64,000 nt of DNA, taken from contig OZ242318.1 in assembly GCA_965208105.1 (NCBI GenBank), positions 4,544,001-4,608,000 on the forward strand. Direction: 5' to 3'. Below the pieces are notes generated by a model that saw only the letters and a program-made list of their open reading frames with translations, had not been told where the DNA came from and did no database searches. Shown one piece after another: positions 1 through 64,000 of this stretch (position 1 is the stretch's first letter; each line of letters begins with the position of its first letter). Source of the DNA: Candidatus Latescibacterota bacterium. Lineage in GTDB: Bacteria; Latescibacterota; UBA2968; UBA8231. The position numbers and the translations under genes were made by a program.

Positions 1-1
1 G

Positions 2-142
2 GGGCCGCGCCTGCCACAGGCCGAATAGCACCAGGACGATGAGCGCGCCGATCACCAGGCTGCGGGGGGTAGTGGCCCATTGATCGGAGTGCTGCGGCGA
101 ATCGTTTCCCTGGTCTCGGGGCTGGTCCAGTACTGCTGACAA
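2..142 (-). CDS. 5' end of a membrane protein running off the window, possibly DUF6785-like
   Basis: Manual translation from TTG at 142: (M)SAVLDQPRDQGNDSPQHSDQWATTPRSLVIGALIVLVLFGLWQARP. TPRSLVIGAL resembles TLRALVLGAL at the start of 9098..11044. Confidence 0.45.
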   Translation of the reverse strand, partial: MSAVLDQPRDQGNDSPQHSDQWATTPRSLVIGALIVLVLFGLWQARP

Positions 143-331
143 TTGCGGATGAGCTTTCTATGGCCTGGGTGCTGTTGTCCCGACTCGGGAGCGCTCGGCC
201 GAGGCCGGATTGCGGCCGCAGGCGGGTGGCCCGGTCAGTTCATCTCCCGCGGACCGGAGCCCTTCCGCCCTGCGTAGCGGGCGCTCGAACCCCCTGGATG
301 GGCAAGGTGATCCTGAAGGGGCACACCAGCG

Positions 332-1222
332 CTATTCCCCTGGAACGGGCACGGTCGAGCCATGACCCGAGTCTTTCAACACCAGTCCCGTATCCCGCGC
401 GGAGGTACGGCAGATTTCCTCGAGCCTATTTATCCATTGCCTGCGCTTTTCACTGTTGTTGGGATTGCTGAGCCATTCCTCGGCCATCCCGTGCTGCCAG
501 GGCATATGCGGATGGGGCTCGGGATGCAGGTACCTGGGAGCGATGTGGCGCATGGTCTCCAGTTCTTCGGGGGTTTCCGGGTAGTGGAAGAAGCTGACAC
601 AACTCATGTGCCGGTCGTTGCTGCCGCCGCTGGTCGCGTGCATGATGCGCAGATCGAAGGCAACCACATCGGCGGGCCCGTAGCTGGTCTGGCAACAGGG
701 AATTTGGTCCAGTTGCTCGGCGGCTCTCCTGGCGTAATCCGGGGTTTTTCTGAAGTGCTTGCCGAGTACGGGATAATGGGATAGCTGGTCCTGGAACGGG
801 TTCTGATGGGATCCGGGTATGAATCTCAGCGCGCCGCTGCTGCCGTCCACCGGTTCCAGGCCGAATTGAAATTTCACCCCGCATCCATAGGTGTTCATGC
901 AGCCGTCGTTGTAATGCCAGGGGGTGTTGCCGACGTACCTGTAGGCGTTGACTTCGAAGGCGAAGGCCTTCGGGCCGAAAAGCTGCTCGGCGGCTTCATA
1001 GAACCGCGGATCTTCGGGCAGGGTCGAGTAGAATGGAGTATCGGTGCCCAGCATTTTGAAGTACTGCATCTTCGTCCCGTCGAATTTTTCCCAGCGCGAT
1101 GCCCTTTCGGCGGCGTAATTGAATTCCTCCCTCATCGCTTCCACCTCCCGGGGACGAAAGAAATTCCTGATCACCACGAATCCGAAGGTCTTGAACTGAC
1201 TTTCCTGTTCCGCCGTCAACAT
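332..1222 (-). CDS. Phytanoyl-CoA dioxygenase (PhyH) family Fe(II)/2-oxoglutarate dioxygenase
   Basis: Start re-called at ATG 1222 (MLTAEQESQFKTFGFVVIRNFF) after AGGAGG RBS. HxD (WHYND), GALRFIPGSH, distal His (IMHAT) and Arg. Confidence 0.85.
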   Translation of the reverse strand: MLTAEQESQFKTFGFVVIRNFFRPREVEAMREEFNYAAERASRWEKFDGTKMQYFKMLGTDTPFYSTLPEDPRFYEAAEQLFGPKAFAFEVNAYRYVGNTPWHYNDGCMNTYGCGVKFQFGLEPVDGSSGALRFIPGSHQNPFQDQLSHYPVLGKHFRKTPDYARRAAEQLDQIPCCQTSYGPADVVAFDLRIMHATSGGSNDRHMSCVSFFHYPETPEELETMRHIAPRYLHPEPHPHMPWQHGMAEEWLSNPNNSEKRRQWINRLEEICRTSARDTGLVLKDSGHGSTVPVPGE

Positions 1223-1244
1223 AGTCCACCTCCTCTTGAGAAAC

Positions 1245-4214
1245 CTATAGGGGCCGTCCGAATTCGGTGAAGCCCACCAGCGCGCGCGCGAAGAACTTCC
1301 AGTAGTCGAATTCCTGGAAGCGTTGGGTCTCGTCGTCGAAGCTCCTCCTGTCGCGGGCAACTCCGGCGATCGTCACCAGTTCGTAGCCAAAATAACTCGA
1401 GCGGTTGGTCGCCGTCAAAAACGCCGAGCGCTGCTCGAAGCTGTTGCGTTTGGAAAGCTCGTCCCTGCGCCGGTAGGGAAGCGGACCCAGGCCCTGAAGG
1501 CCGGCGCTCAGGGTGGTCCGGGACAGCAATGGGCACTGCAGGCGCAGAATGGGAATGGCGCGCAGCTCGGACTGCAGCTGCACTTCGCGTTCGCGGTCCG
1601 CCAGGCGAAACACCATGAGCTTGTACTGCGGCGTGATGTGCAGCTTCCACCAATGGAAGGAATACTGCAGTCGTGTGACAGAGGTCCACAGGTCCAGGCG
1701 CCGGTCGCGCTGGAACAGTCCGCTGGGCAGCTTCCCACCCCGTTGCCAGTTGAGGCGCAGGCGGAGCTTCTGCACCAGGTCGAGACCCGATAAGAGTTGA
1801 AGGCTTCCTTCCAGGTAGGATTCGTTGACGAAACTGTCCTGGTAGAGCAGCAGATCCGGTACGAAGCCGACCTTGAGAAATTTCACGATGCCCTCCCCGG
1901 GGGGGGCGTCGGCGGTGTATACCACTCCGCGGCCGCCGAAGTAGCTGTCGCGGGAGCCGGCGTCGTCCTCGTACTCCATGAACTCGTCGGCGATGTCGTC
2001 CTCTACTCTGCGGCTGTTGTTCTCGAAGAAAATTTCCCTGAGCCACCCCGTCCCCCGCCTGCGGTAGCCCACCAGCCCATAGGTGGAGCGGCTGTTCCCG
2101 GCGCCGGCGGTCTCCTCGATCGAATAGTGCCCCAGCGCCAGGTACCAGTGCCGGGTCAGGTTGTACTGGCCGAACAGATGGACCCCGCGTTCGTCGTAGT
2201 CGTAGGGATAGTCCACTTCGCCGTCGTCTTCGCGCCCGTCCGGCTCGTCGTTGTTGTTGCGGTCGAGGCCATAGACGTATGCGTTGGGCTCGACGTCGAA
2301 CATCAGGAAGGGTTCCTCGTAGTCGGGAATTCGGTTGAGGTTGCGGTTGGTGTCCGGCGCCCCGTCGTTGTCCTCGTCCTGATTCAGAAATACCCCGTTG
2401 AGGTCGGTGCCGACCTGGTCGATGAGCATGCCCACCAGCGCTCCGTGGCGGATGTCGGGATAGCGGTCCCCGTCGTCGTTGTCGTCCACCGTCCTCCAGT
2501 ACATGTAGTTGTTGAGCAGGCCCTGGAGATGGCCCCTCCAGAACGTGTTCTCCCAGTGCTTGTAGGAGCGGAACTCGGTGGAATACCCCGGATTTACGGA
2601 GAACAGCTCGGCGCCCGCCAGGCCGCGGCCGAAGTGGTGGACCGCGTTGAGAAACCAGGCCGAACCCCCATGGGTGAAGCGCGGAGAGTAATCGAAGGCG
2701 GGCTGATTGTCGATCTCGGCCGGATAGCGCGAATAGACGCTGGAGCGGGCGTACTCGGCGGAGATCTCCAGGCCCGGCAGCTGCAGGTTGAGGTCGGCGC
2801 TGTAGATGAAATGGCCGGTGTTCTCGCCCACGTCGAAGCGCCTCCTTTTGAGGTTGGACAAATCCTGGACGTTGCCCTCGGCCCTGGAGAGGACATGGAA
2901 ATAGCTGGCGGCAAACCGGTCCGGGTAGAAAGTCGCAAAATCGGACTTGATGTATACCATGGCCACGTCGACGTGATAATCGTTGCCCACCAGGGCCTCC
3001 ACCGCCACCGAGCGGATTGCAGCTTCGGATCCCATGTCGAAGAGAAAGACCAGCTCGCGCCGGCCGTCGGCGCGCAGCATGGCCAGGGGCGATTCCACCG
3101 CGTAGGTGGAGACGAGGCCTGGGATATTGCCCACTTCGCTCACGTCGAGGCCATCCTCGTGGTCCAGCCGGGTGAAATAGTCGGCAAAGAGGGGAAAGTC
3201 GCGGTCGCGGTAGTAATATTCGTTGACGTAGGGAGTCGCCGAAGATGAGGCGGTGAAATAGTTGTAGGGCAGGACGGTGAAATGACCGGTGATGGCGGAG
3301 GTGAATCCCACCTGCAGAGGGGGGTCGGCGCGATGGCTCAGCACCCGCGGCGGCAGGTCCGGCCGGGCCTGGCCGTTGACCACCAGCTGCACGTCCTGCA
3401 CCGCCGCTCCGCCCACGCCGTCGGCGGGGGAGTCGTCCTTGAAGCGCACGATGATCCATTCCATCAGGGGGTGGTCCGGCTTCAGGCGGCCCTTGAGACT
3501 GTTGCCGGTGCGGGTGCTCTGGTAGATGTGATGGTTGACCCAGTTGAGGCCCAGCCTCAGGTTGCCCGCGTCGGCCTGCGCCCGGCCGCCCAGAAGCAGG
3601 GTGGAATCGTCGGCTTTCTGCAGGTGCAACTGCACCGCCTCGCTTGCCTGGCGAAGATCTCTCGCCATGTCCATCGGCCGCTCCGCCCGCGACGCCACCG
3701 CGGTCAGCTTCAGATGGGGGGTGGCGAGATCGAAGCGGGCACCGTTGAAATCCACCTTGTAGAGGGTCAGCGGGGTGAAGCGGGCAATCAGGCCATCCCC
3801 CGCGACAAGGTGGTATCCCCACTGGCCGTAGCCGTCGCTTCCAGCCACTACGTAGTCGAAGGCGGCGTTCCAGGCACCGGGGTTCTGCTTGAATATGGCA
3901 CTGCCGAATTTCTGTCCCGGAGTGCGGATCTCGTCCCACTTGTAGAGATCGTATCCGCGCACCAGGAAGTTGCCGAAGGAGTCGTACCGCTCTTTCGGTA
4001 TGTCGGTATATGGGTAGAAATGGTGGGGAGCGTTCTGGAAGTTCTGCAGGGCGAAGTTGCGGTAGGGTCCGCGTTCCCAGCGCAGAAACGGCCGACCCGA
4101 GGCCACCTCCTCGAGGTGCATGCCGTCGCCGCCGGCAAGGCCCCACGCAGCAAGCAGGGCAAACAGGAGCCAGGGCATGCGAGGAGGCCGTGCAGCCGCG
4201 ATTCTCCTGATCAT
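1245..4214 (-). CDS. Large secreted/outer-membrane protein with Asp/Asn-rich Ca-binding-like repeats; paralog of 44437..47067 and 52493..55145
   Basis: Signal peptide. Shares TPLTxxxxxFNGxR, DDSPxDGxGGA, VDDNDDxDRY, DEDNDxxPDxxRN, EEPFL, YGLDxNNN, YPYDxD and C-terminal FFxxxxxGFxxF with the two other copies. Confidence 0.75.
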   Translation of the reverse strand: MIRRIAAARPPRMPWLLFALLAAWGLAGGDGMHLEEVASGRPFLRWERGPYRNFALQNFQNAPHHFYPYTDIPKERYDSFGNFLVRGYDLYKWDEIRTPGQKFGSAIFKQNPGAWNAAFDYVVAGSDGYGQWGYHLVAGDGLIARFTPLTLYKVDFNGARFDLATPHLKLTAVASRAERPMDMARDLRQASEAVQLHLQKADDSTLLLGGRAQADAGNLRLGLNWVNHHIYQSTRTGNSLKGRLKPDHPLMEWIIVRFKDDSPADGVGGAAVQDVQLVVNGQARPDLPPRVLSHRADPPLQVGFTSAITGHFTVLPYNYFTASSSATPYVNEYYYRDRDFPLFADYFTRLDHEDGLDVSEVGNIPGLVSTYAVESPLAMLRADGRRELVFLFDMGSEAAIRSVAVEALVGNDYHVDVAMVYIKSDFATFYPDRFAASYFHVLSRAEGNVQDLSNLKRRRFDVGENTGHFIYSADLNLQLPGLEISAEYARSSVYSRYPAEIDNQPAFDYSPRFTHGGSAWFLNAVHHFGRGLAGAELFSVNPGYSTEFRSYKHWENTFWRGHLQGLLNNYMYWRTVDDNDDGDRYPDIRHGALVGMLIDQVGTDLNGVFLNQDEDNDGAPDTNRNLNRIPDYEEPFLMFDVEPNAYVYGLDRNNNDEPDGREDDGEVDYPYDYDERGVHLFGQYNLTRHWYLALGHYSIEETAGAGNSRSTYGLVGYRRRGTGWLREIFFENNSRRVEDDIADEFMEYEDDAGSRDSYFGGRGVVYTADAPPGEGIVKFLKVGFVPDLLLYQDSFVNESYLEGSLQLLSGLDLVQKLRLRLNWQRGGKLPSGLFQRDRRLDLWTSVTRLQYSFHWWKLHITPQYKLMVFRLADREREVQLQSELRAIPILRLQCPLLSRTTLSAGLQGLGPLPYRRRDELSKRNSFEQRSAFLTATNRSSYFGYELVTIAGVARDRRSFDDETQRFQEFDYWKFFARALVGFTEFGRPL

Positions 4215-4252
4215 GGGCACCCTCCCGGCAGTTAAAACCTCCAGCCGCCTGG

Positions 4253-4294
4253 AAAAGGTACAGGGGTAGATCGCGAAATCTACCCCTGTACTTT
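4253..4294 (-). terminator. Intrinsic terminator after the 4327..6285 gene
   Basis: Perfect 14-bp stem gtacaggggtagat (4258-4271) / atctacccctgtac (4278-4291), followed on the minus strand by a short T tract. Confidence 0.75.
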
Positions 4295-4326
4295 ACTTGC
4301 CTTCGTATGCTACCCCGAGGGGCAGT

Positions 4327-6285
4327 CTACTGCAGCAGTGTCATCGCCCGCACGTCGGAGAAGTCACCGGCCTGCATGCGATAGAAATAGGCGCCGCTGG
4401 AAACGGGTGCGCCGCGGGAATCGCGGCCGTTCCAGGTGACCTGGTAGGTGCCCGCAGGCTTGTAGTTGTCGACGAGCGTATCCACCCTCTGGCCCACCGA
4501 GTTGAACACGTCGATCGTCACGTGGTCGTCCGCCGCGATGGTGAAGTCGAAGGCGGTCTCGGGATTGAAGGGATTGGGATAGGCGGCACCGAGGCTGTAG
4601 CTGTCCGGCGTGCCGGCCCCGTCCACAGCTTCGACCGCGGTTACGTCGGCACCCAATGTTCCGGTCTGGATGTCGAATCCCATGTGCATGGCCATCGCCG
4701 GGTTTCTCGGCTCGGTGGACTCATACGCGCGGAACTCGTGGTGGACGATGTCGAAGAAGGTGTTGAAGACCAGGCCGTCGTACGGTCCCGGGCTGCCGGC
4801 ATTCTCTCCGCAGTAGAGATCGCCGCCGTGTCCGGAGCAGTTGTTCTGGATGACCGCGACGTTGGTGTTGGCATGCTGCCGGTAGGGCCCGATTTCCAGG
4901 GGTGTCCAGATTCTCCCGATACCCGAGCCGTCGCGGCCCAGGATGGAAGCCCGGTGCCCGATGGTGTTGTGCCGGGCCGTGGTGATCAGAGCTCTGCTCT
5001 TCTGGTCAGGTATGGCATCCAGAACCAGGGAGAGCTCGCCCCCGAGGACGTCGCCCGAAAACCCGAGAGCGGCGGCGCGCTCCTGGGAAATCTGGTCGTC
5101 GTAGAAGTCACCCGGGCCGTTGGACCAGATGAGGTCGAAGTCATGATCGATCTTGATCACCTGGGTGCCTCGCCAGCCGGTCACCCAGAGGCCGGTCTCG
5201 TTTACCGAGGTGGAGGTCACACCGCCGGCACTGAAGCTCTCGTTGCCGTTGTCGTCGATGCGGTATCTCCAGAAGAACTCCCGGTGCTGGTCGACGTTCT
5301 GGAGGAATTCACCGGTGGCCTTGTCCCATACGCAGAAGGAGGGAGCGGGGATTTCGGCGGTGCTCCAATTGGCGGTGTAGAGCTTGTCCTTCCAGATCGA
5401 CAAGTGCAGGGCGCGCTCGGTTTCGGCCAGGGGCAGGTGGGAAAAGCCGTTGTCTGCGAAGTTGGGATCCCTGTCCAGGGTCTTGGAGGCGTCGTTGCGT
5501 ATCAGCCTGTAGACCCCGCAATGCGGGCCGTTTGGTGTCATCGACACGTAGAAGGCAGTGGGGTCGTCAATGTCCGGGCGAATGCCGCCGACGGTATCGC
5601 CGCGTTCGAGCATCTGGACCGACTCTTCGAATTCCCAGAGCTCATAGGCAGTGGGATTGGCGACAAAGTCGGTACCCAACTTTGCCAGGGCAAGACTGCC
5701 CCAGAACTGGCCGCGGTCCGGTTGCGCGGACGCAGCCAGGTGGCACCAGTTGTCCCCGTTGCGCAGATCGAAGATGTGGTCGGGCATGCCCTGGCTGCTG
5801 ATACCCACCAGGGCGGAGGGATCGAGATTGTTGACGGCTATGACGTCGAACTCGTAGTTGCCGGGGCCCGCTTCCTCCCCGTTCCAGTCACGGCCGTCCC
5901 ACCTGATGACGTTGTCGCCGGCGGCGAGGGCAATGCCGCTCTCGTTCGGAGCGGTGGCGATGAACTTGTCCTGGGCAACGTAGCGCACAACGGCACCATT
6001 GATATTGGTGGGGCCGGTGTCGGTGGAGCCGATCTCGTAGATGGCCACCCATACGGTGGCGCGCTGGTTCATGGTGAAGGGAATGTCCACTCCGCCGCTG
6101 CCGCCGTAGGCGACGTTGGATACGCTCAGGCGCAGGGGATTCGGGGTGGAATTGGTGATGGGTGGGACGAGTTCGTTGATGTTTTCCGCGTTCTGTAGCC
6201 CAGGTGGATAGGTCTCCGCGAGGGCTGTTTCCATGGTAAACACACCCAGCACCAAAGCACACAAACTGGTTTTGCAGAATCTCAT
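4327..6285 (-). CDS. Secreted protein with N-terminal FlgD-like Ig domain and C-terminal FlgD/T9SS-type sorting-like domain
   Basis: Signal peptide and AAAGGAGG RBS. Internal WDGRDWNG..GNYEF. C-terminal AYPNPFNPET...VFNSVGQRV...VTWNGRDSRG..VSSGAYFYRM. Confidence 0.8.
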   Translation of the reverse strand: MRFCKTSLCALVLGVFTMETALAETYPPGLQNAENINELVPPITNSTPNPLRLSVSNVAYGGSGGVDIPFTMNQRATVWVAIYEIGSTDTGPTNINGAVVRYVAQDKFIATAPNESGIALAAGDNVIRWDGRDWNGEEAGPGNYEFDVIAVNNLDPSALVGISSQGMPDHIFDLRNGDNWCHLAASAQPDRGQFWGSLALAKLGTDFVANPTAYELWEFEESVQMLERGDTVGGIRPDIDDPTAFYVSMTPNGPHCGVYRLIRNDASKTLDRDPNFADNGFSHLPLAETERALHLSIWKDKLYTANWSTAEIPAPSFCVWDKATGEFLQNVDQHREFFWRYRIDDNGNESFSAGGVTSTSVNETGLWVTGWRGTQVIKIDHDFDLIWSNGPGDFYDDQISQERAAALGFSGDVLGGELSLVLDAIPDQKSRALITTARHNTIGHRASILGRDGSGIGRIWTPLEIGPYRQHANTNVAVIQNNCSGHGGDLYCGENAGSPGPYDGLVFNTFFDIVHHEFRAYESTEPRNPAMAMHMGFDIQTGTLGADVTAVEAVDGAGTPDSYSLGAAYPNPFNPETAFDFTIAADDHVTIDVFNSVGQRVDTLVDNYKPAGTYQVTWNGRDSRGAPVSSGAYFYRMQAGDFSDVRAMTLLQ

Positions 6286-6499
6286 GGTGTATCCTCCTTT
6301 AAGGTTCCCGGGCTGCTCTCAGCCTTTCGAAATCGTTCATGCGAACTGGTCGGCGTTGGTCAGGTCTCCTGGTACCCACCTCCTTTCGAGACCGCTGAAT
6401 TCCGGTTTTGGCAAGCAGCATGGAATCGCCGTTACTTGGCAGAGATCCGCGCAAGGACTGTACGCGGGACCGGATTTCCTGCCTTTTCTTGCATAATGT

Positions 6500-6528
6500 A
6501 CTATGTAAAATGGTAGTGCAATTGTCAA
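6500..6528 (-). promoter_or_regulatory. Putative sigma70 promoter for the 4327..6285 gene
   Basis: Minus strand TTGACA (6523-6528), 17-nt spacer, CATAGT (6500-6505), in an AT-rich patch. Confidence 0.45.
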
Positions 6529-6610
6529 GAACATTATAACAATGGAATAACTGATTGATTTTTAAAGAGATATAGCGCCTCCTGGGTTGGTGGGCGGCCT
6601 CCCCTGCCCA

Positions 6611-8818
6611 TCAGGCCAGGTCCACGAGCACCACCTCCTGCAGTTTTACCTCCGGCACCAGGATCCGCGCGCCATCCGCTCCCGGCTGTAAAGCCAGGTC
6701 GCGCAGAGGCAAACGCGCGCCCCGCGCTCTGAACTCGTTGAGCCGGATCACCACGTCCCTGACGGGGAGCAGTTCGTCGACGCTGAAAAAGTTGGGGCGG
6801 ACCTCCCGCGAGGTGGACCAGGGCAGAAACGGCATGGGGTTGTTGAGCAGGTGTATCATCAACTGTCCCGGTTTGCGGTGAAAAGCGGTGGCGTCGATCA
6901 CCTCGGGGGCCACAACCTCCAGCGCGGGGATGGCGGTGCGCGCCAGATAGTCCATGAGCCGCTTCAACTGGGGAAGGGGACCGCGGCAGTAGCCCTGGCC
7001 CAGGTCGCCGCACAGATAGATGGCCGTACCCTGTCCGCAGCGGTTCATGGTCAGGGCCGGCTCTCCTGAATCGAAGTCGGCGCCGGCGTAGAACTCGTCA
7101 CCGAGCGGAGACCTGTTGCCTTTCCACTTCAGGCTGCTTTTGGTGAAGAGGACCTCGGGGTCAGAGCCCGGCCGCAGCTCGATCCGGGATTGGGGGGCGC
7201 CGAAGGCGACGAAATGCCCGAACCGGCGCTTCAATTCCTCCGTCTGGGGAACGAGGATATTGCTTTCTCCCGGGTTCACTTTGCCGTTCTCCAGCTCGAC
7301 CGCCTCTCCAGCCTCGGCTCCGGCGTAGTCCACACCCAGGACGTCTGCCAGGCCGAAGTTGCCGCGCTCGCGCCCGAGCTCGTCGCAAAGCGATGTGCGG
7401 TGGGTGGCGAGTAGGCAGCCCCCCAGGCGCACGAACTCGCGGATGGCTTCCACCTGGCCGTCTCCCAGGCAGCCGCTGTTGGAGAGGACCAGCACCTTGT
7501 ACTGGCGCAGCGTATCCAGGGTCAGGTTCCGGTCGAAGACCACCTCGGTGAGGATCTGCGAGCGCCTGAGCATCTCGTCGCTGCCCCGGCACATCTTCCA
7601 GAATTCGTCCGGTTCGGGGTAATACTGAAAGTCCCTGCCCTGCTGCGAGACGTGCAGGGCGGCGTGCCTGACCGCCTCACCGCCCACGTATGGCTGCAGT
7701 TCCCGCGCCGCCGAGTAAATCGACTGCAGCGTGGTGCCGTGGTGGGTATGGGCGCCCGCGTCGAGGGATACGGTTACGGACGCGCCGCCGCGGACCACGG
7801 CGGACAGCGCCGCGATGGCGCCGGTGTGGGGCTCGGGGCAGGGAGCGGAGCCCACCTCCGAAATGCTGCGTGCTGCATGGAAGAAGAAGCCGAAGGTCGG
7901 GCCGGCAGCGCGCAGCAGCTTGGCGGGAAAGCTCACTCCCAGGTTGTCCAGGCCGGCCTCCATGAAGAAGTGGGTGGTGGTCGGCAGGGGATTCAGGGGG
8001 TGGCTCGCCATCCAGCCGATGTCCGGGCTGCCGTAGGGTCTCCCGTAGTAGTTCCAGTCAAGGACAACATCGGGATGTTCGGCGTAGACCCCGTTTGCCA
8101 CGTGTTCCACTCCCTCGGTGAACTTGCCGTAGCGCCAGACGATGTACCTGCGGAAATCCACGTCCTCCATGTCGACCACGGTGGGCAGCTCGCGGCCGCA
8201 TTCCTCCAGGTACTGTTCCCGGCAGAACCTGCAGATGCACCCGCCGGTTCTGCGCTGCCCGGCGTCGGAGTGGGAGCCCCAGTTCATGTCGTCGAAGTAG
8301 ACCCCGTCCAGGTCGAAGTAGTCGATCATCTCGTTGAGGTACCGGGGCAGCCAGTCCCGGTAGGGCGAGTTCCAGCACAACCAGCCTTCGTTCCATACTT
8401 CCTCGCCGCCGTCGTCGAGCATCTGTATGCCCCAGTCGGGATGGAGCTCCTGGATCGGGGTGGTGAAGATGAAGGGATAGTAGCTCATCATGAAGATTCC
8501 GCGCTGGTGAGCGGCGGCGATGAATTCGCGGATGCGCTGACCTTCGGCCTCGTATTCGGGGGGACGCGGGATCAGTGCCGACGGCCACAAGGGCCACGAG
8601 CGGCCGATGCCGCCTCCGGGCCGGTGGCGCATGGCGGCGATGGTCCACGCCTGGACCCCGGCGTCGGCCATGGCGTCGACGCTGAGCTGAATGCCCGCCC
8701 TGGGACCGCCATCGGGGTCGGTGCGGTGCACACACCCTGGATAGTGTTCGGTGCGGCAGATCCTCTGTTCGTAGGGGATTTCCTTGAGGAGGCGGGCGGT
8801 TGTTCCGGACCTGGCCAT
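6611..8818 (-). CDS. Glycoside hydrolase-like protein (GHL6/GH42-like TIM barrel plus beta-galactosidase trimerisation domain)
   Basis: ATG 8818 after AAGGAG. CWNSPY, DGVYFD, CICRFC. C-terminal LRQYKVLVLSN...FVRLGG...TSLCDELG...GLADVLGV. Confidence 0.7.
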   Translation of the reverse strand: MARSGTTARLLKEIPYEQRICRTEHYPGCVHRTDPDGGPRAGIQLSVDAMADAGVQAWTIAAMRHRPGGGIGRSWPLWPSALIPRPPEYEAEGQRIREFIAAAHQRGIFMMSYYPFIFTTPIQELHPDWGIQMLDDGGEEVWNEGWLCWNSPYRDWLPRYLNEMIDYFDLDGVYFDDMNWGSHSDAGQRRTGGCICRFCREQYLEECGRELPTVVDMEDVDFRRYIVWRYGKFTEGVEHVANGVYAEHPDVVLDWNYYGRPYGSPDIGWMASHPLNPLPTTTHFFMEAGLDNLGVSFPAKLLRAAGPTFGFFFHAARSISEVGSAPCPEPHTGAIAALSAVVRGGASVTVSLDAGAHTHHGTTLQSIYSAARELQPYVGGEAVRHAALHVSQQGRDFQYYPEPDEFWKMCRGSDEMLRRSQILTEVVFDRNLTLDTLRQYKVLVLSNSGCLGDGQVEAIREFVRLGGCLLATHRTSLCDELGRERGNFGLADVLGVDYAGAEAGEAVELENGKVNPGESNILVPQTEELKRRFGHFVAFGAPQSRIELRPGSDPEVLFTKSSLKWKGNRSPLGDEFYAGADFDSGEPALTMNRCGQGTAIYLCGDLGQGYCRGPLPQLKRLMDYLARTAIPALEVVAPEVIDATAFHRKPGQLMIHLLNNPMPFLPWSTSREVRPNFFSVDELLPVRDVVIRLNEFRARGARLPLRDLALQPGADGARILVPEVKLQEVVLVDLA

Positions 8819-9097
8819 GACGGGCTCCTTTGCGAGGGGTGGATTCGGCATTGGCGGGATTCAGTCGATTGCCTGTCGCCCCGCCGGGTGGGCGCGGTAG
8901 TATAGATCATTGCAAGATTCGATGTCAATATCCATCCGCGGACCCTCCGATGCCGGTAGGTGAGGGGCCGGCGCTCGTTCCAACAAGAAAGAGAACCCAC
9001 CGCACCCGTTTGGGAGTAATTGCAATTTTGCATAAGTTAGGGCCTACCCGGCCGGAATTTCGCTCTTTCATCACTCCTCCGGCCTTCCCGGACTCCC

Positions 9098-11044
9098 ATG
9101 AGCACTGTGGAGAAAATCGCACCCCACATCACCCTGCGGGCATTGGTGCTAGGGGCGCTGACCATCGCCGCCACCTTCTACTACGCCATCACCGAAATAC
9201 AGGGGCGCGGGATGGGGGGGCTGGTGAACTCGCAGCTGCCCATCATCGTCTACGTTCCATTTGTCACCTGGTTGTTCCTCAACGTCGTCCTCAAGCGCTT
9301 TTGGCCCGCCATCGCCCTGAAGCAGGGGGAGCTGCTCACCATTTTCTGCATGCTGTGGCTCGTGGGCACGGTGCCCCACATCGGCTGGAGCACCTATTTC
9401 GCCATCTGGCTTGCCGCACCTGCCTATTTCGCCACCGCCGAAAACCAGTGGGCCGAAGTCCTCTTCAACGACATCCCCTGGCACTACATGCCCGCCACCA
9501 CCGACCGCGTTCTCACCGGGTTCTTCCAGGGCTTGCCCCAGGGTGCCTCCATTCCATGGGATGGATGGTACGGCGCCGTCGCCCACTGGCTCGTCGTATC
9601 CATCGCCATGGTGATTTTCGGTTTCTGCCTGGTGGTGCTGCTGCAGCGCCAATGGGAGGAGGGGGAAAAGCTGACCTTCCCTCTTGCCCAGCTGCCGCAG
9701 GACCTCACCGCCGGCTTCGACGGCAAACGCAGTATTCCGAACATCTTCGCTTCCCGGGTGTTCTGGATCGGGTTTTCTCTTGTTTTCCTGCCCATTCTCT
9801 ACAACGTCGGCACCTACTTCACCCCAGGGCTGCCCACCCTGGACGTCTACTGGAAGCGCTATACTATCGAGCTGGGGGCGGGATACCCGCTCCTGTACTT
9901 CCGCATCATGCCCCTGGTCATGGCGGTCACCTACCTGTGCCCCCTGGACATTCTCGGCAGCATGTTCCTCTTCCACCTTTTGGCGGTGGTCAAGCGCGTG
10001 GTCATGCTGCGCTTCGGATTCACCCTGGGCAGCGAAGGGGTGCCGCTGACGGAGAGGGCCATCCTGCACCTCGAGAGCTACGGCACCATGATCTTCGTGG
10101 GACTGTGGACGTTCTGGCTGGCGCGCGGCCATCTGCGCCGGGTATGGCGCCAGGTGCGCGGCGAGGAGGGAGGGGACCCGGAAGAAAGGCGGCTCTATCG
10201 CCTGGCTCTGGTGGGCCTGGCGGCCTCGGCCGCCTACGTGCTGGGCTTCATGGTCTTCATGGGCATGAGCCTGCCCCTGGCCCTGCTGGCGTTCACGGTC
10301 ACCACCCTCACCTACCTGGTCATCATGAAGCTCATCGCGGCTACCGGGTGCGCCTACCTGCTTACCGACTGGGATCACATGAAGGCCAAGACCTTCGTGC
10401 ACCAGCTGGTGGGGACCGCCCACATCTCGCCCCAGAACTACATAGCCTACCGCTTTTTCGGCGGCCGCGCCTTCTTCGGCAACCTGCGCCTGCCCACCTG
10501 GCCGGCCCTGCCCCACGTGCTGAAGATTTTTTCGCTGCGCCACCGGCCCCGGTGGGTCGTGGCGTTGATTCTCACCGCCTTCCCGGTGGGATTCCTGGTG
10601 GCGGTGGCGTCCACCCTGGAAATGGCCTATCGCGGCGACGGCCTGGCCTACTCCTCAGGGGGAACCATCGCCCACTTCACCAGCATCGTCACCAACCTGG
10701 CCAATCCGCGGATGGTGGACCCGGAGCGCTGGATGGTTTTCATGACCGGCTTCTTCGAAGGTGTGGTGCTGGCCGTCCTGCGGGCGCGCTACCACTGGTT
10801 CCCCCTGCACCCCGTGGGCCTGGCCTTCCAGTACACCATCGTGACCGTCCTCTACTGGTTCAGCTTGTTTCTGGTCTGGCTCGCCAAACTCACCCTGCTG
10901 CACTACGGCGGCGTGCGCGCCTATCTGAGCGCAAAACCTTTCTTCTACGGGCTGGGAATCGGCTACGTGGTGGGGATCATTCTCTCGGTTACGGTGGACC
11001 TCATCTGGTTTCCTGCAGCGGGCCATTTCATCCACGGGTGGTAA
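9098..11044 (+). CDS. Polytopic membrane protein, DUF6785/DUF6784-like
   Basis: Many hydrophobic segments; RQWEEGEKLTFPLAQLP, YFATAENQW, WFPLHPVG motifs. Confidence 0.7.
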   Translation: MSTVEKIAPHITLRALVLGALTIAATFYYAITEIQGRGMGGLVNSQLPIIVYVPFVTWLFLNVVLKRFWPAIALKQGELLTIFCMLWLVGTVPHIGWSTYFAIWLAAPAYFATAENQWAEVLFNDIPWHYMPATTDRVLTGFFQGLPQGASIPWDGWYGAVAHWLVVSIAMVIFGFCLVVLLQRQWEEGEKLTFPLAQLPQDLTAGFDGKRSIPNIFASRVFWIGFSLVFLPILYNVGTYFTPGLPTLDVYWKRYTIELGAGYPLLYFRIMPLVMAVTYLCPLDILGSMFLFHLLAVVKRVVMLRFGFTLGSEGVPLTERAILHLESYGTMIFVGLWTFWLARGHLRRVWRQVRGEEGGDPEERRLYRLALVGLAASAAYVLGFMVFMGMSLPLALLAFTVTTLTYLVIMKLIAATGCAYLLTDWDHMKAKTFVHQLVGTAHISPQNYIAYRFFGGRAFFGNLRLPTWPALPHVLKIFSLRHRPRWVVALILTAFPVGFLVAVASTLEMAYRGDGLAYSSGGTIAHFTSIVTNLANPRMVDPERWMVFMTGFFEGVVLAVLRARYHWFPLHPVGLAFQYTIVTVLYWFSLFLVWLAKLTLLHYGGVRAYLSAKPFFYGLGIGYVVGIILSVTVDLIWFPAAGHFIHGW

Positions 11045-11127
11045 TGGGAATCAGCCGCCTGGAACTGAAGGCCGTGCAGCCCGGAACCCGGGGCCGAGGG
11101 GCTTCAGCCCGAGGATGTGGGGACCCT

Positions 11128-13197
11128 TCAGGGGGAAGAGATCAGGAAAGGACCCGGGCGTCCCTCCAGGACCTGTGGCAGCTCGTTGTTGGCCGCCGAT
11201 CTGCGCGTGCCCTCGGCGAGATCGACCACCGAGAGCCGGCCGCCGCCGCGGCCCCCGGATTCGAGCCTGGGCAGGGCCGGGGACCGGCCGCCGGGCATTA
11301 CCAGCCAGTGGCGCCTTTGCTCGCTTTCGAGGCCGAGAACCCTGGTGCAGCCGGCTTGCTGAACGGGAAGCGGACGCCAGGGTTGTGGGGAGGCGAAAAG
11401 GGCGCTGTTGAGGCATCTCACCGAGTGAAAGGCCCGCCTGGGGTTGGACAGGCGGTCCAGCAGCCCGTGGCCCGGGTCGTTGGTGCGGTCCAGGTCGACG
11501 AAGGGGGAAAGAAAGAGGCGGCAGCCCGGCATCATGGCGGCGGCGAAGAGCGCCTCGGCGGCGCGCTCGGCAGCCAGGTCCTCGTCCGTGCCGGTGAGTT
11601 CGACCACGCAGTCGAGGCGGCCGATGCGGGACAGGGGCAGGCGGGCGCAGAGGCTGCGAAAGGCGTTCCAGAGAGCGGCTTCCGCGTCCAGGTGGCAGAG
11701 GACGCGGTCCAGATGCAGGCCCAGAGCGCCCAGGCGGCGGTCCAGCTCCTCGAGCTCCCCGGGACGATAGCCGATACGGGTGCGGGGGTGGTACTTGGAG
11801 GGGCTGCTTTCCCGGGCGAGCAACGGCGCCAGCACCGCGGGCTTGCCGAATTCGCGGCTGCAAAGGGCCAGCGCGCGCAGGCAGTCTGGTTCCGGCCACA
11901 GGGTCCCCGGCACCTGCAATTCCATGCTGTCGATGCATGCGGCGGACTTTTCGAGGGAGCTGGCGAGGCTGCGGCGGTCAGACCAGAGCCAGACCGCCGC
12001 GATTTCCACTCCTTCCTCCCGCAGCAGCGCCAGGCGCCGGCTCTGGAGCTCGTCGCCGAGGTCGGAGGCCGGCACCCGGATGTGGCGCACGCCGGCTTCC
12101 AGGCAGGCGAGGAGGGGATGGTCGTCGCGCACCCGCTGGCGCAGGACGCTGGGCCAGGCGAGGGCGCCTGCACTCTGCTGCGCCAGCGGGGTGCGCAGAA
12201 AGAGCCCCGCGGGCGATGCCGCGAGGTCGTGGGAGGTGCGCGTCAGCAGGCGCTTCCATCCCCTTTCAGAACTTTGCGCGCGGGTGGCGCCGCCGCTGCG
12301 CACGAAGTGGACCCTGGTCCCTGCGGCGCAGACCCGGAGCAGGTAGAATCCGAGCTTGGCGGTGTCGTTGCGGCCCTGCTCCTCGGGGGGAGCCACGGAG
12401 AAGGCCTCGTAGAACCCCGCCCGCGAGGTGGTGGTGGACGGGGCCACGAGGACCCGGGTGGTGCCGACGCGGTTGAAGGCTCGAAAGTGAGTATGCCCCG
12501 AGAGGAGAAGCTGCACCCGGTGACGGCGCAGGAGTTCGGTGAGCCAGCTTCGCGCCGGCTCGTCGATACTGTTGTAGAATCCCCGGTCCGGCTCTTCCGG
12601 GTCGACGAAGAAGGGAGGCATGTGCATGAAGAGGAAGATGGGCCGGCCCTGGTTGGCGGCCAGGTCGCGCTGTGCCCAGCTTCGCTGCTCCTCGGCCTCG
12701 GCCAGAGGGCCGTTCATGATCTGGGAGTTGAGCACGACGAAGTGAATCCCGCCGCGGTCGAAGCTGTACCAAGAACGGCCGAACTGCTCGTGGTAGGCGG
12801 CGAGAGTCGCGGCGCTGACCCGATCGGACCACATGGCAGGGTCCGGTTTGTCGCCGATGTCCATGTTGCCGGCCACGTGGTAGGGCCGTATGCCGCAGCG
12901 TTCCATCTGGGCGAGGGCGGCCCGCCTGGCGGCGGTGAAGCCGTCCTTTTGGGGGTTCTCTTCGGTGAGATCGCCCAGGTGAACGACGAATTCCGGTTCC
13001 AGCGCGGCGGCCAGGCGGAGGGCCCATTCGAGGCGCCCGGGCCACTGCTTGACCGAGGCGAACTCGACGGCGTAGGGCTCGGGATCGAGGATGTAGTGGG
13101 TGTCGCCGATGACGACGAATTCGAGTTGGGCCCGGGGCAGAAATGAGCGATCGAATTGCGGGATGGTCTGGCCAGGGCCGTCGGGTTTCCGCTTCAT
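11128..13197 (-). CDS. Calcineurin-like metallophosphoesterase with long C-terminal extension
   Basis: GDTH, HLGDL, GNMD (for GNHD), FMHMP, GHTH motifs. Confidence 0.75.
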   Translation of the reverse strand: MKRKPDGPGQTIPQFDRSFLPRAQLEFVVIGDTHYILDPEPYAVEFASVKQWPGRLEWALRLAAALEPEFVVHLGDLTEENPQKDGFTAARRAALAQMERCGIRPYHVAGNMDIGDKPDPAMWSDRVSAATLAAYHEQFGRSWYSFDRGGIHFVVLNSQIMNGPLAEAEEQRSWAQRDLAANQGRPIFLFMHMPPFFVDPEEPDRGFYNSIDEPARSWLTELLRRHRVQLLLSGHTHFRAFNRVGTTRVLVAPSTTTSRAGFYEAFSVAPPEEQGRNDTAKLGFYLLRVCAAGTRVHFVRSGGATRAQSSERGWKRLLTRTSHDLAASPAGLFLRTPLAQQSAGALAWPSVLRQRVRDDHPLLACLEAGVRHIRVPASDLGDELQSRRLALLREEGVEIAAVWLWSDRRSLASSLEKSAACIDSMELQVPGTLWPEPDCLRALALCSREFGKPAVLAPLLARESSPSKYHPRTRIGYRPGELEELDRRLGALGLHLDRVLCHLDAEAALWNAFRSLCARLPLSRIGRLDCVVELTGTDEDLAAERAAEALFAAAMMPGCRLFLSPFVDLDRTNDPGHGLLDRLSNPRRAFHSVRCLNSALFASPQPWRPLPVQQAGCTRVLGLESEQRRHWLVMPGGRSPALPRLESGGRGGGRLSVVDLAEGTRRSAANNELPQVLEGRPGPFLISSP

Positions 13198-13374
13198 TGC
13201 AACAAATATAGGCCCTGGACCCGCTGCCGAGAATTGTCTTTAGCAGGGAGCATGCAGCTTAACCCTTGCAGGCGGAAGGAGAATCCGGAGGGTTCGCCCA
13301 TGTGGGACCACCCTCCGGGCCCAATGCGCCGGCACCCCGCGGGCGAATCGGACCCGGTGGAAGGAGGCATCTTC

Positions 13375-14931
13375 ATGGATCAGGTGGACCACGACGCAAT
13401 CATTGTGGGAGGCGGCCACAACGGCCTGGTGGCGGCGGCCTACCTGGCCGCGGCCGGGATGGACGTGCTGCTGCTGGAGCGCCGCCACCTGCTTGGCGGG
13501 GCCTGCGTAACCGAGGAGTTGTTTCCCGGCTATCGCTTCTCGGCATGCTCCTACATCTGCCACCTGCTGCAGGCCAAGGTCATCGAGGACCTGGAGCTGC
13601 GCCGCTACGGATTCGAGGTTTTTCCCCTCGATCCCGAGCGCTTTCAGCCCTTCGCCGACGGCAGGCGGCTGCTGGTCTGGGACGATGTGGAGCGGACACA
13701 GGAAGAGATCGGCCGCTTTTCGCGCCGCGACGCCGAGAGCTACCCGCGTTGGCTTGCCTTCTGGAAACGGGCGGCGGCCATCATCCATCCCCACCTGCTC
13801 AGGCCGCCCCCGGGTCTCGGGGAGATTGCCGCCAGGGCGCGGCGAGTCGGTGACGAGGCTTTCCTGGAGCGTTTGCTCAAGGTCAGCATGAAGGAGGTGG
13901 TGTGTTCGTTCTTCGAGTCCGAGCCGGTGCGCGGCACCTTCGTCCACGCCCACGACGTGGGCGATCCGGGGGCGCCTGGCAGCGCCTGGTGCTACGCCTA
14001 CATCAAGTGCAACCTTCTCGGCCGGGCAAGGGACAAGGGTATCGTCAAGGGCGGTATGGGCGGAATTACCAGGGCCATGGCCCGGGCGGCGCGGGCGCGC
14101 GGCGCCGTGCTGCGCGAGGGAGTCGAGGTGGAGCGGGTGCTGGTGGAGGACGGCAGGGCCGCCGGCGTCGCTCTCTCCGACGGCACCGGAATCCGCGCCC
14201 GGGTCGTCGTCTCCAACGCGGACCCCAAGCGCACCTTCCTGAAGCTCGTCGGGCGCGATGAGCTGGGAGCCGAATTTGCGGACCGGGTCGAGAGGCTGAA
14301 GACGCGGGCGGCCTACCTGAAGTTCCACGCCGCACTCAGCGCCCTGCCTGACTTTTCCTCCTATTTCGACGGCGACTTCGACCCTCGCTATCTCGCCGAG
14401 GGCAAAATCTGTCCATCCATTGCCTACCTGGAGCGCTGCTGGGACGAGGCGAGGCGCGGCGAGCCGGCGCGGAGCCCGGTGATGGAGGTGCAGATTCCCT
14501 CAGGCTATGACCCGGGCATGGCGCCGCCCGGCCATCACGTGATGTCGGTGTGGGCGCTGTACGCGCCGGTGCGGCTGCGGCGGGGGAGTTGGGAGGACCG
14601 GCGGCGGGAAGCAGGTGAGAGCCTGATCGACACCCTGTCGGCCTTTGCCCCCAACCTGCGGGAGGTCATGGTGGACTGGTCCCTGTTTACCCCCGCCGAC
14701 ATGGAGCGCCGTATCGGGTTGACCGACGGCAATATCCGCCATCTCGACATCGTCCCCGACCAGTTTCTGGCGCACCGGCCTCTGGCGGGCTGGGCAGACT
14801 ACCGCACTCCCATCGCCAACCTCTACCTTTGCGGCGCCGGCACCCATCCGGGCGGAGAGGTTACGGGAGCGCCCGGGCACAATGCCGCCGCCGCAATTCT
14901 GCGGGATTGCGGGGCGGCGGGTGAAGATTGA
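13375..14931 (+). CDS. Phytoene desaturase-family (PYROXD2-like) FAD-dependent oxidoreductase
   Basis: ATG 13375 after AGGAGG. IIVGGGHNGLVAAAYLA, GGACVTEE, LYLCGAGTHPGGEVTGAPGHNAA. Confidence 0.85.
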   Translation: MDQVDHDAIIVGGGHNGLVAAAYLAAAGMDVLLLERRHLLGGACVTEELFPGYRFSACSYICHLLQAKVIEDLELRRYGFEVFPLDPERFQPFADGRRLLVWDDVERTQEEIGRFSRRDAESYPRWLAFWKRAAAIIHPHLLRPPPGLGEIAARARRVGDEAFLERLLKVSMKEVVCSFFESEPVRGTFVHAHDVGDPGAPGSAWCYAYIKCNLLGRARDKGIVKGGMGGITRAMARAARARGAVLREGVEVERVLVEDGRAAGVALSDGTGIRARVVVSNADPKRTFLKLVGRDELGAEFADRVERLKTRAAYLKFHAALSALPDFSSYFDGDFDPRYLAEGKICPSIAYLERCWDEARRGEPARSPVMEVQIPSGYDPGMAPPGHHVMSVWALYAPVRLRRGSWEDRRREAGESLIDTLSAFAPNLREVMVDWSLFTPADMERRIGLTDGNIRHLDIVPDQFLAHRPLAGWADYRTPIANLYLCGAGTHPGGEVTGAPGHNAAAAILRDCGAAGED

Positions 14932-15097
14932 CCACCGGTTCCGGGTCGGAGGCAGGACCGTGAGGTTGAACCAGGCGGGTCCGGGAGGACGCGGCAGTCA
15001 TCGCGGGAAGGAACCGTTCGTGGTTGCGATGGTCTCTTCTGGGAGGGCCGGCCTGAAGGGAAATCTGCAAGGACCCGCATTGACTGAAAATCCTGCC

Positions 15098-17887
15098 ATG
15101 AATCGGCCGAAACCCACTGCGAGCCCCCGGGAATTCCTTCCGCCTCGGTTCCATGGCTTCCCGAGGAGAAGGCAAGGGCCCGTCCACCTTCACATCAGGC
15201 CCTTTTCCATACGAGCCGCCCTCGCCATCCCGGCCTTTTTCATGGCCCTGGCCGGGTATACTCCCCTGCTCCTGGCTCAGTCGCTGGACTTCGCTCCTCC
15301 AGAGCCGCAAGGTCCCGCCAAAATTCAAAGCTCCTTGTGGGATCTGGCCACGGAGGGAAACGTCGCGCCAAAGCCTGTCGAGAGGGACGGCTCTCGGGAC
15401 ATGCCCGGCAGGGTCGTGGTCACCCTGGTTCCATATCCCGGCAAGGGGTCGTCTTCCATAGACCCTTCTTCATTTGCCGAGCTCGGAATCGAGGTACTTG
15501 CACGGTCAAACAGCCTGTTGAGGGTTTCAGCCCCGGGACATTCTCTGCCGGCACTTTCCAGGCTGGCTGGAGTAGGCTTCGTGCGCGAGCCCTTCCACCC
15601 CATTCTCCGGTCGACGATCAGCGAGGGAGCCGCCCGCATCGGCGCCAGGGTCAAACACCGGGAGGACGTACGGGGAAGGGGGGCCAGGATCGCCATCATC
15701 GACGCAGGGTTCAAGGGAGCCGACAGGCTGGGCCGGGACATGCCCGAATCGTGGCGGTATCGCGACTTTACGGGAAAGGGAATATACGCCGGCGACGGTC
15801 ATTCCAGGCACAGACATGGGACAGCCTGTGCCGAAATTGTTCATGACGTGGCTCCGGACGCAGAGCTGGCCCTTTTGAAGGTTGGCGACCTGGTCGACCT
15901 GGAGAACGCCAGGGATTACTGCATGCGGGAAGGGATCGGAATAGTCAGCCACTCCCTTGGCTGGATGGGAACAGGGTTCGGCGACGGCCGCGGCCTGGCG
16001 TGCGACATCGTGGACGCCGCGGCCGAAAGAGGAATATTGTGGGTGAACGCCGCGGGTAACGAAGCAAGGAGCCATTACACGGGGGTCTGGTCCGACCGGG
16101 ATTCCGACGGCTGGCACAATTTTTCCAGGGATGATGAAGTATTGACCATTCAGGCGGCGGCCGGCGATTCGATTCAGGTGATGTTGACCTGGAACGATTT
16201 TCCCGCCACCGCAGAGAACTATGATTTATTCCTCTATTTCATGGATAAATCGGAAATTCCCGAAGAAGTCGGCCGCAGCGTAACCAGACAGAATGGATTC
16301 GGGGCCGACCCTCCGGTGGAATGGATAAAATACGTGGTTGAAGAGTCGGGCGAGTATGGGATAGCCGTCGGCAAGGCGGACGGCGCTCTGTCGAAAAGGT
16401 TGAAAATATGGTCATACAACCAGGAAATCGACGAGTATGCGGTGGCGCGGAACAGTATGGGGATTCCCGCGGACGCCAGGGGAGGCATGAGCGTCGGGGC
16501 GGTCAATCACCTGGAGTGGAGCGCGGATCAGGTTGAATACTACAGCTCCAGGGGACCCACCACCGATGGACGCATCAAACCCGACCTGGTCGCTCCCACC
16601 CGTGTTTCCACCGTTTCCTACGGACCGGGCTCCTATGCCGGAACCTCTGCTTCTGCCCCCCACGTGGCCGGGGCAGCCGCCCTGATCAGGTCGGCAAACC
16701 CATCCTACTCGGGAGCCGATTTGTGGGAGGCGCTGGTAGAGGCCGCCGTTGACATAGAAGGCTACGGGAGGGACAACCACTCCGGATACGGGAAACTGGT
16801 CCTGGCTCAATCCATCGAGCCGCAAATCACATCGGCTGATCCAGCCAAAATACGCTACAACCAGGTCCTGACTCTCCGCGGAACGGGTTTTGGTGAGGAC
16901 CGGCGCGAGGGCAGGGTGATTTTCCACCAGGCAGGGGAACCCAGGCCATCCCAATATGTAAGCTGGAGTGATACCCTGATCGAGGTGAGGGTGCCCGCGG
17001 GTGCGCGCCGCGGCGACCTGCAGGTCGAGACGGTTGGAGGGAGCGCCACGGTCCCGGTGAAAATCACTTCTCCCTGGGTCAGAAGCATCTCTCCCGCCAG
17101 CGGCCGGACCGGGACCCTGGTCACCGTATACGGGGAAAATTTCGGCTTTTCGCGGAAGAACGGCATGGTGAGGATCGGATCGGCGGCCATTTCTTCGGTC
17201 CCCACCTGGTCCATCACCACCATCAGGTTCCGGATTCCCCTCAATGCCCGCTCGGGGGAACTCCGGGTCAGAACCCCCGAAGGAACGAGCAACGCCGTCA
17301 CCCTCGAGGTAACGAGCCCCTACCTGGGCCGGGTGTCACCAGGCCGGGTGAAACCGGGAGACCGTCTGACCTTGACCGGATCCAACTTCGGCAAGGTGCG
17401 GGGGTCCGGTTACGTCCTTCTGTGGCCCGAGGTCCGGCCATCCACTGGAGATTACGTGACCTGGAGCGAAGGCAGAATCGTCGTCGAGGTGCCGGACCGG
17501 GCGGCCAGCGGCGATGTGCGGGTGGTTACGGACCAGGGATCATCCGGGAGCAGGCGCCTCGAGGTCGAGGCCGGGGAGCTCGACCGTTTCGCCGGCCCGG
17601 AGGCCGCTGGCGGCTCCGGCTTCGGACGTCCCTTTCCGGCACCATTCAATGCAGCTGTGACCATACCATTTTCCGTCTCGGTCCCATGCCCGGTGCGGAT
17701 TTCGGTCCACAACCTGATGGGACAGAGGGTTCGCGTCCTGCGCGATGGCTGGAGCCAGGCCGGAGCGCACCAGGTCCGCTGGGACGGCCGCAGCGATTCA
17801 GGGGCCGAGGCGGCGTCGGGAGTCTACTGGGCCTTGCTCCGGACCGGAGGCACGGCCCGGTCCACCAGGCTGTTGCTGATTCGATGA
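15098..17887 (+). CDS. Secreted S8 (subtilase) serine peptidase with three IPT/TIG-like repeats and C-terminal FlgD-like domain
   Basis: Catalytic IAIIDAG, HGTACA, AAGN, GTSASAPHVAG. Repeated TLxGxxFG...W...I.V.VP units. C-terminal PFPAPFN...WDGRSDSG..AASGVY. Start codon uncertain. Confidence 0.85.
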   Translation: MNRPKPTASPREFLPPRFHGFPRRRQGPVHLHIRPFSIRAALAIPAFFMALAGYTPLLLAQSLDFAPPEPQGPAKIQSSLWDLATEGNVAPKPVERDGSRDMPGRVVVTLVPYPGKGSSSIDPSSFAELGIEVLARSNSLLRVSAPGHSLPALSRLAGVGFVREPFHPILRSTISEGAARIGARVKHREDVRGRGARIAIIDAGFKGADRLGRDMPESWRYRDFTGKGIYAGDGHSRHRHGTACAEIVHDVAPDAELALLKVGDLVDLENARDYCMREGIGIVSHSLGWMGTGFGDGRGLACDIVDAAAERGILWVNAAGNEARSHYTGVWSDRDSDGWHNFSRDDEVLTIQAAAGDSIQVMLTWNDFPATAENYDLFLYFMDKSEIPEEVGRSVTRQNGFGADPPVEWIKYVVEESGEYGIAVGKADGALSKRLKIWSYNQEIDEYAVARNSMGIPADARGGMSVGAVNHLEWSADQVEYYSSRGPTTDGRIKPDLVAPTRVSTVSYGPGSYAGTSASAPHVAGAAALIRSANPSYSGADLWEALVEAAVDIEGYGRDNHSGYGKLVLAQSIEPQITSADPAKIRYNQVLTLRGTGFGEDRREGRVIFHQAGEPRPSQYVSWSDTLIEVRVPAGARRGDLQVETVGGSATVPVKITSPWVRSISPASGRTGTLVTVYGENFGFSRKNGMVRIGSAAISSVPTWSITTIRFRIPLNARSGELRVRTPEGTSNAVTLEVTSPYLGRVSPGRVKPGDRLTLTGSNFGKVRGSGYVLLWPEVRPSTGDYVTWSEGRIVVEVPDRAASGDVRVVTDQGSSGSRRLEVEAGELDRFAGPEAAGGSGFGRPFPAPFNAAVTIPFSVSVPCPVRISVHNLMGQRVRVLRDGWSQAGAHQVRWDGRSDSGAEAASGVYWALLRTGGTARSTRLLLIR

Positions 17888-17975
17888 CGGCTGATTGATG
17901 ATCCCGTCCTGGGGCCCGAGCATTCGGTCCCCCCCGGGGCCGGGAGCATGTGCGGGAGGCCGCTCGATCATCCAT

Positions 17976-20450
17976 TCAGGTTGGAATCAGCCGCTTCCCA
18001 GCTGACCGGTGCGGGCAGGACTCGCCCCAGTCCAGGGCCAGACTCGTCCTTCCCTCCATTTTCACCACCTCCAGCCCCGCCTCCGGCTTCTCCACCACCT
18101 CGACCAGCAGCGCCCGCGTCAGGCTGGCGATATCGGCTTCGGCGGGGGCCAACCAGGATCTCCACCGGGCGTCGGGGACAACCACCTGCAGGCGCTCAAG
18201 GGGGGTGCCCAGGGGCAATTTGGCAGCGCTTTTTCGGCGCCGGACAACGGTCCCCACGTCCACCAGCACCGCCCCCAGGCGCCGGGCTTCCTTCGAGCGC
18301 AGGGTTTCGTCCACCTGCGGCCAGGATTCCTGGTGCAGCGATCCACCCCCCGCTAGATGGGAGAAAAGCGCCTGGTAAATCGCCTCGGTGACATAGGGGA
18401 GAAATGGCGCCAGCAGCTTGACGCTGGTTGCGAGGCAGCGCTCCAGGGTCCAGCAGGCTCCGCGGCGGGGGCCGACGCTGCGGCCATAGAGCCGCTTCTT
18501 GGCCATTTCGAGGTAGTTGTCGGCCAGGTCTCGCCAGAAAAAGGTCACGATCGCGCTTTTGGCCACGGCGTGGTCATAGCCTTCCAAGGCCCTGGTCGCC
18601 TGCAGATTCACCTCCTGGAGCTGGGCGAGAATCCAGGCGTCGGCCGGCGATAGATCCGGCCTTTCTTCAGCTGCCGCCCGATGGAGAAAGGGCGCACTGA
18701 ACCGGGCCACGTTCCACAGCTTGGTCGAGAGCCGGGCCCCCGCCTGCATCTTGTCCTCGCTGATGCGCGCGTCCCGCCCCAGCCCGGTGCTGGCGGACCA
18801 ATAGCGCAGGGCATCTGCCGGGTAGCGGGAAAGCAACTGTTTCGGGCTGAGGGCGCTTCCACCGCGGCTTTTGCTGATCTTGCCCTGCCCCTCCGGTGCC
18901 AGGCCCCATCCGGACACGGCAACTGTCCTCCAGGGCAGGCTGCCGAAGTGGTGCCGGGCCCGGACGAGGGAATAGAATGCCCAGCTGCGGATGATCTCGT
19001 GGGCCAGGGGCCGCACGCTGAAGGGATGGACGCGGCCGTATAGATCATCGTCCTGTCCCAGGCCCCCGGCGATCTGAGGGGTCAATGACGAGGTCGCCCA
19101 GGTGTCCATCACGTCACTTTCCCCGCGCCATTTCGAGGCCCCGCAAATGCAGGAGCCCGACGGCCGGCTTTGCCGCGGGTCGACGGGCAATTCGCCCATC
19201 GAGGCCACCCTTTCCCGCCCACAGGCGGAGCAGTGCCAGGCTGGGAAGGGCACTCCGAAGAAGCGCTGCCGGGAAATGCACCAGTCCCAGGCGAGGCCCT
19301 CCACCCATTGGCGGTAACGGATGCCCATATGGGCGGGCCGCCAGTCCAGCTGCTTCCCCATTTCCACGAGTTCCTCCTTGTAGTCCAGGACGCGCACGAA
19401 CCACTGGGGTGTCACCCGGTATTCCACCGGAGTTCCGCAGCGCTCGTGCACCCGCACCGCCTGGGGCAAGGACCGTTCACCCAGCAGTGCTCCACAACCA
19501 TCCAGGGCCTTCAGGGTCGGGGCACGCGCGTCGACCGCGGGCAGACCACGTCCAGGACCCCTGGTCAGGTGACCGCGGCGGTCGAGGACTTCGATGAGCT
19601 CCAGATCGTACTCGCGCCACCACTCCACGTCCGCGGAGTCCCCGAAGGTACAGCACATGACCGCGCCGGAGCCCTTGTCCGGGTCGACCCCGGAATCCGT
19701 CCGCACCTCGACCCGGCGCCCATCCAGGGGGACCTCCACCCGCCCGCCGATCAGGGAGGAGAATCGAGGGTCTCCAGGATGGACGAACACGGCCACACAG
19801 GCAGGCAACAACTCGGGCCTGGTCGTGGCCACCGGAAGCGCGCCTCCCTCAGCCAGGGCGAATGCAATGGTATGCATGGCGCTCTTCCTCTCGATTTCCT
19901 CCAGGTCGGCCTGGGAAATGGCCGTGACGCAGGCCGGGCACCAGATGACCGGAGCCTCCCTCCGGTAGACCAGGTCCTTTTCCCATAAGTCCACGAAAGC
20001 CCATTGGGCAAGCCGGACCGCCTCGATGGTGCGGTATGTCCGGGTCCAGTCCACCGACAGGCCCAGTTCCCGGAACAATTCCCGGTATTCTCCGGCGGCC
20101 TCTCTGCTCAGCGCCTGGCAGCGGGCGCGGAAACGGGCGGGCTCAAACTCCTCGGCCCTTCGCCCCAGCTCGCGCTCCACCAGCTGCTCCGTGGGCAACC
20201 CGTTGTCGTCGAAGCCCATGGGGTAGAACACGGCGCGGCCCCTCATGCGCTGGAAACGGGCGATGAAATCGGTCTGGCAGTAGGAATAGACGTGGCCCAT
20301 GTGCAGCTTCCCCGAGACCGTGGGAGGGGGAGTGTCGATGGAGTGAATGGGCTGTCCCTGGCGCACGGCAAAGCGGTGGACCCCGCGTTCTTCCCAGAAT
20401 GCCCGCAGGCGGGGTTCCTCGGTCCTGAACTCGAATCTTTTCGCAAGCAT
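17976..20450 (-). CDS. valS: Valine--tRNA ligase, short archaeal-type (type 2) form
   Basis: IDTPPPTVSGKLHMGH (HIGH), PMGFDDNGLPTE, ATTRPELL, WDWCISRQR, DVMDTWATSS, KISKS (KMSKS). ATG 20450 after AAGGAG; 824 aa. Confidence 0.92.
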   Translation of the reverse strand: MLAKRFEFRTEEPRLRAFWEERGVHRFAVRQGQPIHSIDTPPPTVSGKLHMGHVYSYCQTDFIARFQRMRGRAVFYPMGFDDNGLPTEQLVERELGRRAEEFEPARFRARCQALSREAAGEYRELFRELGLSVDWTRTYRTIEAVRLAQWAFVDLWEKDLVYRREAPVIWCPACVTAISQADLEEIERKSAMHTIAFALAEGGALPVATTRPELLPACVAVFVHPGDPRFSSLIGGRVEVPLDGRRVEVRTDSGVDPDKGSGAVMCCTFGDSADVEWWREYDLELIEVLDRRGHLTRGPGRGLPAVDARAPTLKALDGCGALLGERSLPQAVRVHERCGTPVEYRVTPQWFVRVLDYKEELVEMGKQLDWRPAHMGIRYRQWVEGLAWDWCISRQRFFGVPFPAWHCSACGRERVASMGELPVDPRQSRPSGSCICGASKWRGESDVMDTWATSSLTPQIAGGLGQDDDLYGRVHPFSVRPLAHEIIRSWAFYSLVRARHHFGSLPWRTVAVSGWGLAPEGQGKISKSRGGSALSPKQLLSRYPADALRYWSASTGLGRDARISEDKMQAGARLSTKLWNVARFSAPFLHRAAAEERPDLSPADAWILAQLQEVNLQATRALEGYDHAVAKSAIVTFFWRDLADNYLEMAKKRLYGRSVGPRRGACWTLERCLATSVKLLAPFLPYVTEAIYQALFSHLAGGGSLHQESWPQVDETLRSKEARRLGAVLVDVGTVVRRRKSAAKLPLGTPLERLQVVVPDARWRSWLAPAEADIASLTRALLVEVVEKPEAGLEVVKMEGRTSLALDWGESCPHRSAGKRLIPT

Positions 20451-20472
20451 GGGGTCTCCTTCCTGAATTGAT

Positions 20473-20513
20473 AAAAAAAACCCGCTCCGGGTCGGGATCG
20501 ACAGCGGGCGGGT
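20473..20513 (-). terminator. Attenuator-type terminator just upstream of valS
   Basis: Minus strand (a)cccgc...cccgct..agcgggt followed by a T8 tract, about 22 nt before the valS ATG. Confidence 0.65.
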
Positions 20514-20550
20514 CAAGGCCAAGGTTCGGCGTGATTTAACGGCGCCGCGG

Positions 20551-20640
20551 TCAGAACATGGCCGTCCCTACCAGCGGAGATACGGTCTCTGCCATCCACA
20601 CCGGCCCTGCTCCAGGGTTGCCGGAAGCTCTGATCGCCAT
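20551..20640 (-). CDS. Candidate leader peptide 2, MAIRASGNPGAGPVWMAETVSPLVGTAMF
   Basis: Strong RBS (GAAGGGGG) and ATG. Val codons GTG, GTA, GTA. Stop followed by hairpin-forming sequence and a terminator. Confidence 0.45.
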   Translation of the reverse strand: MAIRASGNPGAGPVWMAETVSPLVGTAMF

Positions 20641-20702
20641 TTCAAAATCCCCCTTCAGGACTCGCAGCCTCCGAGCCTGTGAGTGTTTGTCCGGAAATGG
20701 AC

Positions 20703-20737
20703 AAAAAAACCGCCGCCGAGTCGAACTCGGCGGCGGT
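20703..20737 (-). terminator. Strong intrinsic terminator (attenuator 1)
   Basis: Perfect 12-bp stem accgccgccgag-TTCGA-ctcggcggcggt plus T7 tract on the minus strand. Confidence 0.85.
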
Positions 20738-20762
20738 GGGTAGCTAAAGTTGCCTTCGATCC

Positions 20763-20861
20763 TCAGGCCATGACCGCCGCCGTCTCCTCGCCTACACCTA
20801 CGAACGGAACCTGCCCTTCTGGCTGGGCAGCGGCGGGGAAATTCGGAACCTGACTGGTCAT
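20763..20861 (-). CDS. Candidate leader peptide 1, MTSQVPNFPAAAQPEGQVPFVGVGEETAAVMA
   Basis: 32-aa ORF with 5 Val codons (GTT, GTT, GTA, GTA, GTC). Its 3' end contains cggcggcggt, complementary to the 5' arm of the downstream terminator. RBS is weak. Confidence 0.5.
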   Translation of the reverse strand: MTSQVPNFPAAAQPEGQVPFVGVGEETAAVMA

Positions 20862-20911
20862 GGGTCTGCAATCCGGGTCAGTGGAAAATTCCAGATAAAA
20901 ACCTCGGAATC

Positions 20912-20940
20912 AAAATAGGAATCCCGGCGCAGGAGGTCAA
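20912..20940 (-). promoter_or_regulatory. Putative sigma70 promoter of the valS leader
   Basis: TTGACC (20935-20940), 17-nt spacer, TATTTT (20912-20917) on the minus strand. Confidence 0.55.
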
Positions 20941-21124
20941 GGACACCCCCGCCGCAAGGGCAGGAATACCAGGGCCTTCGGGCTTCCCGGTGGGATTGGC
21001 CCGCGTTTTGCGCCTTAGAGGAGGAGAGAGGGAGACTCGAAGTCTCGGTCAACTGGTTGGCGGACACTTCGGGAAGATCCGAGGCGTGAATCTAAGTACC
21101 AGTTCCGAGGAGTGTTACGCGATC

Positions 21125-22276
21125 ATGGAAGGCATTGAAAAAGGTGCAGGAAGGGAAGGAAAAGGGGGAGTCGCAAGTGGTGAATTGTGGAGGCCTGCGG
21201 CAGATTTTTACAGGCACGGGGAAAATTATTCCTATTTAGCGGGTTCGCCTGGGCAGCCCCTCCAATCCCGGGGTGATGGTTTCGCCCGATACCGGGGGCT
21301 TCTGAAGAGGCATGTCTCGCGCGCCGCACTGGGGCTGGCGCTGATTGGAGCGTGTCTCTGGTGCCTGGGCTGCGGTTCCCGGTCCGAAGGAACGGATGGG
21401 GAGGCGTATTACCTCAGGGGCGCGTCTGGGTCCGGGGCTTTCGTCGCCAAGGCGGCCGTTCACCCGGCACCAGGGCTGCCCGCTTCCCGGGAGCTCGAGG
21501 CGGGACAGGTTGCGGATGATCCTTATCCTCAGGATCCTGCAATCTCCTCCTTGCCCCTTCCGGGGAAGGATGCCGTGGAGGGAATGGAAGATCCGGTCCT
21601 CGACGATTTCCGCTCCATTGTCGACAACGAGCAGCGCAAAGCTCGATTTTTCGCATTTTTGCGGCCGTTGGTCGAAACCGAAAACAGGCGCCTCGAAGCG
21701 GAGCGCCAGGCCCTGCAGAGACTGCACGAAAAATTCCGCCGGGTTGGGGGCCTTAACGCCACCGAGTTGGCCTGGTTGCAGGAACGAGCGGCGGAATACC
21801 GCCTCGGTGACCTGCCCATACCTTCCGAGGAGGTCTTTCGCCTCCTGCTGCAGCGGATCGACTCCCTGCCGGTGGAATTGGTGCTTTCCCAGGCCGCATT
21901 CGAGTCGGGCTGGGGATGCTCGCGCTTCGCCAGGGAGGGGTTCAACCTGTTCGGCGAATGGTGCTTCGAGGCCGGTTGCGGGCTGGTCCCCATGCGGAGA
22001 GAGGCGGGAGCAACTCACGAAGTTGCCGTTTTCGACAGCCCGCGCAGATCGGTGCAATCCTACATGCGCAATCTCAACGCCCATCCCGCCTACCAGGGTC
22101 TGCGCCTGCTGCGAACCGAGAAGCGGCTCCAGGGCGAGCGGGCGGACGGATTTACCCTTGCCGCCGGCCTGATGGGTTATTCGGAAATGGGCCAGGAGTA
22201 CGTCGACCGGCTGTGCCTTATCATGCGCCACAACCAGGCGCTCATGGCGGGCGGAGGGCAAGGGGTAGCCTTGTAG
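21125..22276 (+). CDS. Bax-like glucosaminidase (GH73) domain protein
   Basis: RKARFFAFLRPLV, LSQAAFESGWGCSRFAREGFNLFGEWCF..GCG, SYMRNLNAHPAY, YSEMG.EYV. Possible lipobox. Start uncertain. Confidence 0.8.
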   Translation: MEGIEKGAGREGKGGVASGELWRPAADFYRHGENYSYLAGSPGQPLQSRGDGFARYRGLLKRHVSRAALGLALIGACLWCLGCGSRSEGTDGEAYYLRGASGSGAFVAKAAVHPAPGLPASRELEAGQVADDPYPQDPAISSLPLPGKDAVEGMEDPVLDDFRSIVDNEQRKARFFAFLRPLVETENRRLEAERQALQRLHEKFRRVGGLNATELAWLQERAAEYRLGDLPIPSEEVFRLLLQRIDSLPVELVLSQAAFESGWGCSRFAREGFNLFGEWCFEAGCGLVPMRREAGATHEVAVFDSPRRSVQSYMRNLNAHPAYQGLRLLRTEKRLQGERADGFTLAAGLMGYSEMGQEYVDRLCLIMRHNQALMAGGGQGVAL

Positions 22277-22584
22277 ACTGTTCAGGCGCAAGGAGCTTGC
22301 CTCACGGGCCAGGGTGTCCGGGCTGGACCCCGTGCTTGCGGCGCCGGTCAACCTACCAGCTTCCCATTCCCGCCTTTGGGCGTGACCGCGGCCTCAGCCT
22401 CTCCTCGAGGGGACCGAGCTCTTTGGGCGGCCTATCCATTAGCAGAAACCTGCCTCCGCTGCCGAATCTTAAAAGGCCCCCAATTTTTGATTTTCATAAT
22501 TTTGTAATATATTCCCCTTAACCATCTGGTCCTCCTGGGGTCGTCCGGTAGATCTCCGGAAACCAGGGGCTGTTCTGAAGGGAG

Positions 22585-23595
22585 ATGAAAATGAGCCTTT
22601 CCGTGCCTGTCTCGAATCGATGCGTGGAGCTTCTGCGCTGTAACCTCGTCCCGGGGGCGATCCCGTTTCTGGTCTTTGCATTGACCACTCTCCTGCCTCA
22701 GCCTGCTTCCGGAGGGGCCTGGACTCTTGAAAAGGGCCGCGTTTGGAGCAAGCTAACCTTCATGTCTCAGTCGACCGATCAACACTATGATGCGGACGGA
22801 AAGGCCGTTGAAATTCCCCTCGACGCCCGCTTCCAATCGCGGCAGGTCTATTTCAGCGTGTACTATGGTCTGACGGACCTGGTTGATCTCGGCCTGCAGG
22901 TCCCCTACATCAGCAACAAGTTCGTTGACAAGGATGAGGGTAATGATACAGCGACTCCGCCGCCTGCTCTGGAACCGGAGTCGGGCATAGGCGATCTGCG
23001 AGGGTTTGCCAAGATAAACCTCCTGCAACAGGCGGGTCTGGTCGGCACCCTGAACCTTGGCTTCAAGCTCCCCGTCGGCGAATACCGACCCGTGCCCGAG
23101 GCCCTTTCCATAACCGGAGGCCAGTGGGATTTCGACGCTGTCGCCCAGCTCGGCCGCTCCTTTTCTCCCGTCCCGGCCTACGCCAATCTCGACCTGGGGT
23201 ACCGCCTGCGCGGAGAATACAAGGACACCGACGACATAGATCCCGACCGCAGCTACACTCCCGGCGCCGAGTTCGTCTTCAACCTGGAGGCGGGCTACAG
23301 CCCAAGGGACAGGCTCCTCGTCGCCCTCAAGTACGAAGGCATGTCAGGTGCCGAGTACGACGCCGTCAGCAACCCCGGCTCACCGGAAACCCTCAGCCAG
23401 AGCGTAGCCTACCTGGTTCCCACGGTCCTCGTCGGCCTGCATGCCAATCTGAGCCTGGAAGCCTCGGCGCGCATGACGGTCAGCGGCAGCAGGTATTTCG
23501 CCGGGTCGACCTACTCGCTGGGTCTCTCCTACACCGGCAACCTTATCGAGAAGCTGATCCACCAGGGGACACCTCCCCCTTTTTCCGGGGAATAG
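22585..23595 (+). CDS. Putative outer-membrane beta-barrel/transporter-like protein
   Basis: Signal peptide ending GAWT; YYGLTD, SGIGDL, GFKLPVG, alternating aromatic strands. Confidence 0.55.
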   Translation: MKMSLSVPVSNRCVELLRCNLVPGAIPFLVFALTTLLPQPASGGAWTLEKGRVWSKLTFMSQSTDQHYDADGKAVEIPLDARFQSRQVYFSVYYGLTDLVDLGLQVPYISNKFVDKDEGNDTATPPPALEPESGIGDLRGFAKINLLQQAGLVGTLNLGFKLPVGEYRPVPEALSITGGQWDFDAVAQLGRSFSPVPAYANLDLGYRLRGEYKDTDDIDPDRSYTPGAEFVFNLEAGYSPRDRLLVALKYEGMSGAEYDAVSNPGSPETLSQSVAYLVPTVLVGLHANLSLEASARMTVSGSRYFAGSTYSLGLSYTGNLIEKLIHQGTPPPFSGE

Positions 23596-23803
23596 GACGG
23601 ATCGAGGCAGCGCATGGAGCTCTTTCGGCTCACCCCCTTTCCTTCCAGGGATGTCTTCCGCCTCCCGAACAGTTCGTCCATTCAATCGGTTGACGAATTG
23701 ACCCCTCCTGGTTATCATTGGAATTACCTTGACTCAACGGATTCCCTTCAGAATCCCCCTTCTTCCCAATTTCTACCCCTTCAACGAATAGCAAGAGGTT
23801 CAA

Positions 23804-24037
23804 ATGAACAACTATCTGAAAACCATTGGAGTATCCATTGGACTATTGGGCGTCGGCGCGGCAGGCGGGCTGGCACTGGGTCTGGCGGCCGGTATCCTGC
23901 TTGCTCCACGCAGCGGGCGGGAATCGCGTGAATCGGTGCGTCGCGGCGTCGGTCAGGCGGTGGACAAGGGCCGCACCTACGTAGACAAGATTCGCACCCA
24001 CGTGGGCGACGGAGTAGAGACGGTCGCGGAGGAATAG
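23804..24037 (+). CDS. YtxH-domain small protein
   Basis: GLAAGILLAPRSGRESRE signature after a hydrophobic segment. Confidence 0.7.
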   Translation: MNNYLKTIGVSIGLLGVGAAGGLALGLAAGILLAPRSGRESRESVRRGVGQAVDKGRTYVDKIRTHVGDGVETVAEE

Positions 24038-24397
24038 TTCTCCAGGCCTGTCTCCGTGCCTCGATTCGCAAAGAGGTCCGGCTGAAAAATATCCGGCCCA
24101 GGGTGAGTGGGCCTGGTTCCGCCGTACCGCGCGCCCGTTCAGACCGGCATCAACGGGAATGCCCTTGGTGGAAATGGACCGGGGTTCCATCCTCCGGGAC
24201 GCGGTTGCCTGGGGGCTTTCGCTTGTCGTATTTGCTGGGAGGCGGCCGGGTCGCCTTGCCCGTTCCGAGTTGAAACGCTCGACCGATCCGGCATACCCCT
24301 TCCGCTAAATTATCGTCCAAAGCGATAACCGCACTGGTTATCGCACCCCATTGGATTGATGCGATAAGGCGTATGGGCATTTTCCAGGTCTCCTCAA

Positions 24398-25573
24398 ATG
24401 CATATACCTGAGGCATATCGGCCGGGCTACGAGAAGGCTCGGGTGTCCGACCCCGAGCTCGCCAGGACCTACATCGAGCACACCCTCATAGCCGACCCCG
24501 AAGCGGATGCACTGGTAAATGAGCTGGCAGCAGCCGACCAGGTGCAGCAGGGAGAGTTCATCCGGGCCGGAATGGACCAGGATGAGGAGGGATTGCGCTC
24601 TGCACCCGGGATAGTGAGGGATTTCTTCGATCGGGTCGGGACTCCTCCCGAGTGGTTCGATCCCCTGGTGGTTTCGGCGGGATGCCGCAAATTCCACGCC
24701 TACTCCGACCTGTTTCTCACCGCCTTCGTCACCGATATCATCGTCCGCGGCTTCACGACCCTGATCAGCCAGTCTTTCTTCATCACGGGAAGGCTGACCG
24801 ACCGGGGAGTGCGGCGGCTGCGGCAAAATATCCGTCACCTCCTGGAGATCACCATGCCGGGCGGCCTGGACCGGCAAGGGGAGGGCTGGAAGCTGTCCGT
24901 CCGCCTGAGGCTGGTTCACGCGCGGGTCAGGCAACAGCTTCTCGGTTCCGAAGATTGGGACCAGGAAGCTCACGGAATGCCGATCAGCGCCGCCCACGTC
25001 GCCCTCGCGACCTGCAACTTCTCGGGCATCATGCTGTGGGCAGCCGGGAGAATCGGAGCACGCCTGAACGAGGACGAGCGCTCCAGTTTCATGCAGATCT
25101 GGCGCTACACCGCCTGGCTGATGGGAGTGCCCGACGCGCTGCTGTTCCGCGATGAGGCCGAGGCCCGCAAAATTTTCCGGGTGGGCTACATGTGCGAGCC
25201 TCCGTTCGGCCTCGAGGCCATTGCCATGGCCAACTCGGTAATAAACTCGGCCCCCCTGGTTATCGGCATTGAAGACCGGGACCAGCGCAAATCCCTGATT
25301 AAGTTCGGATACCGTCTTTCCAGGGCATTGCTCGGGGACGAACTCGCCGACCGGCTCAGGTTCCCCAAAAGTCGGACGGCCGGGACCCTGGCCTACTTGC
25401 GCGCCAAGCGCAGATTCCAGGAGGCGGTTGCGGCCCTGAGGGGCGGCGGGCGGCCCGCCGGAAGTCTGCGCGCCCAGAACTTCATGACCATGCTCGACAT
25501 CTCCGTGCTCGACGAGGAACGGATCAGCTACCGGCTGCCCGACGAGCTGCACGGAGACCCGAAGAGTTGGTGA
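24398..25573 (+). CDS. MpaB/Lcp (DUF2236) family heme oxygenase-like protein
   Basis: ADPEADALV, PEWFD, TGRL...RRL, VRLRLVHARVR, W...HGMPIS, WRYTAWLMGVP. Confidence 0.8.
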   Translation: MHIPEAYRPGYEKARVSDPELARTYIEHTLIADPEADALVNELAAADQVQQGEFIRAGMDQDEEGLRSAPGIVRDFFDRVGTPPEWFDPLVVSAGCRKFHAYSDLFLTAFVTDIIVRGFTTLISQSFFITGRLTDRGVRRLRQNIRHLLEITMPGGLDRQGEGWKLSVRLRLVHARVRQQLLGSEDWDQEAHGMPISAAHVALATCNFSGIMLWAAGRIGARLNEDERSSFMQIWRYTAWLMGVPDALLFRDEAEARKIFRVGYMCEPPFGLEAIAMANSVINSAPLVIGIEDRDQRKSLIKFGYRLSRALLGDELADRLRFPKSRTAGTLAYLRAKRRFQEAVAALRGGGRPAGSLRAQNFMTMLDISVLDEERISYRLPDELHGDPKSW

Positions 25574-25636
25574 AGCACCATCTTTTCAGGGTAGACGATC
25601 CGCGGAACCTCGCCTTCGAACCCCAGGAGAACACCC

Positions 25637-27919
25637 ATGTTCCTGGAAAGCTACATCGCCGCCATCCTGCGCCTCAGGTGGATGGTGGTGGCCCTGGCGA
25701 CGCTGGTCATGCTGGCCGCCGGGGCTGGAGTCCGCCACCTCACGGTCACCAACGATTACCGCATCCTGTTCAGCGCGGACAATCCGCAGTTTCTCGCCCT
25801 CGACGCCCTGGAGAACACCTACTCCGGATCCAACAGCGCCCTGATTGCCGTTGCCCCGCGCACCGGTTCGGTATTTACCCGCGAGGTTCTCGCTGCGGTT
25901 GAGGAGCTGACAGAAGCCGGGTGGAGGGCCCCCTGTTCCAGCCGGGTGAACTCCCTCACCAACCATACCCACAGCGAAGCCTTCGAGGATGAGCTCGTCG
26001 TCGCCCCTCTTGTAGATGATGCGGCATCGATGAGCGATGGCGAGTTGGCCCGGGTGGAGGGGATCGCCCTGGACTCGCCCGAAATCGCCGGGCGCCTGGT
26101 CTCACACGACGGCAGAACCGCAGGAGTGGCGATCAATTTTATTCTGCCCGAGAACCCTGACCAGGCTGTATTCGAAATTACCGACTACCTCAACTCGCTT
26201 CTGGATCAAGCCCGCGCCGAGCGCCCTGGAATCGATTACTACCTCACCGGGGACGTGGTGATGAACCGGGCATTTTCCGATGCCACCCGGATGGACCTCG
26301 AGACCCTCACCCCCATCGTATTTCTCATCATCGTGGTCCTCTCGATTGTTCTCCTGCGTTCGCTTTTGGGCACGGTGGCCATAATCGCCGTACTCCTCTT
26401 CGTAATCAATACCACCATGGGATCCGCCGGCTGGGCGCAGGTGGTGTTCAGTCCCACCAACGCCGGGGTGCCGATCATCGTCATGGTGATAGCCATGGCC
26501 GATTCGATCCACATCGTCACCAGTGTCCTTCGGGGTATACGGCGAGGCCTGGGCCGCAATGCCGCCATCGTCGATGCGTTCCACGTCAATGCCTCTCCCA
26601 TATTGATCACCTCGATCACCACCGCGATCGGCTTCCTCAGCCTGAATGCCTCGGATTCGCCTCCTTTTCACGTGCTCGGCAACTGCGTGGCGTTCGGCGT
26701 CCTGTGCGCCTTCGCATACACCATGACCCTCCTGCCTGCCCTGCTTGCGCTGCTTCCGTTGCGCACGCCCCGGGTCTCCTCCGAGGGAAGCGCCTTCTTC
26801 GACCGCCTCGCCGACTTCGTCATCGCGCGGAGGAGACTGCTTCTGGGCTCCCTGACCCTGGTGGTCGTCGTCCTGGCCCTGGGCATTCCGCGGATCGAGC
26901 TCAGCGACAACATGGCCCGGTATTTTGACGAACGCTACCAGTTCAGGCGGGACACCGATTTCATCACGGAGAACCTGACCGGGGTGGACAAGCTGGAATA
27001 CTCGCTGGAGTCGGGGAGCGAAGGAGGCATCACCGACCCGGGTTATCTGCGCCACGTCGAGGCTTTCGCCGAGTGGTACAGGAAGCAACCCGAAGTGACC
27101 CACGTCCAGGCTTTTTCGGACATAATGAAGCGTCTCAACCAGAACATGCACGGCGACGACCCGGAATTCTACCGCCTGCCCGAGGATCCCGACCTGGCGG
27201 CGCAGTACCTCTTGCTCTACGAGCTGTCGCTTCCGTTCGGCAGCGACCTCAACGACCGCATAGACGTGGCCAAATCCGCCACCCGCATGGTGGTGGTGAC
27301 CAGAAACGCGTGGTCTCGGGATATACGTGAGTTGGACAAGCGCGCCCGCGACTGGCTGAGCGCAAATGCCCCCGATTTTACCCGCGAAGCATCGGGCTTG
27401 AGCGTGGTCTTCGCCCACCTGTCCCTGCGCAATATCAACAGCATGCTGCGCGGAACGATCCTGGCGATGGCTCTCATCTCGTTCATCCTCATCTGGATCT
27501 TCAAGAGCGTGCGAACCGGCCTTCTGAGCCTTCTCCCGAATTTCATCCCGGCCGTCATGAGCTTCGGTCTCTGGGGCTATCTCGTCGGAAACGTGGGCAT
27601 TGCTTCCTCGGTGGTCATCGCCGTGGTCTTCGGGATAGTCGTGGACGACACCATTCATTTTCTGAGTAAATATCTGAAAGCTCGGCGCCAGGGCCTTCCT
27701 GCACCGGAGGCGGTGCGCTTCGCATTCCACACCGTGGGCCATGCGCTGTGGACTACGACCGCGGTGCTGTCGGCCGGATTCCTCGTTTTCGCCACGTCGG
27801 GGTTCGAGGTCAGCTGGGCACTCGGCCTTCTGGTCACAATCACCATCGTCTTCGCGCTCGTAGCCGACTTTCTCCTCCTTCCCACGCTGCTCATGGCCAT
27901 CGACGGGAGGAACCGATGA
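25637..27919 (+). CDS. MMPL/RND-family inner-membrane transporter
   Basis: Two repeats of a periplasmic domain plus TM bundle; ADSIHI, TSITTAIGFLSL, GIVVDDTIHFL. Confidence 0.88.
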   Translation: MFLESYIAAILRLRWMVVALATLVMLAAGAGVRHLTVTNDYRILFSADNPQFLALDALENTYSGSNSALIAVAPRTGSVFTREVLAAVEELTEAGWRAPCSSRVNSLTNHTHSEAFEDELVVAPLVDDAASMSDGELARVEGIALDSPEIAGRLVSHDGRTAGVAINFILPENPDQAVFEITDYLNSLLDQARAERPGIDYYLTGDVVMNRAFSDATRMDLETLTPIVFLIIVVLSIVLLRSLLGTVAIIAVLLFVINTTMGSAGWAQVVFSPTNAGVPIIVMVIAMADSIHIVTSVLRGIRRGLGRNAAIVDAFHVNASPILITSITTAIGFLSLNASDSPPFHVLGNCVAFGVLCAFAYTMTLLPALLALLPLRTPRVSSEGSAFFDRLADFVIARRRLLLGSLTLVVVVLALGIPRIELSDNMARYFDERYQFRRDTDFITENLTGVDKLEYSLESGSEGGITDPGYLRHVEAFAEWYRKQPEVTHVQAFSDIMKRLNQNMHGDDPEFYRLPEDPDLAAQYLLLYELSLPFGSDLNDRIDVAKSATRMVVVTRNAWSRDIRELDKRARDWLSANAPDFTREASGLSVVFAHLSLRNINSMLRGTILAMALISFILIWIFKSVRTGLLSLLPNFIPAVMSFGLWGYLVGNVGIASSVVIAVVFGIVVDDTIHFLSKYLKARRQGLPAPEAVRFAFHTVGHALWTTTAVLSAGFLVFATSGFEVSWALGLLVTITIVFALVADFLLLPTLLMAIDGRNR

Positions 27920-27996
27920 CCGCGCCTTCTCCCGCAGCAGCCGGGCATCCTGGAGGAGGCTGGATATCACTGACGACCATTGAGTAGACTTCCGCC

Positions 27997-28497
27997 ATGC
28001 CCCTGAAAAACAGGATTCTCGGCCTCGGAGACCCGGCCCCTCTTTTCACCCTTCCGTCGCACCAGGGAGGCGACGTGTCGCTGGCATCCTATCGCGGCAG
28101 GGAGCACGTCGTCCTGACCTTTCTGCGCACGACATGGTGACCCAACAGCCGTCGCCAGTTGGCGACCCTCCAGGAAAGTCTGGGCACCTTCGCCGAATGG
28201 AGCGCCACCCCTCTGGCCGTATCGGTGCAGTATCCGGAGAAGCTGCGCCTCTACGCCGAACGCAGGGGCATCGCCTTCCCCCTTCTGATGGACGAGAAGC
28301 GGAGCGTCATCAAAAGCTATGGAGTATACCACAGGCTCGGCCTGTTGCCTTACAACCCCGCTTACAATATGGCCCGTCCCTCGACCTTCATCGTCGACAA
28401 GCTCGGCACAATCAGATATATGTATATCGGCTCGGACCAGTTCGATCTGGCCAGACAGGAAGAAATCATCGGATGCCTGAAGCTGCTGGGGCCGTGA
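27997..28497 (+). CDS. AhpC/TSA (peroxiredoxin-like) selenoprotein with UxxS motif; in-frame UGA at 28138-28140
   Basis: MPLKNRILGLGDPAPLFTLPSHQGGDVSLASYRGREHVVLTFLRTTW-TGA-PNSRRQL continues in frame into the listed 28159..28497 ORF (FPLLMD, ARPSTFIVDKLGTIRY). The TGA sits at the catalytic Cys position. Confidence 0.8.
28151..28166 (+). promoter_or_regulatory. SECIS-like hairpin
   Basis: gtcgcc-agtt-ggcgac begins 10 nt after the UGA, with G at loop position 2. Confidence 0.6.
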
Positions 28498-28551
28498 GGC
28501 CCTGGTGAGCGGCTTCACCGCCGCGACCAATCTCTAAGACCGGAGAAATTC

Positions 28552-29373
28552 ATGGCCCCTGCCCCATCTCTCTCACGGACCGCGCTCCCGTTTCTCACGC
28601 CCATAGTCCTCGTCTGGCTCGGTGTCGCCGCAGTTCCTCCGGACGCCGGCGCCGGACCCGAGGAAACCGGACTGGAAATCGCCCGGGATGCCCGCGCACT
28701 CGAGGAAGGCTTCGGCAACTTCACCGCCAGTCAGACCATGGTGCTGCGCAACAAGCATGGTCAGGAGAGCCGCCGCCAGCTCCAGGTAAAGGTCCTCGAG
28801 GTCGCGGGCGGAGGCGACAAGAGCCTGTTCGTGTTCGACCAGCCGCGCGACGTCCAGGGTACGGCGTTGCTCGTTCACGCGCATCGCGAGAGCGCCGACG
28901 ATCAGTGGCTCTTTTTGCCAGCTCTGAAGCGGGTGAAGCGCATCAGCTCGGCGAACCGCTCCGGCTCCTTCATGGGAAGCGAGTTCGCCTATGAAGACAT
29001 GACCGCCCAGGAGGTGGAGAAATTCACGTACCGTTACCTGCGCGACGAGCCCTGCGGCGATTTGACCTGCACCGTCACCGATCGGTTCCCGGTGGACAAG
29101 AAGTCCGGCTACAGCCGCCAGACTGTGTGGCGCGACAGGGACGATCTGCGCGTCTGGAAGGTGCATTACTACGACCGCAAGGACGCCCACCTGAAGACCC
29201 TTACCCTGGAGGACTACGAGCAGTACCTGGGCAGATACTGGCGCGCCCTGACCATGACCATGGAGAACCATTTGACCGGGAAGAGCACTGTTCTTACCTG
29301 GACCGATTTTCAGTTCCGGACCGATCTCGACGAACGCGATTTCACCCGCACGGGACTGAAACGGGCGCGTTGA
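28552..29373 (+). CDS. Outer-membrane lipoprotein-sorting protein (LolA-like)
   Basis: FDQPRDVQGTALL, DDQWLFLPALKRVKRIS, SFMGSEFAYEDM, YYDRKD..LKTL, DFT..GLKR. Confidence 0.85.
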   Translation: MAPAPSLSRTALPFLTPIVLVWLGVAAVPPDAGAGPEETGLEIARDARALEEGFGNFTASQTMVLRNKHGQESRRQLQVKVLEVAGGGDKSLFVFDQPRDVQGTALLVHAHRESADDQWLFLPALKRVKRISSANRSGSFMGSEFAYEDMTAQEVEKFTYRYLRDEPCGDLTCTVTDRFPVDKKSGYSRQTVWRDRDDLRVWKVHYYDRKDAHLKTLTLEDYEQYLGRYWRALTMTMENHLTGKSTVLTWTDFQFRTDLDERDFTRTGLKRAR

Positions 29374-30629
29374 TGCAGCTCCGCGCAAATCTTCTCTCTA
29401 CGGCCCTGGGAACCCTCTGGATTTTATTCGGGGCCATGCAGGCAGGCGCCGGAGCAGGGATCGACGCCGACTTCAGCGGGCGCCTGAACCTGGAAAGCCG
29501 GTGGTTCCCCGAAGCCGGGGCGCACTCCGGCCAGGGCTCCTACAGCGTCGGCCTCGTGGCGGCGCCGGAAATTTATCTCGCCGGCGCGGGTGGCGGAAGC
29601 CTCACCATGGCGCCATTCCTGCGCTACGACAGCGCCGACCGGCGCCGTACCCATGCCGACCTGCGCGAAGCCTACGTTCTCCTGTTCGGCGCCATCGGCG
29701 AGGGCGAATGGGAGTTGCGCCTGGGCATGGAGCAGGTGTTCTGGGGCGTCGCGGAATCGCAGCACCTGGTCGATATCGTCAACCAGGTCGACCTGGTGGA
29801 ACACCCCGGCGGGGAGGCCAAGCTGGGCCAGCCCATGGTCCATTGCACCTGGTCGGCAACCTGGGGCATTGTGGAACTCCTGGCCTTGCCCTATCACCGC
29901 AAACGCACCTTTCCAGGCCGCTCCGGGCGCCTGCGGCTGCCCCTGGTGATAGACGATCGCAAGGTCGAGTACGAAAGCGAGGACGAAGAGCGGAACCTGG
30001 ATCTCGCCGTCCGCTACAGTCACAGCTTCGCCTCCCTCGACCTGGGCATCAGCGCATTCGACGGTACCAGCAGGGAGCCTTCTTTGCAGCTGGTCCCGGG
30101 CGGCGTTCCTTCCCTGCGGCAGCACTATGCCCAGATCAGCCAGTACGGACTCGACGCCCAGCTCACTGCCGGACCCTGGTTGCTGAAGCTCGAGGCCATT
30201 CGCCGCAGCGGCGCTCCCAACCTGTCGGGCAGGGAGGAGGACTACCTGGCCTCGGTAATCGGCGCCGAGTACTCTTTTTACTCGGCATTCGGCACTGCTG
30301 CCGATCTCAGCCTGCTGGGCGAGTGGAATTACGATGGCCGCGGCCGCAAGGCGACGCCGAGCCGCTCTCCCAATACCCTCGAGAACGATTACTTCCTCGC
30401 CGCCCGCCTGGCTTTCAACGACGTCCACGGCAGCGAATTTATCGCCAGCTTTCTGGGAGACGCCGGCCGCGGCACGCGAACGCTGGTCCTGGAACTGGAC
30501 CGGCGAATCCCCGGCGGCGTATCGATAAACCTGGAGTCGATCCACCTCCTCGGCATCGACGAGGCGGACCTGCACTACGCGACCCGCAAGGACAGCTTCA
30601 TCGACCTGGTTCTGAGGTATAGTTTCTAG
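29373..30629 (+). CDS. Putative outer-membrane beta-barrel associated with the MMPL/LolA-like operon
   Basis: ATG overlaps the upstream TGA (TGATG). Signal peptide; VFWGVAES.HLVDIVNQ.D, EAKLGQPM; ends VLRYSF. Confidence 0.7.
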   Translation: MQLRANLLSTALGTLWILFGAMQAGAGAGIDADFSGRLNLESRWFPEAGAHSGQGSYSVGLVAAPEIYLAGAGGGSLTMAPFLRYDSADRRRTHADLREAYVLLFGAIGEGEWELRLGMEQVFWGVAESQHLVDIVNQVDLVEHPGGEAKLGQPMVHCTWSATWGIVELLALPYHRKRTFPGRSGRLRLPLVIDDRKVEYESEDEERNLDLAVRYSHSFASLDLGISAFDGTSREPSLQLVPGGVPSLRQHYAQISQYGLDAQLTAGPWLLKLEAIRRSGAPNLSGREEDYLASVIGAEYSFYSAFGTAADLSLLGEWNYDGRGRKATPSRSPNTLENDYFLAARLAFNDVHGSEFIASFLGDAGRGTRTLVLELDRRIPGGVSINLESIHLLGIDEADLHYATRKDSFIDLVLRYSF

Positions 30630-30790
30630 TGTCCCGTCGCAGAAATATGTCGCCATTATTCCGCCGCTCCATCCCGGCTCACGGCGTTGCCTTCACTCGC
30701 CGTACACCACTGGTACGACTCGCTCAGGCGCCTTGTGAGCCGGGCGCCTCGGCGGCCCAATTTCGTCAACCTATCTCTGCGACGGGACAC
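30629..30790. mobile_element. 162-bp MITE, copy 1
   Basis: Terminal inverted repeats gtgtcccgtcgcagaaata / tatctctgcgacgggacac, flanked by TA on both sides. Reverse complement of 60871..61032. Confidence 0.85.
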
Positions 30791-30855
30791 TAGGCTGGTG
30801 GGTTCGCCTTCCCGCCGGTGTGGAGCCTGCCGGTTCCCGGACCGATGAGAGTTGG

Positions 30856-31845
30856 CTACTCCGGGGCGGCGATTTCGTGCAGGCCGGGGGGAAGGTTGAA
30901 GCGCACGTTCTCGGCGACGCCTTCCATGGTCGAGATCTCGAGGTCGACGTACTCGCGCAGGTTCTCGATCAACTCGTGGACCAGCTCCTCCGGGGTGGAG
31001 GCGCCGGTCGGTGATCGCCGTATGCTCTTCTTGCTCGTGGACCAGCCTCCGGGGTGGAGGCGGGGATCGATGCTCTTCTTGCCGTGCAGCCACCGGGGAT
31101 CGATCCGGGCGGGATCCTCGACCAGGTAGCTCGGCACGCCGCTGGCGTTGCTGACTTCGCAGAGTCGATTGGAATTCGAGCTGTTCTGAGCGCCCACCAC
31201 CAGCACCAGGTCCACCTGGGTGGCAAGGGCGCGCACGGCGGCCTGGCGGTTCTGGGTCGCGTAGCAGATGTCCTTGACGTCGGGGCCGTGGATGCGGGGA
31301 AAGCGGCGCCGCAGCGCCGAGATCACTTCCCGCGTATCGTCCACCGATAAGGTGGTCTGCGTGATATACGCGACCTTTTCGGGATCGCGCATCTCCAGAG
31401 CCTCCACGTCTTCCACCTCGCTGACCAGGAGAACCTCTCCCGGAATCTGACCCATGGTGCCTTCGACCTCGGGGTGGTCTTCGTGGCCGATCAGGATGAT
31501 GTCGTAGCCTTTGGCGGCGTAGCGCCGGCCTTCCTTGTGCACCTTGGAGACCAGGGGGCAGGTGGCATCGAGGGGTTGCAGGCTGCGCAGGGAGGCGTCC
31601 TGCTCGACTTTCTCGGACACCCCGTGGGCACTGAACACAGTGACAGCTCCGTCGGGAATCTGGTGGATCTGTTCCACGAAGCGGACGCCTTTTGCCTTCA
31701 GGTTTTCCACTACCCTGCGGTTGTGGACGATTTCGTGGCGCACGTAGATCGGTGGTCCGTAGCGCCGCAGCGCCGCTTCGACGATCTCGATTGCCCGTTC
31801 GACTCCGGCACAGAATCCGCGCGGCTGGGCTAAAACGACTCGCAT
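30856..31845 (-). CDS. ispH: 4-hydroxy-3-methylbut-2-enyl diphosphate reductase (C-terminal segment scrambled)
   Basis: [75 protein letters not shown]. Confidence 0.93.
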
Positions 31846-31927
31846 GGTCACTCTCCATTCCCGGTGGCTCGGCGCGTTTCAAATCGCAACGAGCCTCCCA
31901 TACTCTAACACCTATTCCGTTCTGCTG

Positions 31928-32998
31928 TCAATTGTGTGAGCACAGGCGCTCATCCACCCCTGCCCGGGGAAGACTTCTGGTGAGGATCTCGAAGAGGACC
32001 TTCAGGGCGATGTTTGAGCGGGCGAGTGCGCTGGTGACCACGGTGACCGCCCACACGCTGCGCCGCGAGATCTTCACCTCCCCGCCCTCTCGGAACCTGG
32101 GGGTGGCGTGAATGCGGCGCAGGGTGAGCACGGCCATCCCCAGGGCCCACAGGCAGTGGCGGCGGATGCCCGTTTCACGCCTGGGAATGAGCAGGATGAA
32201 GCGCAGGGCGTTGGCCAGATGGCGGCGGGCGATGGCCACCAGCTCGAGGAGTCCGGCGACGAAGCCGGGGTGGTCTTTTCCCCCGGGCAGGGATCCCAGC
32301 TCGAAACCGGCATTGAGGAATACGTCGCGGGGCAGCCAGCAGGCGCCGCGCCGGCGATCGTCCCATACGTCTTTGAGGATGTTGGTCATCTGCAGCCCCT
32401 GGCCGAAGGAGACCGCAAGGGCGAGCAGTTCCTGGCGCCGGCGGTCGATCTCGGCGGAGTAGTCGCAGAACAGCTCGGTGAGCATCTCGCCCACAACCCC
32501 GGCGACGTGGTAGCAGTAACGGTCGAGCTGGGGCAGGTCGTCGAGACCGGCGGCGGTAGCACCCTGCTGGAACTCCGACATCCCTCGGGACATGATTTGG
32601 ACGCAACGTTCGAGAGCTTTGCGTTGGGCGGGGCTGAAGCGGTTGGTGATGCGGATGACCCTGGCGGTGTTGGCGATCAGGTCATGCTCGTGGGGAGTCG
32701 TGGAGGAGGAGAGCCGGGCGCACAGGTCGCGGGAGAAGGGTTCCGCATTTGCGCGGCCGGCAACGACTTCGACGAAGCGCGCGGAGAACGCCTGCTTCTC
32801 CGCGGCGGACAGGGAAGGCTCGTCTTCAATGGTATCTGTGATGCGACAGAGGAGGTAGGCATTGCCCACCACCTCGCGCAGAGGGTCCGGAAGCTGGGGA
32901 ATGGTCAAGGCGAACGTGCGGGAAACGCCCTGCAGGATATGCTCCTGGTAGGCGAGATCGCCGACCGTCGACCCGTTGAAGGAGGACGTGGTCATCAT
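31928..32998 (-). CDS. Squalene synthase-like (squalene/phytoene synthase family)
   Basis: [43 protein letters not shown] motifs typical of single-enzyme SQS. Confidence 0.85.
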
Positions 32999-33030
32999 GG
33001 CCTGTCGGAATCGATATCCAATGGTCAACT

Positions 33031-33059
33031 AGTGTACACGAAGGGGGGGAGCCTGTCAA
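33031..33059 (-). promoter_or_regulatory. Putative sigma70 promoter for the SQS-ispH pair
   Basis: TTGACA (33054-33059), 17-nt spacer, TACACT (33031-33036) on the minus strand. Confidence 0.6.
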
Positions 33060-33129
33060 GTTCCGGCGGATGTGAAAGAAGCGGATCACCGGGCGCGATT
33101 CCGGGCCCGGTGGAGGGGGATTGCAGCGC

Positions 33130-33537
33130 TCAATCGTGGTCCCGGTGCCAGCGCCGCTTCACCCGGTCGAAGCGGCGCGGTCCCATCACCTCCCTGAACC
33201 ACTTTTTGCGCTCCTCCATGCGCTCCCGCTGTTCAGGGGTCAGCAGGGTTCCGAGCTCGGCGTGGACCGAGTCCATCAGAGCCTGCATGGACTGCCGGTG
33301 GCGGCGGTCCAGTTCCCGCAGCCGGGGAGCGGCGCCTCGGAGGACGCGCCTGATTTCCCGGCGCTGGGCGGCGTCGCGGGGCTCGATGAATTTTTCCGTG
33401 AACGCGGCGAAATGGCCCGGGCGCGGGATGGCGCGGAACCGGTGCTGCAGGAACTGCCCGTAGGCCAGGGCTCCCAGGAGCATGCCGATGAGCAGTGTCG
33501 CGACGATAATGGCGGCGCTTTTGGCCTTGGCTTGCAT
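33130..33537 (-). CDS. Membrane-anchored periplasmic helical protein, Spy/CpxP-like
   Basis: N-terminal TM, LLTPEQ motif, downstream of an ECF sigma/anti-sigma pair. Confidence 0.6.
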   Translation of the reverse strand: MQAKAKSAAIIVATLLIGMLLGALAYGQFLQHRFRAIPRPGHFAAFTEKFIEPRDAAQRREIRRVLRGAAPRLRELDRRHRQSMQALMDSVHAELGTLLTPEQRERMEERKKWFREVMGPRRFDRVKRRWHRDHD

Positions 33538-33544
33538 AGGTCTC

Positions 33545-33967
33545 TCACATGTCCAGGGCGTAGGTCGTCTCCAGGGTGGTTGGCGGCACGGCGAAAATCA
33601 CTTCCAGTGCGGTGGGTTCGGCCGCCAGGAGCTCCCTGTTGTTCCAGTTGTTCCAGGCTACGAGGGCTGTCAGCACAAGCGCCAGGGGCACCAGGGGCCG
33701 GAACAGCCTAAGAAGCCCGTCGGCGAGGATATCCGGTGCGGTGGCCCTTGACCTGGCCTCGATCCGGCGCATCACGCGGCTGGCGAAGAAGGGCCGGAAG
33801 GATGCGCTCCTGCTGTCCTCGAGCAGCCGCTGCACCTGCTGCATCTGCTCCCATTCCGCGCGCAATTCAGGTTTGCGGGCGAGAAGCTCGGCAAGGCGGA
33901 TTCTCTCTTCCGCGCTCCCTTCGTTCCCCAGAGCGCGCATCAACAACTCGCGGTCACTGTTGTCCAT
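33545..33967 (-). CDS. Putative anti-sigma factor
   Basis: Overlaps the ECF sigma gene; helical N-terminus, FASRVMRRI, single TM. Confidence 0.6.
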   Translation of the reverse strand: MDNSDRELLMRALGNEGSAEERIRLAELLARKPELRAEWEQMQQVQRLLEDSRSASFRPFFASRVMRRIEARSRATAPDILADGLLRLFRPLVPLALVLTALVAWNNWNNRELLAAEPTALEVIFAVPPTTLETTYALDM

Positions 33968-34526
33968 AATCCTCCAGGGCGGACCCGAGAAGCCCCTTGA
34001 GCTTCTCCATTCCGCGGTAAAGCCGGGAGAGTACGGTTCCTTCCGGCAGGTTCAGCATGGCCGCGGTCTCCTTGGTGGAATAGCCGTCGATCATGCGCAG
34101 CACCACCACGGCGCGGTGCTCCGGTTTGAGTTCGGCGACCGCCGCCCGCACCCACTCCCCGCGCTCCCGTTTCTCCTCCTCGTCGCGTCCGTCGGCGGCC
34201 GGCGTCGCTCCGGCTTCCTCCTCGTCCAGGCTGCGGAAGCGTCCCCGTGCCCGCTTCCTGCGCTCGAGGGCGTTGAGGGACAGGTTGATGGCAATCCGGG
34301 TGAGATAGGTTCCCACCGCCGACTCGCCGCGGAACCGGTCGAGGGCGCCCCAGAACCGGATGAAGGTTTCCTGTCCCACATCCTCCGCGTCGGCGCCGTT
34401 TCCCAGCATGCCGATGGCGGTAGCCGCCACCAGGGGTTCGTACTTCTCGACCAGGACTCTGAAGGCAGCCTCGTTCCCCTTGCGCGCCTGATCGATGAGC
34501 TTCTGATCCGACCTGCTCTTCTCCAC
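33954..34526 (-). CDS. ECF RNA polymerase sigma-70 factor
   Basis: AFRVLVEKY, DAEDVGQETFI, FRGES.VGTYLTRIAIN, EGTVLSRLYRG. Confidence 0.9.
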   Translation of the reverse strand: MEKSRSDQKLIDQARKGNEAAFRVLVEKYEPLVAATAIGMLGNGADAEDVGQETFIRFWGALDRFRGESAVGTYLTRIAINLSLNALERRKRARGRFRSLDEEEAGATPAADGRDEEEKRERGEWVRAAVAELKPEHRAVVVLRMIDGYSTKETAAMLNLPEGTVLSRLYRGMEKLKGLLGSALEDYGQQ

Positions 34527-34596
34527 TATGATTTGACAGGGTATCGAGGCGTTTCATTCCCCTGGAAAAAAGATTGCACTTTCACTCTTCCCGTTC

Positions 34597-35628
34597 TCAG
34601 GGCACCGGAGACCAGCGCGGAAAGCGCACGCTGGGGGGAAGGTCCGGAACCTGGAAGAGGGCGCCGCTTTCGAGGTCCAGTATGAGAATGTGGGACTGGG
34701 TCAGAAAGGACGGGTCCACTTCCAGGGCTTCGAAAGCGATCATCCTGCCGTCGGGGGACCAGCTGGGATAGGCGGCGGCAGTAAACTGGCTCGACCCGAA
34801 GGTGTGCCGTCTCAGGTCACCGCCCACCGCGTTCATGGTGTAGATCTCGTACTGGTCGAAGTATACCCCTTCCGGGACCGTCTCCAGGTGCCGGGTGGAC
34901 TGGAAGGCGATTCTGTCTCCTGCAGGTGACCAGGACGGGGCTGAATTCCGGGAGTCGTCGCCCCCGACCAGGAGCACCCGGTTTGATCCGTCAGCGTCGA
35001 TCAGGTAGATGTCGGTCCCGTCGTGGCGGTCGCTCTGAAAGGCGATCCTGCTGCCGTCGGGGGACCAGGAGGGAAGCTGGTCCTCCCCCGGGGAACGGGT
35101 CAGGTTGGTCCTCGTGGTATCGTCCAGGGAGATGACGAAGATGTCCCATCCGTTGGCCGCCGAATCCACCCCCTGGTAAGCCATTCGGTCGCCCCCGGGG
35201 GACCAGGCGGGAGCGCGGATAGCCCCGGCGTAATCCAGCACCATGCGGCGCCCTTTGCCCTCCGAGTTCATCAGGTAGAGCCGGTAAACCGGGCTGGACC
35301 CCAGGCTGGTGACGTAGGCGATCCGTCCTCCGTCGGGGGACCAGGAGGGCCACAGGTAGTTGGCCGGATCGTTCGCGTCGTTGAGGGCCACCAGATTCTT
35401 GCCGTCTGGGCGCACGTGGTAGAGGTGGAAGCGGCCGCTTACCGCCCCTTCGACGAAGGCGATCCGGCCCAGCCCGGGGAGGCTGGAAAAGGCCCCCTGC
35501 AGATCTTCGCTGCAGCCGCCGTCACCGCAAAAGGCTGGCCCGGCGATTGGATTGGTGCCGCAGCCGCCCAGCAGAGCTGCGGCGCCAATGGTGCAGAGGA
35601 CTATGGCGGTACGGTTGAAGAGAGGCAC
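34597..35628 (-). CDS. TolB-like beta-propeller (PD40 repeat) lipoprotein
   Basis: LLGGC lipobox; repeated PSWSPDGxRIAF units. Confidence 0.8.
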   Translation of the reverse strand: MPLFNRTAIVLCTIGAAALLGGCGTNPIAGPAFCGDGGCSEDLQGAFSSLPGLGRIAFVEGAVSGRFHLYHVRPDGKNLVALNDANDPANYLWPSWSPDGGRIAYVTSLGSSPVYRLYLMNSEGKGRRMVLDYAGAIRAPAWSPGGDRMAYQGVDSAANGWDIFVISLDDTTRTNLTRSPGEDQLPSWSPDGSRIAFQSDRHDGTDIYLIDADGSNRVLLVGGDDSRNSAPSWSPAGDRIAFQSTRHLETVPEGVYFDQYEIYTMNAVGGDLRRHTFGSSQFTAAAYPSWSPDGRMIAFEALEVDPSFLTQSHILILDLESGALFQVPDLPPSVRFPRWSPVP

Positions 35629-35992
35629 TGGTTCGTCGTCCTGCGTCGGAAGGAGTAGCGGTTACCGGCGCTGATTGTCGCGGTGGTGATTGCCCCGACT
35701 CCAAGGGACAATAATTCAAACTAGATGTAGCTCTGGCGCCGCGTCAAGATGGGAGGTTCATCCTGAATGGTATTTTAAAGAAGAAAGCGGAAATTGAAGG
35801 ATTTAGTGGACCGTTTTGTCCTGCTTGCAGTTGAGGGGAAATCAGTAGGATATTTGTCAAATATTTTTTAGTTTACTGGTGTAAAATCGGAAACGAGATT
35901 CAAGGGCAATGACGCCGGCAAGAAAAATTTTATTCGAGACTTTGGGAATCGGCAATTGTCTGCCTGGGTATAAACGCGAAAGGAGAGGAGAG

Positions 35993-36523
35993 ATGAATCG
36001 GATTAAATTGGCAGTCTCAATTCCAGGAAGGACATTCCCGAAAAATGGTCGCACAGGATTTTCGATTCTCGCCGCCGCCTTGATTTTTCTGGGCTGCTCG
36101 CGCTCCGGCCACCATCCCGACCCCATAGCGCCCGAGATCCCGAGCTCCCCCTACGACATAGAAGCCGGCGCGATAATTTTTTCGAACAGTGCACCCGAAA
36201 ATCTTTCTCAGCGACCGGTCAACAGGAATAAAGATATTTGGATTCATTGGGTGATTTACAACGTTGGGATCGAACCGATTCCCTCGCAGTCGATTTTGTT
36301 GCAAGTGCTCATCGATGGAAAGGTGTCTTCCTACGGCTTTTCGAACCCAACTCCTGTACGACCGGGTAGTTATTTTTCGGCTGGCAGACGCGGGCCTTTT
36401 GCAAGGTACTTTGAAGAAGCGAGGCAGTACGAAATCAAATTGAAGGTTCGCCTACAGAGCCAACTCGGCGAGACCAATCTGGACAACAATGAAATCACCC
36501 GCTTTGTCGATGTGACGGAATGA
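35993..36523 (+). CDS. CSRSGHHP lipoprotein L1 (CARDB/Ig-like)
   Basis: AGGAG RBS; FLGC lipobox then SRSGHHPDPIAP; NVG; ETNLDNNE tail. Confidence 0.75.
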   Translation: MNRIKLAVSIPGRTFPKNGRTGFSILAAALIFLGCSRSGHHPDPIAPEIPSSPYDIEAGAIIFSNSAPENLSQRPVNRNKDIWIHWVIYNVGIEPIPSQSILLQVLIDGKVSSYGFSNPTPVRPGSYFSAGRRGPFARYFEEARQYEIKLKVRLQSQLGETNLDNNEITRFVDVTE

Positions 36524-36589
36524 TGTGGGAGGAGAGGATTCAGCGGTGACAGTTGCTGCACCCACGCTACCAAAGGCTGTTTACTGACG

Positions 36590-37066
36590 ATGTTACATTG
36601 TTCAGTCTGTATTCTTGCAACCTTGCTTTTGGCTGGCTGCTCGCGCTCCGGCCACCATCCCGAACCGATAGCGCCAGAGATCCCGCGCTCCCCCTACGAC
36701 ATAGAAGCCGGCAACATAAGATTTTTGAACGATGAACACATAAAGCGTTCTCAACCACCGGTCAATAGGAATAAAGATATTCGGGTAGCTTGGGAAATTA
36801 ACAACGTAGGGATCGAACCGATTCCCTCCCAGGCGATTTTGTTGACAGTGTTAATCGATGGAAAGGTGTCTTCCTACGGCTTTTCGAACCCTGATCCTGT
36901 ACGTCCTGGTAAAGCCTTTGCCGGTGGCAAACGCGGGGCTTTTGCAAGGTACTTTGAAGAAGCGAGGCAGTACGAAATCAAATTGAAGGTTCGCCTGCCG
37001 AGCAAGCTCGGCGAGACAAATCTGGACAACAATGAATTCACCCGCTTTATCGAGGTGACGGAATAA
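36590..37066 (+). CDS. CSRSGHHP lipoprotein L2 (close paralog of L1)
   Basis: LAGC lipobox, SRSGHHPEPIAP, ETNLDNNE; long DNA-level identity with L1. Confidence 0.75.
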   Translation: MLHCSVCILATLLLAGCSRSGHHPEPIAPEIPRSPYDIEAGNIRFLNDEHIKRSQPPVNRNKDIRVAWEINNVGIEPIPSQAILLTVLIDGKVSSYGFSNPDPVRPGKAFAGGKRGAFARYFEEARQYEIKLKVRLPSKLGETNLDNNEFTRFIEVTE

Positions 37067-37109
37067 CGGAGATCGGGCAGGGCCGGTTAATCGTTCTTTT
37101 CCCCACACC

Positions 37110-38492
37110 ATGCCTACTCAATTTCAAAGCCGCAGTCGTCTGTTCAAGTTTATCCTCCTGGCGGGGCTGCTGCACCTGATGCTTATCGTCGCGATTGGGG
37201 TGCGCACGATATATGAGGTCAAAGAGCCCACCATGTCGGGAAAGTTCGTCAAACGCCGGCCGCTGCAGCAGCCGGTATTGCGGCGCCCTCTGCTTCAACC
37301 TTCCCCCGTGCGCCGGCTGGAGCGCATTGTGGAGGCACCCCGCGCTTACTCCAGGGCCGTGGTCCAGCGAGCATTGAGCCCGGTTTCCCCCCGGTTGCTG
37401 TCGAGCCGCCATGTGCTGCCCTCGCTGCTGCCGAGACCCCTGCGACCGTCCGGTAGTTTTCGCGGCAGCGGCCGCCTGCGGTCCTCGGCGGCCGGGATCG
37501 AGATTCGGGCCGAAGACCACATGGACCTGGGTCTGGAACTGTTGGACGTGGACGCCTTCGATACGGGGCGTTATCGCGGCCTGGTGGTGCAGGACCCGAT
37601 GGACAAGCGCAAGCTGCAGGGTTTCGTGCGCTTCTCCGCGGTGGAGATACGTTCCGCCTCGGAGAATACGGCCGATCTCTTCTGGGGTCTGCCCGTTGCC
37701 GCGGCGCGCGCTATCGATCAAGGTGCCGCTTACTTTCCGGATTGGCGCCATTCGGCGAATGTTCGGGCGCTGCACAGCCTGGCGATGGAACTGGAGGCGG
37801 AGACCGAGTTGAGCGCCGTGGTGGACGAGAACGCCACCCTGGACGCACCTGAGGTCCTGTCCAGTCCGTTCATCATGCTGACCAGCATGGTGGAGTTCGA
37901 GCCGACGGAATCCGAAGTCGCCAAGCTGGGTCGTTATCTGACCTCGGGAGGTTTTGCCTACGTGGAGCAGGTGGGCTCGGATGTTCATGGACAGGTGACC
38001 GGGACCTATCCCGAGGTGATTTCCTTGCGTTCCCTGGTGCGCCGGGCACTCGCAACTCAGGGACTGCGAGAAGGTAGCGACTGGAGGTTCGAACCGCTGT
38101 CGCTGGACCATCCGCTTTTTCACAGCTATTTCGACATCCACACCCTGCCTGTCAACTACTGGCAGGCGACCTATGCCGATCGCGAAGGGGTTTCCGAGAA
38201 GCGTGGAGCCTCTCGATACCCTACCGATGAGTATATCCCGCACTATATAGAGGGGATTCACCTGGAAGGCCGGCTGGTGCTGGTGTATTCGCAGCAGAAC
38301 TACCGCGATTTCTGGTCGAAACGCCCGGAGCGGGCGCTGACCGAGTCGTCCCGATACCGGCTGACCGATTTCGTCCGAATGCCCCTCCATCGTCCGAGCA
38401 GCACGCCGGCCATTCGCCTGGGCATCAACGTGGTGGTCTACGCTCTGACCCAGGAAGGCTCCTTGGCTCGGCGCCTGGTCAAGGCGAAGTGA
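37110..38492 (+). CDS. DUF4159-like protein D1 with N-terminal TM anchor and Pro/Arg-rich linker
   Basis: PFIMLT, LGRYLTSGGF, DHPLFHSYF, GIHLEGRLVLVYS, AIRLGINVVVYALT; TM LLAGLLHLMLIVAIG. Confidence 0.7.
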   Translation: MPTQFQSRSRLFKFILLAGLLHLMLIVAIGVRTIYEVKEPTMSGKFVKRRPLQQPVLRRPLLQPSPVRRLERIVEAPRAYSRAVVQRALSPVSPRLLSSRHVLPSLLPRPLRPSGSFRGSGRLRSSAAGIEIRAEDHMDLGLELLDVDAFDTGRYRGLVVQDPMDKRKLQGFVRFSAVEIRSASENTADLFWGLPVAAARAIDQGAAYFPDWRHSANVRALHSLAMELEAETELSAVVDENATLDAPEVLSSPFIMLTSMVEFEPTESEVAKLGRYLTSGGFAYVEQVGSDVHGQVTGTYPEVISLRSLVRRALATQGLREGSDWRFEPLSLDHPLFHSYFDIHTLPVNYWQATYADREGVSEKRGASRYPTDEYIPHYIEGIHLEGRLVLVYSQQNYRDFWSKRPERALTESSRYRLTDFVRMPLHRPSSTPAIRLGINVVVYALTQEGSLARRLVKAK

Positions 38493-38673
38493 GTTTATTG
38501 AGCACCCATCAATCTCGAACAAACGTTGCTTAGAAATGAAACATATTGGGGTAGCTTTTGAGGGAAAGTCATTGAGCAGAAACCGATCGCCCGATGTATA
38601 CGAAAATCCTTAACCCCTGGTTTCCTTCAGAGCCACCTTGGGAGTAATTTTGAAGATCAGGAAGGAGGCGGCA

Positions 38674-39189
38674 ATGACGAAGTTCTCGCGCGTGGGATTT
38701 TTCATTCTCCTCTTGGCTGGCTGCTCTCGTTCCGGCCACCATCCTGAACCGATCGCTCCCCAGAATACGCGCTCGCCCTATGATGTAGAGGCACACGCGA
38801 TCAGGGTATACAAGACTGGTGTCCAGGGGCAGAAATCAGGACTGAAGGACCCTCAGGTAACGCTAAATATCGCAGATTCGATCGCTGCCCGAGTCCGTAT
38901 TTATTTGCGAAACGTGGGGCAGGCCGTTTTGCCGGAAGGATCTATGCACTACAAGGTCACGATAAATGACACACGGTTTTCAACTGACGGAGGATACGGT
39001 AATTCGACTCCAAAGAAACAAGAAAAATTTTTGATTATAACAATGCCAGTCAAAACTATCCTGCGCACTTACAAGTTGAACAAACCCGGTCGCTACGAGG
39101 TCGTGTTACGGGTTTGGCTTGACGAAGAATTGGGTGAAACAAATCTCGACAACAATGAGTTGATTCACTTCTTCCATGTGGAAGAATAG
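38674..39189 (+). CDS. CSRSGHHP lipoprotein L3
   Basis: AAGGAGG RBS; LAGC lipobox; PGRYEV, ETNLDNNE. Confidence 0.75.
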   Translation: MTKFSRVGFFILLLAGCSRSGHHPEPIAPQNTRSPYDVEAHAIRVYKTGVQGQKSGLKDPQVTLNIADSIAARVRIYLRNVGQAVLPEGSMHYKVTINDTRFSTDGGYGNSTPKKQEKFLIITMPVKTILRTYKLNKPGRYEVVLRVWLDEELGETNLDNNELIHFFHVEE

Positions 39190-39292
39190 AGGAGTTCGGG
39201 TTGGACCGGCGGACCACTCCAAGTTTTTTTCAATTGTTTTGATGTTGGAGAGTATTCTTTATGAAGAAAGCGATCGGATTTGAAGGGCTGAG

Positions 39293-39823
39293 ATGACAAG
39301 GATCTTACCTGTAGTTTCGGTTACTCTTCTTTTGGTTGGCTGCTCCCGCTCCGGGCATCATCCCGACCCCATAGCGCCGGTTCAGGCCAAGTCGGAGTAT
39401 GATATATGGGCAAAATCGGTTCGGGTGTACAAGGATTCAGCTGACGCCCACACCTACCGACGGGCACTGCCCCCTCAGCGAACTCTTAGTTTGGCAGACT
39501 CGACCTCTGCAATTGTCTATTATAGTATTCAAAACGTGGGGTCGGCCACGTTGCCGATAGGATCCATCCGCCACAGTATCACGATCAATGGCAAGCCGTT
39601 CGTACCTGATGGACACGACAATTTTCAACCAAAACCACCGGGGGGAAGTGCTTCGGGAGGGTACCCAGTCAAAAATTCCAATTTCACTGGACGCAAGTGG
39701 GGACGCAAGTTTAACAAACCCGGCCGCTACGAGGTCCGGCTTCAGGCTTGGCTTGACGAACGCTTTGGTGAAACGAATCTCGACGACAATGTGTTGGTTC
39801 ACTACGTCGATGTGAAAGAATAG
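39293..39823 (+). CDS. CSRSGHHP lipoprotein L4 (most divergent mature domain)
   Basis: LVGC lipobox; signal peptide identical to L6; ETNLDDN tail. Confidence 0.75.
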   Translation: MTRILPVVSVTLLLVGCSRSGHHPDPIAPVQAKSEYDIWAKSVRVYKDSADAHTYRRALPPQRTLSLADSTSAIVYYSIQNVGSATLPIGSIRHSITINGKPFVPDGHDNFQPKPPGGSASGGYPVKNSNFTGRKWGRKFNKPGRYEVRLQAWLDERFGETNLDDNVLVHYVDVKE

Positions 39824-39867
39824 AGGAGATCGGGTAGGACGGGTGAGTCGAGTCTAATCCCCAAACC

Positions 39868-39981
39868 ATGCGTACTCAATTTCACAGCCGCAGTCGTCTG
39901 TTCAAGTTCATCCTCCTGGCGGGGCTGCTGCACCTGCTGCTTGTCGTCGCGATTGGGGTGCGCACGATAGCGGAGGAATAA
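39868..39981 (+). pseudogene. Truncated third copy of the DUF4159-like gene (37 aa, TM anchor only)
   Basis: MRTQFHSRSRLFKFILLAGLLHLLLVVAIGVRTI-AEE-stop. About 100 nt nearly identical to 41272 onward, then an abrupt break. Confidence 0.8.
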
Positions 39982-40092
39982 CGGCTGTAGGTATACTCGC
40001 CACCATCTGACAATGAGTCGGATAAGCTGGAAGGCCGCATAGAGATTAATACCCTCTCACTCCACTGAAACTGGGCACTTGGGTGGCTTTTA

Positions 40093-40608
40093 ATGACGAA
40101 AATGGCATATGTGGTTTTTGCGCTTTTGGTTTTAATCGGCTGTTCACGTTCCGGCCACCATCCCGACCCGATCGCTCCCCAGAATACGCGCTCGCCCTAT
40201 GATATAGAGGCACACGCGATCAGGGTATACCAGACTGGGGTCCAGAGGCAGAAATCAGGACTGAAGGACCCTCAGGTAACGCTTAATATCGCAGATTCGA
40301 TCTCTGCCCAGGTCGGTATTTGGATGCGGAACGTGGGGCAGGCCGTTTTGCCGGAAGGCTCTATGCACTTCAAGGTCACGATAAATGACACACGGTTCTC
40401 AACTGACGGAGGATACGGTAATCCGGATCCAAGAAAGCCGGGGAAGTTTGAAATCTGGTTCCTTCCAGTCAAAACTATCCTGCGCACTTACAAGTTGAAC
40501 AAACCCGGTCGCTACGAGGTCGTGTTTCGGGTTTGGCTTGACGAAAAATTTGGTGAAACGAATCTCGACAACAATGAGTTGATTCACTTCTTCCATGTGG
40601 AAGAGTAG
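40093..40608 (+). CDS. CSRSGHHP lipoprotein L5 (close paralog of L3 and L6)
   Basis: LIGC lipobox; same framework as L3. Confidence 0.75.
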   Translation: MTKMAYVVFALLVLIGCSRSGHHPDPIAPQNTRSPYDIEAHAIRVYQTGVQRQKSGLKDPQVTLNIADSISAQVGIWMRNVGQAVLPEGSMHFKVTINDTRFSTDGGYGNPDPRKPGKFEIWFLPVKTILRTYKLNKPGRYEVVFRVWLDEKFGETNLDNNELIHFFHVEE

Positions 40609-40712
40609 AGGAGATCGGGTTTGACCGGTGGACCACTCCAAATTTTTTTCAAATTGTTATGATGCTGGAGAGTATTCTTTATGAAGATGGGGATCGGATT
40701 TGAAGGGCTGAG

Positions 40713-41228
40713 ATGACAAGGATCTTACCTGTAGTTTCGGTTACTCTTCTTTTGGTTGGCTGCTCCCGCTCCGGCCACCATCCTGAACCGATAGCTCCCC
40801 AGAATACGCGCTCGCCCTATGATATAGAGGCCCACGCCGTTAGGGTATACAAGACTGGGGTCCAAGGGCAGAAATCAGGACTGAAGGACCCTCAGGTAAC
40901 GCTTAATGTTGCAGATTCGATCGCTGCCCGGGTCGGTATTTGGATGCGGAACGTGGGGCAGGTCATTTTGCCGGAAGGATCTATGCACTACAAGGTCACG
41001 ATCAATGACAAGCGGCTCTCAACTGACGGAGGATACGGTAATTCGGCTCCAAAGAATCCGGGAAAGTTTCAAATCTACTACATTCCAGTCAAAACTATCC
41101 TGCGCACTTACAAGTTGAATAAACCCGGTCGCTACGAGGTCGTGTTTCGGGTTTGGCTTGACGAAGAATTTGGTGAAACGAATCTCGACAACAATGAGTT
41201 GATTCACTACTTCGATGTGGAAGAATAG
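40713..41228 (+). CDS. CSRSGHHP lipoprotein L6
   Basis: L4-type signal peptide joined to an L3/L5-type mature domain. Confidence 0.75.
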   Translation: MTRILPVVSVTLLLVGCSRSGHHPEPIAPQNTRSPYDIEAHAVRVYKTGVQGQKSGLKDPQVTLNVADSIAARVGIWMRNVGQVILPEGSMHYKVTINDKRLSTDGGYGNSAPKNPGKFQIYYIPVKTILRTYKLNKPGRYEVVFRVWLDEEFGETNLDNNELIHYFDVEE

Positions 41229-41271
41229 CGGAGATGGGGTTGGACCGGTGAATCGGTCTTTTCCCCACGCC

Positions 41272-42654
41272 ATGCGTACTCAATTTCACAGCCGCAGTCG
41301 TCTGTTCAAGTTCATCCTCCTGGCGGGGCTGCTGCACCTGCTGCTTATCGTCGCGATTGGGGTGCGCACGATATATGATGTCAAAGAGCCCACCATGTCG
41401 GGAAAGTTTGTCAAACGCCGGCCGCTGCAGCAGCCGGTTTTGCGGCGCCCTCTGCTTCAACCTTCCCCCGAGCGCCGGCTGGAGCGCATTGTGGAGGCGC
41501 CCCGCGCTTACTCCAGGGCCGTGGTCCAGCGAGCATTGAGCCCGGTTTCCCCCCGGTTGCTGTCGAGCCGCCATGTGCTGCCCTCGCTTCCTCCCAGACC
41601 CCTGCGACCGTCCGGCAGTTTTCGCGGCAGCGGCCGCCTGCGGTCCACGGCGGCCGGGATCGAGATTCAGGCGGAGGACCACATGGACCTGGGTCTGGAA
41701 CTGCTGGACGTGGACGCCTTCGATACGGGGCGTTATCGCGCCCTGGTGGTGCAGGACCCCATGGACAAGCGCAAGCTGCAGGGTTTCGTGCGCTTCACCG
41801 CGGTGGAGATCCGTTCCGCCTCGGAGAATCTGGCGGATCTCTTTTGGGGCATGCCCATAGCCGCGGCACGCAGTATCGATCGAGGTAGCGTGTACTGGCC
41901 GGATTGGCGCCATTCGGCGAATGTTCGGGCGCTGCACAGCCTGGCGATGGAGTTGGAGGCGGAGACCGGGTTGAGCGCCGTGGTGGACGAGAACATCACA
42001 CTGGACGCTCCGGAGGTGCTGACCAGTCCATTCATTATGCTGACCAGCCTTGTGGAATTCGAGCCGACGGAAACCGAGGTCGCCAAGCTGGGGCGCTATC
42101 TGACCTCGGGTGGTTTTGCCTACGTGGAGCAGGTTGGCTCGGACTCCCATGGACGGCAGAGCGGGACCTTTCCGGAGATCATTTCCTTGCGTTCCCTGGT
42201 GCGCCGTGCCCTGGCCTCCCAAGGGCTGGGCGAAGGCGGCGACTGGAGCTTCGAACCGCTGTCGATGGACCATCCCCTCTTCCACTGTTACTATGACATC
42301 GACACCCTGCCCCTCAACTTTTGGCAAGCGACTTACGTCGACCGGGAGGGGCAAACCGAGCGGTATGGCCAAAGTCGATATCCCACGGACGAGTACATCC
42401 CTCGCTATATCGAGGGAATTCACCTGAACGGCAGGCTGGTGCTGGTGTATTCGCAGCAGAACTATCGCGATTTCTGGTCGAAACGTCCGGAGCGAACGCT
42501 GACCGAGGCGTCAGAACACTTTCTGGCCAATTGGAATCAGGTGCCCTTCCATCGACCGAGCAGCATTCCGGCGATCCGCCTCGGCATCAACGTGATGGTC
42601 TACGCTCTGACCCAGGAAGGCTCCTTGGCCAGGCACCTGGTCATGGGGAGGTGA
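41272..42654 (+). CDS. DUF4159-like protein D2 (460 aa, colinear paralog of D1)
   Basis: ATG 41272 matches the D1 start; same length and motifs. Confidence 0.7.
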   Translation: MRTQFHSRSRLFKFILLAGLLHLLLIVAIGVRTIYDVKEPTMSGKFVKRRPLQQPVLRRPLLQPSPERRLERIVEAPRAYSRAVVQRALSPVSPRLLSSRHVLPSLPPRPLRPSGSFRGSGRLRSTAAGIEIQAEDHMDLGLELLDVDAFDTGRYRALVVQDPMDKRKLQGFVRFTAVEIRSASENLADLFWGMPIAAARSIDRGSVYWPDWRHSANVRALHSLAMELEAETGLSAVVDENITLDAPEVLTSPFIMLTSLVEFEPTETEVAKLGRYLTSGGFAYVEQVGSDSHGRQSGTFPEIISLRSLVRRALASQGLGEGGDWSFEPLSMDHPLFHCYYDIDTLPLNFWQATYVDREGQTERYGQSRYPTDEYIPRYIEGIHLNGRLVLVYSQQNYRDFWSKRPERTLTEASEHFLANWNQVPFHRPSSIPAIRLGINVMVYALTQEGSLARHLVMGR

Positions 42655-42701
42655 GCTATCAGCCCGGGTGGCAGGCTATTTCTCAATGGGTGTGCTTTGA
42701 G

Positions 42702-44423
42702 ATGAGAAGTAGATTTTCGGGTTCGTATATCTCGAGCAGATCAAGCTATGGAATTTTTCTCGTTGCGGCCTCGGTTTCCTTTTTGTTGGCCCAACCCTCA
42801 CTCGCGCAAGAATGGCTGAGTGAGGGAGAGGAAGGGTTTCTCCCTGGCAAGCTCGACGGACTGGAGATAACCAACGATGGGGATCTTCGCCTGACATCCT
42901 TCGAGGGGGTCAACTTCGCCCTGGGGATCGACACCTATTCCAATGGTACGGCCCTGGGGGCCGCGCTCACCGACGGAAACCTCGCCACCGAGTGGGATTT
43001 CGACGAGGATCCAAAGGTAGTCGGCAAGACCATCGACATCGATCTGGGCGGCAACCGGCTCGTCAACCAGGTGCGCATCTTGCCCGGCTCCGGGGCCGGT
43101 GCCGATAACCCGGAGTATTTCGTCAAAGGATACCGGGTCGAGATGGCCCCTGAAGAGGCGCCTGATGCGTTCGGTGTGGTGGCGGACAACCATGTCAATC
43201 GAGTCCCCCTGGTAGATACGAGCGCCGACGGTACCTGGCTGCGCTACGAAGACGGTGCTCCGGTTGCCACACTGGGAAGATACCTCCGGGTCACCATCAC
43301 ACGGCAGGATCTGCCCAATTGGGTGATCATCGGCGAGGTGGAAGTGTTCGGCACCGGGTTTCATGCCCGCGGCCAGTACTTGTCGGCCCTTCACGACTTC
43401 GGTGAACGGGTCAACGTTGGCGCCGGGTTTTTCCAAGCCGAGACCCCGCCTGGAACCCGGATGCACTTGCAGTTTCGAGCCGGTGTTGACCAGGACTACC
43501 TGCCGAGGTGGGATGATTTTCCCTTTTACGGCGTGGATGAGGGCAAGCGGGGTGTCTTTTTCCCTGTCCGCGATCCCTCCCGGTACATCCAGTACCGAGC
43601 CCTGCTGGAGACGGAGAATCCGTTCATCTCACCTGAGCTTAGCGAGGTGCGGGTGCAGTTCGACCCCCGGCTCGTTGCCCGGTCAGCCACCGGCAGAATC
43701 GATCCGCGTGAAGTGCCTGTGGGAGAGCCGGTGAGTCTCACCTACACTGCCGAGATTTATCTGGGCTCGGAGAACTACCCTCTGGACCTTTTGATCCTGG
43801 ACCGGCCTGGGAAGCTGGAAGAGATCTCCATGAGGTTGGCTGTGGTTCCTCCTGAGAAATACAGGACGCTGACGCCGCATGGTTCGCTGCAGGAAGACAA
43901 TCTGATCATCCAGCTCGACCCCGATCTCATCCGTTCAAGCGTCAGACAATTGGAAATTGTTTTCACCACCGTCTTCTTCATGGGCACCGAGGAAGTGAAT
44001 TTGTTCCTCGGGTCTTCGCTAGAAGGTTCCGACCCTGAAAACCTGCAGAAGGTCGCACCGCGGATAAAGGACGGCACGTTAGTGACCGTACTGGGTGCAG
44101 TCGACGAGCTTGTGCCTTCCGCCAGCGTGGCGATCCGGCCGCGGGTGTTCAGGCCGGACCGCGGCGGCGCTACGCGCATCGAGTTCGATCTGACCAAGGT
44201 ACTCGTGCCGGTGCCCGTGACGGTTACCATTCACGAGTTGTCCGGCCGCCGGGTTAGCACCGTGGTCGATCGCGAGATGTTGGCAGCTGGTGAGATCTCC
44301 ATCTCCTGGGACGGCTTCGACGACCACCGCGGGGTTCTCGCACCAGGGATCTACATGTGCAGGATCCGGGTCCACGCCCAGGAATCCGCGACCCTCGTTC
44401 GTTTCCTGGGCATCGCCTATTGA
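42702..44423 (+). CDS. Secreted discoidin/F5-8-like domain protein with C-terminal FlgD-like Ig domain
   Basis: Signal peptide; LTDGN..TEW, IDIDLGG, GRYLRVTI, IGEVEVFG; C-terminal IHELSGRRV...WDGFDD..GVLAPGIY. Confidence 0.7.
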   Translation: MRSRFSGSYISSRSSYGIFLVAASVSFLLAQPSLAQEWLSEGEEGFLPGKLDGLEITNDGDLRLTSFEGVNFALGIDTYSNGTALGAALTDGNLATEWDFDEDPKVVGKTIDIDLGGNRLVNQVRILPGSGAGADNPEYFVKGYRVEMAPEEAPDAFGVVADNHVNRVPLVDTSADGTWLRYEDGAPVATLGRYLRVTITRQDLPNWVIIGEVEVFGTGFHARGQYLSALHDFGERVNVGAGFFQAETPPGTRMHLQFRAGVDQDYLPRWDDFPFYGVDEGKRGVFFPVRDPSRYIQYRALLETENPFISPELSEVRVQFDPRLVARSATGRIDPREVPVGEPVSLTYTAEIYLGSENYPLDLLILDRPGKLEEISMRLAVVPPEKYRTLTPHGSLQEDNLIIQLDPDLIRSSVRQLEIVFTTVFFMGTEEVNLFLGSSLEGSDPENLQKVAPRIKDGTLVTVLGAVDELVPSASVAIRPRVFRPDRGGATRIEFDLTKVLVPVPVTVTIHELSGRRVSTVVDREMLAAGEISISWDGFDDHRGVLAPGIYMCRIRVHAQESATLVRFLGIAY

Positions 44424-44436
44424 CGCGAGGCGCAAT

Positions 44437-47067
44437 GTGAAACGGGTTGTTCTACCCTTGTTGCTCTTCGGCTTGTCCGCCGGTGCTTTCGCCTCGGAGA
44501 AAGACTATGGTGTTTTACTCCAGCGACCCGCGATGAAAGCCTACCGCAACTACGCCGAATACTCCTACCGGAATTACCGCTCCGCTCTCCGCGTAAACCC
44601 GCGCTACAGCTTTCTGGGCGATTTTCTTGCCGAAGGATTTCGCGCTTTCAGACTCGACGACCAGCGTCCCGGCAGGAGTCTCCTCTCCAAGGACGGGGTC
44701 TACCGGGGCATGTTCGGAAACCTGCTCATTGCGCGCAACTCCTACGGGCGCCTCAACCTGGCCCTGACCGTCGGCGACGATGTGCGCACCCACCTGACCC
44801 CCCTGACCATGCAGCGGGCCAGTTTCAATGGTCTGCGCTGGGAGATCGAGTTCGCCAACAACCGGGTAACCCTGCTCAGCACTCGCGGCTACGACAACTC
44901 GGAGTTTCCGGCTTTCCCCAGCTTTTCTACTCCCATCGATGACAATTTCACCGACTTCCGGGGAGATCTGGAGCAGGAGTTCATTATCGAGGAAGACGAT
45001 CCGGTCTACACTTTCGGGGGCCACTGGGAAACCCAGGCGGGGGACGTGCTGACCCTGGGGATGACCTTTCTCAACCAGCAGCAGATCAACACCGGGGCGC
45101 TGCGCCAGGACAGCTTTGTGGCCGGCAGCGTGCCCTATCCCGAGATGTTGTCGCCTGAGAAACTGATGCTGCGCATCACCGACGACTCCCCCGGCAGTAG
45201 GGACCATGGCGCCACCATATTTACCGCCTTTCTGGAAATGGAGGGGAGCGTGGGTGGAGAGAACACCACGATCAGCAGCGATCCTCGCAGCCCCCATTTC
45301 GACGAATCGCTGCAGCCAAAGACGGAAGGGGTGGTGAAGGAGAATGGAAGGTGGGACATTCGCGGCGACGAGGAACTTATAATTACTTTCGAGCTGCCGG
45401 AAGGCAGCACCTCCAGGCGCGCCCGCTTCATCGTGTCCGCGGCCAACGACTATCGCATCGCCGCGGCGCAGGAGCACATATTCTATCTGGACTTAAGCTC
45501 GCGCACGACTCCCTTCATGACCCTGCGCCGCGCCTCAGGCGAGGTGAGCGACGGCTCCAACTTCCGGGAGCTGGTGATCGACTACGGTCTCAACAGCGGC
45601 CAGATCCTCTACGGTATGGACTTCGCCGCCGACCTGGCGGGCCTCAAGCTGCGCGGCGAGGTGTCGAAAAACACCCTCTACCGCAAGTACCCGATCATAT
45701 CCGGCCGCAGCCTGCGCCGCGATACCGGGGCCTGGTACCTGCAGGCGGTAAGGACCTTTCCGCGCCTGCGCCGGCTTTCCCTGGGCGCCGAGTTCTTCCA
45801 CGTCGGCCCGCGCTACGGCGGCGGCTACGACAGCCGCCGCGGCGGTGTGGTGCTCTACACGGATTTTGGCGGGGAGGGCATCGATCCTGTAACGGCCGAG
45901 TTTCCCCTGGTGGACGACAACGACGACAACGACCGCTACTCCGACGACAACAAAAACGATTTTCCCGGGTCCTTCGACCTGGAGTCGGGGGTCTACCCGG
46001 GGCTCGACGAAGACAACGACAACATCCCCGACGACGACCGCAACGCCAACGGCATTCCCGATTTCGAGGAGCCCTTTCTGCTCTACCATTCCGACCCCCA
46101 GGAGTTCGTCTATGGCCTGGATTTGAACAACAACGGGGTCATCGACGTGCGCGAGAACGACAACAAGCCCGACTATCCCTACGACCGCGACCGCCGCGGC
46201 CGCCACTACACCGTGGCCGCGCAGCCTTTGCCGCAGCTGGAGGTGGGGGCGGGTCACTACCGCATCCGCGCGTTGGCCGACCCCGGGCGCACCGTCTCCA
46301 CCTACCTGCGCGCCGCCTACTCTTACGCCCACCCCGAGAAGCTGGAGATCGAGCTCAACCACGACTCCAAGCGGGTCAGGGACACTATTCCCGATTCGGT
46401 CTACGTCTTCGATCCGGCCCGCATCGTGACGCCCCTGGAACCGCCGGACCCCGATCCCCTGCTGCAACAGAACAGTTGGGTGCACACCTCCTTTGCCGGG
46501 GTGCGCTGGAGCCGCTGGGCGCCGCTCTACCTGGAGGCCAATTTCAAACAGGTCCTCAACCGCCTGTTCGACCTGGGCCACACGCGGGTGTCGGAGCGCG
46601 ACCGCCGGGTGACCCGGACCATGGTCAACAAGGTGGACTACCGGATGGAGTGGGGCCGCTTCACGGTGATGCCCATGTACAAGCGCCTGTGGCGCCGGGT
46701 GGATCTGGACTCCCGGGAGGGTGCGGCGGTGTGGGAGGTGCAGTCGGCGCCGATGCTGCGGGTGGACTACCGGGTGAGCGGAGACATGAAGGTGCAGATG
46801 GGCCAGCAGGGGCTGCGGCTTCCCTTTGCGGGCATGGACCGTGTGCTGGCGTTTCACCTGGACGACCAGGTGCGGCGCTATCGCAGCTACACCTCCACCG
46901 ACTTCATGTTCATGCTCACGTTGAAGGGCAGCTACCTGGGCAACGTGCTGACGACCAACTCGGGGATTCAACTGCACAGCCGCCGGTTCGACCAGATCGG
47001 GGCGGGGTCGGATCTCAAGTTCACCCGCTTCTTCGTGGAAGTGGTGGCCGGATTCGAGCATTTCTGA
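44437..47067 (+). CDS. Large outer-membrane-type protein with Asp/Asn-rich Ca-binding-like repeats
   Basis: GTG start with signal peptide; family motifs shared with 1245..4214; ends FFVEVVAGFEHF. Confidence 0.72.
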   Translation: MKRVVLPLLLFGLSAGAFASEKDYGVLLQRPAMKAYRNYAEYSYRNYRSALRVNPRYSFLGDFLAEGFRAFRLDDQRPGRSLLSKDGVYRGMFGNLLIARNSYGRLNLALTVGDDVRTHLTPLTMQRASFNGLRWEIEFANNRVTLLSTRGYDNSEFPAFPSFSTPIDDNFTDFRGDLEQEFIIEEDDPVYTFGGHWETQAGDVLTLGMTFLNQQQINTGALRQDSFVAGSVPYPEMLSPEKLMLRITDDSPGSRDHGATIFTAFLEMEGSVGGENTTISSDPRSPHFDESLQPKTEGVVKENGRWDIRGDEELIITFELPEGSTSRRARFIVSAANDYRIAAAQEHIFYLDLSSRTTPFMTLRRASGEVSDGSNFRELVIDYGLNSGQILYGMDFAADLAGLKLRGEVSKNTLYRKYPIISGRSLRRDTGAWYLQAVRTFPRLRRLSLGAEFFHVGPRYGGGYDSRRGGVVLYTDFGGEGIDPVTAEFPLVDDNDDNDRYSDDNKNDFPGSFDLESGVYPGLDEDNDNIPDDDRNANGIPDFEEPFLLYHSDPQEFVYGLDLNNNGVIDVRENDNKPDYPYDRDRRGRHYTVAAQPLPQLEVGAGHYRIRALADPGRTVSTYLRAAYSYAHPEKLEIELNHDSKRVRDTIPDSVYVFDPARIVTPLEPPDPDPLLQQNSWVHTSFAGVRWSRWAPLYLEANFKQVLNRLFDLGHTRVSERDRRVTRTMVNKVDYRMEWGRFTVMPMYKRLWRRVDLDSREGAAVWEVQSAPMLRVDYRVSGDMKVQMGQQGLRLPFAGMDRVLAFHLDDQVRRYRSYTSTDFMFMLTLKGSYLGNVLTTNSGIQLHSRRFDQIGAGSDLKFTRFFVEVVAGFEHF

Positions 47068-47082
47068 GCGGAGCGTTCTTCC

Positions 47083-50000
47083 ATGACTCTCATAGCCATG
47101 TTTTCGGTTTTCCTGGTAACCGTCGGGGTCAGCCTCCTGGAGGACTCGCCGCGGGAGCTGGGCAACCGCTTCAAGCGCGCCCAAAAATTAATGGTGATGG
47201 GGGACTTCGACACTTCCATCGCCGCCTACGAGCAGCTCATGGAGACCCCCGGCTCGGCCCTGCTGCGAGCGGACCGGGTGGAGGTAGAGGTGGGTGAGGA
47301 GGTGCTGCCCCTCAAGGTGGCCGCCGCCTACCAGGTGGCCAGCAGCTACCGCCGCCGGGCAGAGGAGCAGTTGCAGGTCTACCGGGACAGCGCCGTTGTG
47401 CCCCGGTTCGAGGACCTGCACACCGCGGCCCGTTTCTACCGGATCCTGGCGGACGAGGAGAGCACCCCTGAAACTCTGCGCCAGCGGGCCGCTTTTCAGG
47501 TGGGCAGTTGCTATTTCAAGAACCAGGATTACGTCGAGGCCATAGCCGCATTCGACTGGTTCGTCCAGGCGTTTCCTTCCAGCGAGTACCGTCTCCAGGC
47601 GAGCTACCACACCGCCTGGGCCCTCTTCCACACCGAGCAATGGGAACGGGCGGGGGCGGAGTTTCGCGCCGTGGCCTCCCAGGTCCCAGGCACCGACCGG
47701 GGTCTCAGGTCCCTGTTCCAGTCGGGAGAAGCCGAGGAAAGAATGGGTCGTTTCGAGCGCTCGGTGCGGGCTTTTGAGGAGATCGCCGCCTTTTACGACG
47801 AGGGCGAGTACGGAGCGGGCCTCCGCCGCGACGAGCTCATGCGCGCCCTGCGCGAAAAGCTCCCGGTCACTCGCCGCGAGCTCATCGGCAAGGGGCACAT
47901 GCGCACCGGGGACGCCTATCGCCATCTCGACTCCCTCGCCGCCGCTGCGCACTGGTACCGGCTGACCGCGCGCCGATTTCCCACCGACGCGCAACTGCTC
48001 AAGGACGCCTATCTGCGCCTGGCCGAGATGGATGCCGACGCCGGGCGCGTGGACGAGGCCCTGGCGGCCTACCGCACCGCCCTGGAGGAGGTGATGGATC
48101 CATTCTTCCGCGCCCTGGTCCAGGCCGAGATGATGGCTCTGGCCTTCGCATCGGAGCGCTATCTCGAAGCCGCGCAGATGTATGGATTCTACATAGATGC
48201 CTTCGGCTCCTATGCCGAAGAGGTAGGCGTTCCCGTCGACCGGGCACGACTGCTCAAGGCGGAGTCCCTGCGCCTCGCCGCCCAGGATACGGCAGACCCG
48301 GCCTCCTCCGACTCCCTCCACGCACGCTCTCTTGAAGTCTATCACGGCCTGTTGCAGAGCACCCGGGTGGACAGCCTGGCGGCAGAGGCGTTGCTGGGTG
48401 CCGGAATCTGCCTGCAAAGTCTCGACCGTCCCGGCGCCGCGCGAGAGCACTACGAGAGGCTCACCGGCGAATACGGCGCAACCCGGGTGGCCATGTGGGG
48501 AAGGCTGCACCTGGCGCGCCTCTATGCCGAGGAAGGAGCCAGGGCCAAGGCGCTGCGCCACTACGAGGACCTGGCGGCCGGCGGCGACGGGGAGCTGCGC
48601 GACCTCGCTCGCATGGAGCTGGCCGTGCTTCTGGAGGGGGAGGGGCAGAGCGACCGGGCCTTGGAGCTGCTTTCCCGGATAGGGCCCGAGTCCGCGGAGT
48701 TCGGCCGCGCTCAGATGGTATTGGCCCGCCTGCTCACTGTCCGCGAGCGTTGGGCCGAGGCGCGCCGGGTGGTCCACCACGCCCTCGACCGGGCCGTGGA
48801 CCCGTCGGTCCGGGCCCAGTTGAGCTACTCCCGTGCCGAAATCGCCTTCGAGGCAGCCCAGTACGACTCGGTAATCCGCATCCTGGCCGCATTGGATACC
48901 ACCCGGCTGCAGCAGCCTTTTGACCACGACCGCCTCTACCTGCGCGGCGTCGCGCGCTACCAGACCGGAGCATACGCCCGGGCATTGGACGACCTTCGCG
49001 CCTACCTTGCCGGTGATGCGGCGCTGCGGGCGCAGACCATTCAGACCATCGCCCTGTGCCTGGGGCAACTGCTGGAGGCGGAGCAGGCCGCGGAGCAACT
49101 GGTCCGGTGGGGCGCCGAGGCGACGGACCCCGGTGAGGGCGGCGAATGGACCATGGGCCTGGCGCGGTTTCTCCACCGCCGGAAAGACTACGACCGCGCC
49201 CTCGAGGTGCTGCAGGGGCTGGATAGCGAAAACGACCTCCAGGCCCACCGCGCCCGCCTCGTGGAGGGCGAAATTCTGCTGGCGCAGCAACGCTGGGACG
49301 CCGCTCGCACGGTCCTGGCGCAGATCCAACCCGACCCCCTCTCGCCCGGCGACCGCTCGCACCGCCTCTACCTGATGGGGATCGCCGCCATGAACGGGGA
49401 GGACTACGAGGGGGCGGTTTTCAGCTTTCAGGCCTTGCTGGCGCTCCGCACTCAGGGCGATCTTTCCCGCCAGGCCGCCCTCTACCTTGGCCAGAGTTAC
49501 TACACCCTGGGAAAGTACCCCCGCGCCGCTGCGGTCTTCGAGGATCTTGCGGAGCGCTTTCCTGCTCACCCGGACGGCCACGAAGCGGCCTACCTGGCCG
49601 GGGACAACTATTACCTGCTCGGGGACTACGAGCGGGCATCCCGGGCCTACCAGAGAGTACTTCTGGGCCCGCGCCTTCCCGAGGCTATGCTCGCCCTGGC
49701 CTGGTGCCATCTGCACAGAGAGGACGCCGCGGCCATGGAGCAGGCCCTGAAACTCCTGCAGGAGCGCTTCCCCCAAAGTCCTCTGGCCCCTCGGGCGGCC
49801 ATGATGTTCGCCGATTACCACTACAACCGCGCAGACTACAAGCGCGCCAGCCAGGCCTACGAGAGCCTGAGGCGGCGCTATCCCCAAAGCCCGGAAGCCG
49901 GGCGCTCGTCGCGGCTGCTGGTGGATCTGGCCGACCTGGAAGCCGATCGCCTCTACCAGGAGGCCATGGCCGCCTTCGACGGCGGCGACTACGAGGGCGC

Positions 50001-50223
50001 CCGTCGGCAGCTGGAGGCGGTGGCGCAGCGTTTTCCCGGCACCCTGTCGGAGATGGCGGCGCGCTGCAACATCGGGGTGTGCTACGAGAAGACGGGACAG
50101 TGGCGCCGGGCCGCCGCCGTCTACGACAGCCTGCTGCAGAGGGGGGAGGCCGATCCGCAGTACGGCGCCATGCTGCGCTTTGCGCGGGAGCACCGCGACT
50201 GGATTCGCGACTACCGACTCTAA
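47083..50223 (+). CDS. Large tetratricopeptide-repeat protein (BamD/CpoB-like repeats)
   Basis: N-terminal hydrophobic segment; many A..Y..A...F..L...FP repeats. Confidence 0.8.
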   Translation: MTLIAMFSVFLVTVGVSLLEDSPRELGNRFKRAQKLMVMGDFDTSIAAYEQLMETPGSALLRADRVEVEVGEEVLPLKVAAAYQVASSYRRRAEEQLQVYRDSAVVPRFEDLHTAARFYRILADEESTPETLRQRAAFQVGSCYFKNQDYVEAIAAFDWFVQAFPSSEYRLQASYHTAWALFHTEQWERAGAEFRAVASQVPGTDRGLRSLFQSGEAEERMGRFERSVRAFEEIAAFYDEGEYGAGLRRDELMRALREKLPVTRRELIGKGHMRTGDAYRHLDSLAAAAHWYRLTARRFPTDAQLLKDAYLRLAEMDADAGRVDEALAAYRTALEEVMDPFFRALVQAEMMALAFASERYLEAAQMYGFYIDAFGSYAEEVGVPVDRARLLKAESLRLAAQDTADPASSDSLHARSLEVYHGLLQSTRVDSLAAEALLGAGICLQSLDRPGAAREHYERLTGEYGATRVAMWGRLHLARLYAEEGARAKALRHYEDLAAGGDGELRDLARMELAVLLEGEGQSDRALELLSRIGPESAEFGRAQMVLARLLTVRERWAEARRVVHHALDRAVDPSVRAQLSYSRAEIAFEAAQYDSVIRILAALDTTRLQQPFDHDRLYLRGVARYQTGAYARALDDLRAYLAGDAALRAQTIQTIALCLGQLLEAEQAAEQLVRWGAEATDPGEGGEWTMGLARFLHRRKDYDRALEVLQGLDSENDLQAHRARLVEGEILLAQQRWDAARTVLAQIQPDPLSPGDRSHRLYLMGIAAMNGEDYEGAVFSFQALLALRTQGDLSRQAALYLGQSYYTLGKYPRAAAVFEDLAERFPAHPDGHEAAYLAGDNYYLLGDYERASRAYQRVLLGPRLPEAMLALAWCHLHREDAAAMEQALKLLQERFPQSPLAPRAAMMFADYHYNRADYKRASQAYESLRRRYPQSPEAGRSSRLLVDLADLEADRLYQEAMAAFDGGDYEGARRQLEAVAQRFPGTLSEMAARCNIGVCYEKTGQWRRAAAVYDSLLQRGEADPQYGAMLRFAREHRDWIRDYRL

Positions 50224-50250
50224 CCCGCCGATCAGGCGAGGAGATACTTC

Positions 50251-50907
50251 ATGGGCATAGATTCCTTCCTTCTCGATCAGTTTGACAAGGGCGGTCCGCT
50301 GATGTGGCCCCTGGCGCTGTGCTCGCTGACGGCGCTCACCGTCGGTCTGGAGCGCCTGTGGGTGCTGCTGCGGGTCCCGGGGGACGAGGGCGCCCGCGCC
50401 GAAATGGAGGCGGTTCTGGCGCGGAAGGAGGAACTGGACGGGGCCGACCTTTTGGCCCACCTGCTTCAGCGCAAGGGGGTGCTGGCGGCGGTCTACGCCG
50501 CGGTGCAGCGCAAGTATCTGGCGCTTTTGGAGGAGGGCCAGGGAGCGGCGGAGCAGCGCGCCGAGCTGGGTCGGGAGGCCAACGCGGCCTGCCGCGAGTA
50601 TCTGGGCCAGTTTCTTCCGGTTCTGAGCACGATTGGCAGCATCGCTCCGCTGTTGGGTCTTCTGGGCACGATCACGGGGATGATCAAGGCCTTTGCGGCC
50701 ATCGCCACGGCGGGGGTGGGGGATCCGAGCCAGGTGGCCGACGGCATCTCGGAGGCGCTGATCACCACGGCGACGGGTCTGATCATCGCGATCCCGGTGA
50801 TCGTGCTGCACCGCTACCTGGCGCTGCGCGCCGGCCGCGTCATGCGGCGCCTGGAGCTCTACACCCAGGCGCTGGGCCGCGCCCTGGTGGAGGAGGAACG
50901 CCGGTGA
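50251..50907 (+). CDS. exbB: MotA/TolQ/ExbB proton channel protein
   Basis: GGPLMWPL, IAPLLGLLGTITGMIKAF, GISEALITTATGLIIAIP. Confidence 0.88.
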   Translation: MGIDSFLLDQFDKGGPLMWPLALCSLTALTVGLERLWVLLRVPGDEGARAEMEAVLARKEELDGADLLAHLLQRKGVLAAVYAAVQRKYLALLEEGQGAAEQRAELGREANAACREYLGQFLPVLSTIGSIAPLLGLLGTITGMIKAFAAIATAGVGDPSQVADGISEALITTATGLIIAIPVIVLHRYLALRAGRVMRRLELYTQALGRALVEEERR

Positions 50908-51335
50908 ACATCTACGACGAAGCCGGGGCCCCCGGCTTCGACCAATCCGACCATCCGGACCTGACGCCCTTGATCGACTGCGTCATGCTGCTGTTGGTGT
51001 TCTTCATGATCACCACGGCCTTCTACGCTTTGCGCGGGCTCGAGGTGGTGATGCCGCCGGTGTCGGCCACCGCGGCCGCGCCGGAGGTCGACCGCGACGT
51101 CAACGTCTACATCGGCCCCTCGGGGGCCATCCAGGTACGCGGCTCCACGGTGGAGCCGGCCCAGTTGGCCGAGGTCTTCAAGGAGGCGGCCGGCGAGGGC
51201 GGCCGGGCCCTGGTGCTGGAGGCGGCGCCCCAGGTCGAGCACGAGCGCGTCGTCCTGGTGATGGACCTGGCGCGCCAAGCGGGGATCCGCGAGGTGATCT
51301 TCGCCCGCATGGAGGAGGAGGGCCATGGACCCTGA
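50904..51335 (+). CDS. exbD: ExbD/TolR biopolymer transport protein 1
   Basis: GTG overlaps the exbB stop; DLTPLIDCVMLLLVFFMITT. Confidence 0.85.
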   Translation: MNIYDEAGAPGFDQSDHPDLTPLIDCVMLLLVFFMITTAFYALRGLEVVMPPVSATAAAPEVDRDVNVYIGPSGAIQVRGSTVEPAQLAEVFKEAAGEGGRALVLEAAPQVEHERVVLVMDLARQAGIREVIFARMEEEGHGP

Positions 51336-51750
51336 AGGCGAACTTTTCTGGGACGAGATCAAGCCGGACCTCACTCCTCTGATCGACGGGGTGTTTCTGC
51401 TTTTGATTTTCTTCATGGTGACCACCATCTTCGCCCGGCCCATCAGCCTCGAGGTGGAGCTGCCGGCGGCGGCCGATCCGGCCGACGTGAAGGCGCAGCA
51501 CGTCAAGCTCTACGTCACCGACAAGGGGCAGTTGGACCTGGAAGGAGAAAAGATCGACGCGGCAGGGCTGGAAGAGGCGCTGCGGCCCTACGTGGGCGAG
51601 GGCCGGGAAATCAGGCTGACCATTCTGGCCGACCGCCGCACCCCCCACGGCCATACCCTGGAGGCCATGGAGGCGGCGCAGCGCGCCGGGATCCACCGGG
51701 TCTACCTGGCCACCAGGACTCGCAACCCGGGAGAAGGGAGCGCACCGTGA
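51325..51750 (+). CDS. exbD: ExbD/TolR biopolymer transport protein 2
   Basis: DLTPLIDGVFLLLIFFMVTT, VELP, ILADRR. Confidence 0.85.
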   Translation: MDPEGELFWDEIKPDLTPLIDGVFLLLIFFMVTTIFARPISLEVELPAAADPADVKAQHVKLYVTDKGQLDLEGEKIDAAGLEEALRPYVGEGREIRLTILADRRTPHGHTLEAMEAAQRAGIHRVYLATRTRNPGEGSAP

Positions 51751-52481
51751 CCAGGTGGATCCCTGCCGTGATGGCGGCGTGGCTGGTGGCCGCCGGCTGC
51801 GGTCTCCTGCCGGTGCCCAGGTCCCACCTGGTGCGCTTCGCCTTCGTGCCCGGGGAGAGGGCGGCCTACTCCCTCGATGCGGCCGACAGCGCCGCGGTCT
51901 ATCGCACCGAGGGCCTGGTCGTCAAGGTGAGCTACCGCTCGAAGCAGGCCCTCAACCTGGAGTATCCCGACGCCCGCGAGGGCCGGGTCAATCTCAACCC
52001 CTTCACCTACGGCACCCGCATGGACAACGATCTGGGCTACGCCCCGGACCGTTTCACCGTCTTCGAGGTGGACCTCAACAACATCGGCCGGCCGCGGGTC
52101 CAGTTTGCCGCGCGGGACGCCGAGCTGGTCACCGACCGCGGCGACCGGCTGCGTCCCTGGGGCACGCAGAAGGGGGAGGCGGTGCACACCTTCGAGGAGT
52201 ATTACCGCGCCCGGCGCGGCCCGGGGGGCAACGACCAGCAGTGGTACCGGCAGCGTCTGGCCATCGTGGAGAAATCGCTCTACCGCGGTGACGGGCCGTT
52301 GTTCAAGGGGCAGCGGCAGCGCGGCAAGCTGGTGTTCGGCCTTTTGCACCCGGAGGTGGCCTCGGTGCGCCTGCACCTGCGCGAGGTGGTCCTGGCCTTC
52401 GACGAGCACGGGCTGCCCACCGAGCGCATCGATCTGGAGTTTCCCTTCGAGATCAGCGTCGAGGTCGAGGAGCTGGAGTGA
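51747..52481 (+). CDS. Lipoprotein of unknown function
   Basis: VAAGC lipobox; translationally coupled to exbD2 (GTGA). Confidence 0.65.
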   Translation: MTRWIPAVMAAWLVAAGCGLLPVPRSHLVRFAFVPGERAAYSLDAADSAAVYRTEGLVVKVSYRSKQALNLEYPDAREGRVNLNPFTYGTRMDNDLGYAPDRFTVFEVDLNNIGRPRVQFAARDAELVTDRGDRLRPWGTQKGEAVHTFEEYYRARRGPGGNDQQWYRQRLAIVEKSLYRGDGPLFKGQRQRGKLVFGLLHPEVASVRLHLREVVLAFDEHGLPTERIDLEFPFEISVEVEELE

Positions 52482-52492
52482 GTCGGGAAGCA

Positions 52493-55145
52493 ATGGCAAC
52501 TGAAGCAATCATCGGAAAAACGTTGCGCCGAAGCGGTCTTGCCCTGGGGGTGGCCCTGTTGGCGCCGGCCGCCCTGCAGGGAGGCGAGGATCCCCATGCG
52601 CCCCAATTTCTCCAGCGTCCCGCGGCCCATGCCTACGCCAACTACGCGGAGACCCCGTTCAAGCCCTACCGAGCCCGCCTCCGTTACGATCCACGCTACA
52701 ATTTCTTCGGTGAGTACCTGGGGGAAGGATATCGTCCTTTCCTGATGGACGAACGGCGACCGGGCAGAAGTATCGTCACCAAGAACGAGATCTATCGCGC
52801 TACCTTTCAAAATCTCTTGGTTGCCCGCAGCTCCTACAACACTATCAGCGCCGCACTCACCGTGGGCGACGAGATCCGTCAGACCCTTTCTCCCTTGACC
52901 ATGCAGCGCACCGCCTTCAACGGGGTGCGCTGGGAGATTCACTCGCCCGCCCACCGTCTCACCCTGCTGGCCTCGCGCGGCTTCGAGAACAAGGATTTCC
53001 CCGGGTTTTACACCTTCTCAACCCCGGTCAGCGTCGATCCGCTGAGGTACAACTACGACCTGCGCCAGACCAGCGACCTCACCGTAATCGAGAACAACCC
53101 GGTCTATACCTTCGGGGGACACTGGGAAACGGAGATTGCCGGCGCTCTCTCTTTCGGGGCCACCTTCGTCAACCAGCAGCAACTCAACAGCGAGGCGGAC
53201 CGCAAGGACGGCTATCTCCGCGGTGGCGTGCCCTTCCCGGAGATTCAACCGCCCGAGTCCATCGTCCTGCGCTTCGCCGACGATTCCCCCGAGGACGGTG
53301 TCGGCGGGGCGGCCCTGTTCCGCGTTGTGATGGACCTGGAAGGCACCTCTGCGGGGGTGGATACCCTGTTGAGCAGCGATCCCCGCAGTCCCCACTACCG
53401 GCCGGAGCTGGAGCCGGTGGTGGCTGGCGGGAGAAGGGTGCGGGACCACCGGGAGGCCAACGGGATGGACGTGATAACCGTCATCTTCCCCCTGCCGCCG
53501 GATGTGACGCCGCGCCGCGCCCTGTTTCGTTTGGTGGTGGCCAACGACTACCGCATCGAGATCCCCGTCACCGGCACCGGCGGAGGACGGGTCTCCAGCC
53601 TTACCCTGCGCCGCGCCCCCGGCAACGTGCGCGACTTCTCCAACCAGACCGAAATCGCGGTGGACCACGGGCTCAATTCGGGGCCAGACCCTCTACGGGG
53701 TCGATTTCAGCGCCGATCTGGTGGGGCTCAAGGTGCGCGGCGAGATCGCCGCCAATACTCTCTACCGCAAATTTCCCGTGCTCGGCGGCCATAACGACGA
53801 CACCCACAGCCGCGCCTGGTACCTGAATCTGATGCGCACTCTGCCCCGTTTCCACCGGCTCCAGGTGGGGGCGGAGTTCTTCCGCATCGGGCCCCGGTAC
53901 GGGGGCGGCTACGACAGCCGCCGAGGCGGGGTGGTGCTCTACCGCGGCAAGGGAAACAGGGTGGCGGAATTTCCCCTGGTGGACGACAACGACGACCGCG
54001 ACCGCTACGCCGATGACAATGTCAATGATTTCTTCGGGGGCCCGGCCAAGGAGGCGGGGGTCTTTCCCGGCCTCGACGAGGACAACGACAATATTCCCGA
54101 CAACGACCGCAACGCCAACGGGGTCCCTGATTTTGAGGAGCCCTTCCTGCTCTACGATTCCGATCCACAGGAGTTCGTCTACGGTCTCGACATGAACAAC
54201 AACGGCGTCATCGACGCCCGCGAGAACGACGACAAGCCGGAATATCCCTACGACCGCGACCGCGAAGGGAAGCACTTAACCGCCGCGGTTCGTCCACTGC
54301 CCGGACTGGAGTTGGGCGCCGGCTACTACCGCCTCCGCGCCATCGCCGCCGGCGGAAGGGCCCTTTCCGCCTACCTGCGCGCCGCCTACCGCCATGACCT
54401 GCCCGGGCATTTCACCCTGGACCTCAACCACGACTCCAAGCGGGTCAAGGATACCATCCCGGATCCCGTGTACCTCTTTCATCCCGGCCGCGTTCCCGAC
54501 CCTCTGGAGCCGCTGGGCGCGCCCGACCCGGATCCACTACTGCAGAAAAACAGCCGGGTCCACACCTCCTTCTTCGGCCTGCGCTACACCCGTTTCGCCC
54601 CGCTCAACCTCGAGACCACGGTGAAGCGCGTTTACAACCGCATGTTCGCTGCGGGGGGCACGGCAGGGTCGGCACCGGACACCCGGGTGGACTACACCAT
54701 GGTGAACAAGGTGGACTACCGCTGGCAGTGGAGGCGCTTCGTCCTGCGTCCCATGTACAAACGGCTGTGGCAGCGCTTGACCCTGGACTCGCACAGGAGG
54801 CCGCTGGTGTGGGAGGTCCGGGCGGCTCCGATCCTGCGTCTGGACTACGTGGTGAGCGACGAAATCATGGTGCAGGTGGGGCAGCAGGGATTTCGGCTGC
54901 CCTTTCTCGGCATCCGCCGCGGTCTTGCCTTCCGCTCCATCGACCGGGTGGAGTCCTTCCGCAGCCATTCCTCTACCGACTTCCTGGCGATGTTGACGAT
55001 CAAATCCACCTATGTGGGCAGCAGCATTGTCGCCAACACCGGTTTTCATCGCCACAAGGCCGAGTTCGACGATCCCCGGGTGGAGGAGAAGCGCAAGTTT
55101 ACCCGGCTCTTCGTCGAGGTGGTCACCGGATTCGAGCGATTTTGA
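52493..55145 (+). pseudogene. Third paralog of the large outer-membrane protein, split by a +1 frameshift at G4 (53680-53683)
   Basis: ORFs 52478..53794 and 53721..55145 match the two halves of 44437..47067. Removing one G restores NSGQTLYGVDF (paralog NSGQILYGMDF). Confidence 0.75.
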
Positions 55146-55260
55146 GTTTGCGGGAAGGGCTTTGTTCCCCGGCTTAAGCGCCGAAGGCGGCCTCGAGGAT
55201 GCGGTCCAGGTCTCACCTCACTGCTTGACATTGTCCATGGCCCCGTGATATCTCTGGGGA

Positions 55261-57006
55261 ATGATCGACTCCCTCAAAGACTACTGCGCCCTCCTGGTCA
55301 GATATCTCCGGCCCTACCGGGGGAAACTGCTGTTGCTCGCCGTGCTGCTGGTCGGCGGCACCGGTCTGCAGGCTGCGGTTCCTCTGGCCATACGCTACTT
55401 CATAGACACGGCCACGGCCCAGGGTGCCCTCAGCCAGCTGTACCTGGCCGCATTGCTGTTCCTGGCCGGCGGCTTTGTGTCGCAGCTCCTGCCCGCATTG
55501 TCCACCTACGTCGGGGAGGACATATCCTGGCGCGCCACGAACCGGCTCAGGTCCGATCTTACCTCTCACGTGCTGCGCCTGGACATGTCCTTTCACAACG
55601 CGCGCACCACCGGTGAACTGATTGAACGCATCGACGGCGACGTGACCAAGCTGGCCAACTTCTTCTCGGCCTTCGCCGTCCGCCTGTTGGGCAGCTTCCT
55701 GTGGGCCCTCGGCATCGTGATCGCCCTCGGGTGGGTGGACTGGAGACTGGGTCTGGCCCTGGCCGCCTTTATCGTCGTCTACCTGGTTGCCAGCTCCAGG
55801 GTGTACGGTCGGGCGGTGTCCCGCTGGCACGCCGAAAGCGAAAACAGGGCGGAGCTCTACGGCTATCTCGGAGACCGGGTCCCCGGGATAAAGGACATTC
55901 GCACCTGTGGGGCCATAGAGTACGTCATGCGGGGCTTCCACTCCGGTTTGAGAGATGCATTCAAAGCACTTGTGCGCGCCTGCAGGGCAGAGGCCGTGGG
56001 AATGTACGTGGCCCACATGACCTGGTTTCTGGCCTACGCCGCCGCTCTGGCTCTGGGGATCTTTTTGTTCCAGAGAGCGGAAATTACCATCGGGACCGTA
56101 TACCTGATTCTCCACTACCTGGAATCGATACGGTCTCCCATCACCCAGGTCGTCAGCGAGATAGAAGACCTGCAGCGGGCCAGGGCCAGCATCGCCCGGG
56201 TCAGGGAGCTCCTCGCCGTCCACTCCGGTCTGGCGGATGGCAAAAGAGCCTTACTTCCCGACGCCGGTCTCTCGGTGCAACTTGACCGCGTCTCATTTTC
56301 CTACCACGCGAATAATCGAGTGCTGGGCGATATCTCCCTCGACATCTCCGCGGGAAGGGCGGTGGGCGTGCTGGGACGCACGGGAAGCGGCAAGACCACC
56401 TTGTCGCGGCTGCTGTTCCGCCTCTATGATCCGGACCGGGGCGCCATTCGCCTGAACGGCGTGGACATCCGCGACCTTCCCCTGGGACATCTGCGCCGGC
56501 GCCTGGGAATGGTGACTCAGGACGTACAACTGTTCCAGGCCACGGTGAGGGACAATCTCACCCTGTTCGATCCCCTCGTCGGCGATGACCGCATCCTCGA
56601 GAACCTGGAGCAGCTCGGTCTGGGCAGGTGGTACGGTGCGCTGCCTCGGGGGCTCGATACGGAACTGGCGGCCGGCGGCGGCGGATTTTCGGCGGGCGAG
56701 GCTCAGCTCTTCGCCTTCGCCCGGGTGTTCCTGAAAGATCCGCGGCTGGTGATTTTGGACGAGGCGACCTCGCGCCTGGATCCAGACACCGAGCGCCTCA
56801 TAGAGAGGGCGGTGGAAGGGCTTGTTGCGGGGCGCACGGCTCTCATCATCGCCCACCGCCTGGCCACGGTGCAGAGGCTCGACGACATCGTGATTCTGGA
56901 AAGGGGACGCATCGAGGAGTGCGGGGAGCGCAAATCCCTTATGGCCGATCCGCACTCGCGATTCTCCCGGTTGCTGCAGACGGGATTGGAGGAGGCGCTG
57001 GCATGA
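55261..57006 (+). CDS. ABC exporter, fused permease/ATPase subunit 1
   Basis: TM bundle; GRTGSGKT, degenerate signature FSAGEAQ, ILDEATS, IAHRL. Confidence 0.9.
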
Positions 57007-58760
57007 GTACGAACGGCTACCTCTGGCGCCTGCTGCGCTACAAGCCCGCTCTGTTCGCCCTTTCCCTGGCGCTGTCCATGGCCGTCTGGTCGTTCGCGTT
57101 GTTGCTCGGACTGATTCTGCGGGAGATTTTCAATGCCCTGAGCGGACAAGCCCCGGCGGCGTTCGACGCGTGGACCCTGGTGGCGTTCTTCGTCGTCGTC
57201 AACGTGGTATTCGAAGCCCTGGCGGTGTGGTTCCAGGTGGTCCATCCCCGGCTGGGAGCGTATCTGCAGTCCATATTGTCGAGGAACATGCTCGAGATCA
57301 TCCTGAAGAATCCCCCATCCCGCAGGGACGTCAGCACCGGCGATATGGTCAATCGTTTCAGGGATGACACCCGCGGCGTCGTCTCGCCCATAATGATGGT
57401 TCAATCGGTTGTGGGACGGATGTCCTCCCTGGTAATCGCCCTCTATATCATGGCCAGCATCCAGCCCCTGCTCACCGTAGTGGCCATCGCTCCGACCTTT
57501 GCCAACATCCTGGTGATCAGGGCTCTTTCGGCGAGGATCAGAACGCGCTGGCAGGAGAGCCGCGAGATGACCAGCCGATTCACCGGTCTTCTCGGCGAGC
57601 TGCTCGGCGGTGTCCAGGCCCTCAAGGTGGCGGCCACCGAAGAACAGGCGGTGAATCATCTCGATCGGAAAAGCGAGTCGAGGCGGCGGGCGGCGTTGAG
57701 CGCAACCGCCCTGGACGCGGCCATGACCGCGGTCAACGGGGCCACCATTACGCTGACCACCGGAGCCCTGATGGTCGCCTCGGCGCAGCTCATGCGGGAG
57801 GGCAGCTTCACGGTGGGGGACTTCGCCCTGTTCATGACCTACGTGGGGCAGCGGTCGGTGTTCTCGAGTTCGGACGCCATCGGATGGGCCATCGTCCAGT
57901 ACAAGAGGACGAAGGTGGCTTTGGAGCGGCTGTTCGACCTCCTTCCCCCTGCTTCCAGGCAGTCCCTGGTGGACCATCGCCCCCTGTACTTCGACGGCGA
58001 GATTCCAGCCGCTGCCCCACCGGAGCGGCATCCGGGCTCGAAGCTGGCTCACCTTGCCGTTCGGAATTTGAGCTATCGCTATCCCGAGTCGGGCAGAGGC
58101 ATAGTGGATATCAGTCTGGAACTCGACAGAGGCTCGTTCACCGTGGTCACCGGGAGAATCGGAGCGGGCAAGACGACGCTGCTGGAGGTGTTGCTGGGGC
58201 TGTTGCCGCGGGATGGAGGCGAGATCCTCTGGAACGGGGAAAGGGTGGAGGACCCGGGGGAATTTCTGGTGCCGCCCCTTTGCGCCTACACCCCGCAGGT
58301 GCCTCGTCTGTTCAGCGATACCCTGCGCAACAACATTCTGCTTGGTCTGCCGGAGGACAAGGTCGACTTGCCCGGTGCGGTCCGGCTGAGTGTCATGGAG
58401 CAGGACGTCGCCCAGTTGGACCACGGCCTGGACACGGTGATCGGTCCCAGGGGAGTGAAGCTGTCCGGTGGTCAGGGTCAGCGCACCGCGGCAGCCCGCA
58501 TGTTCGTGCGCGCACCCGATCTCATGGTCTTTGACGATCTTTCCAGTGCACTCGACGTCCAGACGGAGAAAAAGCTGTGGGACCGCCTGTTCCAGACGGA
58601 GGGGATCACCTGCCTGGTGGTCTCCCATCGGCGCACCGCATTGCGCCGTGCCGACCATGTCGTCGTTCTCAAGGACGGAAGGGTAGAAGAGGTGGGGAAG
58701 CTGAACGAGCTGTTGGAATCCAGCGCCGAGATGCAGCGGCTGTGGAGAGGAGAGCTATGA
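57003..58760 (+). CDS. ABC exporter, fused permease/ATPase subunit 2 (heterodimer partner)
   Basis: ATGA overlap; [13 protein letters not shown], non-canonical Walker [15 protein letters not shown]. Confidence 0.9.
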
Positions 58761-60823
58761 GAACAAGCTGCGTGCGCATGGTGGTCGTCTTCCTCTGCCT
58801 GTTCGTCCCGGTCTGCTCCCGGGGCGGAGATTTATCTGAACTCCCGGTGGAGAGGCGCGTGGTGAACGCTTTGCGCACCGAAGAGAAGATCCTGGTCGAC
58901 GGAAATTTGTCAGAGAAGGACTGGGAGCGCGCCGACAAGGCCAGGGACTTTTTTCGAGTGCAGCCGGACCGGGGTGTCCTGGCGGAATTGAGCACGGAAG
59001 CGATGGTGCTGTACGACGATGCCACCCTGTATGTAGGTTTCCGCTGCTTCGAACCGGACATGACCCGGCTGCGCGAGACCCTGACCCGCAGGGACGCGGA
59101 AATCTGGAAGGACGACGGGGTGGAAGTCATTCTGGATACATACGACGACGACCGCAACGGCTACGTGTTCGCCGTCAACACCCTGGGAACGCAGATGGAC
59201 GAGCACATCGGCAACGAGTCCGTCTTCTCCCTGACCTGGGATGCCCGCTGGGAAGCCCGGGTGATGAAAAGAGAGGACTTCTGGTCCGCCGAATTCGCCA
59301 TACCGTTCTCCGAGCTGCGCTTCTCCACGGACAGCTCCACCTGGGGGATTAATTTCTGGCGCAACCATCCCATAGACGGGGAATCGTATTCCTGGTCCGA
59401 TACGGGGAGAAATTTCGGCCGGATTTCAGAGTTCGGCGAGCTGCGGGGCCTGTCATTCGGCGCCGCGTCGAAGGGGAGGAAACTGGGCATTCTCCCCTAC
59501 GCCACCTACCGGGCCCTGGAGGGTTTGCCCGACGACCGTGGCTACGGAGTGGATTTTCTCATCCAACCCTCGACCAACTTGACCTCGAACATCACCGTCA
59601 ATCCCGATTTTTCCCAACTGGAAAGCGATCCGACGCAGATCAATGTCTCCGACGACCGAGAGCTGTCCCTTCCCGAGCGCCGGCCTTTCTTCCGCGAAGG
59701 CGCCGATCTCTTCCAGCTTCCTCTCAACCTGTTCTACAGCCGCCGGGTGCAGGAGATCGATTTCGGCCTGAAAACCACGGGAAAGGTGGGAACCTACAAC
59801 CTGGTGCTCCTCAACACCTACGGGCGCATGGTGGACCGCTACGAAGACGACCGCAAAAGGCAGGCGAACCTGTTCAACCTGCGCCTCAACCGCGACATCG
59901 GGGACCGCGCCGTGGTCGGCGTCATGGGCATTCAAAAGCACCAGGCCGACCGCGACTTCAGCCTGCTCTCACTCAACAGCCGGGTCGCTTTGCAAAGGGA
60001 CTGGTCCGCCCAGTTGCAGTCGGTGGTGAATCACGTGGAGGGAAGGCCGAACTGGGCTTACCACGCGTCGACCAGATGGACCAACGAGCGCGGTTGGTTT
60101 GGGAATCTGGCGGTGGAGGAGATAGAGAACGGATTCCGCCCCAACGAAACCGGGTTGACGGACGAAGCCTATCGCAAATTGAACGGTCAGATCGGCTACC
60201 GCCACAAGTATCCAGAAGGCAGCAGACTGAGATGGTATCAACTGAGGTATGGCATCTTCTACCAGACCGACGAGGAAAGGAAGCTGCGAGAAGGGTTTTC
60301 GTCTTTCTGGGGAGGATTCGATGTCGGCCGCTTCGACTTCATCGCTTCGAGCTATCTTGGTAAACAAGGCGACGGCGGCATCCAGTACGACTTGAAGGTG
60401 CTCAACCTCCAAGCCGGATACAATTCAACCTGGAACAGGCTCGTGCTGTTCAGCAGATTCGCCAAGCGCCTTGACAGCGGCATCCGCCAAGTCCTCGTTT
60501 TCGGCGATGCCAATCTGCTCGAAAAGGTGACCATCGATTTCTTCGGAGAAAGGACGCACTGGCGCGGACACCGGAAAACCCGGCTCGTGCGGCTCAAGGC
60601 GAACTACCAGTTCCACAAAAAAATGGGCAGTCGGCTGTATGTCGAGCGCGTGGACGAGCAACTGCTGAAGGAGGTGAGCTACAATTTCAACTGGGTCCTC
60701 GACTACGAATTCACCCCGGAGAGTCATTTCTACCTCGTCTTCGTGCACGACCGGGAAAGCCGCCGGGCGATGTTCGTCAAGCTGGCCTACCTTTTCGACT
60801 CGAACCTCCTTGTCCGGCGCTGA
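58757..60823 (+). CDS. CBM9/DOMON-like plus DUF5916-like outer-membrane protein
   Basis: [70 protein letters not shown]. Confidence 0.8.
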
Positions 60824-60870
60824 TCCGGGATTGAGGTTGTGGGGTACAAACGTATGTTCAATTCAGCTTA

Positions 60871-61032
60871 GTGTCCCGTCGCAGAGATAGGTTGACGAAA
60901 TTGGGCCGCCGAGGCGCCCGGCTCACCAGGCGCCTGAGCGAGTCGTACTAGTGGTGTACGGCGAGTGAAGGCAACGCCGTGAGCCGGGATGGATCGGCGG
61001 AATAATGGCAACATATCTCTGCGACGGGACAC
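60871..61032. mobile_element. 162-bp MITE, copy 2 (inverted relative to copy 1)
   Basis: Same TIRs, TA on both sides; 5 mismatches to the reverse complement of 30629..30790 by manual comparison. Confidence 0.85.
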
Positions 61033-61174
61033 TAGGACCACTTGGCGACATTTGCCCGAATTGGTTGCCGGTGATAGCTAGTTATGAGAAAAGCAAGACC
61101 AAAATATTAGAATCGAGGGCTTCCTAGGCGACACTATACGAATCAGCAAAATGCCGTGAAGGCTGGATTCATTT

Positions 61175-61720
61175 ATGATTGATAGATTGGAGATTGATAT
61201 GCCAGAAGATGAAAATGTACTGATAGAGCAGCTGGTTGCTACACACCCGTCCTGGGAGACCTTTATAGCGTTCGCTGACGAACGAGGAGAAGGAAGCGGA
61301 CTTGACGCCAAGACCTGCGAATACCATTCGGGGCCATTCACCCTTGTGGCCTATGTTGGCGATAAGATGGTCGGTTATCTGAGGTTCTGGACGCAACAGA
61401 TTGGGATCGATGAGGACAAGCCCGGGCTCGAGCGCAACGGCCGGCCGGTGCACGAAGCCAAGGTTGTTGCTTTCTTCGTCAGACCTGGGTATCGCCGTCG
61501 CGGTATAGGAAGACGCCTGAAGCAATCGGCAATCTCTTGGGCAGGTGACCTTGAATGCTACCAGGTACGAGAGCGCAGCTGTTACAGCAACATCGAAAAT
61601 CACGCTCTCAACATATCCATGGGATTTGGGATGCAGCCGGCTGTCAACGAGGATGAAGGTGATTGCAGTGCCTACTTCATGCTGCCGGTGAACGCACTCA
61701 TGTCGGAGGCGGCATCCTGA
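61175..61720 (+). CDS. GNAT family N-acetyltransferase
   Basis: FFVRPGYRRRGIGRRL acetyl-CoA motif, N...LN.SMGF. Start may be ATG 61199. Confidence 0.8.
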   Translation: MIDRLEIDMPEDENVLIEQLVATHPSWETFIAFADERGEGSGLDAKTCEYHSGPFTLVAYVGDKMVGYLRFWTQQIGIDEDKPGLERNGRPVHEAKVVAFFVRPGYRRRGIGRRLKQSAISWAGDLECYQVRERSCYSNIENHALNISMGFGMQPAVNEDEGDCSAYFMLPVNALMSEAAS

Positions 61721-61843
61721 ATTCGGATGGCGGAGCCGACCGACCTCGTTGGTCACACCGTCATATAACAACCGCTTCCGCTGCTTTGCCCGCGGTAAGG
61801 CTTATTTGACAATAACAATCGAGAATCTCGAGTACAGGAGGAC

Positions 61844-62212
61844 ATGATGCCGAAACCACCAAAGACCGAGGTGAATCAGGTGATACAGGGTGCACCCGTC
61901 ATCCAGGTTCCCGATCCCCAATCGACGGCGGAGTACTACCGCGACGTATTTGGATTCGAGTTCGACTTCAGTCATGATTCAGGCTTTTATACCGTTGTGT
62001 GGCGCGACAATGCCGCCATTCATTTCGTCAGAGGCGAAGAACCCGCAACAGGAGTCCGTATTTTCCTCTGGGTGAAGGACGCTGACGAGGTATTTGCCGA
62101 GTTCAGCAAGGCTGGGGCAAACATCACCGTTGATATCGGGGACCGCGATTATGGAGTACGAGACTTCGGCGTCGTGGATTGCAATGGACTGGATATTTCT
62201 GTCGGGCATTGA
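61844..62212 (+). CDS. VOC/glyoxalase/bleomycin-resistance family protein
   Basis: YYRDVFGF, WVKDAD, DRDYGVRDFGVVDCNG; AGGAGG RBS. Confidence 0.8.
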   Translation: MMPKPPKTEVNQVIQGAPVIQVPDPQSTAEYYRDVFGFEFDFSHDSGFYTVVWRDNAAIHFVRGEEPATGVRIFLWVKDADEVFAEFSKAGANITVDIGDRDYGVRDFGVVDCNGLDISVGH

Positions 62213-62381
62213 AGAGAGGACTGTTCGGTTCCCGTGCTGAGGTGCGACGAAGCCCGGTATCAAGTATCAGCACGAATTGCGCTGCGACCCTGGGGCGGCC
62301 TGGCCCATCGGGCAATTCCTTCGCGGGTTCGCATACCGGAAGACCTTGCATGATATATCTCTATGCCCATTCCGATCTGTG

Positions 62382-63653
62382 ATGGCTGCAGTGTCGTTCT
62401 CATTTCATTTCGATTTCGAGCAGGTACTCCTGCAGGCCAGGGGCCTTCAACGCGGCTTGCAGGCGGGAGATCCCGACGCCCTTCAACGTCTCGAATCCCA
62501 CCATCCAGAGCGGCCGAACGGAGCGCGCTGGCGGTTGGCTGATGCCCAGCTCGTCGTGGCCCGCGAGCACGGCTTTGAATCCTGGGCGCAGTTAAGGCAC
62601 TACTCCGAGCCACAGCCCCAGTACCGGTCCGAGGACCTTGCGGATGGGCAGAATAGTTACATTACCGGACGTCCCTGGGAGGAGCAGGAAAGCAGGCTGC
62701 GCCGGCTGGCTGAGGAGGCTTTCTCCCGGTGCGGCTTCTCCCCGAGTCCCATGTCGATTGCAGGCCAGATGGGAAATTTCGGCTACAATGACTTCGCGCT
62801 CAGCGTGGCCACGGAGGGTGAGACCCCGTCGCACCTGGTCACCGTCCGCTACGCCCATGAACCATTTCCCCTCGTCGAGGTACACCGGCAGGTGGCATCA
62901 CTTTGTGCCTGGCTCCTGGCCTTGGCCAGGGACACGCAGGTCGAGGTCCAGGTTCCCGTACCCGACGAATCCGGAGAAGTTTGCCAACTCCTCGATCATC
63001 GGCCGGAGGGGCCGGCGGCTGTTTGTACGGTCCAGCGCTGGGTACCCGGAGAGGTCGTGGTCGGAGAGGATGAGCCTGTCGAGCTGTCGGAGGATACCCT
63101 GCGAGCCTTGGGCGAGCTTCTCGGGCACGTACACAACCACGGGAGCGCATGGTCGTGGCCGGCAGGCTTCAACCGGATCCGCATAGACTGGATGGGGGAG
63201 GTAGAAGAGGTGAGCCGTGACTACTGGAACGCTCGGGGCGACGAGAAGCTGAGCAGGGAGGAACTGTCGATATTGCGCAGGGCTGTGGCAGTCCTGACCG
63301 AATTTCGCAAGGCATCCGGAGAGTCCTGGGGGTTGACCCATGGTGATTTCCGGGCGGGGAACTGCGTTGAGCACGAAGGCCGCTACGCGCCGATAGACTT
63401 CGATACCTGTGCTTTGAGCTACCAACTCGACGACGTGGGGTGGTTCCTCGTGGATGTGGATGATCCCGCCATGCGCGGAGCCTTTCTGTCCGGCTACGCC
63501 CGAGTTGCACCGAGGCCATCATTGCGCTCGGTGGAAGGCGCCTTGATCGCGGCCCGGACACGGCGGTGCGCCTGGGGTGGCCCCCTGCCCGAAGGCCTGA
63601 TCAGGCAATGTGAGAAATATCTGTCGAATGAATCGTTCCTGTTCGCCTGGTAG
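62382..63653 (+). CDS. APH/choline kinase-like phosphotransferase with an N-terminal helical domain
   Basis: LGELLGHVH, THGDFRAGN, IDFD; N-terminal LADAQLVVAREHGFESWAQL. Start uncertain. Confidence 0.75.
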   Translation: MAAVSFSFHFDFEQVLLQARGLQRGLQAGDPDALQRLESHHPERPNGARWRLADAQLVVAREHGFESWAQLRHYSEPQPQYRSEDLADGQNSYITGRPWEEQESRLRRLAEEAFSRCGFSPSPMSIAGQMGNFGYNDFALSVATEGETPSHLVTVRYAHEPFPLVEVHRQVASLCAWLLALARDTQVEVQVPVPDESGEVCQLLDHRPEGPAAVCTVQRWVPGEVVVGEDEPVELSEDTLRALGELLGHVHNHGSAWSWPAGFNRIRIDWMGEVEEVSRDYWNARGDEKLSREELSILRRAVAVLTEFRKASGESWGLTHGDFRAGNCVEHEGRYAPIDFDTCALSYQLDDVGWFLVDVDDPAMRGAFLSGYARVAPRPSLRSVEGALIAARTRRCAWGGPLPEGLIRQCEKYLSNESFLFAW

Positions 63654-63793
63654 GGTAACTTCATTTATCACCAGTAAGGCGGCGCAATTTTACCCTGATG
63701 AAGGCCGATAGCCATGTTCCGACTGGGGATGTTTCCGATCGCGGCCTCGACGCCCCGGCCTCCAGGCACGCCGTGAAGGTGAAAAGGAAGAAT

Positions 63794-64000
63794 ATGAGAT
63801 CAAGCTTTGTCTACCTGCTGGTTGCCTTTGCCGGCCTGTGCCTCCCGGTTTGCGCCCGGGGTCACCACCCTGAACCCTCCCCAATGGAAAAGCGGGTGGT
63901 GAAGGCGTTGCGCGCCGAAGAAAAGATTCTGATCGACGGCCATCTATCGGAGAAGGACTGGGACCACGCCGAAAAAGCCAGGGACTTTTTTCGAGCGCAG
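63794..64000 (+). CDS. 5' end of a second CBM9/DUF5916-like paralog (runs off the window)
   Basis: Manual translation MRSSFVYLLVAFAGLCLPVCARGHHPEPSPMEKRVVKALRAEEKILIDGHLSEKDWDHAEKARDFFRAQ aligns with the start of 58757..60823. Confidence 0.8.
   Translation, partial: MRSSFVYLLVAFAGLCLPVCARGHHPEPSPMEKRVVKALRAEEKILIDGHLSEKDWDHAEKARDFFRAQ

What the first reader, a model, noticed from the sequence alone, without database searches (positions are those of the whole stretch)
35993..42654. Triplicated [lipoprotein-lipoprotein-DUF4159] array: candidate undescribed polymorphic envelope system
Seen: L1-L2-D1 / L3-L4-remnant / L5-L6-D2, all on the + strand and visibly more AT-rich than the flanks in the lipoprotein genes. 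The six lipoproteins share C-SRSGHHP(D/E)PIAP and ETNLD(N/D)N around three mature-domain types (L1/L2, L3/L5/L6, L4). D1 and D2 are colinear (460 aa) and nearly identical over the N-terminal third, but differ in discrete patches: AIDQGAAYF/SIDRGSVYW, VHGQVTGTY/SHGRQSGTF, VSEKRGAS/QTERYGQS and SSRYRLTDFVRMPL/ASEHFLANWNQVPF. Known: conserved frames with variable patches, spare small lipoproteins and truncated remnants typify effector-immunity and adhesin arrays. Inference: cognate DUF4159-lipoprotein pairs (enzyme-inhibitor or receptor-ligand) are diversifying together. I know no named system with this layout.
Basis: partly seen in the sequence, partly recalled or inferred. Interest (0 to 1): 0.85.

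Follow-up and report, generated by a model that had tools for sequence, protein, structure and literature searches.

The report
Lipoprotein-DUF4159 array heading envelope operon
A Latescibacterota genome carries a real, recombining tandem array of small Ig-fold lipoproteins and membrane-anchored DUF4159 proteins, and this array is the variable front end of a large, undescribed ExbB/ExbD-linked envelope gene cluster found across the phylum.

Summary
There are six intact lipoprotein genes, two 460-aa DUF4159 genes (86% identical) and a 37-codon DUF4159 stump at the stated coordinates. The shared motifs, the three lipoprotein types and the low G+C are also as described.

The array is not a free-standing system. 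It is the duplicated head of a roughly 19-kb same-strand cluster: D, a discoidin/FlgD_ig protein, a ~900-aa putative outer-membrane protein, a 1046-aa YbgF-like TPR protein, ExbB, ExbD, ExbD, a lipoprotein, and a second ~900-aa protein. This genome holds three such clusters, and relatives titled Latescibacterota hold many.

The lipoproteins are CARDB-fold proteins. The family is tiny (30 clusters in 5.8 billion proteins) and confined to this genus. In other genera, ~700-aa FG-GAP/FlgD_ig proteins occupy the same place before D.

D has a TonB/TolA-like membrane anchor, an Arg/Pro-rich linker and a predicted periplasmic, GATase1-like, apparently non-catalytic head. Four loops in that head are hypervariable (dN/dS 0.63-0.89 against 0.13-0.19 elsewhere).

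My best reading is that D is a proton-motive-force-coupled adaptor with paralogue-specific docking loops. This is inferred, not shown. The effector-immunity reading is not supported. No description in print was found.

The parts
35993..36523 (+). L1, lipoprotein (176 aa), CARDB-fold family, type A
   Evidence: ORF and lipobox. 72-75% identical to L2. Weak Pfam CARDB match, E 0.064.
36590..37066 (+). L2, lipoprotein (158 aa), type A
   Evidence: AlphaFold model of the mature part has pLDDT 85.9. Best Foldseek match is the CARDB domain 3idu_A, E 1.2e-6, TM 0.70 normalised to the target.
37110..38492 (+). D1 (460 aa): TM anchor (about residues 12-31, His22), Arg/Pro/Ser-rich linker (32-134), DUF4159 head (about 135-460)
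   Evidence: Pfam PF13709, 65.2 bits. Model pLDDT 81.1. 4i66 matches at Z 19.0 and E 5.8e-11. TM and linker.
38674..39189 (+). L3, lipoprotein (171 aa from the ATG; the ORF opens at TTG 38638), type B
39293..39823 (+). L4, lipoprotein (176 aa), type B'. Mosaic: the 5' 85 nt and the 3' end resemble L6, the core is diverged.
   Evidence: L4-L6 dN/dS is 0.96.
39868..39981 (+). Remnant of a DUF4159 gene: 37 codons (N-terminus and TM anchor) then a stop
   Evidence: Homology to D2 ends at about 39969. Contigs of two other runs join 39812 to 39970 without it.
40093..40608 (+). L5, lipoprotein (171 aa), type B
40713..41228 (+). L6, lipoprotein (171 aa), type B
41272..42654 (+). D2 (460 aa), paralogue of D1
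   Evidence: 85.9% identical to D1. PF13709, 63 bits.
42687..44423 (+). Secreted protein (578 aa) with an F5/8 type C (discoidin) domain and a C-terminal FlgD_ig-like domain
   Evidence: Pfam. Homologues follow D in 18 of 86 D loci of other genomes.
44422..47067 (+). 'Big', ~880-925-aa protein of an unnamed family, putative outer-membrane beta-barrel (start uncertain; the ORF opens at 44290)
   Evidence: No Pfam or NCBIfam match. At least 40 paralogues in the genome. Atlas lead to DUF6029 at 0.89. The protein ends in Phe.
47083..50223 (+). TPR protein (1046 aa) with repeated YbgF/BamD-like TPR units
   Evidence: TIGR02795, 152.3 bits against cut-off 90.1. Pfam TPR families.
50251..50907 (+). 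ExbB/TolQ-family proton channel (218 aa)
   Evidence: PF01618, E 5.1e-29.
50904..51328 (+). ExbD/TolR-like protein, first copy (about 141 aa)
   Evidence: 36-37% identical to the second ExbD by tblastn on the sister-species locus, and conserved in position. Not scanned against Pfam itself.
51325..51750 (+). ExbD/TolR (141 aa), second copy
   Evidence: PF02472, E 3.9e-26.
51747..52481 (+). Lipoprotein of 244 aa, unnamed family, conserved at the end of the cluster
   Evidence: No Pfam or NCBIfam match. Atlas returns only unnamed clusters. Conserved in related loci.
52478..55145 (+). Second 'Big'-family gene, present as two overlapping ORFs in different frames (52478-53794 and 53721-55145)

Best explanation
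The region is a tandemly duplicated module of one or two CARDB-fold lipoprotein genes plus one D gene. It forms the variable front end of a Ton/Tol-like envelope gene cluster that is multi-copy in this genome and widespread in relatives titled Latescibacterota.

Shown:
- The duplication structure, and recombination between copies.
- Four hypervariable patches in D.
- The conserved downstream cluster: discoidin/FlgD_ig protein, ~900-aa unnamed protein, YbgF-like TPR protein, ExbB, ExbD, ExbD, lipoprotein.
- In other genera, FG-GAP/FlgD_ig proteins take the place of the lipoproteins.

Inferred:
- D is a bitopic inner-membrane protein with its N-terminus in the cytoplasm. Its TM helix carries a TonB/TolA-type (S/A)xxxH motif. 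An Arg/Pro-rich linker spans the periplasm.
- Its DUF4159 head has a GATase1/ThuA-like fold without a conserved nucleophile. It serves as a docking module rather than an enzyme.
- D couples the ExbB/ExbD motor of its cluster to an outer-membrane or exported partner.
- The four loops set which partner is used. Candidates are the co-encoded lipoprotein or FG-GAP protein, or a 'Big' paralogue.
- Duplication, gene conversion of the scaffold and retention of divergent loops and lipoprotein cores generate sets of alternative specificities.

What the whole machine does is not resolved. Candidates are uptake, surface display or adhesion, and motility.
For: Array and paralogy:
- establish the array and its repeats.
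- A second locus in the same genome has four more L-D modules followed by the same downstream genes. A third cluster has a distant D between the TPR gene and the Lp244 gene.

Conserved cluster in relatives:
- The syntenic sister-species locus reads D, Disc, Big, Big, TPR, ExbB, ExbD, ExbD, Lp244, Big.
- Of 86 distinct D homologues in 70 loci, the gene directly upstream is an FG-GAP/FlgD_ig 'ITW' protein in 38, Big in 12, Lp244 in 2, D in 1, something else or nothing recognised in 26, and the locus edge in 7.
- Downstream, Disc follows in 18, ITW in 17 and ExbB in 3.

TonB-like features of D:
- His22 is invariant in 15 of 15 D proteins.
- 66 of 79 homologues with a TM run have His in it, and 56 of 79 have SxxxH.
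- The N-flank is more positive than the C-flank in 77 of 84.
- The linker of 103 residues holds 19 Arg and 13 Pro.
- hhalign places the D N-terminal profile on the TM helix of the genome's own TonB, His on His (probability 76.9%, E 2.1e-5, 24 columns).
- The genome has one TonB_C match above cut-off, next to a fourth ExbB/ExbD set. The three other ExbB sets all lie in D-containing clusters.
- In 3 related loci D lies directly before ExbB-ExbD-ExbD.

Head domain:
- 4i66 matches at Z 19.0 (rmsd 2.4, 187 aligned). GATase1, ThuA and IFT52 folds follow at Z 8-10.
- There is no invariant Cys among 90 sequences.

Hypervariable loops:
- Patch identity is 51-61% against 90-95% for the rest of the domain, within two paralogue groups.
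- dN/dS is 0.63-0.89 in the patches against 0.13-0.19 elsewhere, in 4 of 4 pairs.
- Mean entropy is 0.93 against 0.23 in 10 independent proteins.
- The patches fall in the lower-confidence segments of the model and partly in gaps relative to 4i66.

Recombination:
- dS is 0.02-0.11 in the 5' third against 0.21-0.38 in the rest.
- L4/L6 is a mosaic.
- Other samples show variant joints.
- The syntenic D of the sister species belongs to another D clade (SH-aLRT 100, quick tree). Flanking genes are 81-88% identical, but D, Disc, Big and TPR are only 45-62% identical.
Against: - No TonB_C or TolA domain is present. BLASTP of the D N-terminus against the genome's TonB finds nothing (E 47).
- The hhalign match covers only a TM helix, where composition alone can give similarity.
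- D1 and D2 themselves have AxxxH, not SxxxH.
- The 13 homologues without His in the TM are the distant cluster type (L082-L094), including the three that lie directly before ExbB.
- Nothing shows that D contacts ExbB/ExbD, a lipoprotein or Big.
- The lipoprotein family is confined to one genus. In the sister species one copy precedes Disc with no D between them, and the syntenic locus has D but no lipoprotein. L-D pairing is therefore not obligatory.
- Patch dN/dS stays below 1, and patch dS is also raised (0.47-0.68). Relaxed constraint on loops is not excluded.
- I could not obtain model coordinates, so it is not shown that the four patches form one surface.
- There are no expression data.
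Confidence: 0.45

Rival explanations
1. Neutral birth-and-death of tandem duplicates. The modules are recent duplicates kept similar by gene conversion. The four patches and the lipoprotein cores are simply the least constrained segments. No partner specificity is being selected.
For: - A D stump survives in the array, and there is a broken lipoprotein gene at C1:3855873-3856381.
- The sister species holds broken copies.
- dN/dS is below 1 everywhere, and patch dS is raised too.
- The patches coincide with loops and insertions relative to the minimal DUF4159 fold.
Against: - The same four segments diverge in two independent paralogue groups and in 10 further proteins, while the scaffold is held at 90-95% identity.
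- Six of seven D copies in the arrays and 11 of 12 lipoprotein copies in the genome are intact.
- Arrays of variable exported protein plus D recur across genera with a different partner family.
Confidence: 0.25
2. The lipoproteins are the functional point. They are variable surface or outer-membrane Ig-fold (CARDB) proteins, adhesins or antigens, diversified by cassette recombination between conserved 5' and 3' ends. D genes are co-duplicated passengers of the operon head.
For: - Conserved signal-peptide, tether and C-terminal ends surround several unrelated cores.
- L4/L6 is a mosaic.
- Composition is atypical.
- In other genera the same place is held by FG-GAP/FlgD_ig proteins, which look like surface proteins.
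- The genome has a SprA_N match and 58 FlgD_ig matches.
Against: - D itself carries localised hypervariability, which passengers need not show.
- The tether class co-varies with the D clade in 3 of 3 clades of this genome. This is confounded by locus.
- No evidence places the lipoproteins on the surface.
Confidence: 0.15
3. One reading: cognate enzyme-inhibitor or effector-immunity pairs of a polymorphic toxin-like system.
For: The layout superficially resembles such arrays: conserved frames with variable patches, spare small genes and a truncated remnant.
Against: - No toxin, peptidase, nuclease or secretion-marker domain was found in D or L (Pfam and NCBIfam).
- The D head lacks a conserved nucleophile. 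D is membrane-anchored and has no cleavable signal.
- D is a core gene of a conserved ExbB/ExbD/TPR cluster in genomes that lack the lipoproteins.
- The small genes lie upstream of D, not downstream as immunity genes usually do. That point is recalled general knowledge.
Confidence: 0.07

Closest known systems
TonB-ExbB-ExbD and TolA-TolQ-TolR energy-transducing systems
   Same: - ExbB and two ExbD genes lie in the cluster.
- D has an N-terminal single TM helix with His, usually in an SxxxH motif. It has an extended Pro/Arg-rich linker and a C-terminal globular head predicted to be periplasmic.
- The TPR protein passes the YbgF model cut-off.
- A PD40 (TolB-like) lipoprotein gene is adjacent.
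- D takes the place before exbB-exbD-exbD in 3 related loci.
   Different: - The head is DUF4159 (GATase1/ThuA-like alpha/beta fold), not TonB_C or TolA domain III.
- There is no Pal-like OmpA gene in the cluster genes I scanned.
- D is multi-copy with hypervariable loops.
- The partner outer-membrane family ('Big') has no Plug domain match.
- Distant ExbB-adjacent members lack the His.
Myxococcus Agl-Glt gliding and Nfs spore-coat machineries (recalled from my own knowledge, not tested here)
   Same: The combination of TolQ/R-like motor genes, TonB-like single-pass proteins with Pro-rich linkers, large TPR proteins, several outer-membrane beta-barrel proteins, lipoproteins, and paralogous copies of the whole set in one genome.
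   Different: - No sequence membership was shown. GltC scored only 20.6 bits against a cut-off of 450.
- The phylum is different.
- Those systems have no DUF4159 head and no tandem arrays of variable exported proteins, to my knowledge.
DUF4159 (PF13709), structure 4i66 (Hoch_4089, Haliangium ochraceum)
   Same: HMM match above cut-off. Profile match to 4i66, E 7.3e-12. Fold match at Z 19.0 and E 5.8e-11.
   Different: - The D head is about 325 residues against about 200 in 4i66.
- Three of the four hypervariable patches fall at gaps or short segments of 4i66 in the alignment.
- D adds the TonB-like anchor and linker.
- DUF4159 has no described function. The only paper holding the term places it in the glutaminase clan by structure (PMC4702930; passage read).
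CARDB domain (PF07705), e.g. PF1109 of Pyrococcus furiosus, 3idu/2kl6
   Same: - Predicted beta-sandwich. Best Foldseek matches are 3idu_A (E 1.2e-6, TM 0.70), 3idu_B (TM 0.75) and 2kl6 (TM 0.67), all TM normalised to the target.
- Weak HMM matches run to the end of the profile.
- The conserved NVG and ExNxxNN-type motifs match. That these mark CARDB is recalled, not tested.
   Different: - Sequence scores are below the Pfam cut-off (13.9-14.2 bits against 22.7), and four of the six proteins give no match.
- These are single-domain lipoproteins with a conserved Pro-rich tether, not repeats in large surface proteins.
Bacteroidota Sus-like loci with accessory surface lipoproteins such as SusE/F (recalled, not tested)
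   Same: Outer-membrane protein genes are paired with genes for small Ig-fold lipoproteins or lectin-like surface proteins. There are many paralogous loci per genome. The phylum belongs to the FCB superphylum (abstract of PMC4454575, seen in the listing).
   Different: There is no SusC (Plug/TonB_dep_Rec) or SusD match in the cluster. No glycoside hydrolases were seen in the cluster. A dedicated ExbB/ExbD set is present.

Membership tests
DUF4159 (PF13709) | Pfam HMM score above the gathering cut-off | tested here: met
   D1 65.2 bits and D2 63.0 bits against 25.9. There are 8 matches above cut-off in the genome.
DUF4159 (PF13709) | Fold of the solved family member 4i66 | tested here: met
   VIA Z 19.0, rmsd 2.4, 187 aligned. 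Foldseek E 5.8e-11.
Class I glutamine amidotransferases (catalytic members) | Conserved Cys nucleophile of the Cys-His-Glu triad | tested here: not met
   No Cys is among the invariant or nearly invariant columns of 90 aligned heads. The fold resemblance is only Z 8-10.
CARDB (PF07705) | Pfam HMM score above the gathering cut-off | tested here: not met
   L1 13.9 bits and L2 14.2 bits against 22.7. L3-L6 give no CARDB match.
CARDB (PF07705) | CARDB beta-sandwich fold | tested here: met
   L2 model pLDDT 85.9. 3idu_A E 1.2e-6 with TM 0.70; 2l0d E 6.7e-5 with TM 0.75, both normalised to the target.
Bacterial lipoproteins | Signal peptide ending in a lipobox with an invariant Cys | tested here: met
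   The Cys is invariant in 12 of 12 aligned members, preceded by L-x-G/A/Y/H/C. This was read from the sequence; no predictor was run.
TonB family | C-terminal TonB_C domain (PF03544) | tested here: not met
   Pfam finds only DUF4159 in D. The single TonB_C protein of the genome lies elsewhere.
TonB/TolA family | N-terminal TM helix with the SxxxH motif, N-terminus inside | tested here: inconclusive
   His is present in 66 of 79 and SxxxH in 56 of 79. D1 and D2 have AxxxH. hhalign to the genome's own TonB TM gives probability 76.9%. BLASTP is negative. Positive-inside holds in 77 of 84.
TonB/TolA family | Functional coupling to ExbB/ExbD or TolQ/TolR | not testable with these tools
   Only gene linkage is available: three of the genome's four ExbB sets lie in D-containing clusters, the fourth beside the canonical TonB.
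Tol-Pal system | TolQ, TolR, TolA, TolB, Pal and CpoB/YbgF set | tested here: inconclusive
   The YbgF model is passed by the TPR protein (152.3 against 90.1). TolQ and TolR are the best but sub-threshold hits (80 against 221; 49.9 against 127.3). A PD40 protein is adjacent. No Pal or TolA match was seen in the scanned genes.
Polymorphic toxin / effector-immunity arrays | Recognisable toxin or enzyme domain, with a cognate small immunity gene directly downstream | tested here: not met
   No such domain in D or L. The small genes lie upstream of D. D is part of a conserved housekeeping-like cluster.
Bat/aerotolerance-type DUF4159 context | Neighbouring MoxR ATPase, DUF58 and VWA/BatA genes (this context is recalled) | tested here: not met
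   None of the 20 window proteins scanned with Pfam matched these families.

The most novel reading that the evidence does not exclude
DUF4159-headed proteins are a third class of ExbB/ExbD (TolQ/R)-coupled energy transducers beside TonB and TolA. In Latescibacterota and some neighbours they have radiated into arrays of alternative adaptors. Each adaptor is encoded with its own exported client: FG-GAP/FlgD_ig surface proteins in most genera, CARDB lipoproteins in this genus. Hypervariable docking loops select the client or the 'Big' outer-membrane barrel that the motor drives. Together this is a modular, proton-motive-force-powered surface machine for uptake, adhesion or gliding, built from protein families that are so far unnamed.
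Probability: 0.22. Interest if true: 0.85.

Novelty: new variant of a known kind. Interest (0 to 1): 0.6.

Why it matters
DUF4159 has a solved structure but no function. The only paper in the searched library that holds the term is a Pfam database paper.

This work gives DUF4159 a concrete, testable context. It has a TonB/TolA-like anchor, it is genetically tied to ExbB/ExbD sets that lack their own TonB, and it carries four hypervariable loops.

If that reading is right, it widens the repertoire of proton-motive-force transducers in diderm bacteria. It also defines a multi-gene envelope system, built mostly of unnamed families, in an uncultured phylum. The runs that hold this stretch include sponge, coral-reef and marine metagenomes.

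The arrays are also a clear natural example of scaffold homogenisation combined with loop and cassette diversification. That could be used to map interaction specificity.

If the neutral reading is right, this is an ordinary lineage-specific gene expansion.

Tried and rejected
- **Co-folding of the D1 head (alignment A3) with mature L2 (alignment A4).** Verdict: no answer. ipSAE was 0.00, 0.35 and 0.01, median 0.01, against a mark of 0.32. Controls were not run. I draw nothing from it.
- **RNA evidence.** No RNA holder was listed among 20 runs of 8 studies. Nothing can be said on expression.
- **Promoter and terminator scan of 35600-42800.** One promoter-like site and two terminator-like sites, both fewer than the shuffled means of 4.0 and 7.9. 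Uninformative.
- **BLASTP of D1 residues 1-135 against the genome's TonB.** No similarity, E 47.
- **Profile search of the lipoproteins against PDB sequences.** Only YcdA at E 0.044 and a flagellin at E 0.26. Too weak to use.
- **Weak lipoprotein-profile hits in 16 genomes of two other genera** (E 5e-9 to 1.5e-4). I fetched three of these loci. They are ~390-aa proteins beside a ~816-821-aa gene. No D was found in the 20 kb fetched for any of the three, though one locus (L109) held a weak Disc match. I rejected them as members of the array family. The other 13 were not inspected.
- **A marginal hit in G040** (E 0.008). Ignored.
- **Atlas searches of 'Big' and Lp244.** Only unnamed clusters came back. 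The DUF6029 row at 0.89 is a lead only.
- **Co-evolution statistics between D and upstream partners.** Not attempted. Co-duplication of whole units would give the same signal.
- **Joints from other samples.** The joints 36517->41223, 36521->42039 and the two 'goes back' joints lie in repeated ends, so I do not interpret them. The contig that joins 39865 to 41270 is 435 nt at depth 3.4, so I treat it as a hint only.
- **D tree.** The careful tree search did not finish. One search is the quick tree, with SH-aLRT support only.
- **Literature.** Searches that returned no description of this layout: 'DUF4159' (1 paper, Pfam), 'PF13709' (the same paper), 'Hoch_4089' (0), 'Latescibacter'+'FlgD' (0), 'Latescibacter'+'TonB'+'lipoprotein' (0). 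In PMC4454575 I read only the passages around TonB, ExbB and gliding. They describe canonical TonB import. Supplementary files were not consulted.

Full report
**1. Observation**

The window is G000:C1:4544001-4608000, in a 4.85-Mb single-contig genome. On the + strand between 35993 and 42654 lie six intact lipoprotein ORFs (L1-L6), two 460-aa ORFs (D1, D2) and, after L4, a 37-codon ORF at 39868-39981. The first 36 residues of that short ORF are 86-92% identical to the D N-terminus.

D1/D2 are 85.9% identical without gaps. L1/L2 are 72-75%. L3/L5/L6 are 81-82%. L4 is 46-56% identical to those three. The two lipoprotein groups are 34-41% identical to each other. All six carry the lipobox Cys followed by SRSGHHP(D/E)PIAP, and GETNLD(N/D)N near the end. 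G+C falls to 0.45-0.53 in the lipoprotein stretches against 0.60-0.68 around them. GC3 is 0.55-0.60 against 0.75-0.87 in neighbouring genes.

At the DNA level, L3-L4-stump is a duplicate of L5-L6-D2 start (81.5% over 1264 nt). The end of L2 plus D1 is a duplicate of the end of L6 plus D2 (86.9% over 1484 nt).

**2. What the two proteins are**

- **D.** It matches Pfam DUF4159 above cut-off. A model of residues 125-460, built on 90 aligned homologues, has pLDDT 81.1 and pTM 0.84. Its only strong structural neighbour is 4i66, an uncharacterised DUF4159 protein (Foldseek E 5.8e-11; VIA Z 19.0, rmsd 2.4, 187 aligned). Glutamine amidotransferase, ThuA-like, GH42-middle and IFT52 folds follow at Z 8-10. 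No Cys is conserved among the 90 heads, so it is unlikely to be an amidotransferase.
- **L.** The mature L2 model (11 sequences, pLDDT 85.9) best matches CARDB domains: 3idu_A E 1.2e-6 with TM 0.70, 3idu_B TM 0.75, 2kl6 TM 0.67, and 2l0d E 6.7e-5 with TM 0.75, all TM normalised to the target. Sequence matches to Pfam CARDB stay below cut-off. That this motif marks CARDB is recalled, not tested.

**3. The array is the head of a larger cluster**

Directly downstream on the same strand come:
- a 578-aa protein with F5/8 type C and FlgD_ig-like domains;
- a ~900-aa protein with no Pfam or NCBIfam match ('Big');
- a 1046-aa TPR protein that passes the YbgF model (152.3 bits against 90.1);
- ExbB, two ExbD genes, a 244-aa lipoprotein of an unnamed family, and a second Big gene split into two frames.

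The same genome holds a second locus (C1:3850059-3877356). It has four more L-D modules, with D 54-59% identical to D1/D2, interleaved with the same downstream genes. A third cluster around C1:1772338-1793475 has a distant D between the TPR gene and the Lp244 gene. The genome has 8 DUF4159 matches in all.

**4. Other genomes**

Relatives found in genome contigs are titled Candidatus Latescibacterota, with a few labelled Gemmatimonadota, Nitrospinota or otherwise. Of 331 pattern matches, 191 were confirmed and 70 loci kept. D1 finds matches in 33 of 41 related genomes, including 24 of 24 of the same family.

The lipoprotein profile gives strong matches only in this genus:
- 3 of 41 genomes, one of them marginal;
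- 18 of 76, of which 16 are weak hits to ~390-aa proteins. The three such loci I inspected had no D within the 20 kb fetched.

Among 5.77 billion proteins, only 30 clusters match the lipoprotein profile at E <= 0.001, none named.

Elsewhere the position before D is held by ~700-760-aa proteins with FG-GAP repeats and a FlgD_ig C-terminus. The upstream and downstream neighbour counts for the 86 distinct D homologues are given under Best explanation. Typical layouts are [FG-GAP protein]n-D repeated, then D-Disc-Big-TPR-Lp244.

In the sister species the syntenic locus has the same flanking PD40, ECF sigma and squalene-synthase-like genes at 81-88% identity. It has one D, no lipoprotein, and then the full cluster. 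That D belongs to the D3-D5 clade, not the D1/D2 clade (SH-aLRT 100, quick tree). D, Disc, Big and TPR are only 45-62% identical, while ExbB, ExbD, Lp244 and the last Big are 86-94% identical. The left half of the cluster is therefore a swapped or hyper-diverged cassette.

The sister species also has a lipoprotein gene directly before a Disc gene with no D between them, and degraded lipoprotein copies on both sides of its second D.

**5. Polymorphism**

The patches are residues 186-209, 290-300, 355-369 and 412-428 of D1.
- Within D1/D2 and within D3/D4/D5, the patches are 51-61% identical while the rest of the head is 90-95% identical.
- Nei-Gojobori dN/dS is 0.63-0.89 in the patches against 0.13-0.19 in the rest, in four pairs. 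Patch dS is also higher (0.47-0.68 against 0.21-0.38). The 5' 134-136 codons have dS of only 0.02-0.11.
- I read this as gene conversion of the anchor, linker and scaffold, with divergent loops retained. Selection above neutrality is not shown.
- The patches were defined on D1/D2, so the D3-D5 result is the independent test. A second independent test uses 10 D1-clade proteins from other assemblies (78-95% identical to D1). There, 48 of 67 patch sites vary against 82 of 259 other head sites, and mean entropy is 0.93 against 0.23. These sequences are related, so the Fisher p of 4e-9 overstates the case.
- The patches fall in the lower-confidence blocks of the model. Three of them coincide with gaps against 4i66.

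For the lipoproteins:
- L4 and L6 share 54-57 of 60 nt per window through the signal peptide and tether. They fall to 27-41 of 60 across the core and recover to 50-56 of 60 at the 3' end. L4-L6 dN/dS is 0.96, against 0.29-0.68 for other pairs.
- Database relatives show further core types between the same ends.

Contigs of other runs differ from the window in the array:
- Two runs of different studies join 39812 to 39970, leaving out the stump.
- One 435-nt contig at depth 3.4 joins 39865 to 41270, putting L4 directly before a full D.
- Four D clusters and two L clusters of the protein database share a 15,263-nt longest contig, which suggests a four-unit array elsewhere. This is inference from equal contig lengths only.

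**6. How D may work**

- D has one hydrophobic run near the N-terminus, with an invariant His (15 of 15).
- Across 84 distinct upstream regions of homologues, 79 had such a run. 66 of 79 have His in it and 56 of 79 have SxxxH.
- Flanking charge predicts the N-terminus inside and the head outside. Net charge is +4.6 on the N side against +0.8 on the C side, and the N side is more positive in 77 of 84.
- The 103-residue linker is rich in Arg (19), Pro (13) and Ser (13).
- The genome's only TonB_C protein has the TM segment ISALLHLVVFVLF. An hhalign of the D N-terminal profite puts His on His over 24 columns (probability 76.9%, E 2.1e-5). BLASTP sees nothing.
- The genome has four ExbB loci. One lies with the canonical TonB. 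The other three lie in D-containing clusters without a TonB_C match.
- In three related loci D lies immediately before ExbB-ExbD-ExbD, followed by DUF4340 and TPR genes and preceded by a small fn3-like lipoprotein.
- Against this: those distant D proteins lack the His (13 of 13 in the no-His group).

I therefore propose, as inference, that D is a TonB/TolA-analogous transducer or adaptor with a DUF4159 docking head.

**7. Context that bears on the machine**

- 'Big' has at least 40 paralogues in the genome, a signal-peptide-like start and a terminal Phe. The Atlas lead is to a TonB-dependent-receptor-like barrel family at 0.89.
- Big is distinct from the 24 Plug-domain matches.
- The genome has a SprA_N match and 58 FlgD_ig matches. 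The FlgD_ig-tailed proteins are therefore plausibly type IX-like cargo. This is inference.

Whether the system imports substrates, displays adhesins or moves the cell cannot be decided from sequence.

**8. Comparison and novelty**

- The system works most like Ton/Tol-type systems and resembles the layout of Myxococcus Agl-Glt (recalled). It fails the defining TonB_C test, so it is not a member of those families.
- It is a member of DUF4159 by sequence and fold.
- The lipoproteins are CARDB-like by fold only.
- It is not a polymorphic toxin system by any feature I could test.
- I found no description in print.
- I rate it a new variant of a known kind, a proton-motive-force-linked envelope machine. 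Interest is moderate to high because it gives DUF4159 a testable role. The mechanism remains inferred.

Noticed in passing
window 1245-4220 (-) and 4327-6285 (-); genome-wide, G000 coordinates: The unnamed ~900-aa 'Big' family has at least 40 paralogues in this genome. Many sit next to ~640-690-aa ORFs that end in a FlgD_ig-like domain, for example the pair in the window. The recurrent pairing recalls outer-membrane protein plus surface-protein pairs. It is separate from the 24 Plug-domain receptor matches.
   Followed up: partly
window 52478-53794 and 53721-55145 (+): The last 'Big'-family gene of the cluster is present as two overlapping ORFs in different frames that match the N- and C-halves of the family. 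It could be a frameshifted or split copy, or a sequencing error.
   Followed up: no
G000:C1:3868628-3870224 (L002): In the second locus ExbB is 98.6% and Lp244 94.9% identical to the window's copies. Only a truncated ExbD (48% coverage) lies between them. This suggests recent exchange between the two loci and partial decay of the motor genes in one.
   Followed up: no
G000:C1:3855873-3856381 (L001 9873-10381): A broken lipoprotein gene of the same family, in two frames with stop codons inside the match, lies between D4 and the lipoprotein gene before D5.
   Followed up: partly
window 34597-35628 (-); L019 3977-5077 (-): A PD40 (TolB-like beta-propeller) lipoprotein gene lies next to the array, here on the opposite strand. 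In another genus such a gene lies directly upstream of D on the same strand, overlapping it.
   Followed up: no
L083 9249-9632 and 12495-13838: In the distant cluster type, a 127-aa fn3-like lipoprotein (fn3 E 0.0017) directly precedes D. A DUF4340 protein (E 2.3e-42) follows ExbD. A small Ig-like lipoprotein before D may therefore be an old feature.
   Followed up: partly
window 35993-41228 and L001/L002 lipoprotein genes: The Pro-rich tether after the lipobox Cys falls into three classes that track the three D clades of this genome. CSRSGHHPxPIAP goes with D1/D2. C(S/A)RxGxNPLPxxP goes with D3-D5. CT(Q/R)EGENPSPFDI goes with D6. This is confounded by locus and concerted evolution.
   Followed up: partly
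window 35700-42700: Runs holding 27-89% of the sampled words of this stretch come from 8 studies labelled sponge, marine or coral-reef metagenome or coded organisms. No RNA run was listed.
   Followed up: partly
G000:C1:1804898-1805473 (L004): The strongest DUF4159 match of the genome (229.8 bits) lies in a 396-aa ORF outside any of the three clusters. Its neighbours were not identified.
   Followed up: no

Follow-up and report, generated by a model that had tools for sequence, protein, structure and literature searches.

A Ton/Tol-like envelope gene cluster of a Latescibacterota bacterium with putative DUF4159 transducers and plug-less giant outer-membrane barrels

What kind of envelope machine would use an ExbB motor and two ExbD paralogues, encoded next to giant outer-membrane (OM) proteins, with no TonB_C domain nearby? 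The window (the whole stretch of 64,000 nucleotides analysed here) carries eight genes at 42702–55145, all on the + strand, in the order G1 (surface protein), OM-A, G3 (TPR protein), ExbB, ExbD, ExbD, G7 (lipoprotein) and OM-B. Consecutive genes are separated by 13, 15, 27, −4, −11, −4 and −4 nt (negative values are overlaps) and G1 starts 47 nt past D2, a gene discussed below. The tight cluster described in the original prediction is thus borne out in coordinates, strand and packing. OM-B (52478–55145) had been taken for a single open frame and is not: it is read in two frames (52478–53794 and 53721–55145), because one surplus base breaks the sequence near residue 402, in a GGGGCC run at ∼ 53680–53685. 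An intact orthologue (P0023, 888 aa) is 94% and 97.5% identical to the two halves. We hold it to be very probable that the parts of the cluster make up one functional system.

Related loci were compared using 79 loci from the best 80 of 505 confirmed relatives. They carry eight phylum-level labels as deposited, and many are cut by contig ends, so that the counts of loci are lower bounds. In at least 65 of the 79, a relative of G1 is encoded no more than 1.3 kb upstream of a barrel gene, and in at least 30 a TPR gene lies directly downstream of one. At least 22 have the TPR protein, a DUF4159 protein and G7 in the same locus, and at least 16 have ExbB (with ExbD in 13 of those). The close loci L003–L008 all have the TPR protein and G7, and five of these six have D2; no ExbB or ExbD was found within the stretch covered, hence either the motor genes lie elsewhere or a motor can sometimes be dispensed with. 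Genomes carry multiple barrel paralogues, with several barrel/tail-protein pairs per genome that lack a motor; most barrel/tail-protein pairs have none nearby. In some loci a barrel is accompanied by two or three tail proteins.

ExbB (50251–50907, +; MotA_ExbB, 101.1 bits) is predicted to be an ExbB/TolQ-type proton channel, that is, a stator. TolQ is its best NCBIfam match (80 bits) and ExbB scores 71 bits, both under the equivalog cut-offs. The first ExbD paralogue (50904–51335, +; ExbD, 77.7 bits) overlaps the stop codon of ExbB and is followed by the second (51325–51750, +; 92 bits). Both match TolR best in NCBIfam (∼ 50 bits) and both keep the membrane-helix aspartate, Asp25 and Asp21 respectively.

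Two genes upstream of G1, D1 (37110–38492, +; 460 aa) and D2 (41215–42654, +; 479 aa), encode proteins that are 86% identical and match Pfam DUF4159 (65.2 and 62.8 bits). D2 consists of a basic N-terminus, one membrane helix (with Ala37 and His41), a conserved motif at ∼ Phe65–Pro70, a Pro/Arg-rich linker and the DUF4159 head; D1 likewise has the conserved His in a membrane helix, and past the helix the conserved motif. According to the available text of PMC12215075, Ser16/His20 of TonB and Ser18/His22 of TolA make contact with ExbB/TolQ, and ExbD is bound by the D-box of TonB (residues 45–51). Among 28 aligned DUF4159 relatives the His is kept in 26 (all except L040 and L059), and position −4 from it is always Ser (15) or Ala (13); the window's own proteins and their closest relatives have Ala there, not Ser. 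F65 is nearly invariant and P70 invariant, 24–29 residues past the His. The linker of the seven nearest relatives (L001–L008) has a Pro fraction of 0.14–0.18 and a Lys + Arg fraction of 0.16–0.18. In seven loci a DUF4159 gene starts directly downstream of ExbD. Because they share the build of TonB and TolA, including the motor-binding motif, D1 and D2 are likely to be motor-coupled transducers. The cluster had been described as lacking TonB. This stands for the domain, as TonB_C, like Plug and TonB_dep_Rec, is absent from the 14 cluster ORFs and from 27 further long ORFs elsewhere in the window, but not for the TonB/TolA build. A profile search of the PDB with D2 gave a sole match, the DUF4159 structure 4i66 (E 1.9e-21). 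We know of no docking-domain role for the DUF4159 fold family, which could be enzymatic, a point against the transducer reading, as are the Ala at position −4 and the two relatives without the His.

G3 (47083–50223, +; 1046 aa) is a probable periplasmic scaffold. Its N-terminus is a hydrophobic anchor or signal without a lipobox, and among the TPR families that it matches is YbgF/CpoB (TIGR02795, 152 bits over five stretches); untruncated matches have open frames of 1039–1119 aa. G7 (51747–52481, +) has a lipobox (Cys18), and no family was found for it. Its AF2 model (pLDDT 86.8) is a beta-sandwich, for which Foldseek returned MPT63/YjhA/ApaG-like folds. Relatives of G7 occur in 42 of the 79 loci, with a lipobox in most of the N-termini listed. 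All three proteins scanned (from Bacteroidota, Ignavibacteria and Kryptoniota) carry a C-terminal fusion to DUF4159, and the relative in L016 one to a TonB_C-like domain (24.7 bits, cut-off 24.6), with weaker TonB_C-like matches in L066, L013 and L059. From these fusions, the head domains appear interchangeable. Since the TonB_C-like domain sits on a lipoprotein and not on a motor-bound helix, a static tether fits as well as a pulling device.

OM-A (44437–47067, +; 876 aa) and OM-B are paralogues, and a third member (1245–4220, −; 991 aa) lies in a satellite position, with 30% identity to OM-A by BLASTP (E 2e-55). Neither Pfam nor NCBIfam has a family matching OM-A; this unannotated family has 865 representatives at E ≤ 1e-10. 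Besides a signal peptide, OM-A has a conserved N-terminal Tyr-x-Asn-Tyr-Ala segment (conserved residues Y36, N38 and Y39), a beta-sandwich insertion and a loop rich in Asp; the Asp-rich segment of some relatives matches SlpA_C weakly. The AF2 model of OM-A (pLDDT 77.8, pTM 0.75) is a giant barrel that starts at about residue 54–63 and has no N-terminal globular plug. Plug and TonB_dep_Rec gave no match to the OM proteins even at E ≤ 10, nor to any of 16 family members scanned. Foldseek returned only generic large barrels, all with TM < 0.4: MtrB at the top, SlpA, LptD and receptor barrels, the last with TM ≤ 0.31. The plug-less MtrB, LptD and SlpA match with E 3.5e-10 to 1e-6, but with TM ≤ 0.37 and no sequence relation the likeness is one of fold class only. 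The N-terminal segment is probably flexible and, purely by analogy with the TonB box, is a candidate docking site. The original prediction staked itself on conserved gene order and on OM proteins that are not ordinary TonB-dependent receptors. The order holds strongly across phyla and the OM proteins are not such receptors, so the prediction survives on both counts.

G1 (42702–44423, +; 573 aa) has a signal peptide, a discoidin domain (F5_F8_type_C, 28.8 bits; cut-off 28.2) and a FlgD-Ig-like tail (FlgD_ig, 22.8 bits, under the cut-off of 27), and is a probable cell-surface binding protein. Its tail scores below all curated cut-offs, whereas those of its relatives clear the cut-offs of CHU_C and of the type-A T9SS sorting domain and match both type A and type B sorting domains. 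A PorV/PorQ-family gene lies between the tail-protein and barrel genes in 23 of the 79 loci (in L043 it scores 93.5 bits with NF033709, cut-off 90). The window has neither a PorV/PorQ-like nor a T9SS core gene. Of the three FlgD-tail proteins that it encodes, two have a barrel paralogue directly downstream. The satellite tail protein (4327–6285, −; FlgD_ig, 60 bits) and the third barrel adjoin a GHL6 hydrolase-like gene (6611–8851, −) and a gene for a polytopic DUF6785/DUF6784 membrane protein with 13 membrane-helix-like segments (9098–11044, +).

The original prediction had counted the array upstream of the cluster as probably part of the machine. This is supported for D2, found with the TPR protein and lipoprotein in 22 of the 79 loci, and not for the six paralogous small lipoproteins among which D1 is interleaved (35909–41228, +; at 35909–36523, 36590–37066, 38638–39189, 39293–39823, 40093–40608 and 40713–41228). 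The latter have in common a lipobox and a C-terminal motif, are unrelated to G7 beyond the signal peptide, and gave a weak CARDB match as their only family match (E 0.05, two of seven). The G+C content is 0.53–0.56 in the array versus 0.60–0.69 elsewhere. These lipoproteins are lineage-specific and, with a relative in only one of the 79 loci, are no more than candidate members.

We propose, with about even confidence and from computational comparison, that the cluster represents a multi-component envelope system conserved in the FCB (Fibrobacteres–Chlorobi–Bacteroidetes) group, of which this is one copy, Ton/Tol-like but with different parts, and that the system probably gates a barrel. ExbB and the two ExbD paralogues, paired as a heterodimer, would form the proton-driven stator in the inner membrane. 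D1 and D2 would replace TonB/TolA, with the single membrane helix (Ser/Ala-x3-His) docking on ExbB, while the short motif past the helix may bind the periplasmic ExbD dimer as the TonB D-box does. The Pro/Arg-rich linker would span the periplasm and the DUF4159 head engage an OM module of the plug-less barrels OM-A and OM-B, G7 and the TPR scaffold. G1, with its type IX-like tail, would sit on the cell surface beside the barrel, and energised gating would import something bound by G1. Import itself, though the likeliest function, is a tentative assignment held with less than even confidence. It is favoured because several barrel/tail pairs per genome have no motor, and because the DUF6785 membrane protein is found in 12 of the 79 loci and in the window satellite, the latter also with the GHL6 gene. 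A discoidin surface protein would suit adhesion equally, and the direction of transport is a guess. The frameshift in OM-B and the close loci without ExbB or ExbD in the stretch covered also weigh against the proposed system.

The barrel might instead work outwards, the motor driving it via the TPR and DUF4159 proteins to translocate or anchor FlgD/T9SS-tail proteins, as a dedicated secretion or attachment pore. The close pairing of tail-protein and barrel genes, here and in the 65 loci, would suit this, as would the loci with two or three tail proteins per barrel and the top structural match, MtrB, a sheath that holds partner proteins. However, the intervening PorV/PorQ-family genes and the type A/B sorting tails seen in relatives point to ordinary type IX secretion as the path of FlgD-tail proteins, with a PorQ/PorP-type anchor and not this barrel; this weakens the export reading, and most pairs have no motor nearby. 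We consider it unlikely. An ordinary Ton system, with the OM proteins as divergent TonB-dependent receptors and their tonB at another place in the genome, we regard as very improbable. The motor is of the Ton/Tol family, receptor barrels are among the weak structural matches, and among named Atlas clusters the closest (0.89, a lead only) is a DUF6029 family labelled 'TonB-dependent receptor-like'; but there is no plug or receptor domain, the TM-scores are low, and the locus has its own conserved TonB-like protein, which belongs to a different family.

A Tol-Pal-like tether, in which motor, transducer, a multi-CpoB-like TPR protein and G7 hold or balance the OM, for instance at division, with the barrels and G1 as passengers, is less probable than export. 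The available text of PMC12204202 describes Bacteroidota without a recognisable tol-pal locus; the TolQ and TolR matches of the motor, the YbgF/CpoB match of G3 and the TonB_C-like or DUF4159 domains on G7 relatives also speak for a tether. Common to both systems are the OM lipoprotein and the trans-envelope design, but the cluster has no TolA_C, TolB or OmpA-type peptidoglycan-binding lipoprotein such as Pal, having giant barrels and a surface protein in their place, and a nearby PD40 protein (34597–35628, −) has relatives in only three of the 79 loci. A housekeeping tether would also leave unexplained why the barrel and surface protein are the most conserved neighbours, and barrel paralogues are multiplied within genomes. 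The Agl-Glt gliding machinery of Myxococcus combines a motor of the TolQR type with TonB-like transducers, TPR proteins in the periplasm, OM barrels and a surface adhesin. This parts list resembles ours, and a motor pulling the discoidin adhesin G1 via transducer and OM platform could serve motility or adhesion. Gliding is suggested for related transducer loci in the available text of PMC12204202. Yet the only trace of a Glt or Gld family was a 20.6-bit TPR similarity to GltC (cut-off 450), the cluster has no cytoplasmic track or regulator genes, and satellite pairs beside hydrolase-like and permease-like genes fit nutrition better. We rate this as still more improbable than a tether.

An import system of the proposed kind would share with Ton the ExbB and ExbD families, several OM barrels per motor, and a single-pass protein with the Ser/Ala-x3-His helix, post-helix motif, Pro-rich linker and globular head. 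It differs in the DUF4159 head (TonB_C in Ton), the barrel family, the two ExbD paralogues, and the TPR protein and lipoprotein as neighbours. As in SusC/SusD loci, a surface binding protein is encoded beside a large OM barrel, with many pairs per genome, some adjoining hydrolase-like and inner-membrane permease-like genes; here the barrel is not a TonB-dependent transporter, and instead of a SusD lipoprotein its partner is a secreted protein of the Sec/T9SS type. In contrast to type IX secretion, no GldL/GldM-type motor is involved.

The original prediction called the machine an unnamed type, which is right in part. Williams-Jones et al. (2025; PMC12204202), in the text available, already propose loci with a gene for a TPR protein, a tolQ-like one and two different tolR-like genes, then one or two His-bearing (SHLS-helix) transducers with a non-TonB head, of unknown function. 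The gene grammar is the same, as is the pair of transducers per locus (in the window and in L010 and L012). For the head they give a vWA fold, whereas ours gives only DUF4159 with Pfam and the PDB profile search; their taxa are mainly Planctomycetes–Verrucomicrobia–Chlamydiae (PVC) and Proteobacteria; and the available account names no OM partner and makes no mention of DUF4159, though their family may include DUF4159 proteins. What would be new is the transducer head and the OM partners of a Ton/Tol-like force-transduction system, in which one motor may serve several barrel/tail-protein pairs, as one TonB serves many receptors.

Eight plus-strand genes are tightly packed between 42702 and 55145, with intergenic gaps of 13–27 nt and overlaps of 4–11 nt at four junctions, as the original prediction had described. 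G1 (42702–44423, 573 aa) combines a signal peptide, a discoidin domain and a FlgD-Ig-like tail. It is followed by OM-A (44437–47067, 876 aa), an outer-membrane barrel without a Pfam or NCBIfam family match; G3 (47083–50223), a 1046-aa protein with TPR throughout; ExbB (50251–50907); two ExbD paralogues (50904–51335 and 51325–51750), both of which keep the membrane-helix Asp; G7 (51747–52481), a lipoprotein without family; and OM-B (52478–55145), a paralogue of OM-A. G1 starts 47 nt after the end of D2 (41215–42654), a protein with a DUF4159 head that is 86% identical to D1 (37110–38492), so that the gene order in the window (G+C about 62%) runs D1 ... D2, G1, OM-A, TPR, ExbB, ExbD, ExbD. Scans for promoters and terminators gave one promoter-like and eight terminator-like sites, versus 4.2 and 16.5 in shuffled sequence, and mark no operon border. 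Starting 115 nt after OM-B are two neighbouring genes for half-size ABC exporters with membrane and ATPase domains (55261–58760, +). They were dropped as members of the system, because their matches in 10 of 79 related loci (see below) look like generic ABC similarity.

OM-B is present as predicted, but it is not a single open frame; a single additional base within a GGGGCC stretch (about 53680–53685), missed originally, splits it into two frames. The orthologue P0023 is intact (888 aa) and shares 94% and 97.5% identity with the two halves. Either the split is thus a sequencing mistake, or a very recent lesion has made OM-B a pseudogene.

OM-A and OM-B are not TonB-dependent receptors. OM-A has no match to Plug (PF07715) or the receptor barrel (PF00593) even at E ≤ 10, and neither domain occurs in any of 16 diverse members of the barrel family, three of which weakly match SlpA_C. 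The AlphaFold2 model of OM-A (62 sequences; pLDDT 77.8, pTM 0.75) is all-beta. Its barrel strands begin at about residue 54–63 and an N-terminal globular plug is absent; a beta-sandwich is inserted at about 240–365 and an Asp-rich loop region lies at about 457–585. Foldseek against the PDB returned large barrels only, namely MtrB (E 3.5e-10), SlpA, LptD and receptor barrels, with TM-scores of at most 0.37 overall (below 0.4) and at most 0.31 to receptor structures. The absence of plug and receptor features noted originally is therefore upheld by domain scans and model alike, and the proteins did not turn out to be ordinary receptors. A profile of 62 family members found nothing meaningful among PDB sequences. 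An exhaustive profile search of 1.84 billion cluster representatives gave 1208 matches at E ≤ 0.001, of which 865 reach E ≤ 1e-10 and 408 reach E ≤ 1e-30; the named matches of OM-A are hypothetical proteins, mainly from Latescibacterota, and its closest Atlas clusters consist of unnamed proteins from Gemmatimonadota and Latescibacterota. The signal peptide is followed by a conserved segment (Tyr36 98%, Asn38 100%, Tyr39 92% of 62 sequences), across which model confidence is low (pLDDT 43–64). By analogy, this segment is a candidate docking site for a transducer.

D1 and D2 share a basic N-terminus, one membrane helix, a Pro/Lys/Arg-rich linker and a globular DUF4159 head. Over the 110 residues after the helix, the linker contains 0.14–0.18 Pro and 0.16–0.18 Lys plus Arg in the seven nearest relatives (L001–L008), with Pro falling to 0.06–0.14 beyond these. 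The membrane helix carries a His in 26 of 28 aligned DUF4159 proteins from the window and the related loci; at position −4 relative to this His, 15 of the proteins have Ser and 13, D1 and D2 among them, have Ala. In E. coli, Ser16/His20 of TonB and Ser18/His22 of TolA (Ser-x3-His, the first half of the SHLS motif of the TonB/TolA helix) are described as contacting ExbB and TolQ, and the TonB D-box (residues 45–51) as forming a strand on the ExbD dimer (PMC12215075). A motif 24–29 residues past the His, with a nearly invariant Phe65 and an invariant Pro70, is a candidate counterpart of this ExbD/TolR-binding D-box. The DUF4159 domain is the sole family found at the C-terminus of D1 and D2, where TonB_C, TonB_2 and TolA_C were not detected. 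The D2 profile matched only 4i66 in the PDB, and the head matched no vWA structure or vWA family. Two D2-based protein searches reached Latescibacterota-type DUF4159 proteins only.

The position immediately behind ExbD, where tonB usually lies, is taken by the start of the DUF4159 gene in seven loci. DUF4159 proteins are encoded in 13 of the 16 loci that carry ExbB; of the three exceptions, two are cut by the contig end and the third has ExbB distant and on the opposite strand. We therefore read D1 and D2 as the likely force transducers of this ExbB/ExbD motor, on the basis of their TonB/TolA-like build, the position of the gene after ExbD, the co-occurrence with ExbB and the conserved Asp of ExbD. 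By head domain they are outside the TonB family, yet they appear from sequence to match its working parts. The original statement that TonB is lacking thus holds by family (TonB_C was found in none of the 41 window ORFs scanned) but not by build.

Gene order was compared in loci from other genomes. A pattern scan with one genome per species found OM-A relatives in at least 505 stretches among at least 642 pattern matches, and the best-scoring subset (the best 80 of at least 505 stretches) yielded 79 loci, against all ORFs of which, taken stop to stop, the window proteins were searched. By the taxon labels deposited with the genome bins, 43 loci belong to Latescibacterota, 11 each to Gemmatimonadota and Bacteroidota, 8 to Ignavibacteria, 2 to Kryptoniota and one each to Zhuqueibacterota, KSB1 and Neomarinimicrobiota; one is unclassified. 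All locus counts are lower bounds, with many loci ending at contig borders. A G1 relative is present in 70 loci and lies at most 1.3 kb upstream of the barrel gene in 65. The TPR protein occurs in 33 loci (directly 3′ of the barrel gene in 30), G7 in 42, a DUF4159 protein in 24, and these three together in 22. ExbB was found in 16 loci, 13 of which also have ExbD; seven phylum-level labels are represented among the ExbB-bearing loci, and a further one of these loci is labelled just ‘uncultured bacterium’. In L003–L008 the locus lacks the motor genes within the stretch covered. Outside the window's clade the typical order is G1, a PorV/PorQ-like gene, barrel, TPR, ExbB, ExbD, DUF4159 protein, G7. 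The order is thus conserved across phyla, the opposite of what would have spoken against a functional unit, and it places D2, which had not been counted among the eight genes, within the system. Three genes that the window lacks come after the system in Bacteroidota and Ignavibacteria (examples are L043 20213–22898 and L017 13970–17865); they encode a DUF5683 protein (11/79 loci), a small protein of ∼133 aa (10/79) and a large Ig-repeat protein of the ASH/HYDIN type (8/79).

The suggestion that the upstream array belongs to the machine is borne out for D2 and not for the six small lipoproteins. These paralogues of ∼170 aa (35909–41228) share a lipobox and a Pro-rich stalk and are interleaved with the DUF4159 genes, in a stretch of lower G+C (0.53–0.56; 35909–42654). 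They have a relative in only one of 79 loci, their family match is limited to weak CARDB, and in a profile comparison with G7 the signal peptides alone align; on this evidence they are not members of the system. In close relatives a single 15-kb contig can hold as many as four DUF4159 paralogues, so the lipoprotein/DUF4159 array looks like a recent expansion. Divergent from the array are genes for an ECF sigma factor (33954–34526, −) and a PD40 beta-propeller protein (34597–35628, −), both dropped as members since each has relatives in only 3/79 loci.

G7 is modelled (pLDDT 86.8) as a beta-sandwich interrupted by a helical insert, and resembles MPT63, YjhA and ApaG-type folds; this common fold points to no function. 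G7 has no match among PDB sequences, its nearest Atlas clusters are hypothetical proteins throughout, and a lipobox is seen in most of the listed N-termini of its relatives. In the window G7 stands alone, without a C-terminal fusion. In three proteins scanned from Bacteroidota, Ignavibacteria and Kryptoniota, it forms the N-terminal half of a ∼500-aa protein with a second DUF4159 domain at the C-terminus. Further relatives have a C-terminal extension of equal length. The C-terminal extension in L016 matches TonB_C at the cut-off (24.7 versus 24.6 bits), with weaker TonB_C/TonB_2 matches in L066, L013 and L059 and none in L040. Since DUF4159 and the TonB_C-like domain occupy the same position on G7, this suggests that they may do similar jobs at the outer-membrane end. 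A complex prediction for the D2 head (215–479) and mature G7 (19–244), with a separate alignment for each, scored 0.00 against a mark of 0.32 and, run without controls, is uninformative either way.

G1 has a discoidin domain just above the cut-off (F5_F8_type_C, 28.8 versus 28.2 bits), and its tail is below every curated cut-off (FlgD_ig 22.8 bits, cut-off 27; PorU-tail similarity 18 bits). Tails of its relatives do pass such thresholds: that of L043 matches CHU_C (30.5 bits, cut-off 27), and that of L017 matches TIGR04183, the type A sorting domain (23.3 bits, cut-off 23). In 23 of 79 loci a 300-aa PorV/PorQ-family gene lies between the G1 and barrel genes (NF033709 in L043, 93.5 bits, cut-off 90). 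The window's clade is without a PorV/PorQ-like gene, and the window itself has no PorP/SprF or PorV/PorQ-family partner; a Pfam scan of 41 window ORFs showed none of the T9SS core genes (porK/L/M/N, sprA). From these tails and neighbours, G1 probably reaches the cell surface through ordinary type IX secretion. A 1001-aa subtilase (Peptidase_S8; 14882–17887, +) with TIG domains also has a FlgD-Ig tail. With G1 and the protein at 4327–6285 (below) this makes three cases in 64 kb, so that in this organism the FlgD-type tail is a general C-terminal tag.

In many loci barrels are paired with tail proteins but no motor is present (G1-barrel-G1-G1 and G7-G1-G1-G1-barrel are examples), and one genome can hold several such pairs. 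The window has one: a third barrel paralogue (1245–4220, −; 991 aa, 30% identity to OM-A, E 2e-55) with a FlgD-tail protein (4327–6285, −) upstream. Beside this satellite pair is a GHL6/GH42M hydrolase-like gene (6611–8851, −), and facing these three genes is one for a polytopic membrane protein of the DUF6785/DUF6784 type (13 membrane-helix-like segments; 9098–11044, +). DUF6785 relatives occur in 12/79 loci. Satellite loci elsewhere frequently carry a SurA-like PPIase of 540–640 aa (26/79 loci), an unannotated 338-aa protein (16/79) and, in two of four satellite loci scanned, FG-GAP/ASPIC proteins; satellite examples are L030 3607–7870, L051 2–2708 and L066 18559–21933. Elsewhere in the window, an MMPL/RND-like transporter (25637–27919), a LolA-like protein (28552–29373) and a weak DUF1302 outer-membrane match (29127–30629), with a squalene/phytoene synthase gene nearby (31928–33028, −), are possibly a lipid-export locus.

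A literature search found no description of this system and none of DUF4159 with ExbB; DUF4159 alone appears only in the Pfam paper. The closest published idea among the sources consulted is that of Williams-Jones et al. (2025; PMC12204202), who describe non-TonB transducer loci in which TPR, one tolQ-like and two different tolR-like genes stand beside a transducer with an SHLS helix and a vWA-fold head. The window likewise has TPR, one ExbB, two ExbD and candidate transducers, and in seven relatives the transducer follows ExbD. In contrast, the head in the window is DUF4159 by sequence, a comparison made with the published description only, and the barrel partners go unmentioned in that description. 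The two sets of transducers could be one family.

In the reading that we favour, the stator of ExbB and the two ExbD proteins would pull on D1 and D2, the DUF4159 heads of which would engage a module of barrel, G7 and TPR protein, and the barrel would thereby be gated for something bound by G1. It is possible, and we put it forward tentatively, that a distinct class of outer-membrane machine, driven by protons and spread across the FCB group, exists alongside Ton and Tol, with plug-less energised importers of ∼900 aa and DUF4159-headed transducers. The barrels would be paired with type IX-tailed surface proteins, and the transducers, together with a dedicated lipoprotein and a TPR ruler of 1000 aa, would couple them to ExbB/ExbD. 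Import is preferred mainly because the motor-less satellite pairs resemble many receptors sharing one TonB.

The pairing of barrels with tail proteins could also be taken to indicate a device for display or export of the latter. We consider this unlikely, since G1 probably takes the ordinary type IX route instead, which argues against the barrel as its exporter. A Tol-like tether is distinctly improbable: the Tol-Pal hallmarks TolB and OmpA_C-type Pal were not found among the cluster ORFs, and PD40 relatives are confined to the three loci mentioned. An adhesion or motility device of the Agl-Glt kind is very doubtful. That the locus is an ordinary Ton system is scarcely credible given the lack of any Plug or receptor match in OM-A or in the 16 family members.

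The locus would define a new family of outer-membrane proteins, the 865 cluster representatives of which (E ≤ 1e-10) include none with a curated-family match. Ton and Tol are the textbook routes of energy to the Gram-negative outer membrane. The present system, whose conservation extends from Bacteroidota to uncultured phyla, Latescibacterota among them, would connect surface proteins bearing type IX tails with a Ton-like motor and would assign a role to DUF4159, a domain without known function. One related locus bears the label Ignavibacterium album; should cultured carriers hold the system, as is to be expected, the substrate that is moved would be open to direct genetic test. If the import reading is true, the machine would, in Latescibacterota, Gemmatimonadota and related groups, be the functional equivalent of SusCD/TonB-dependent transport.
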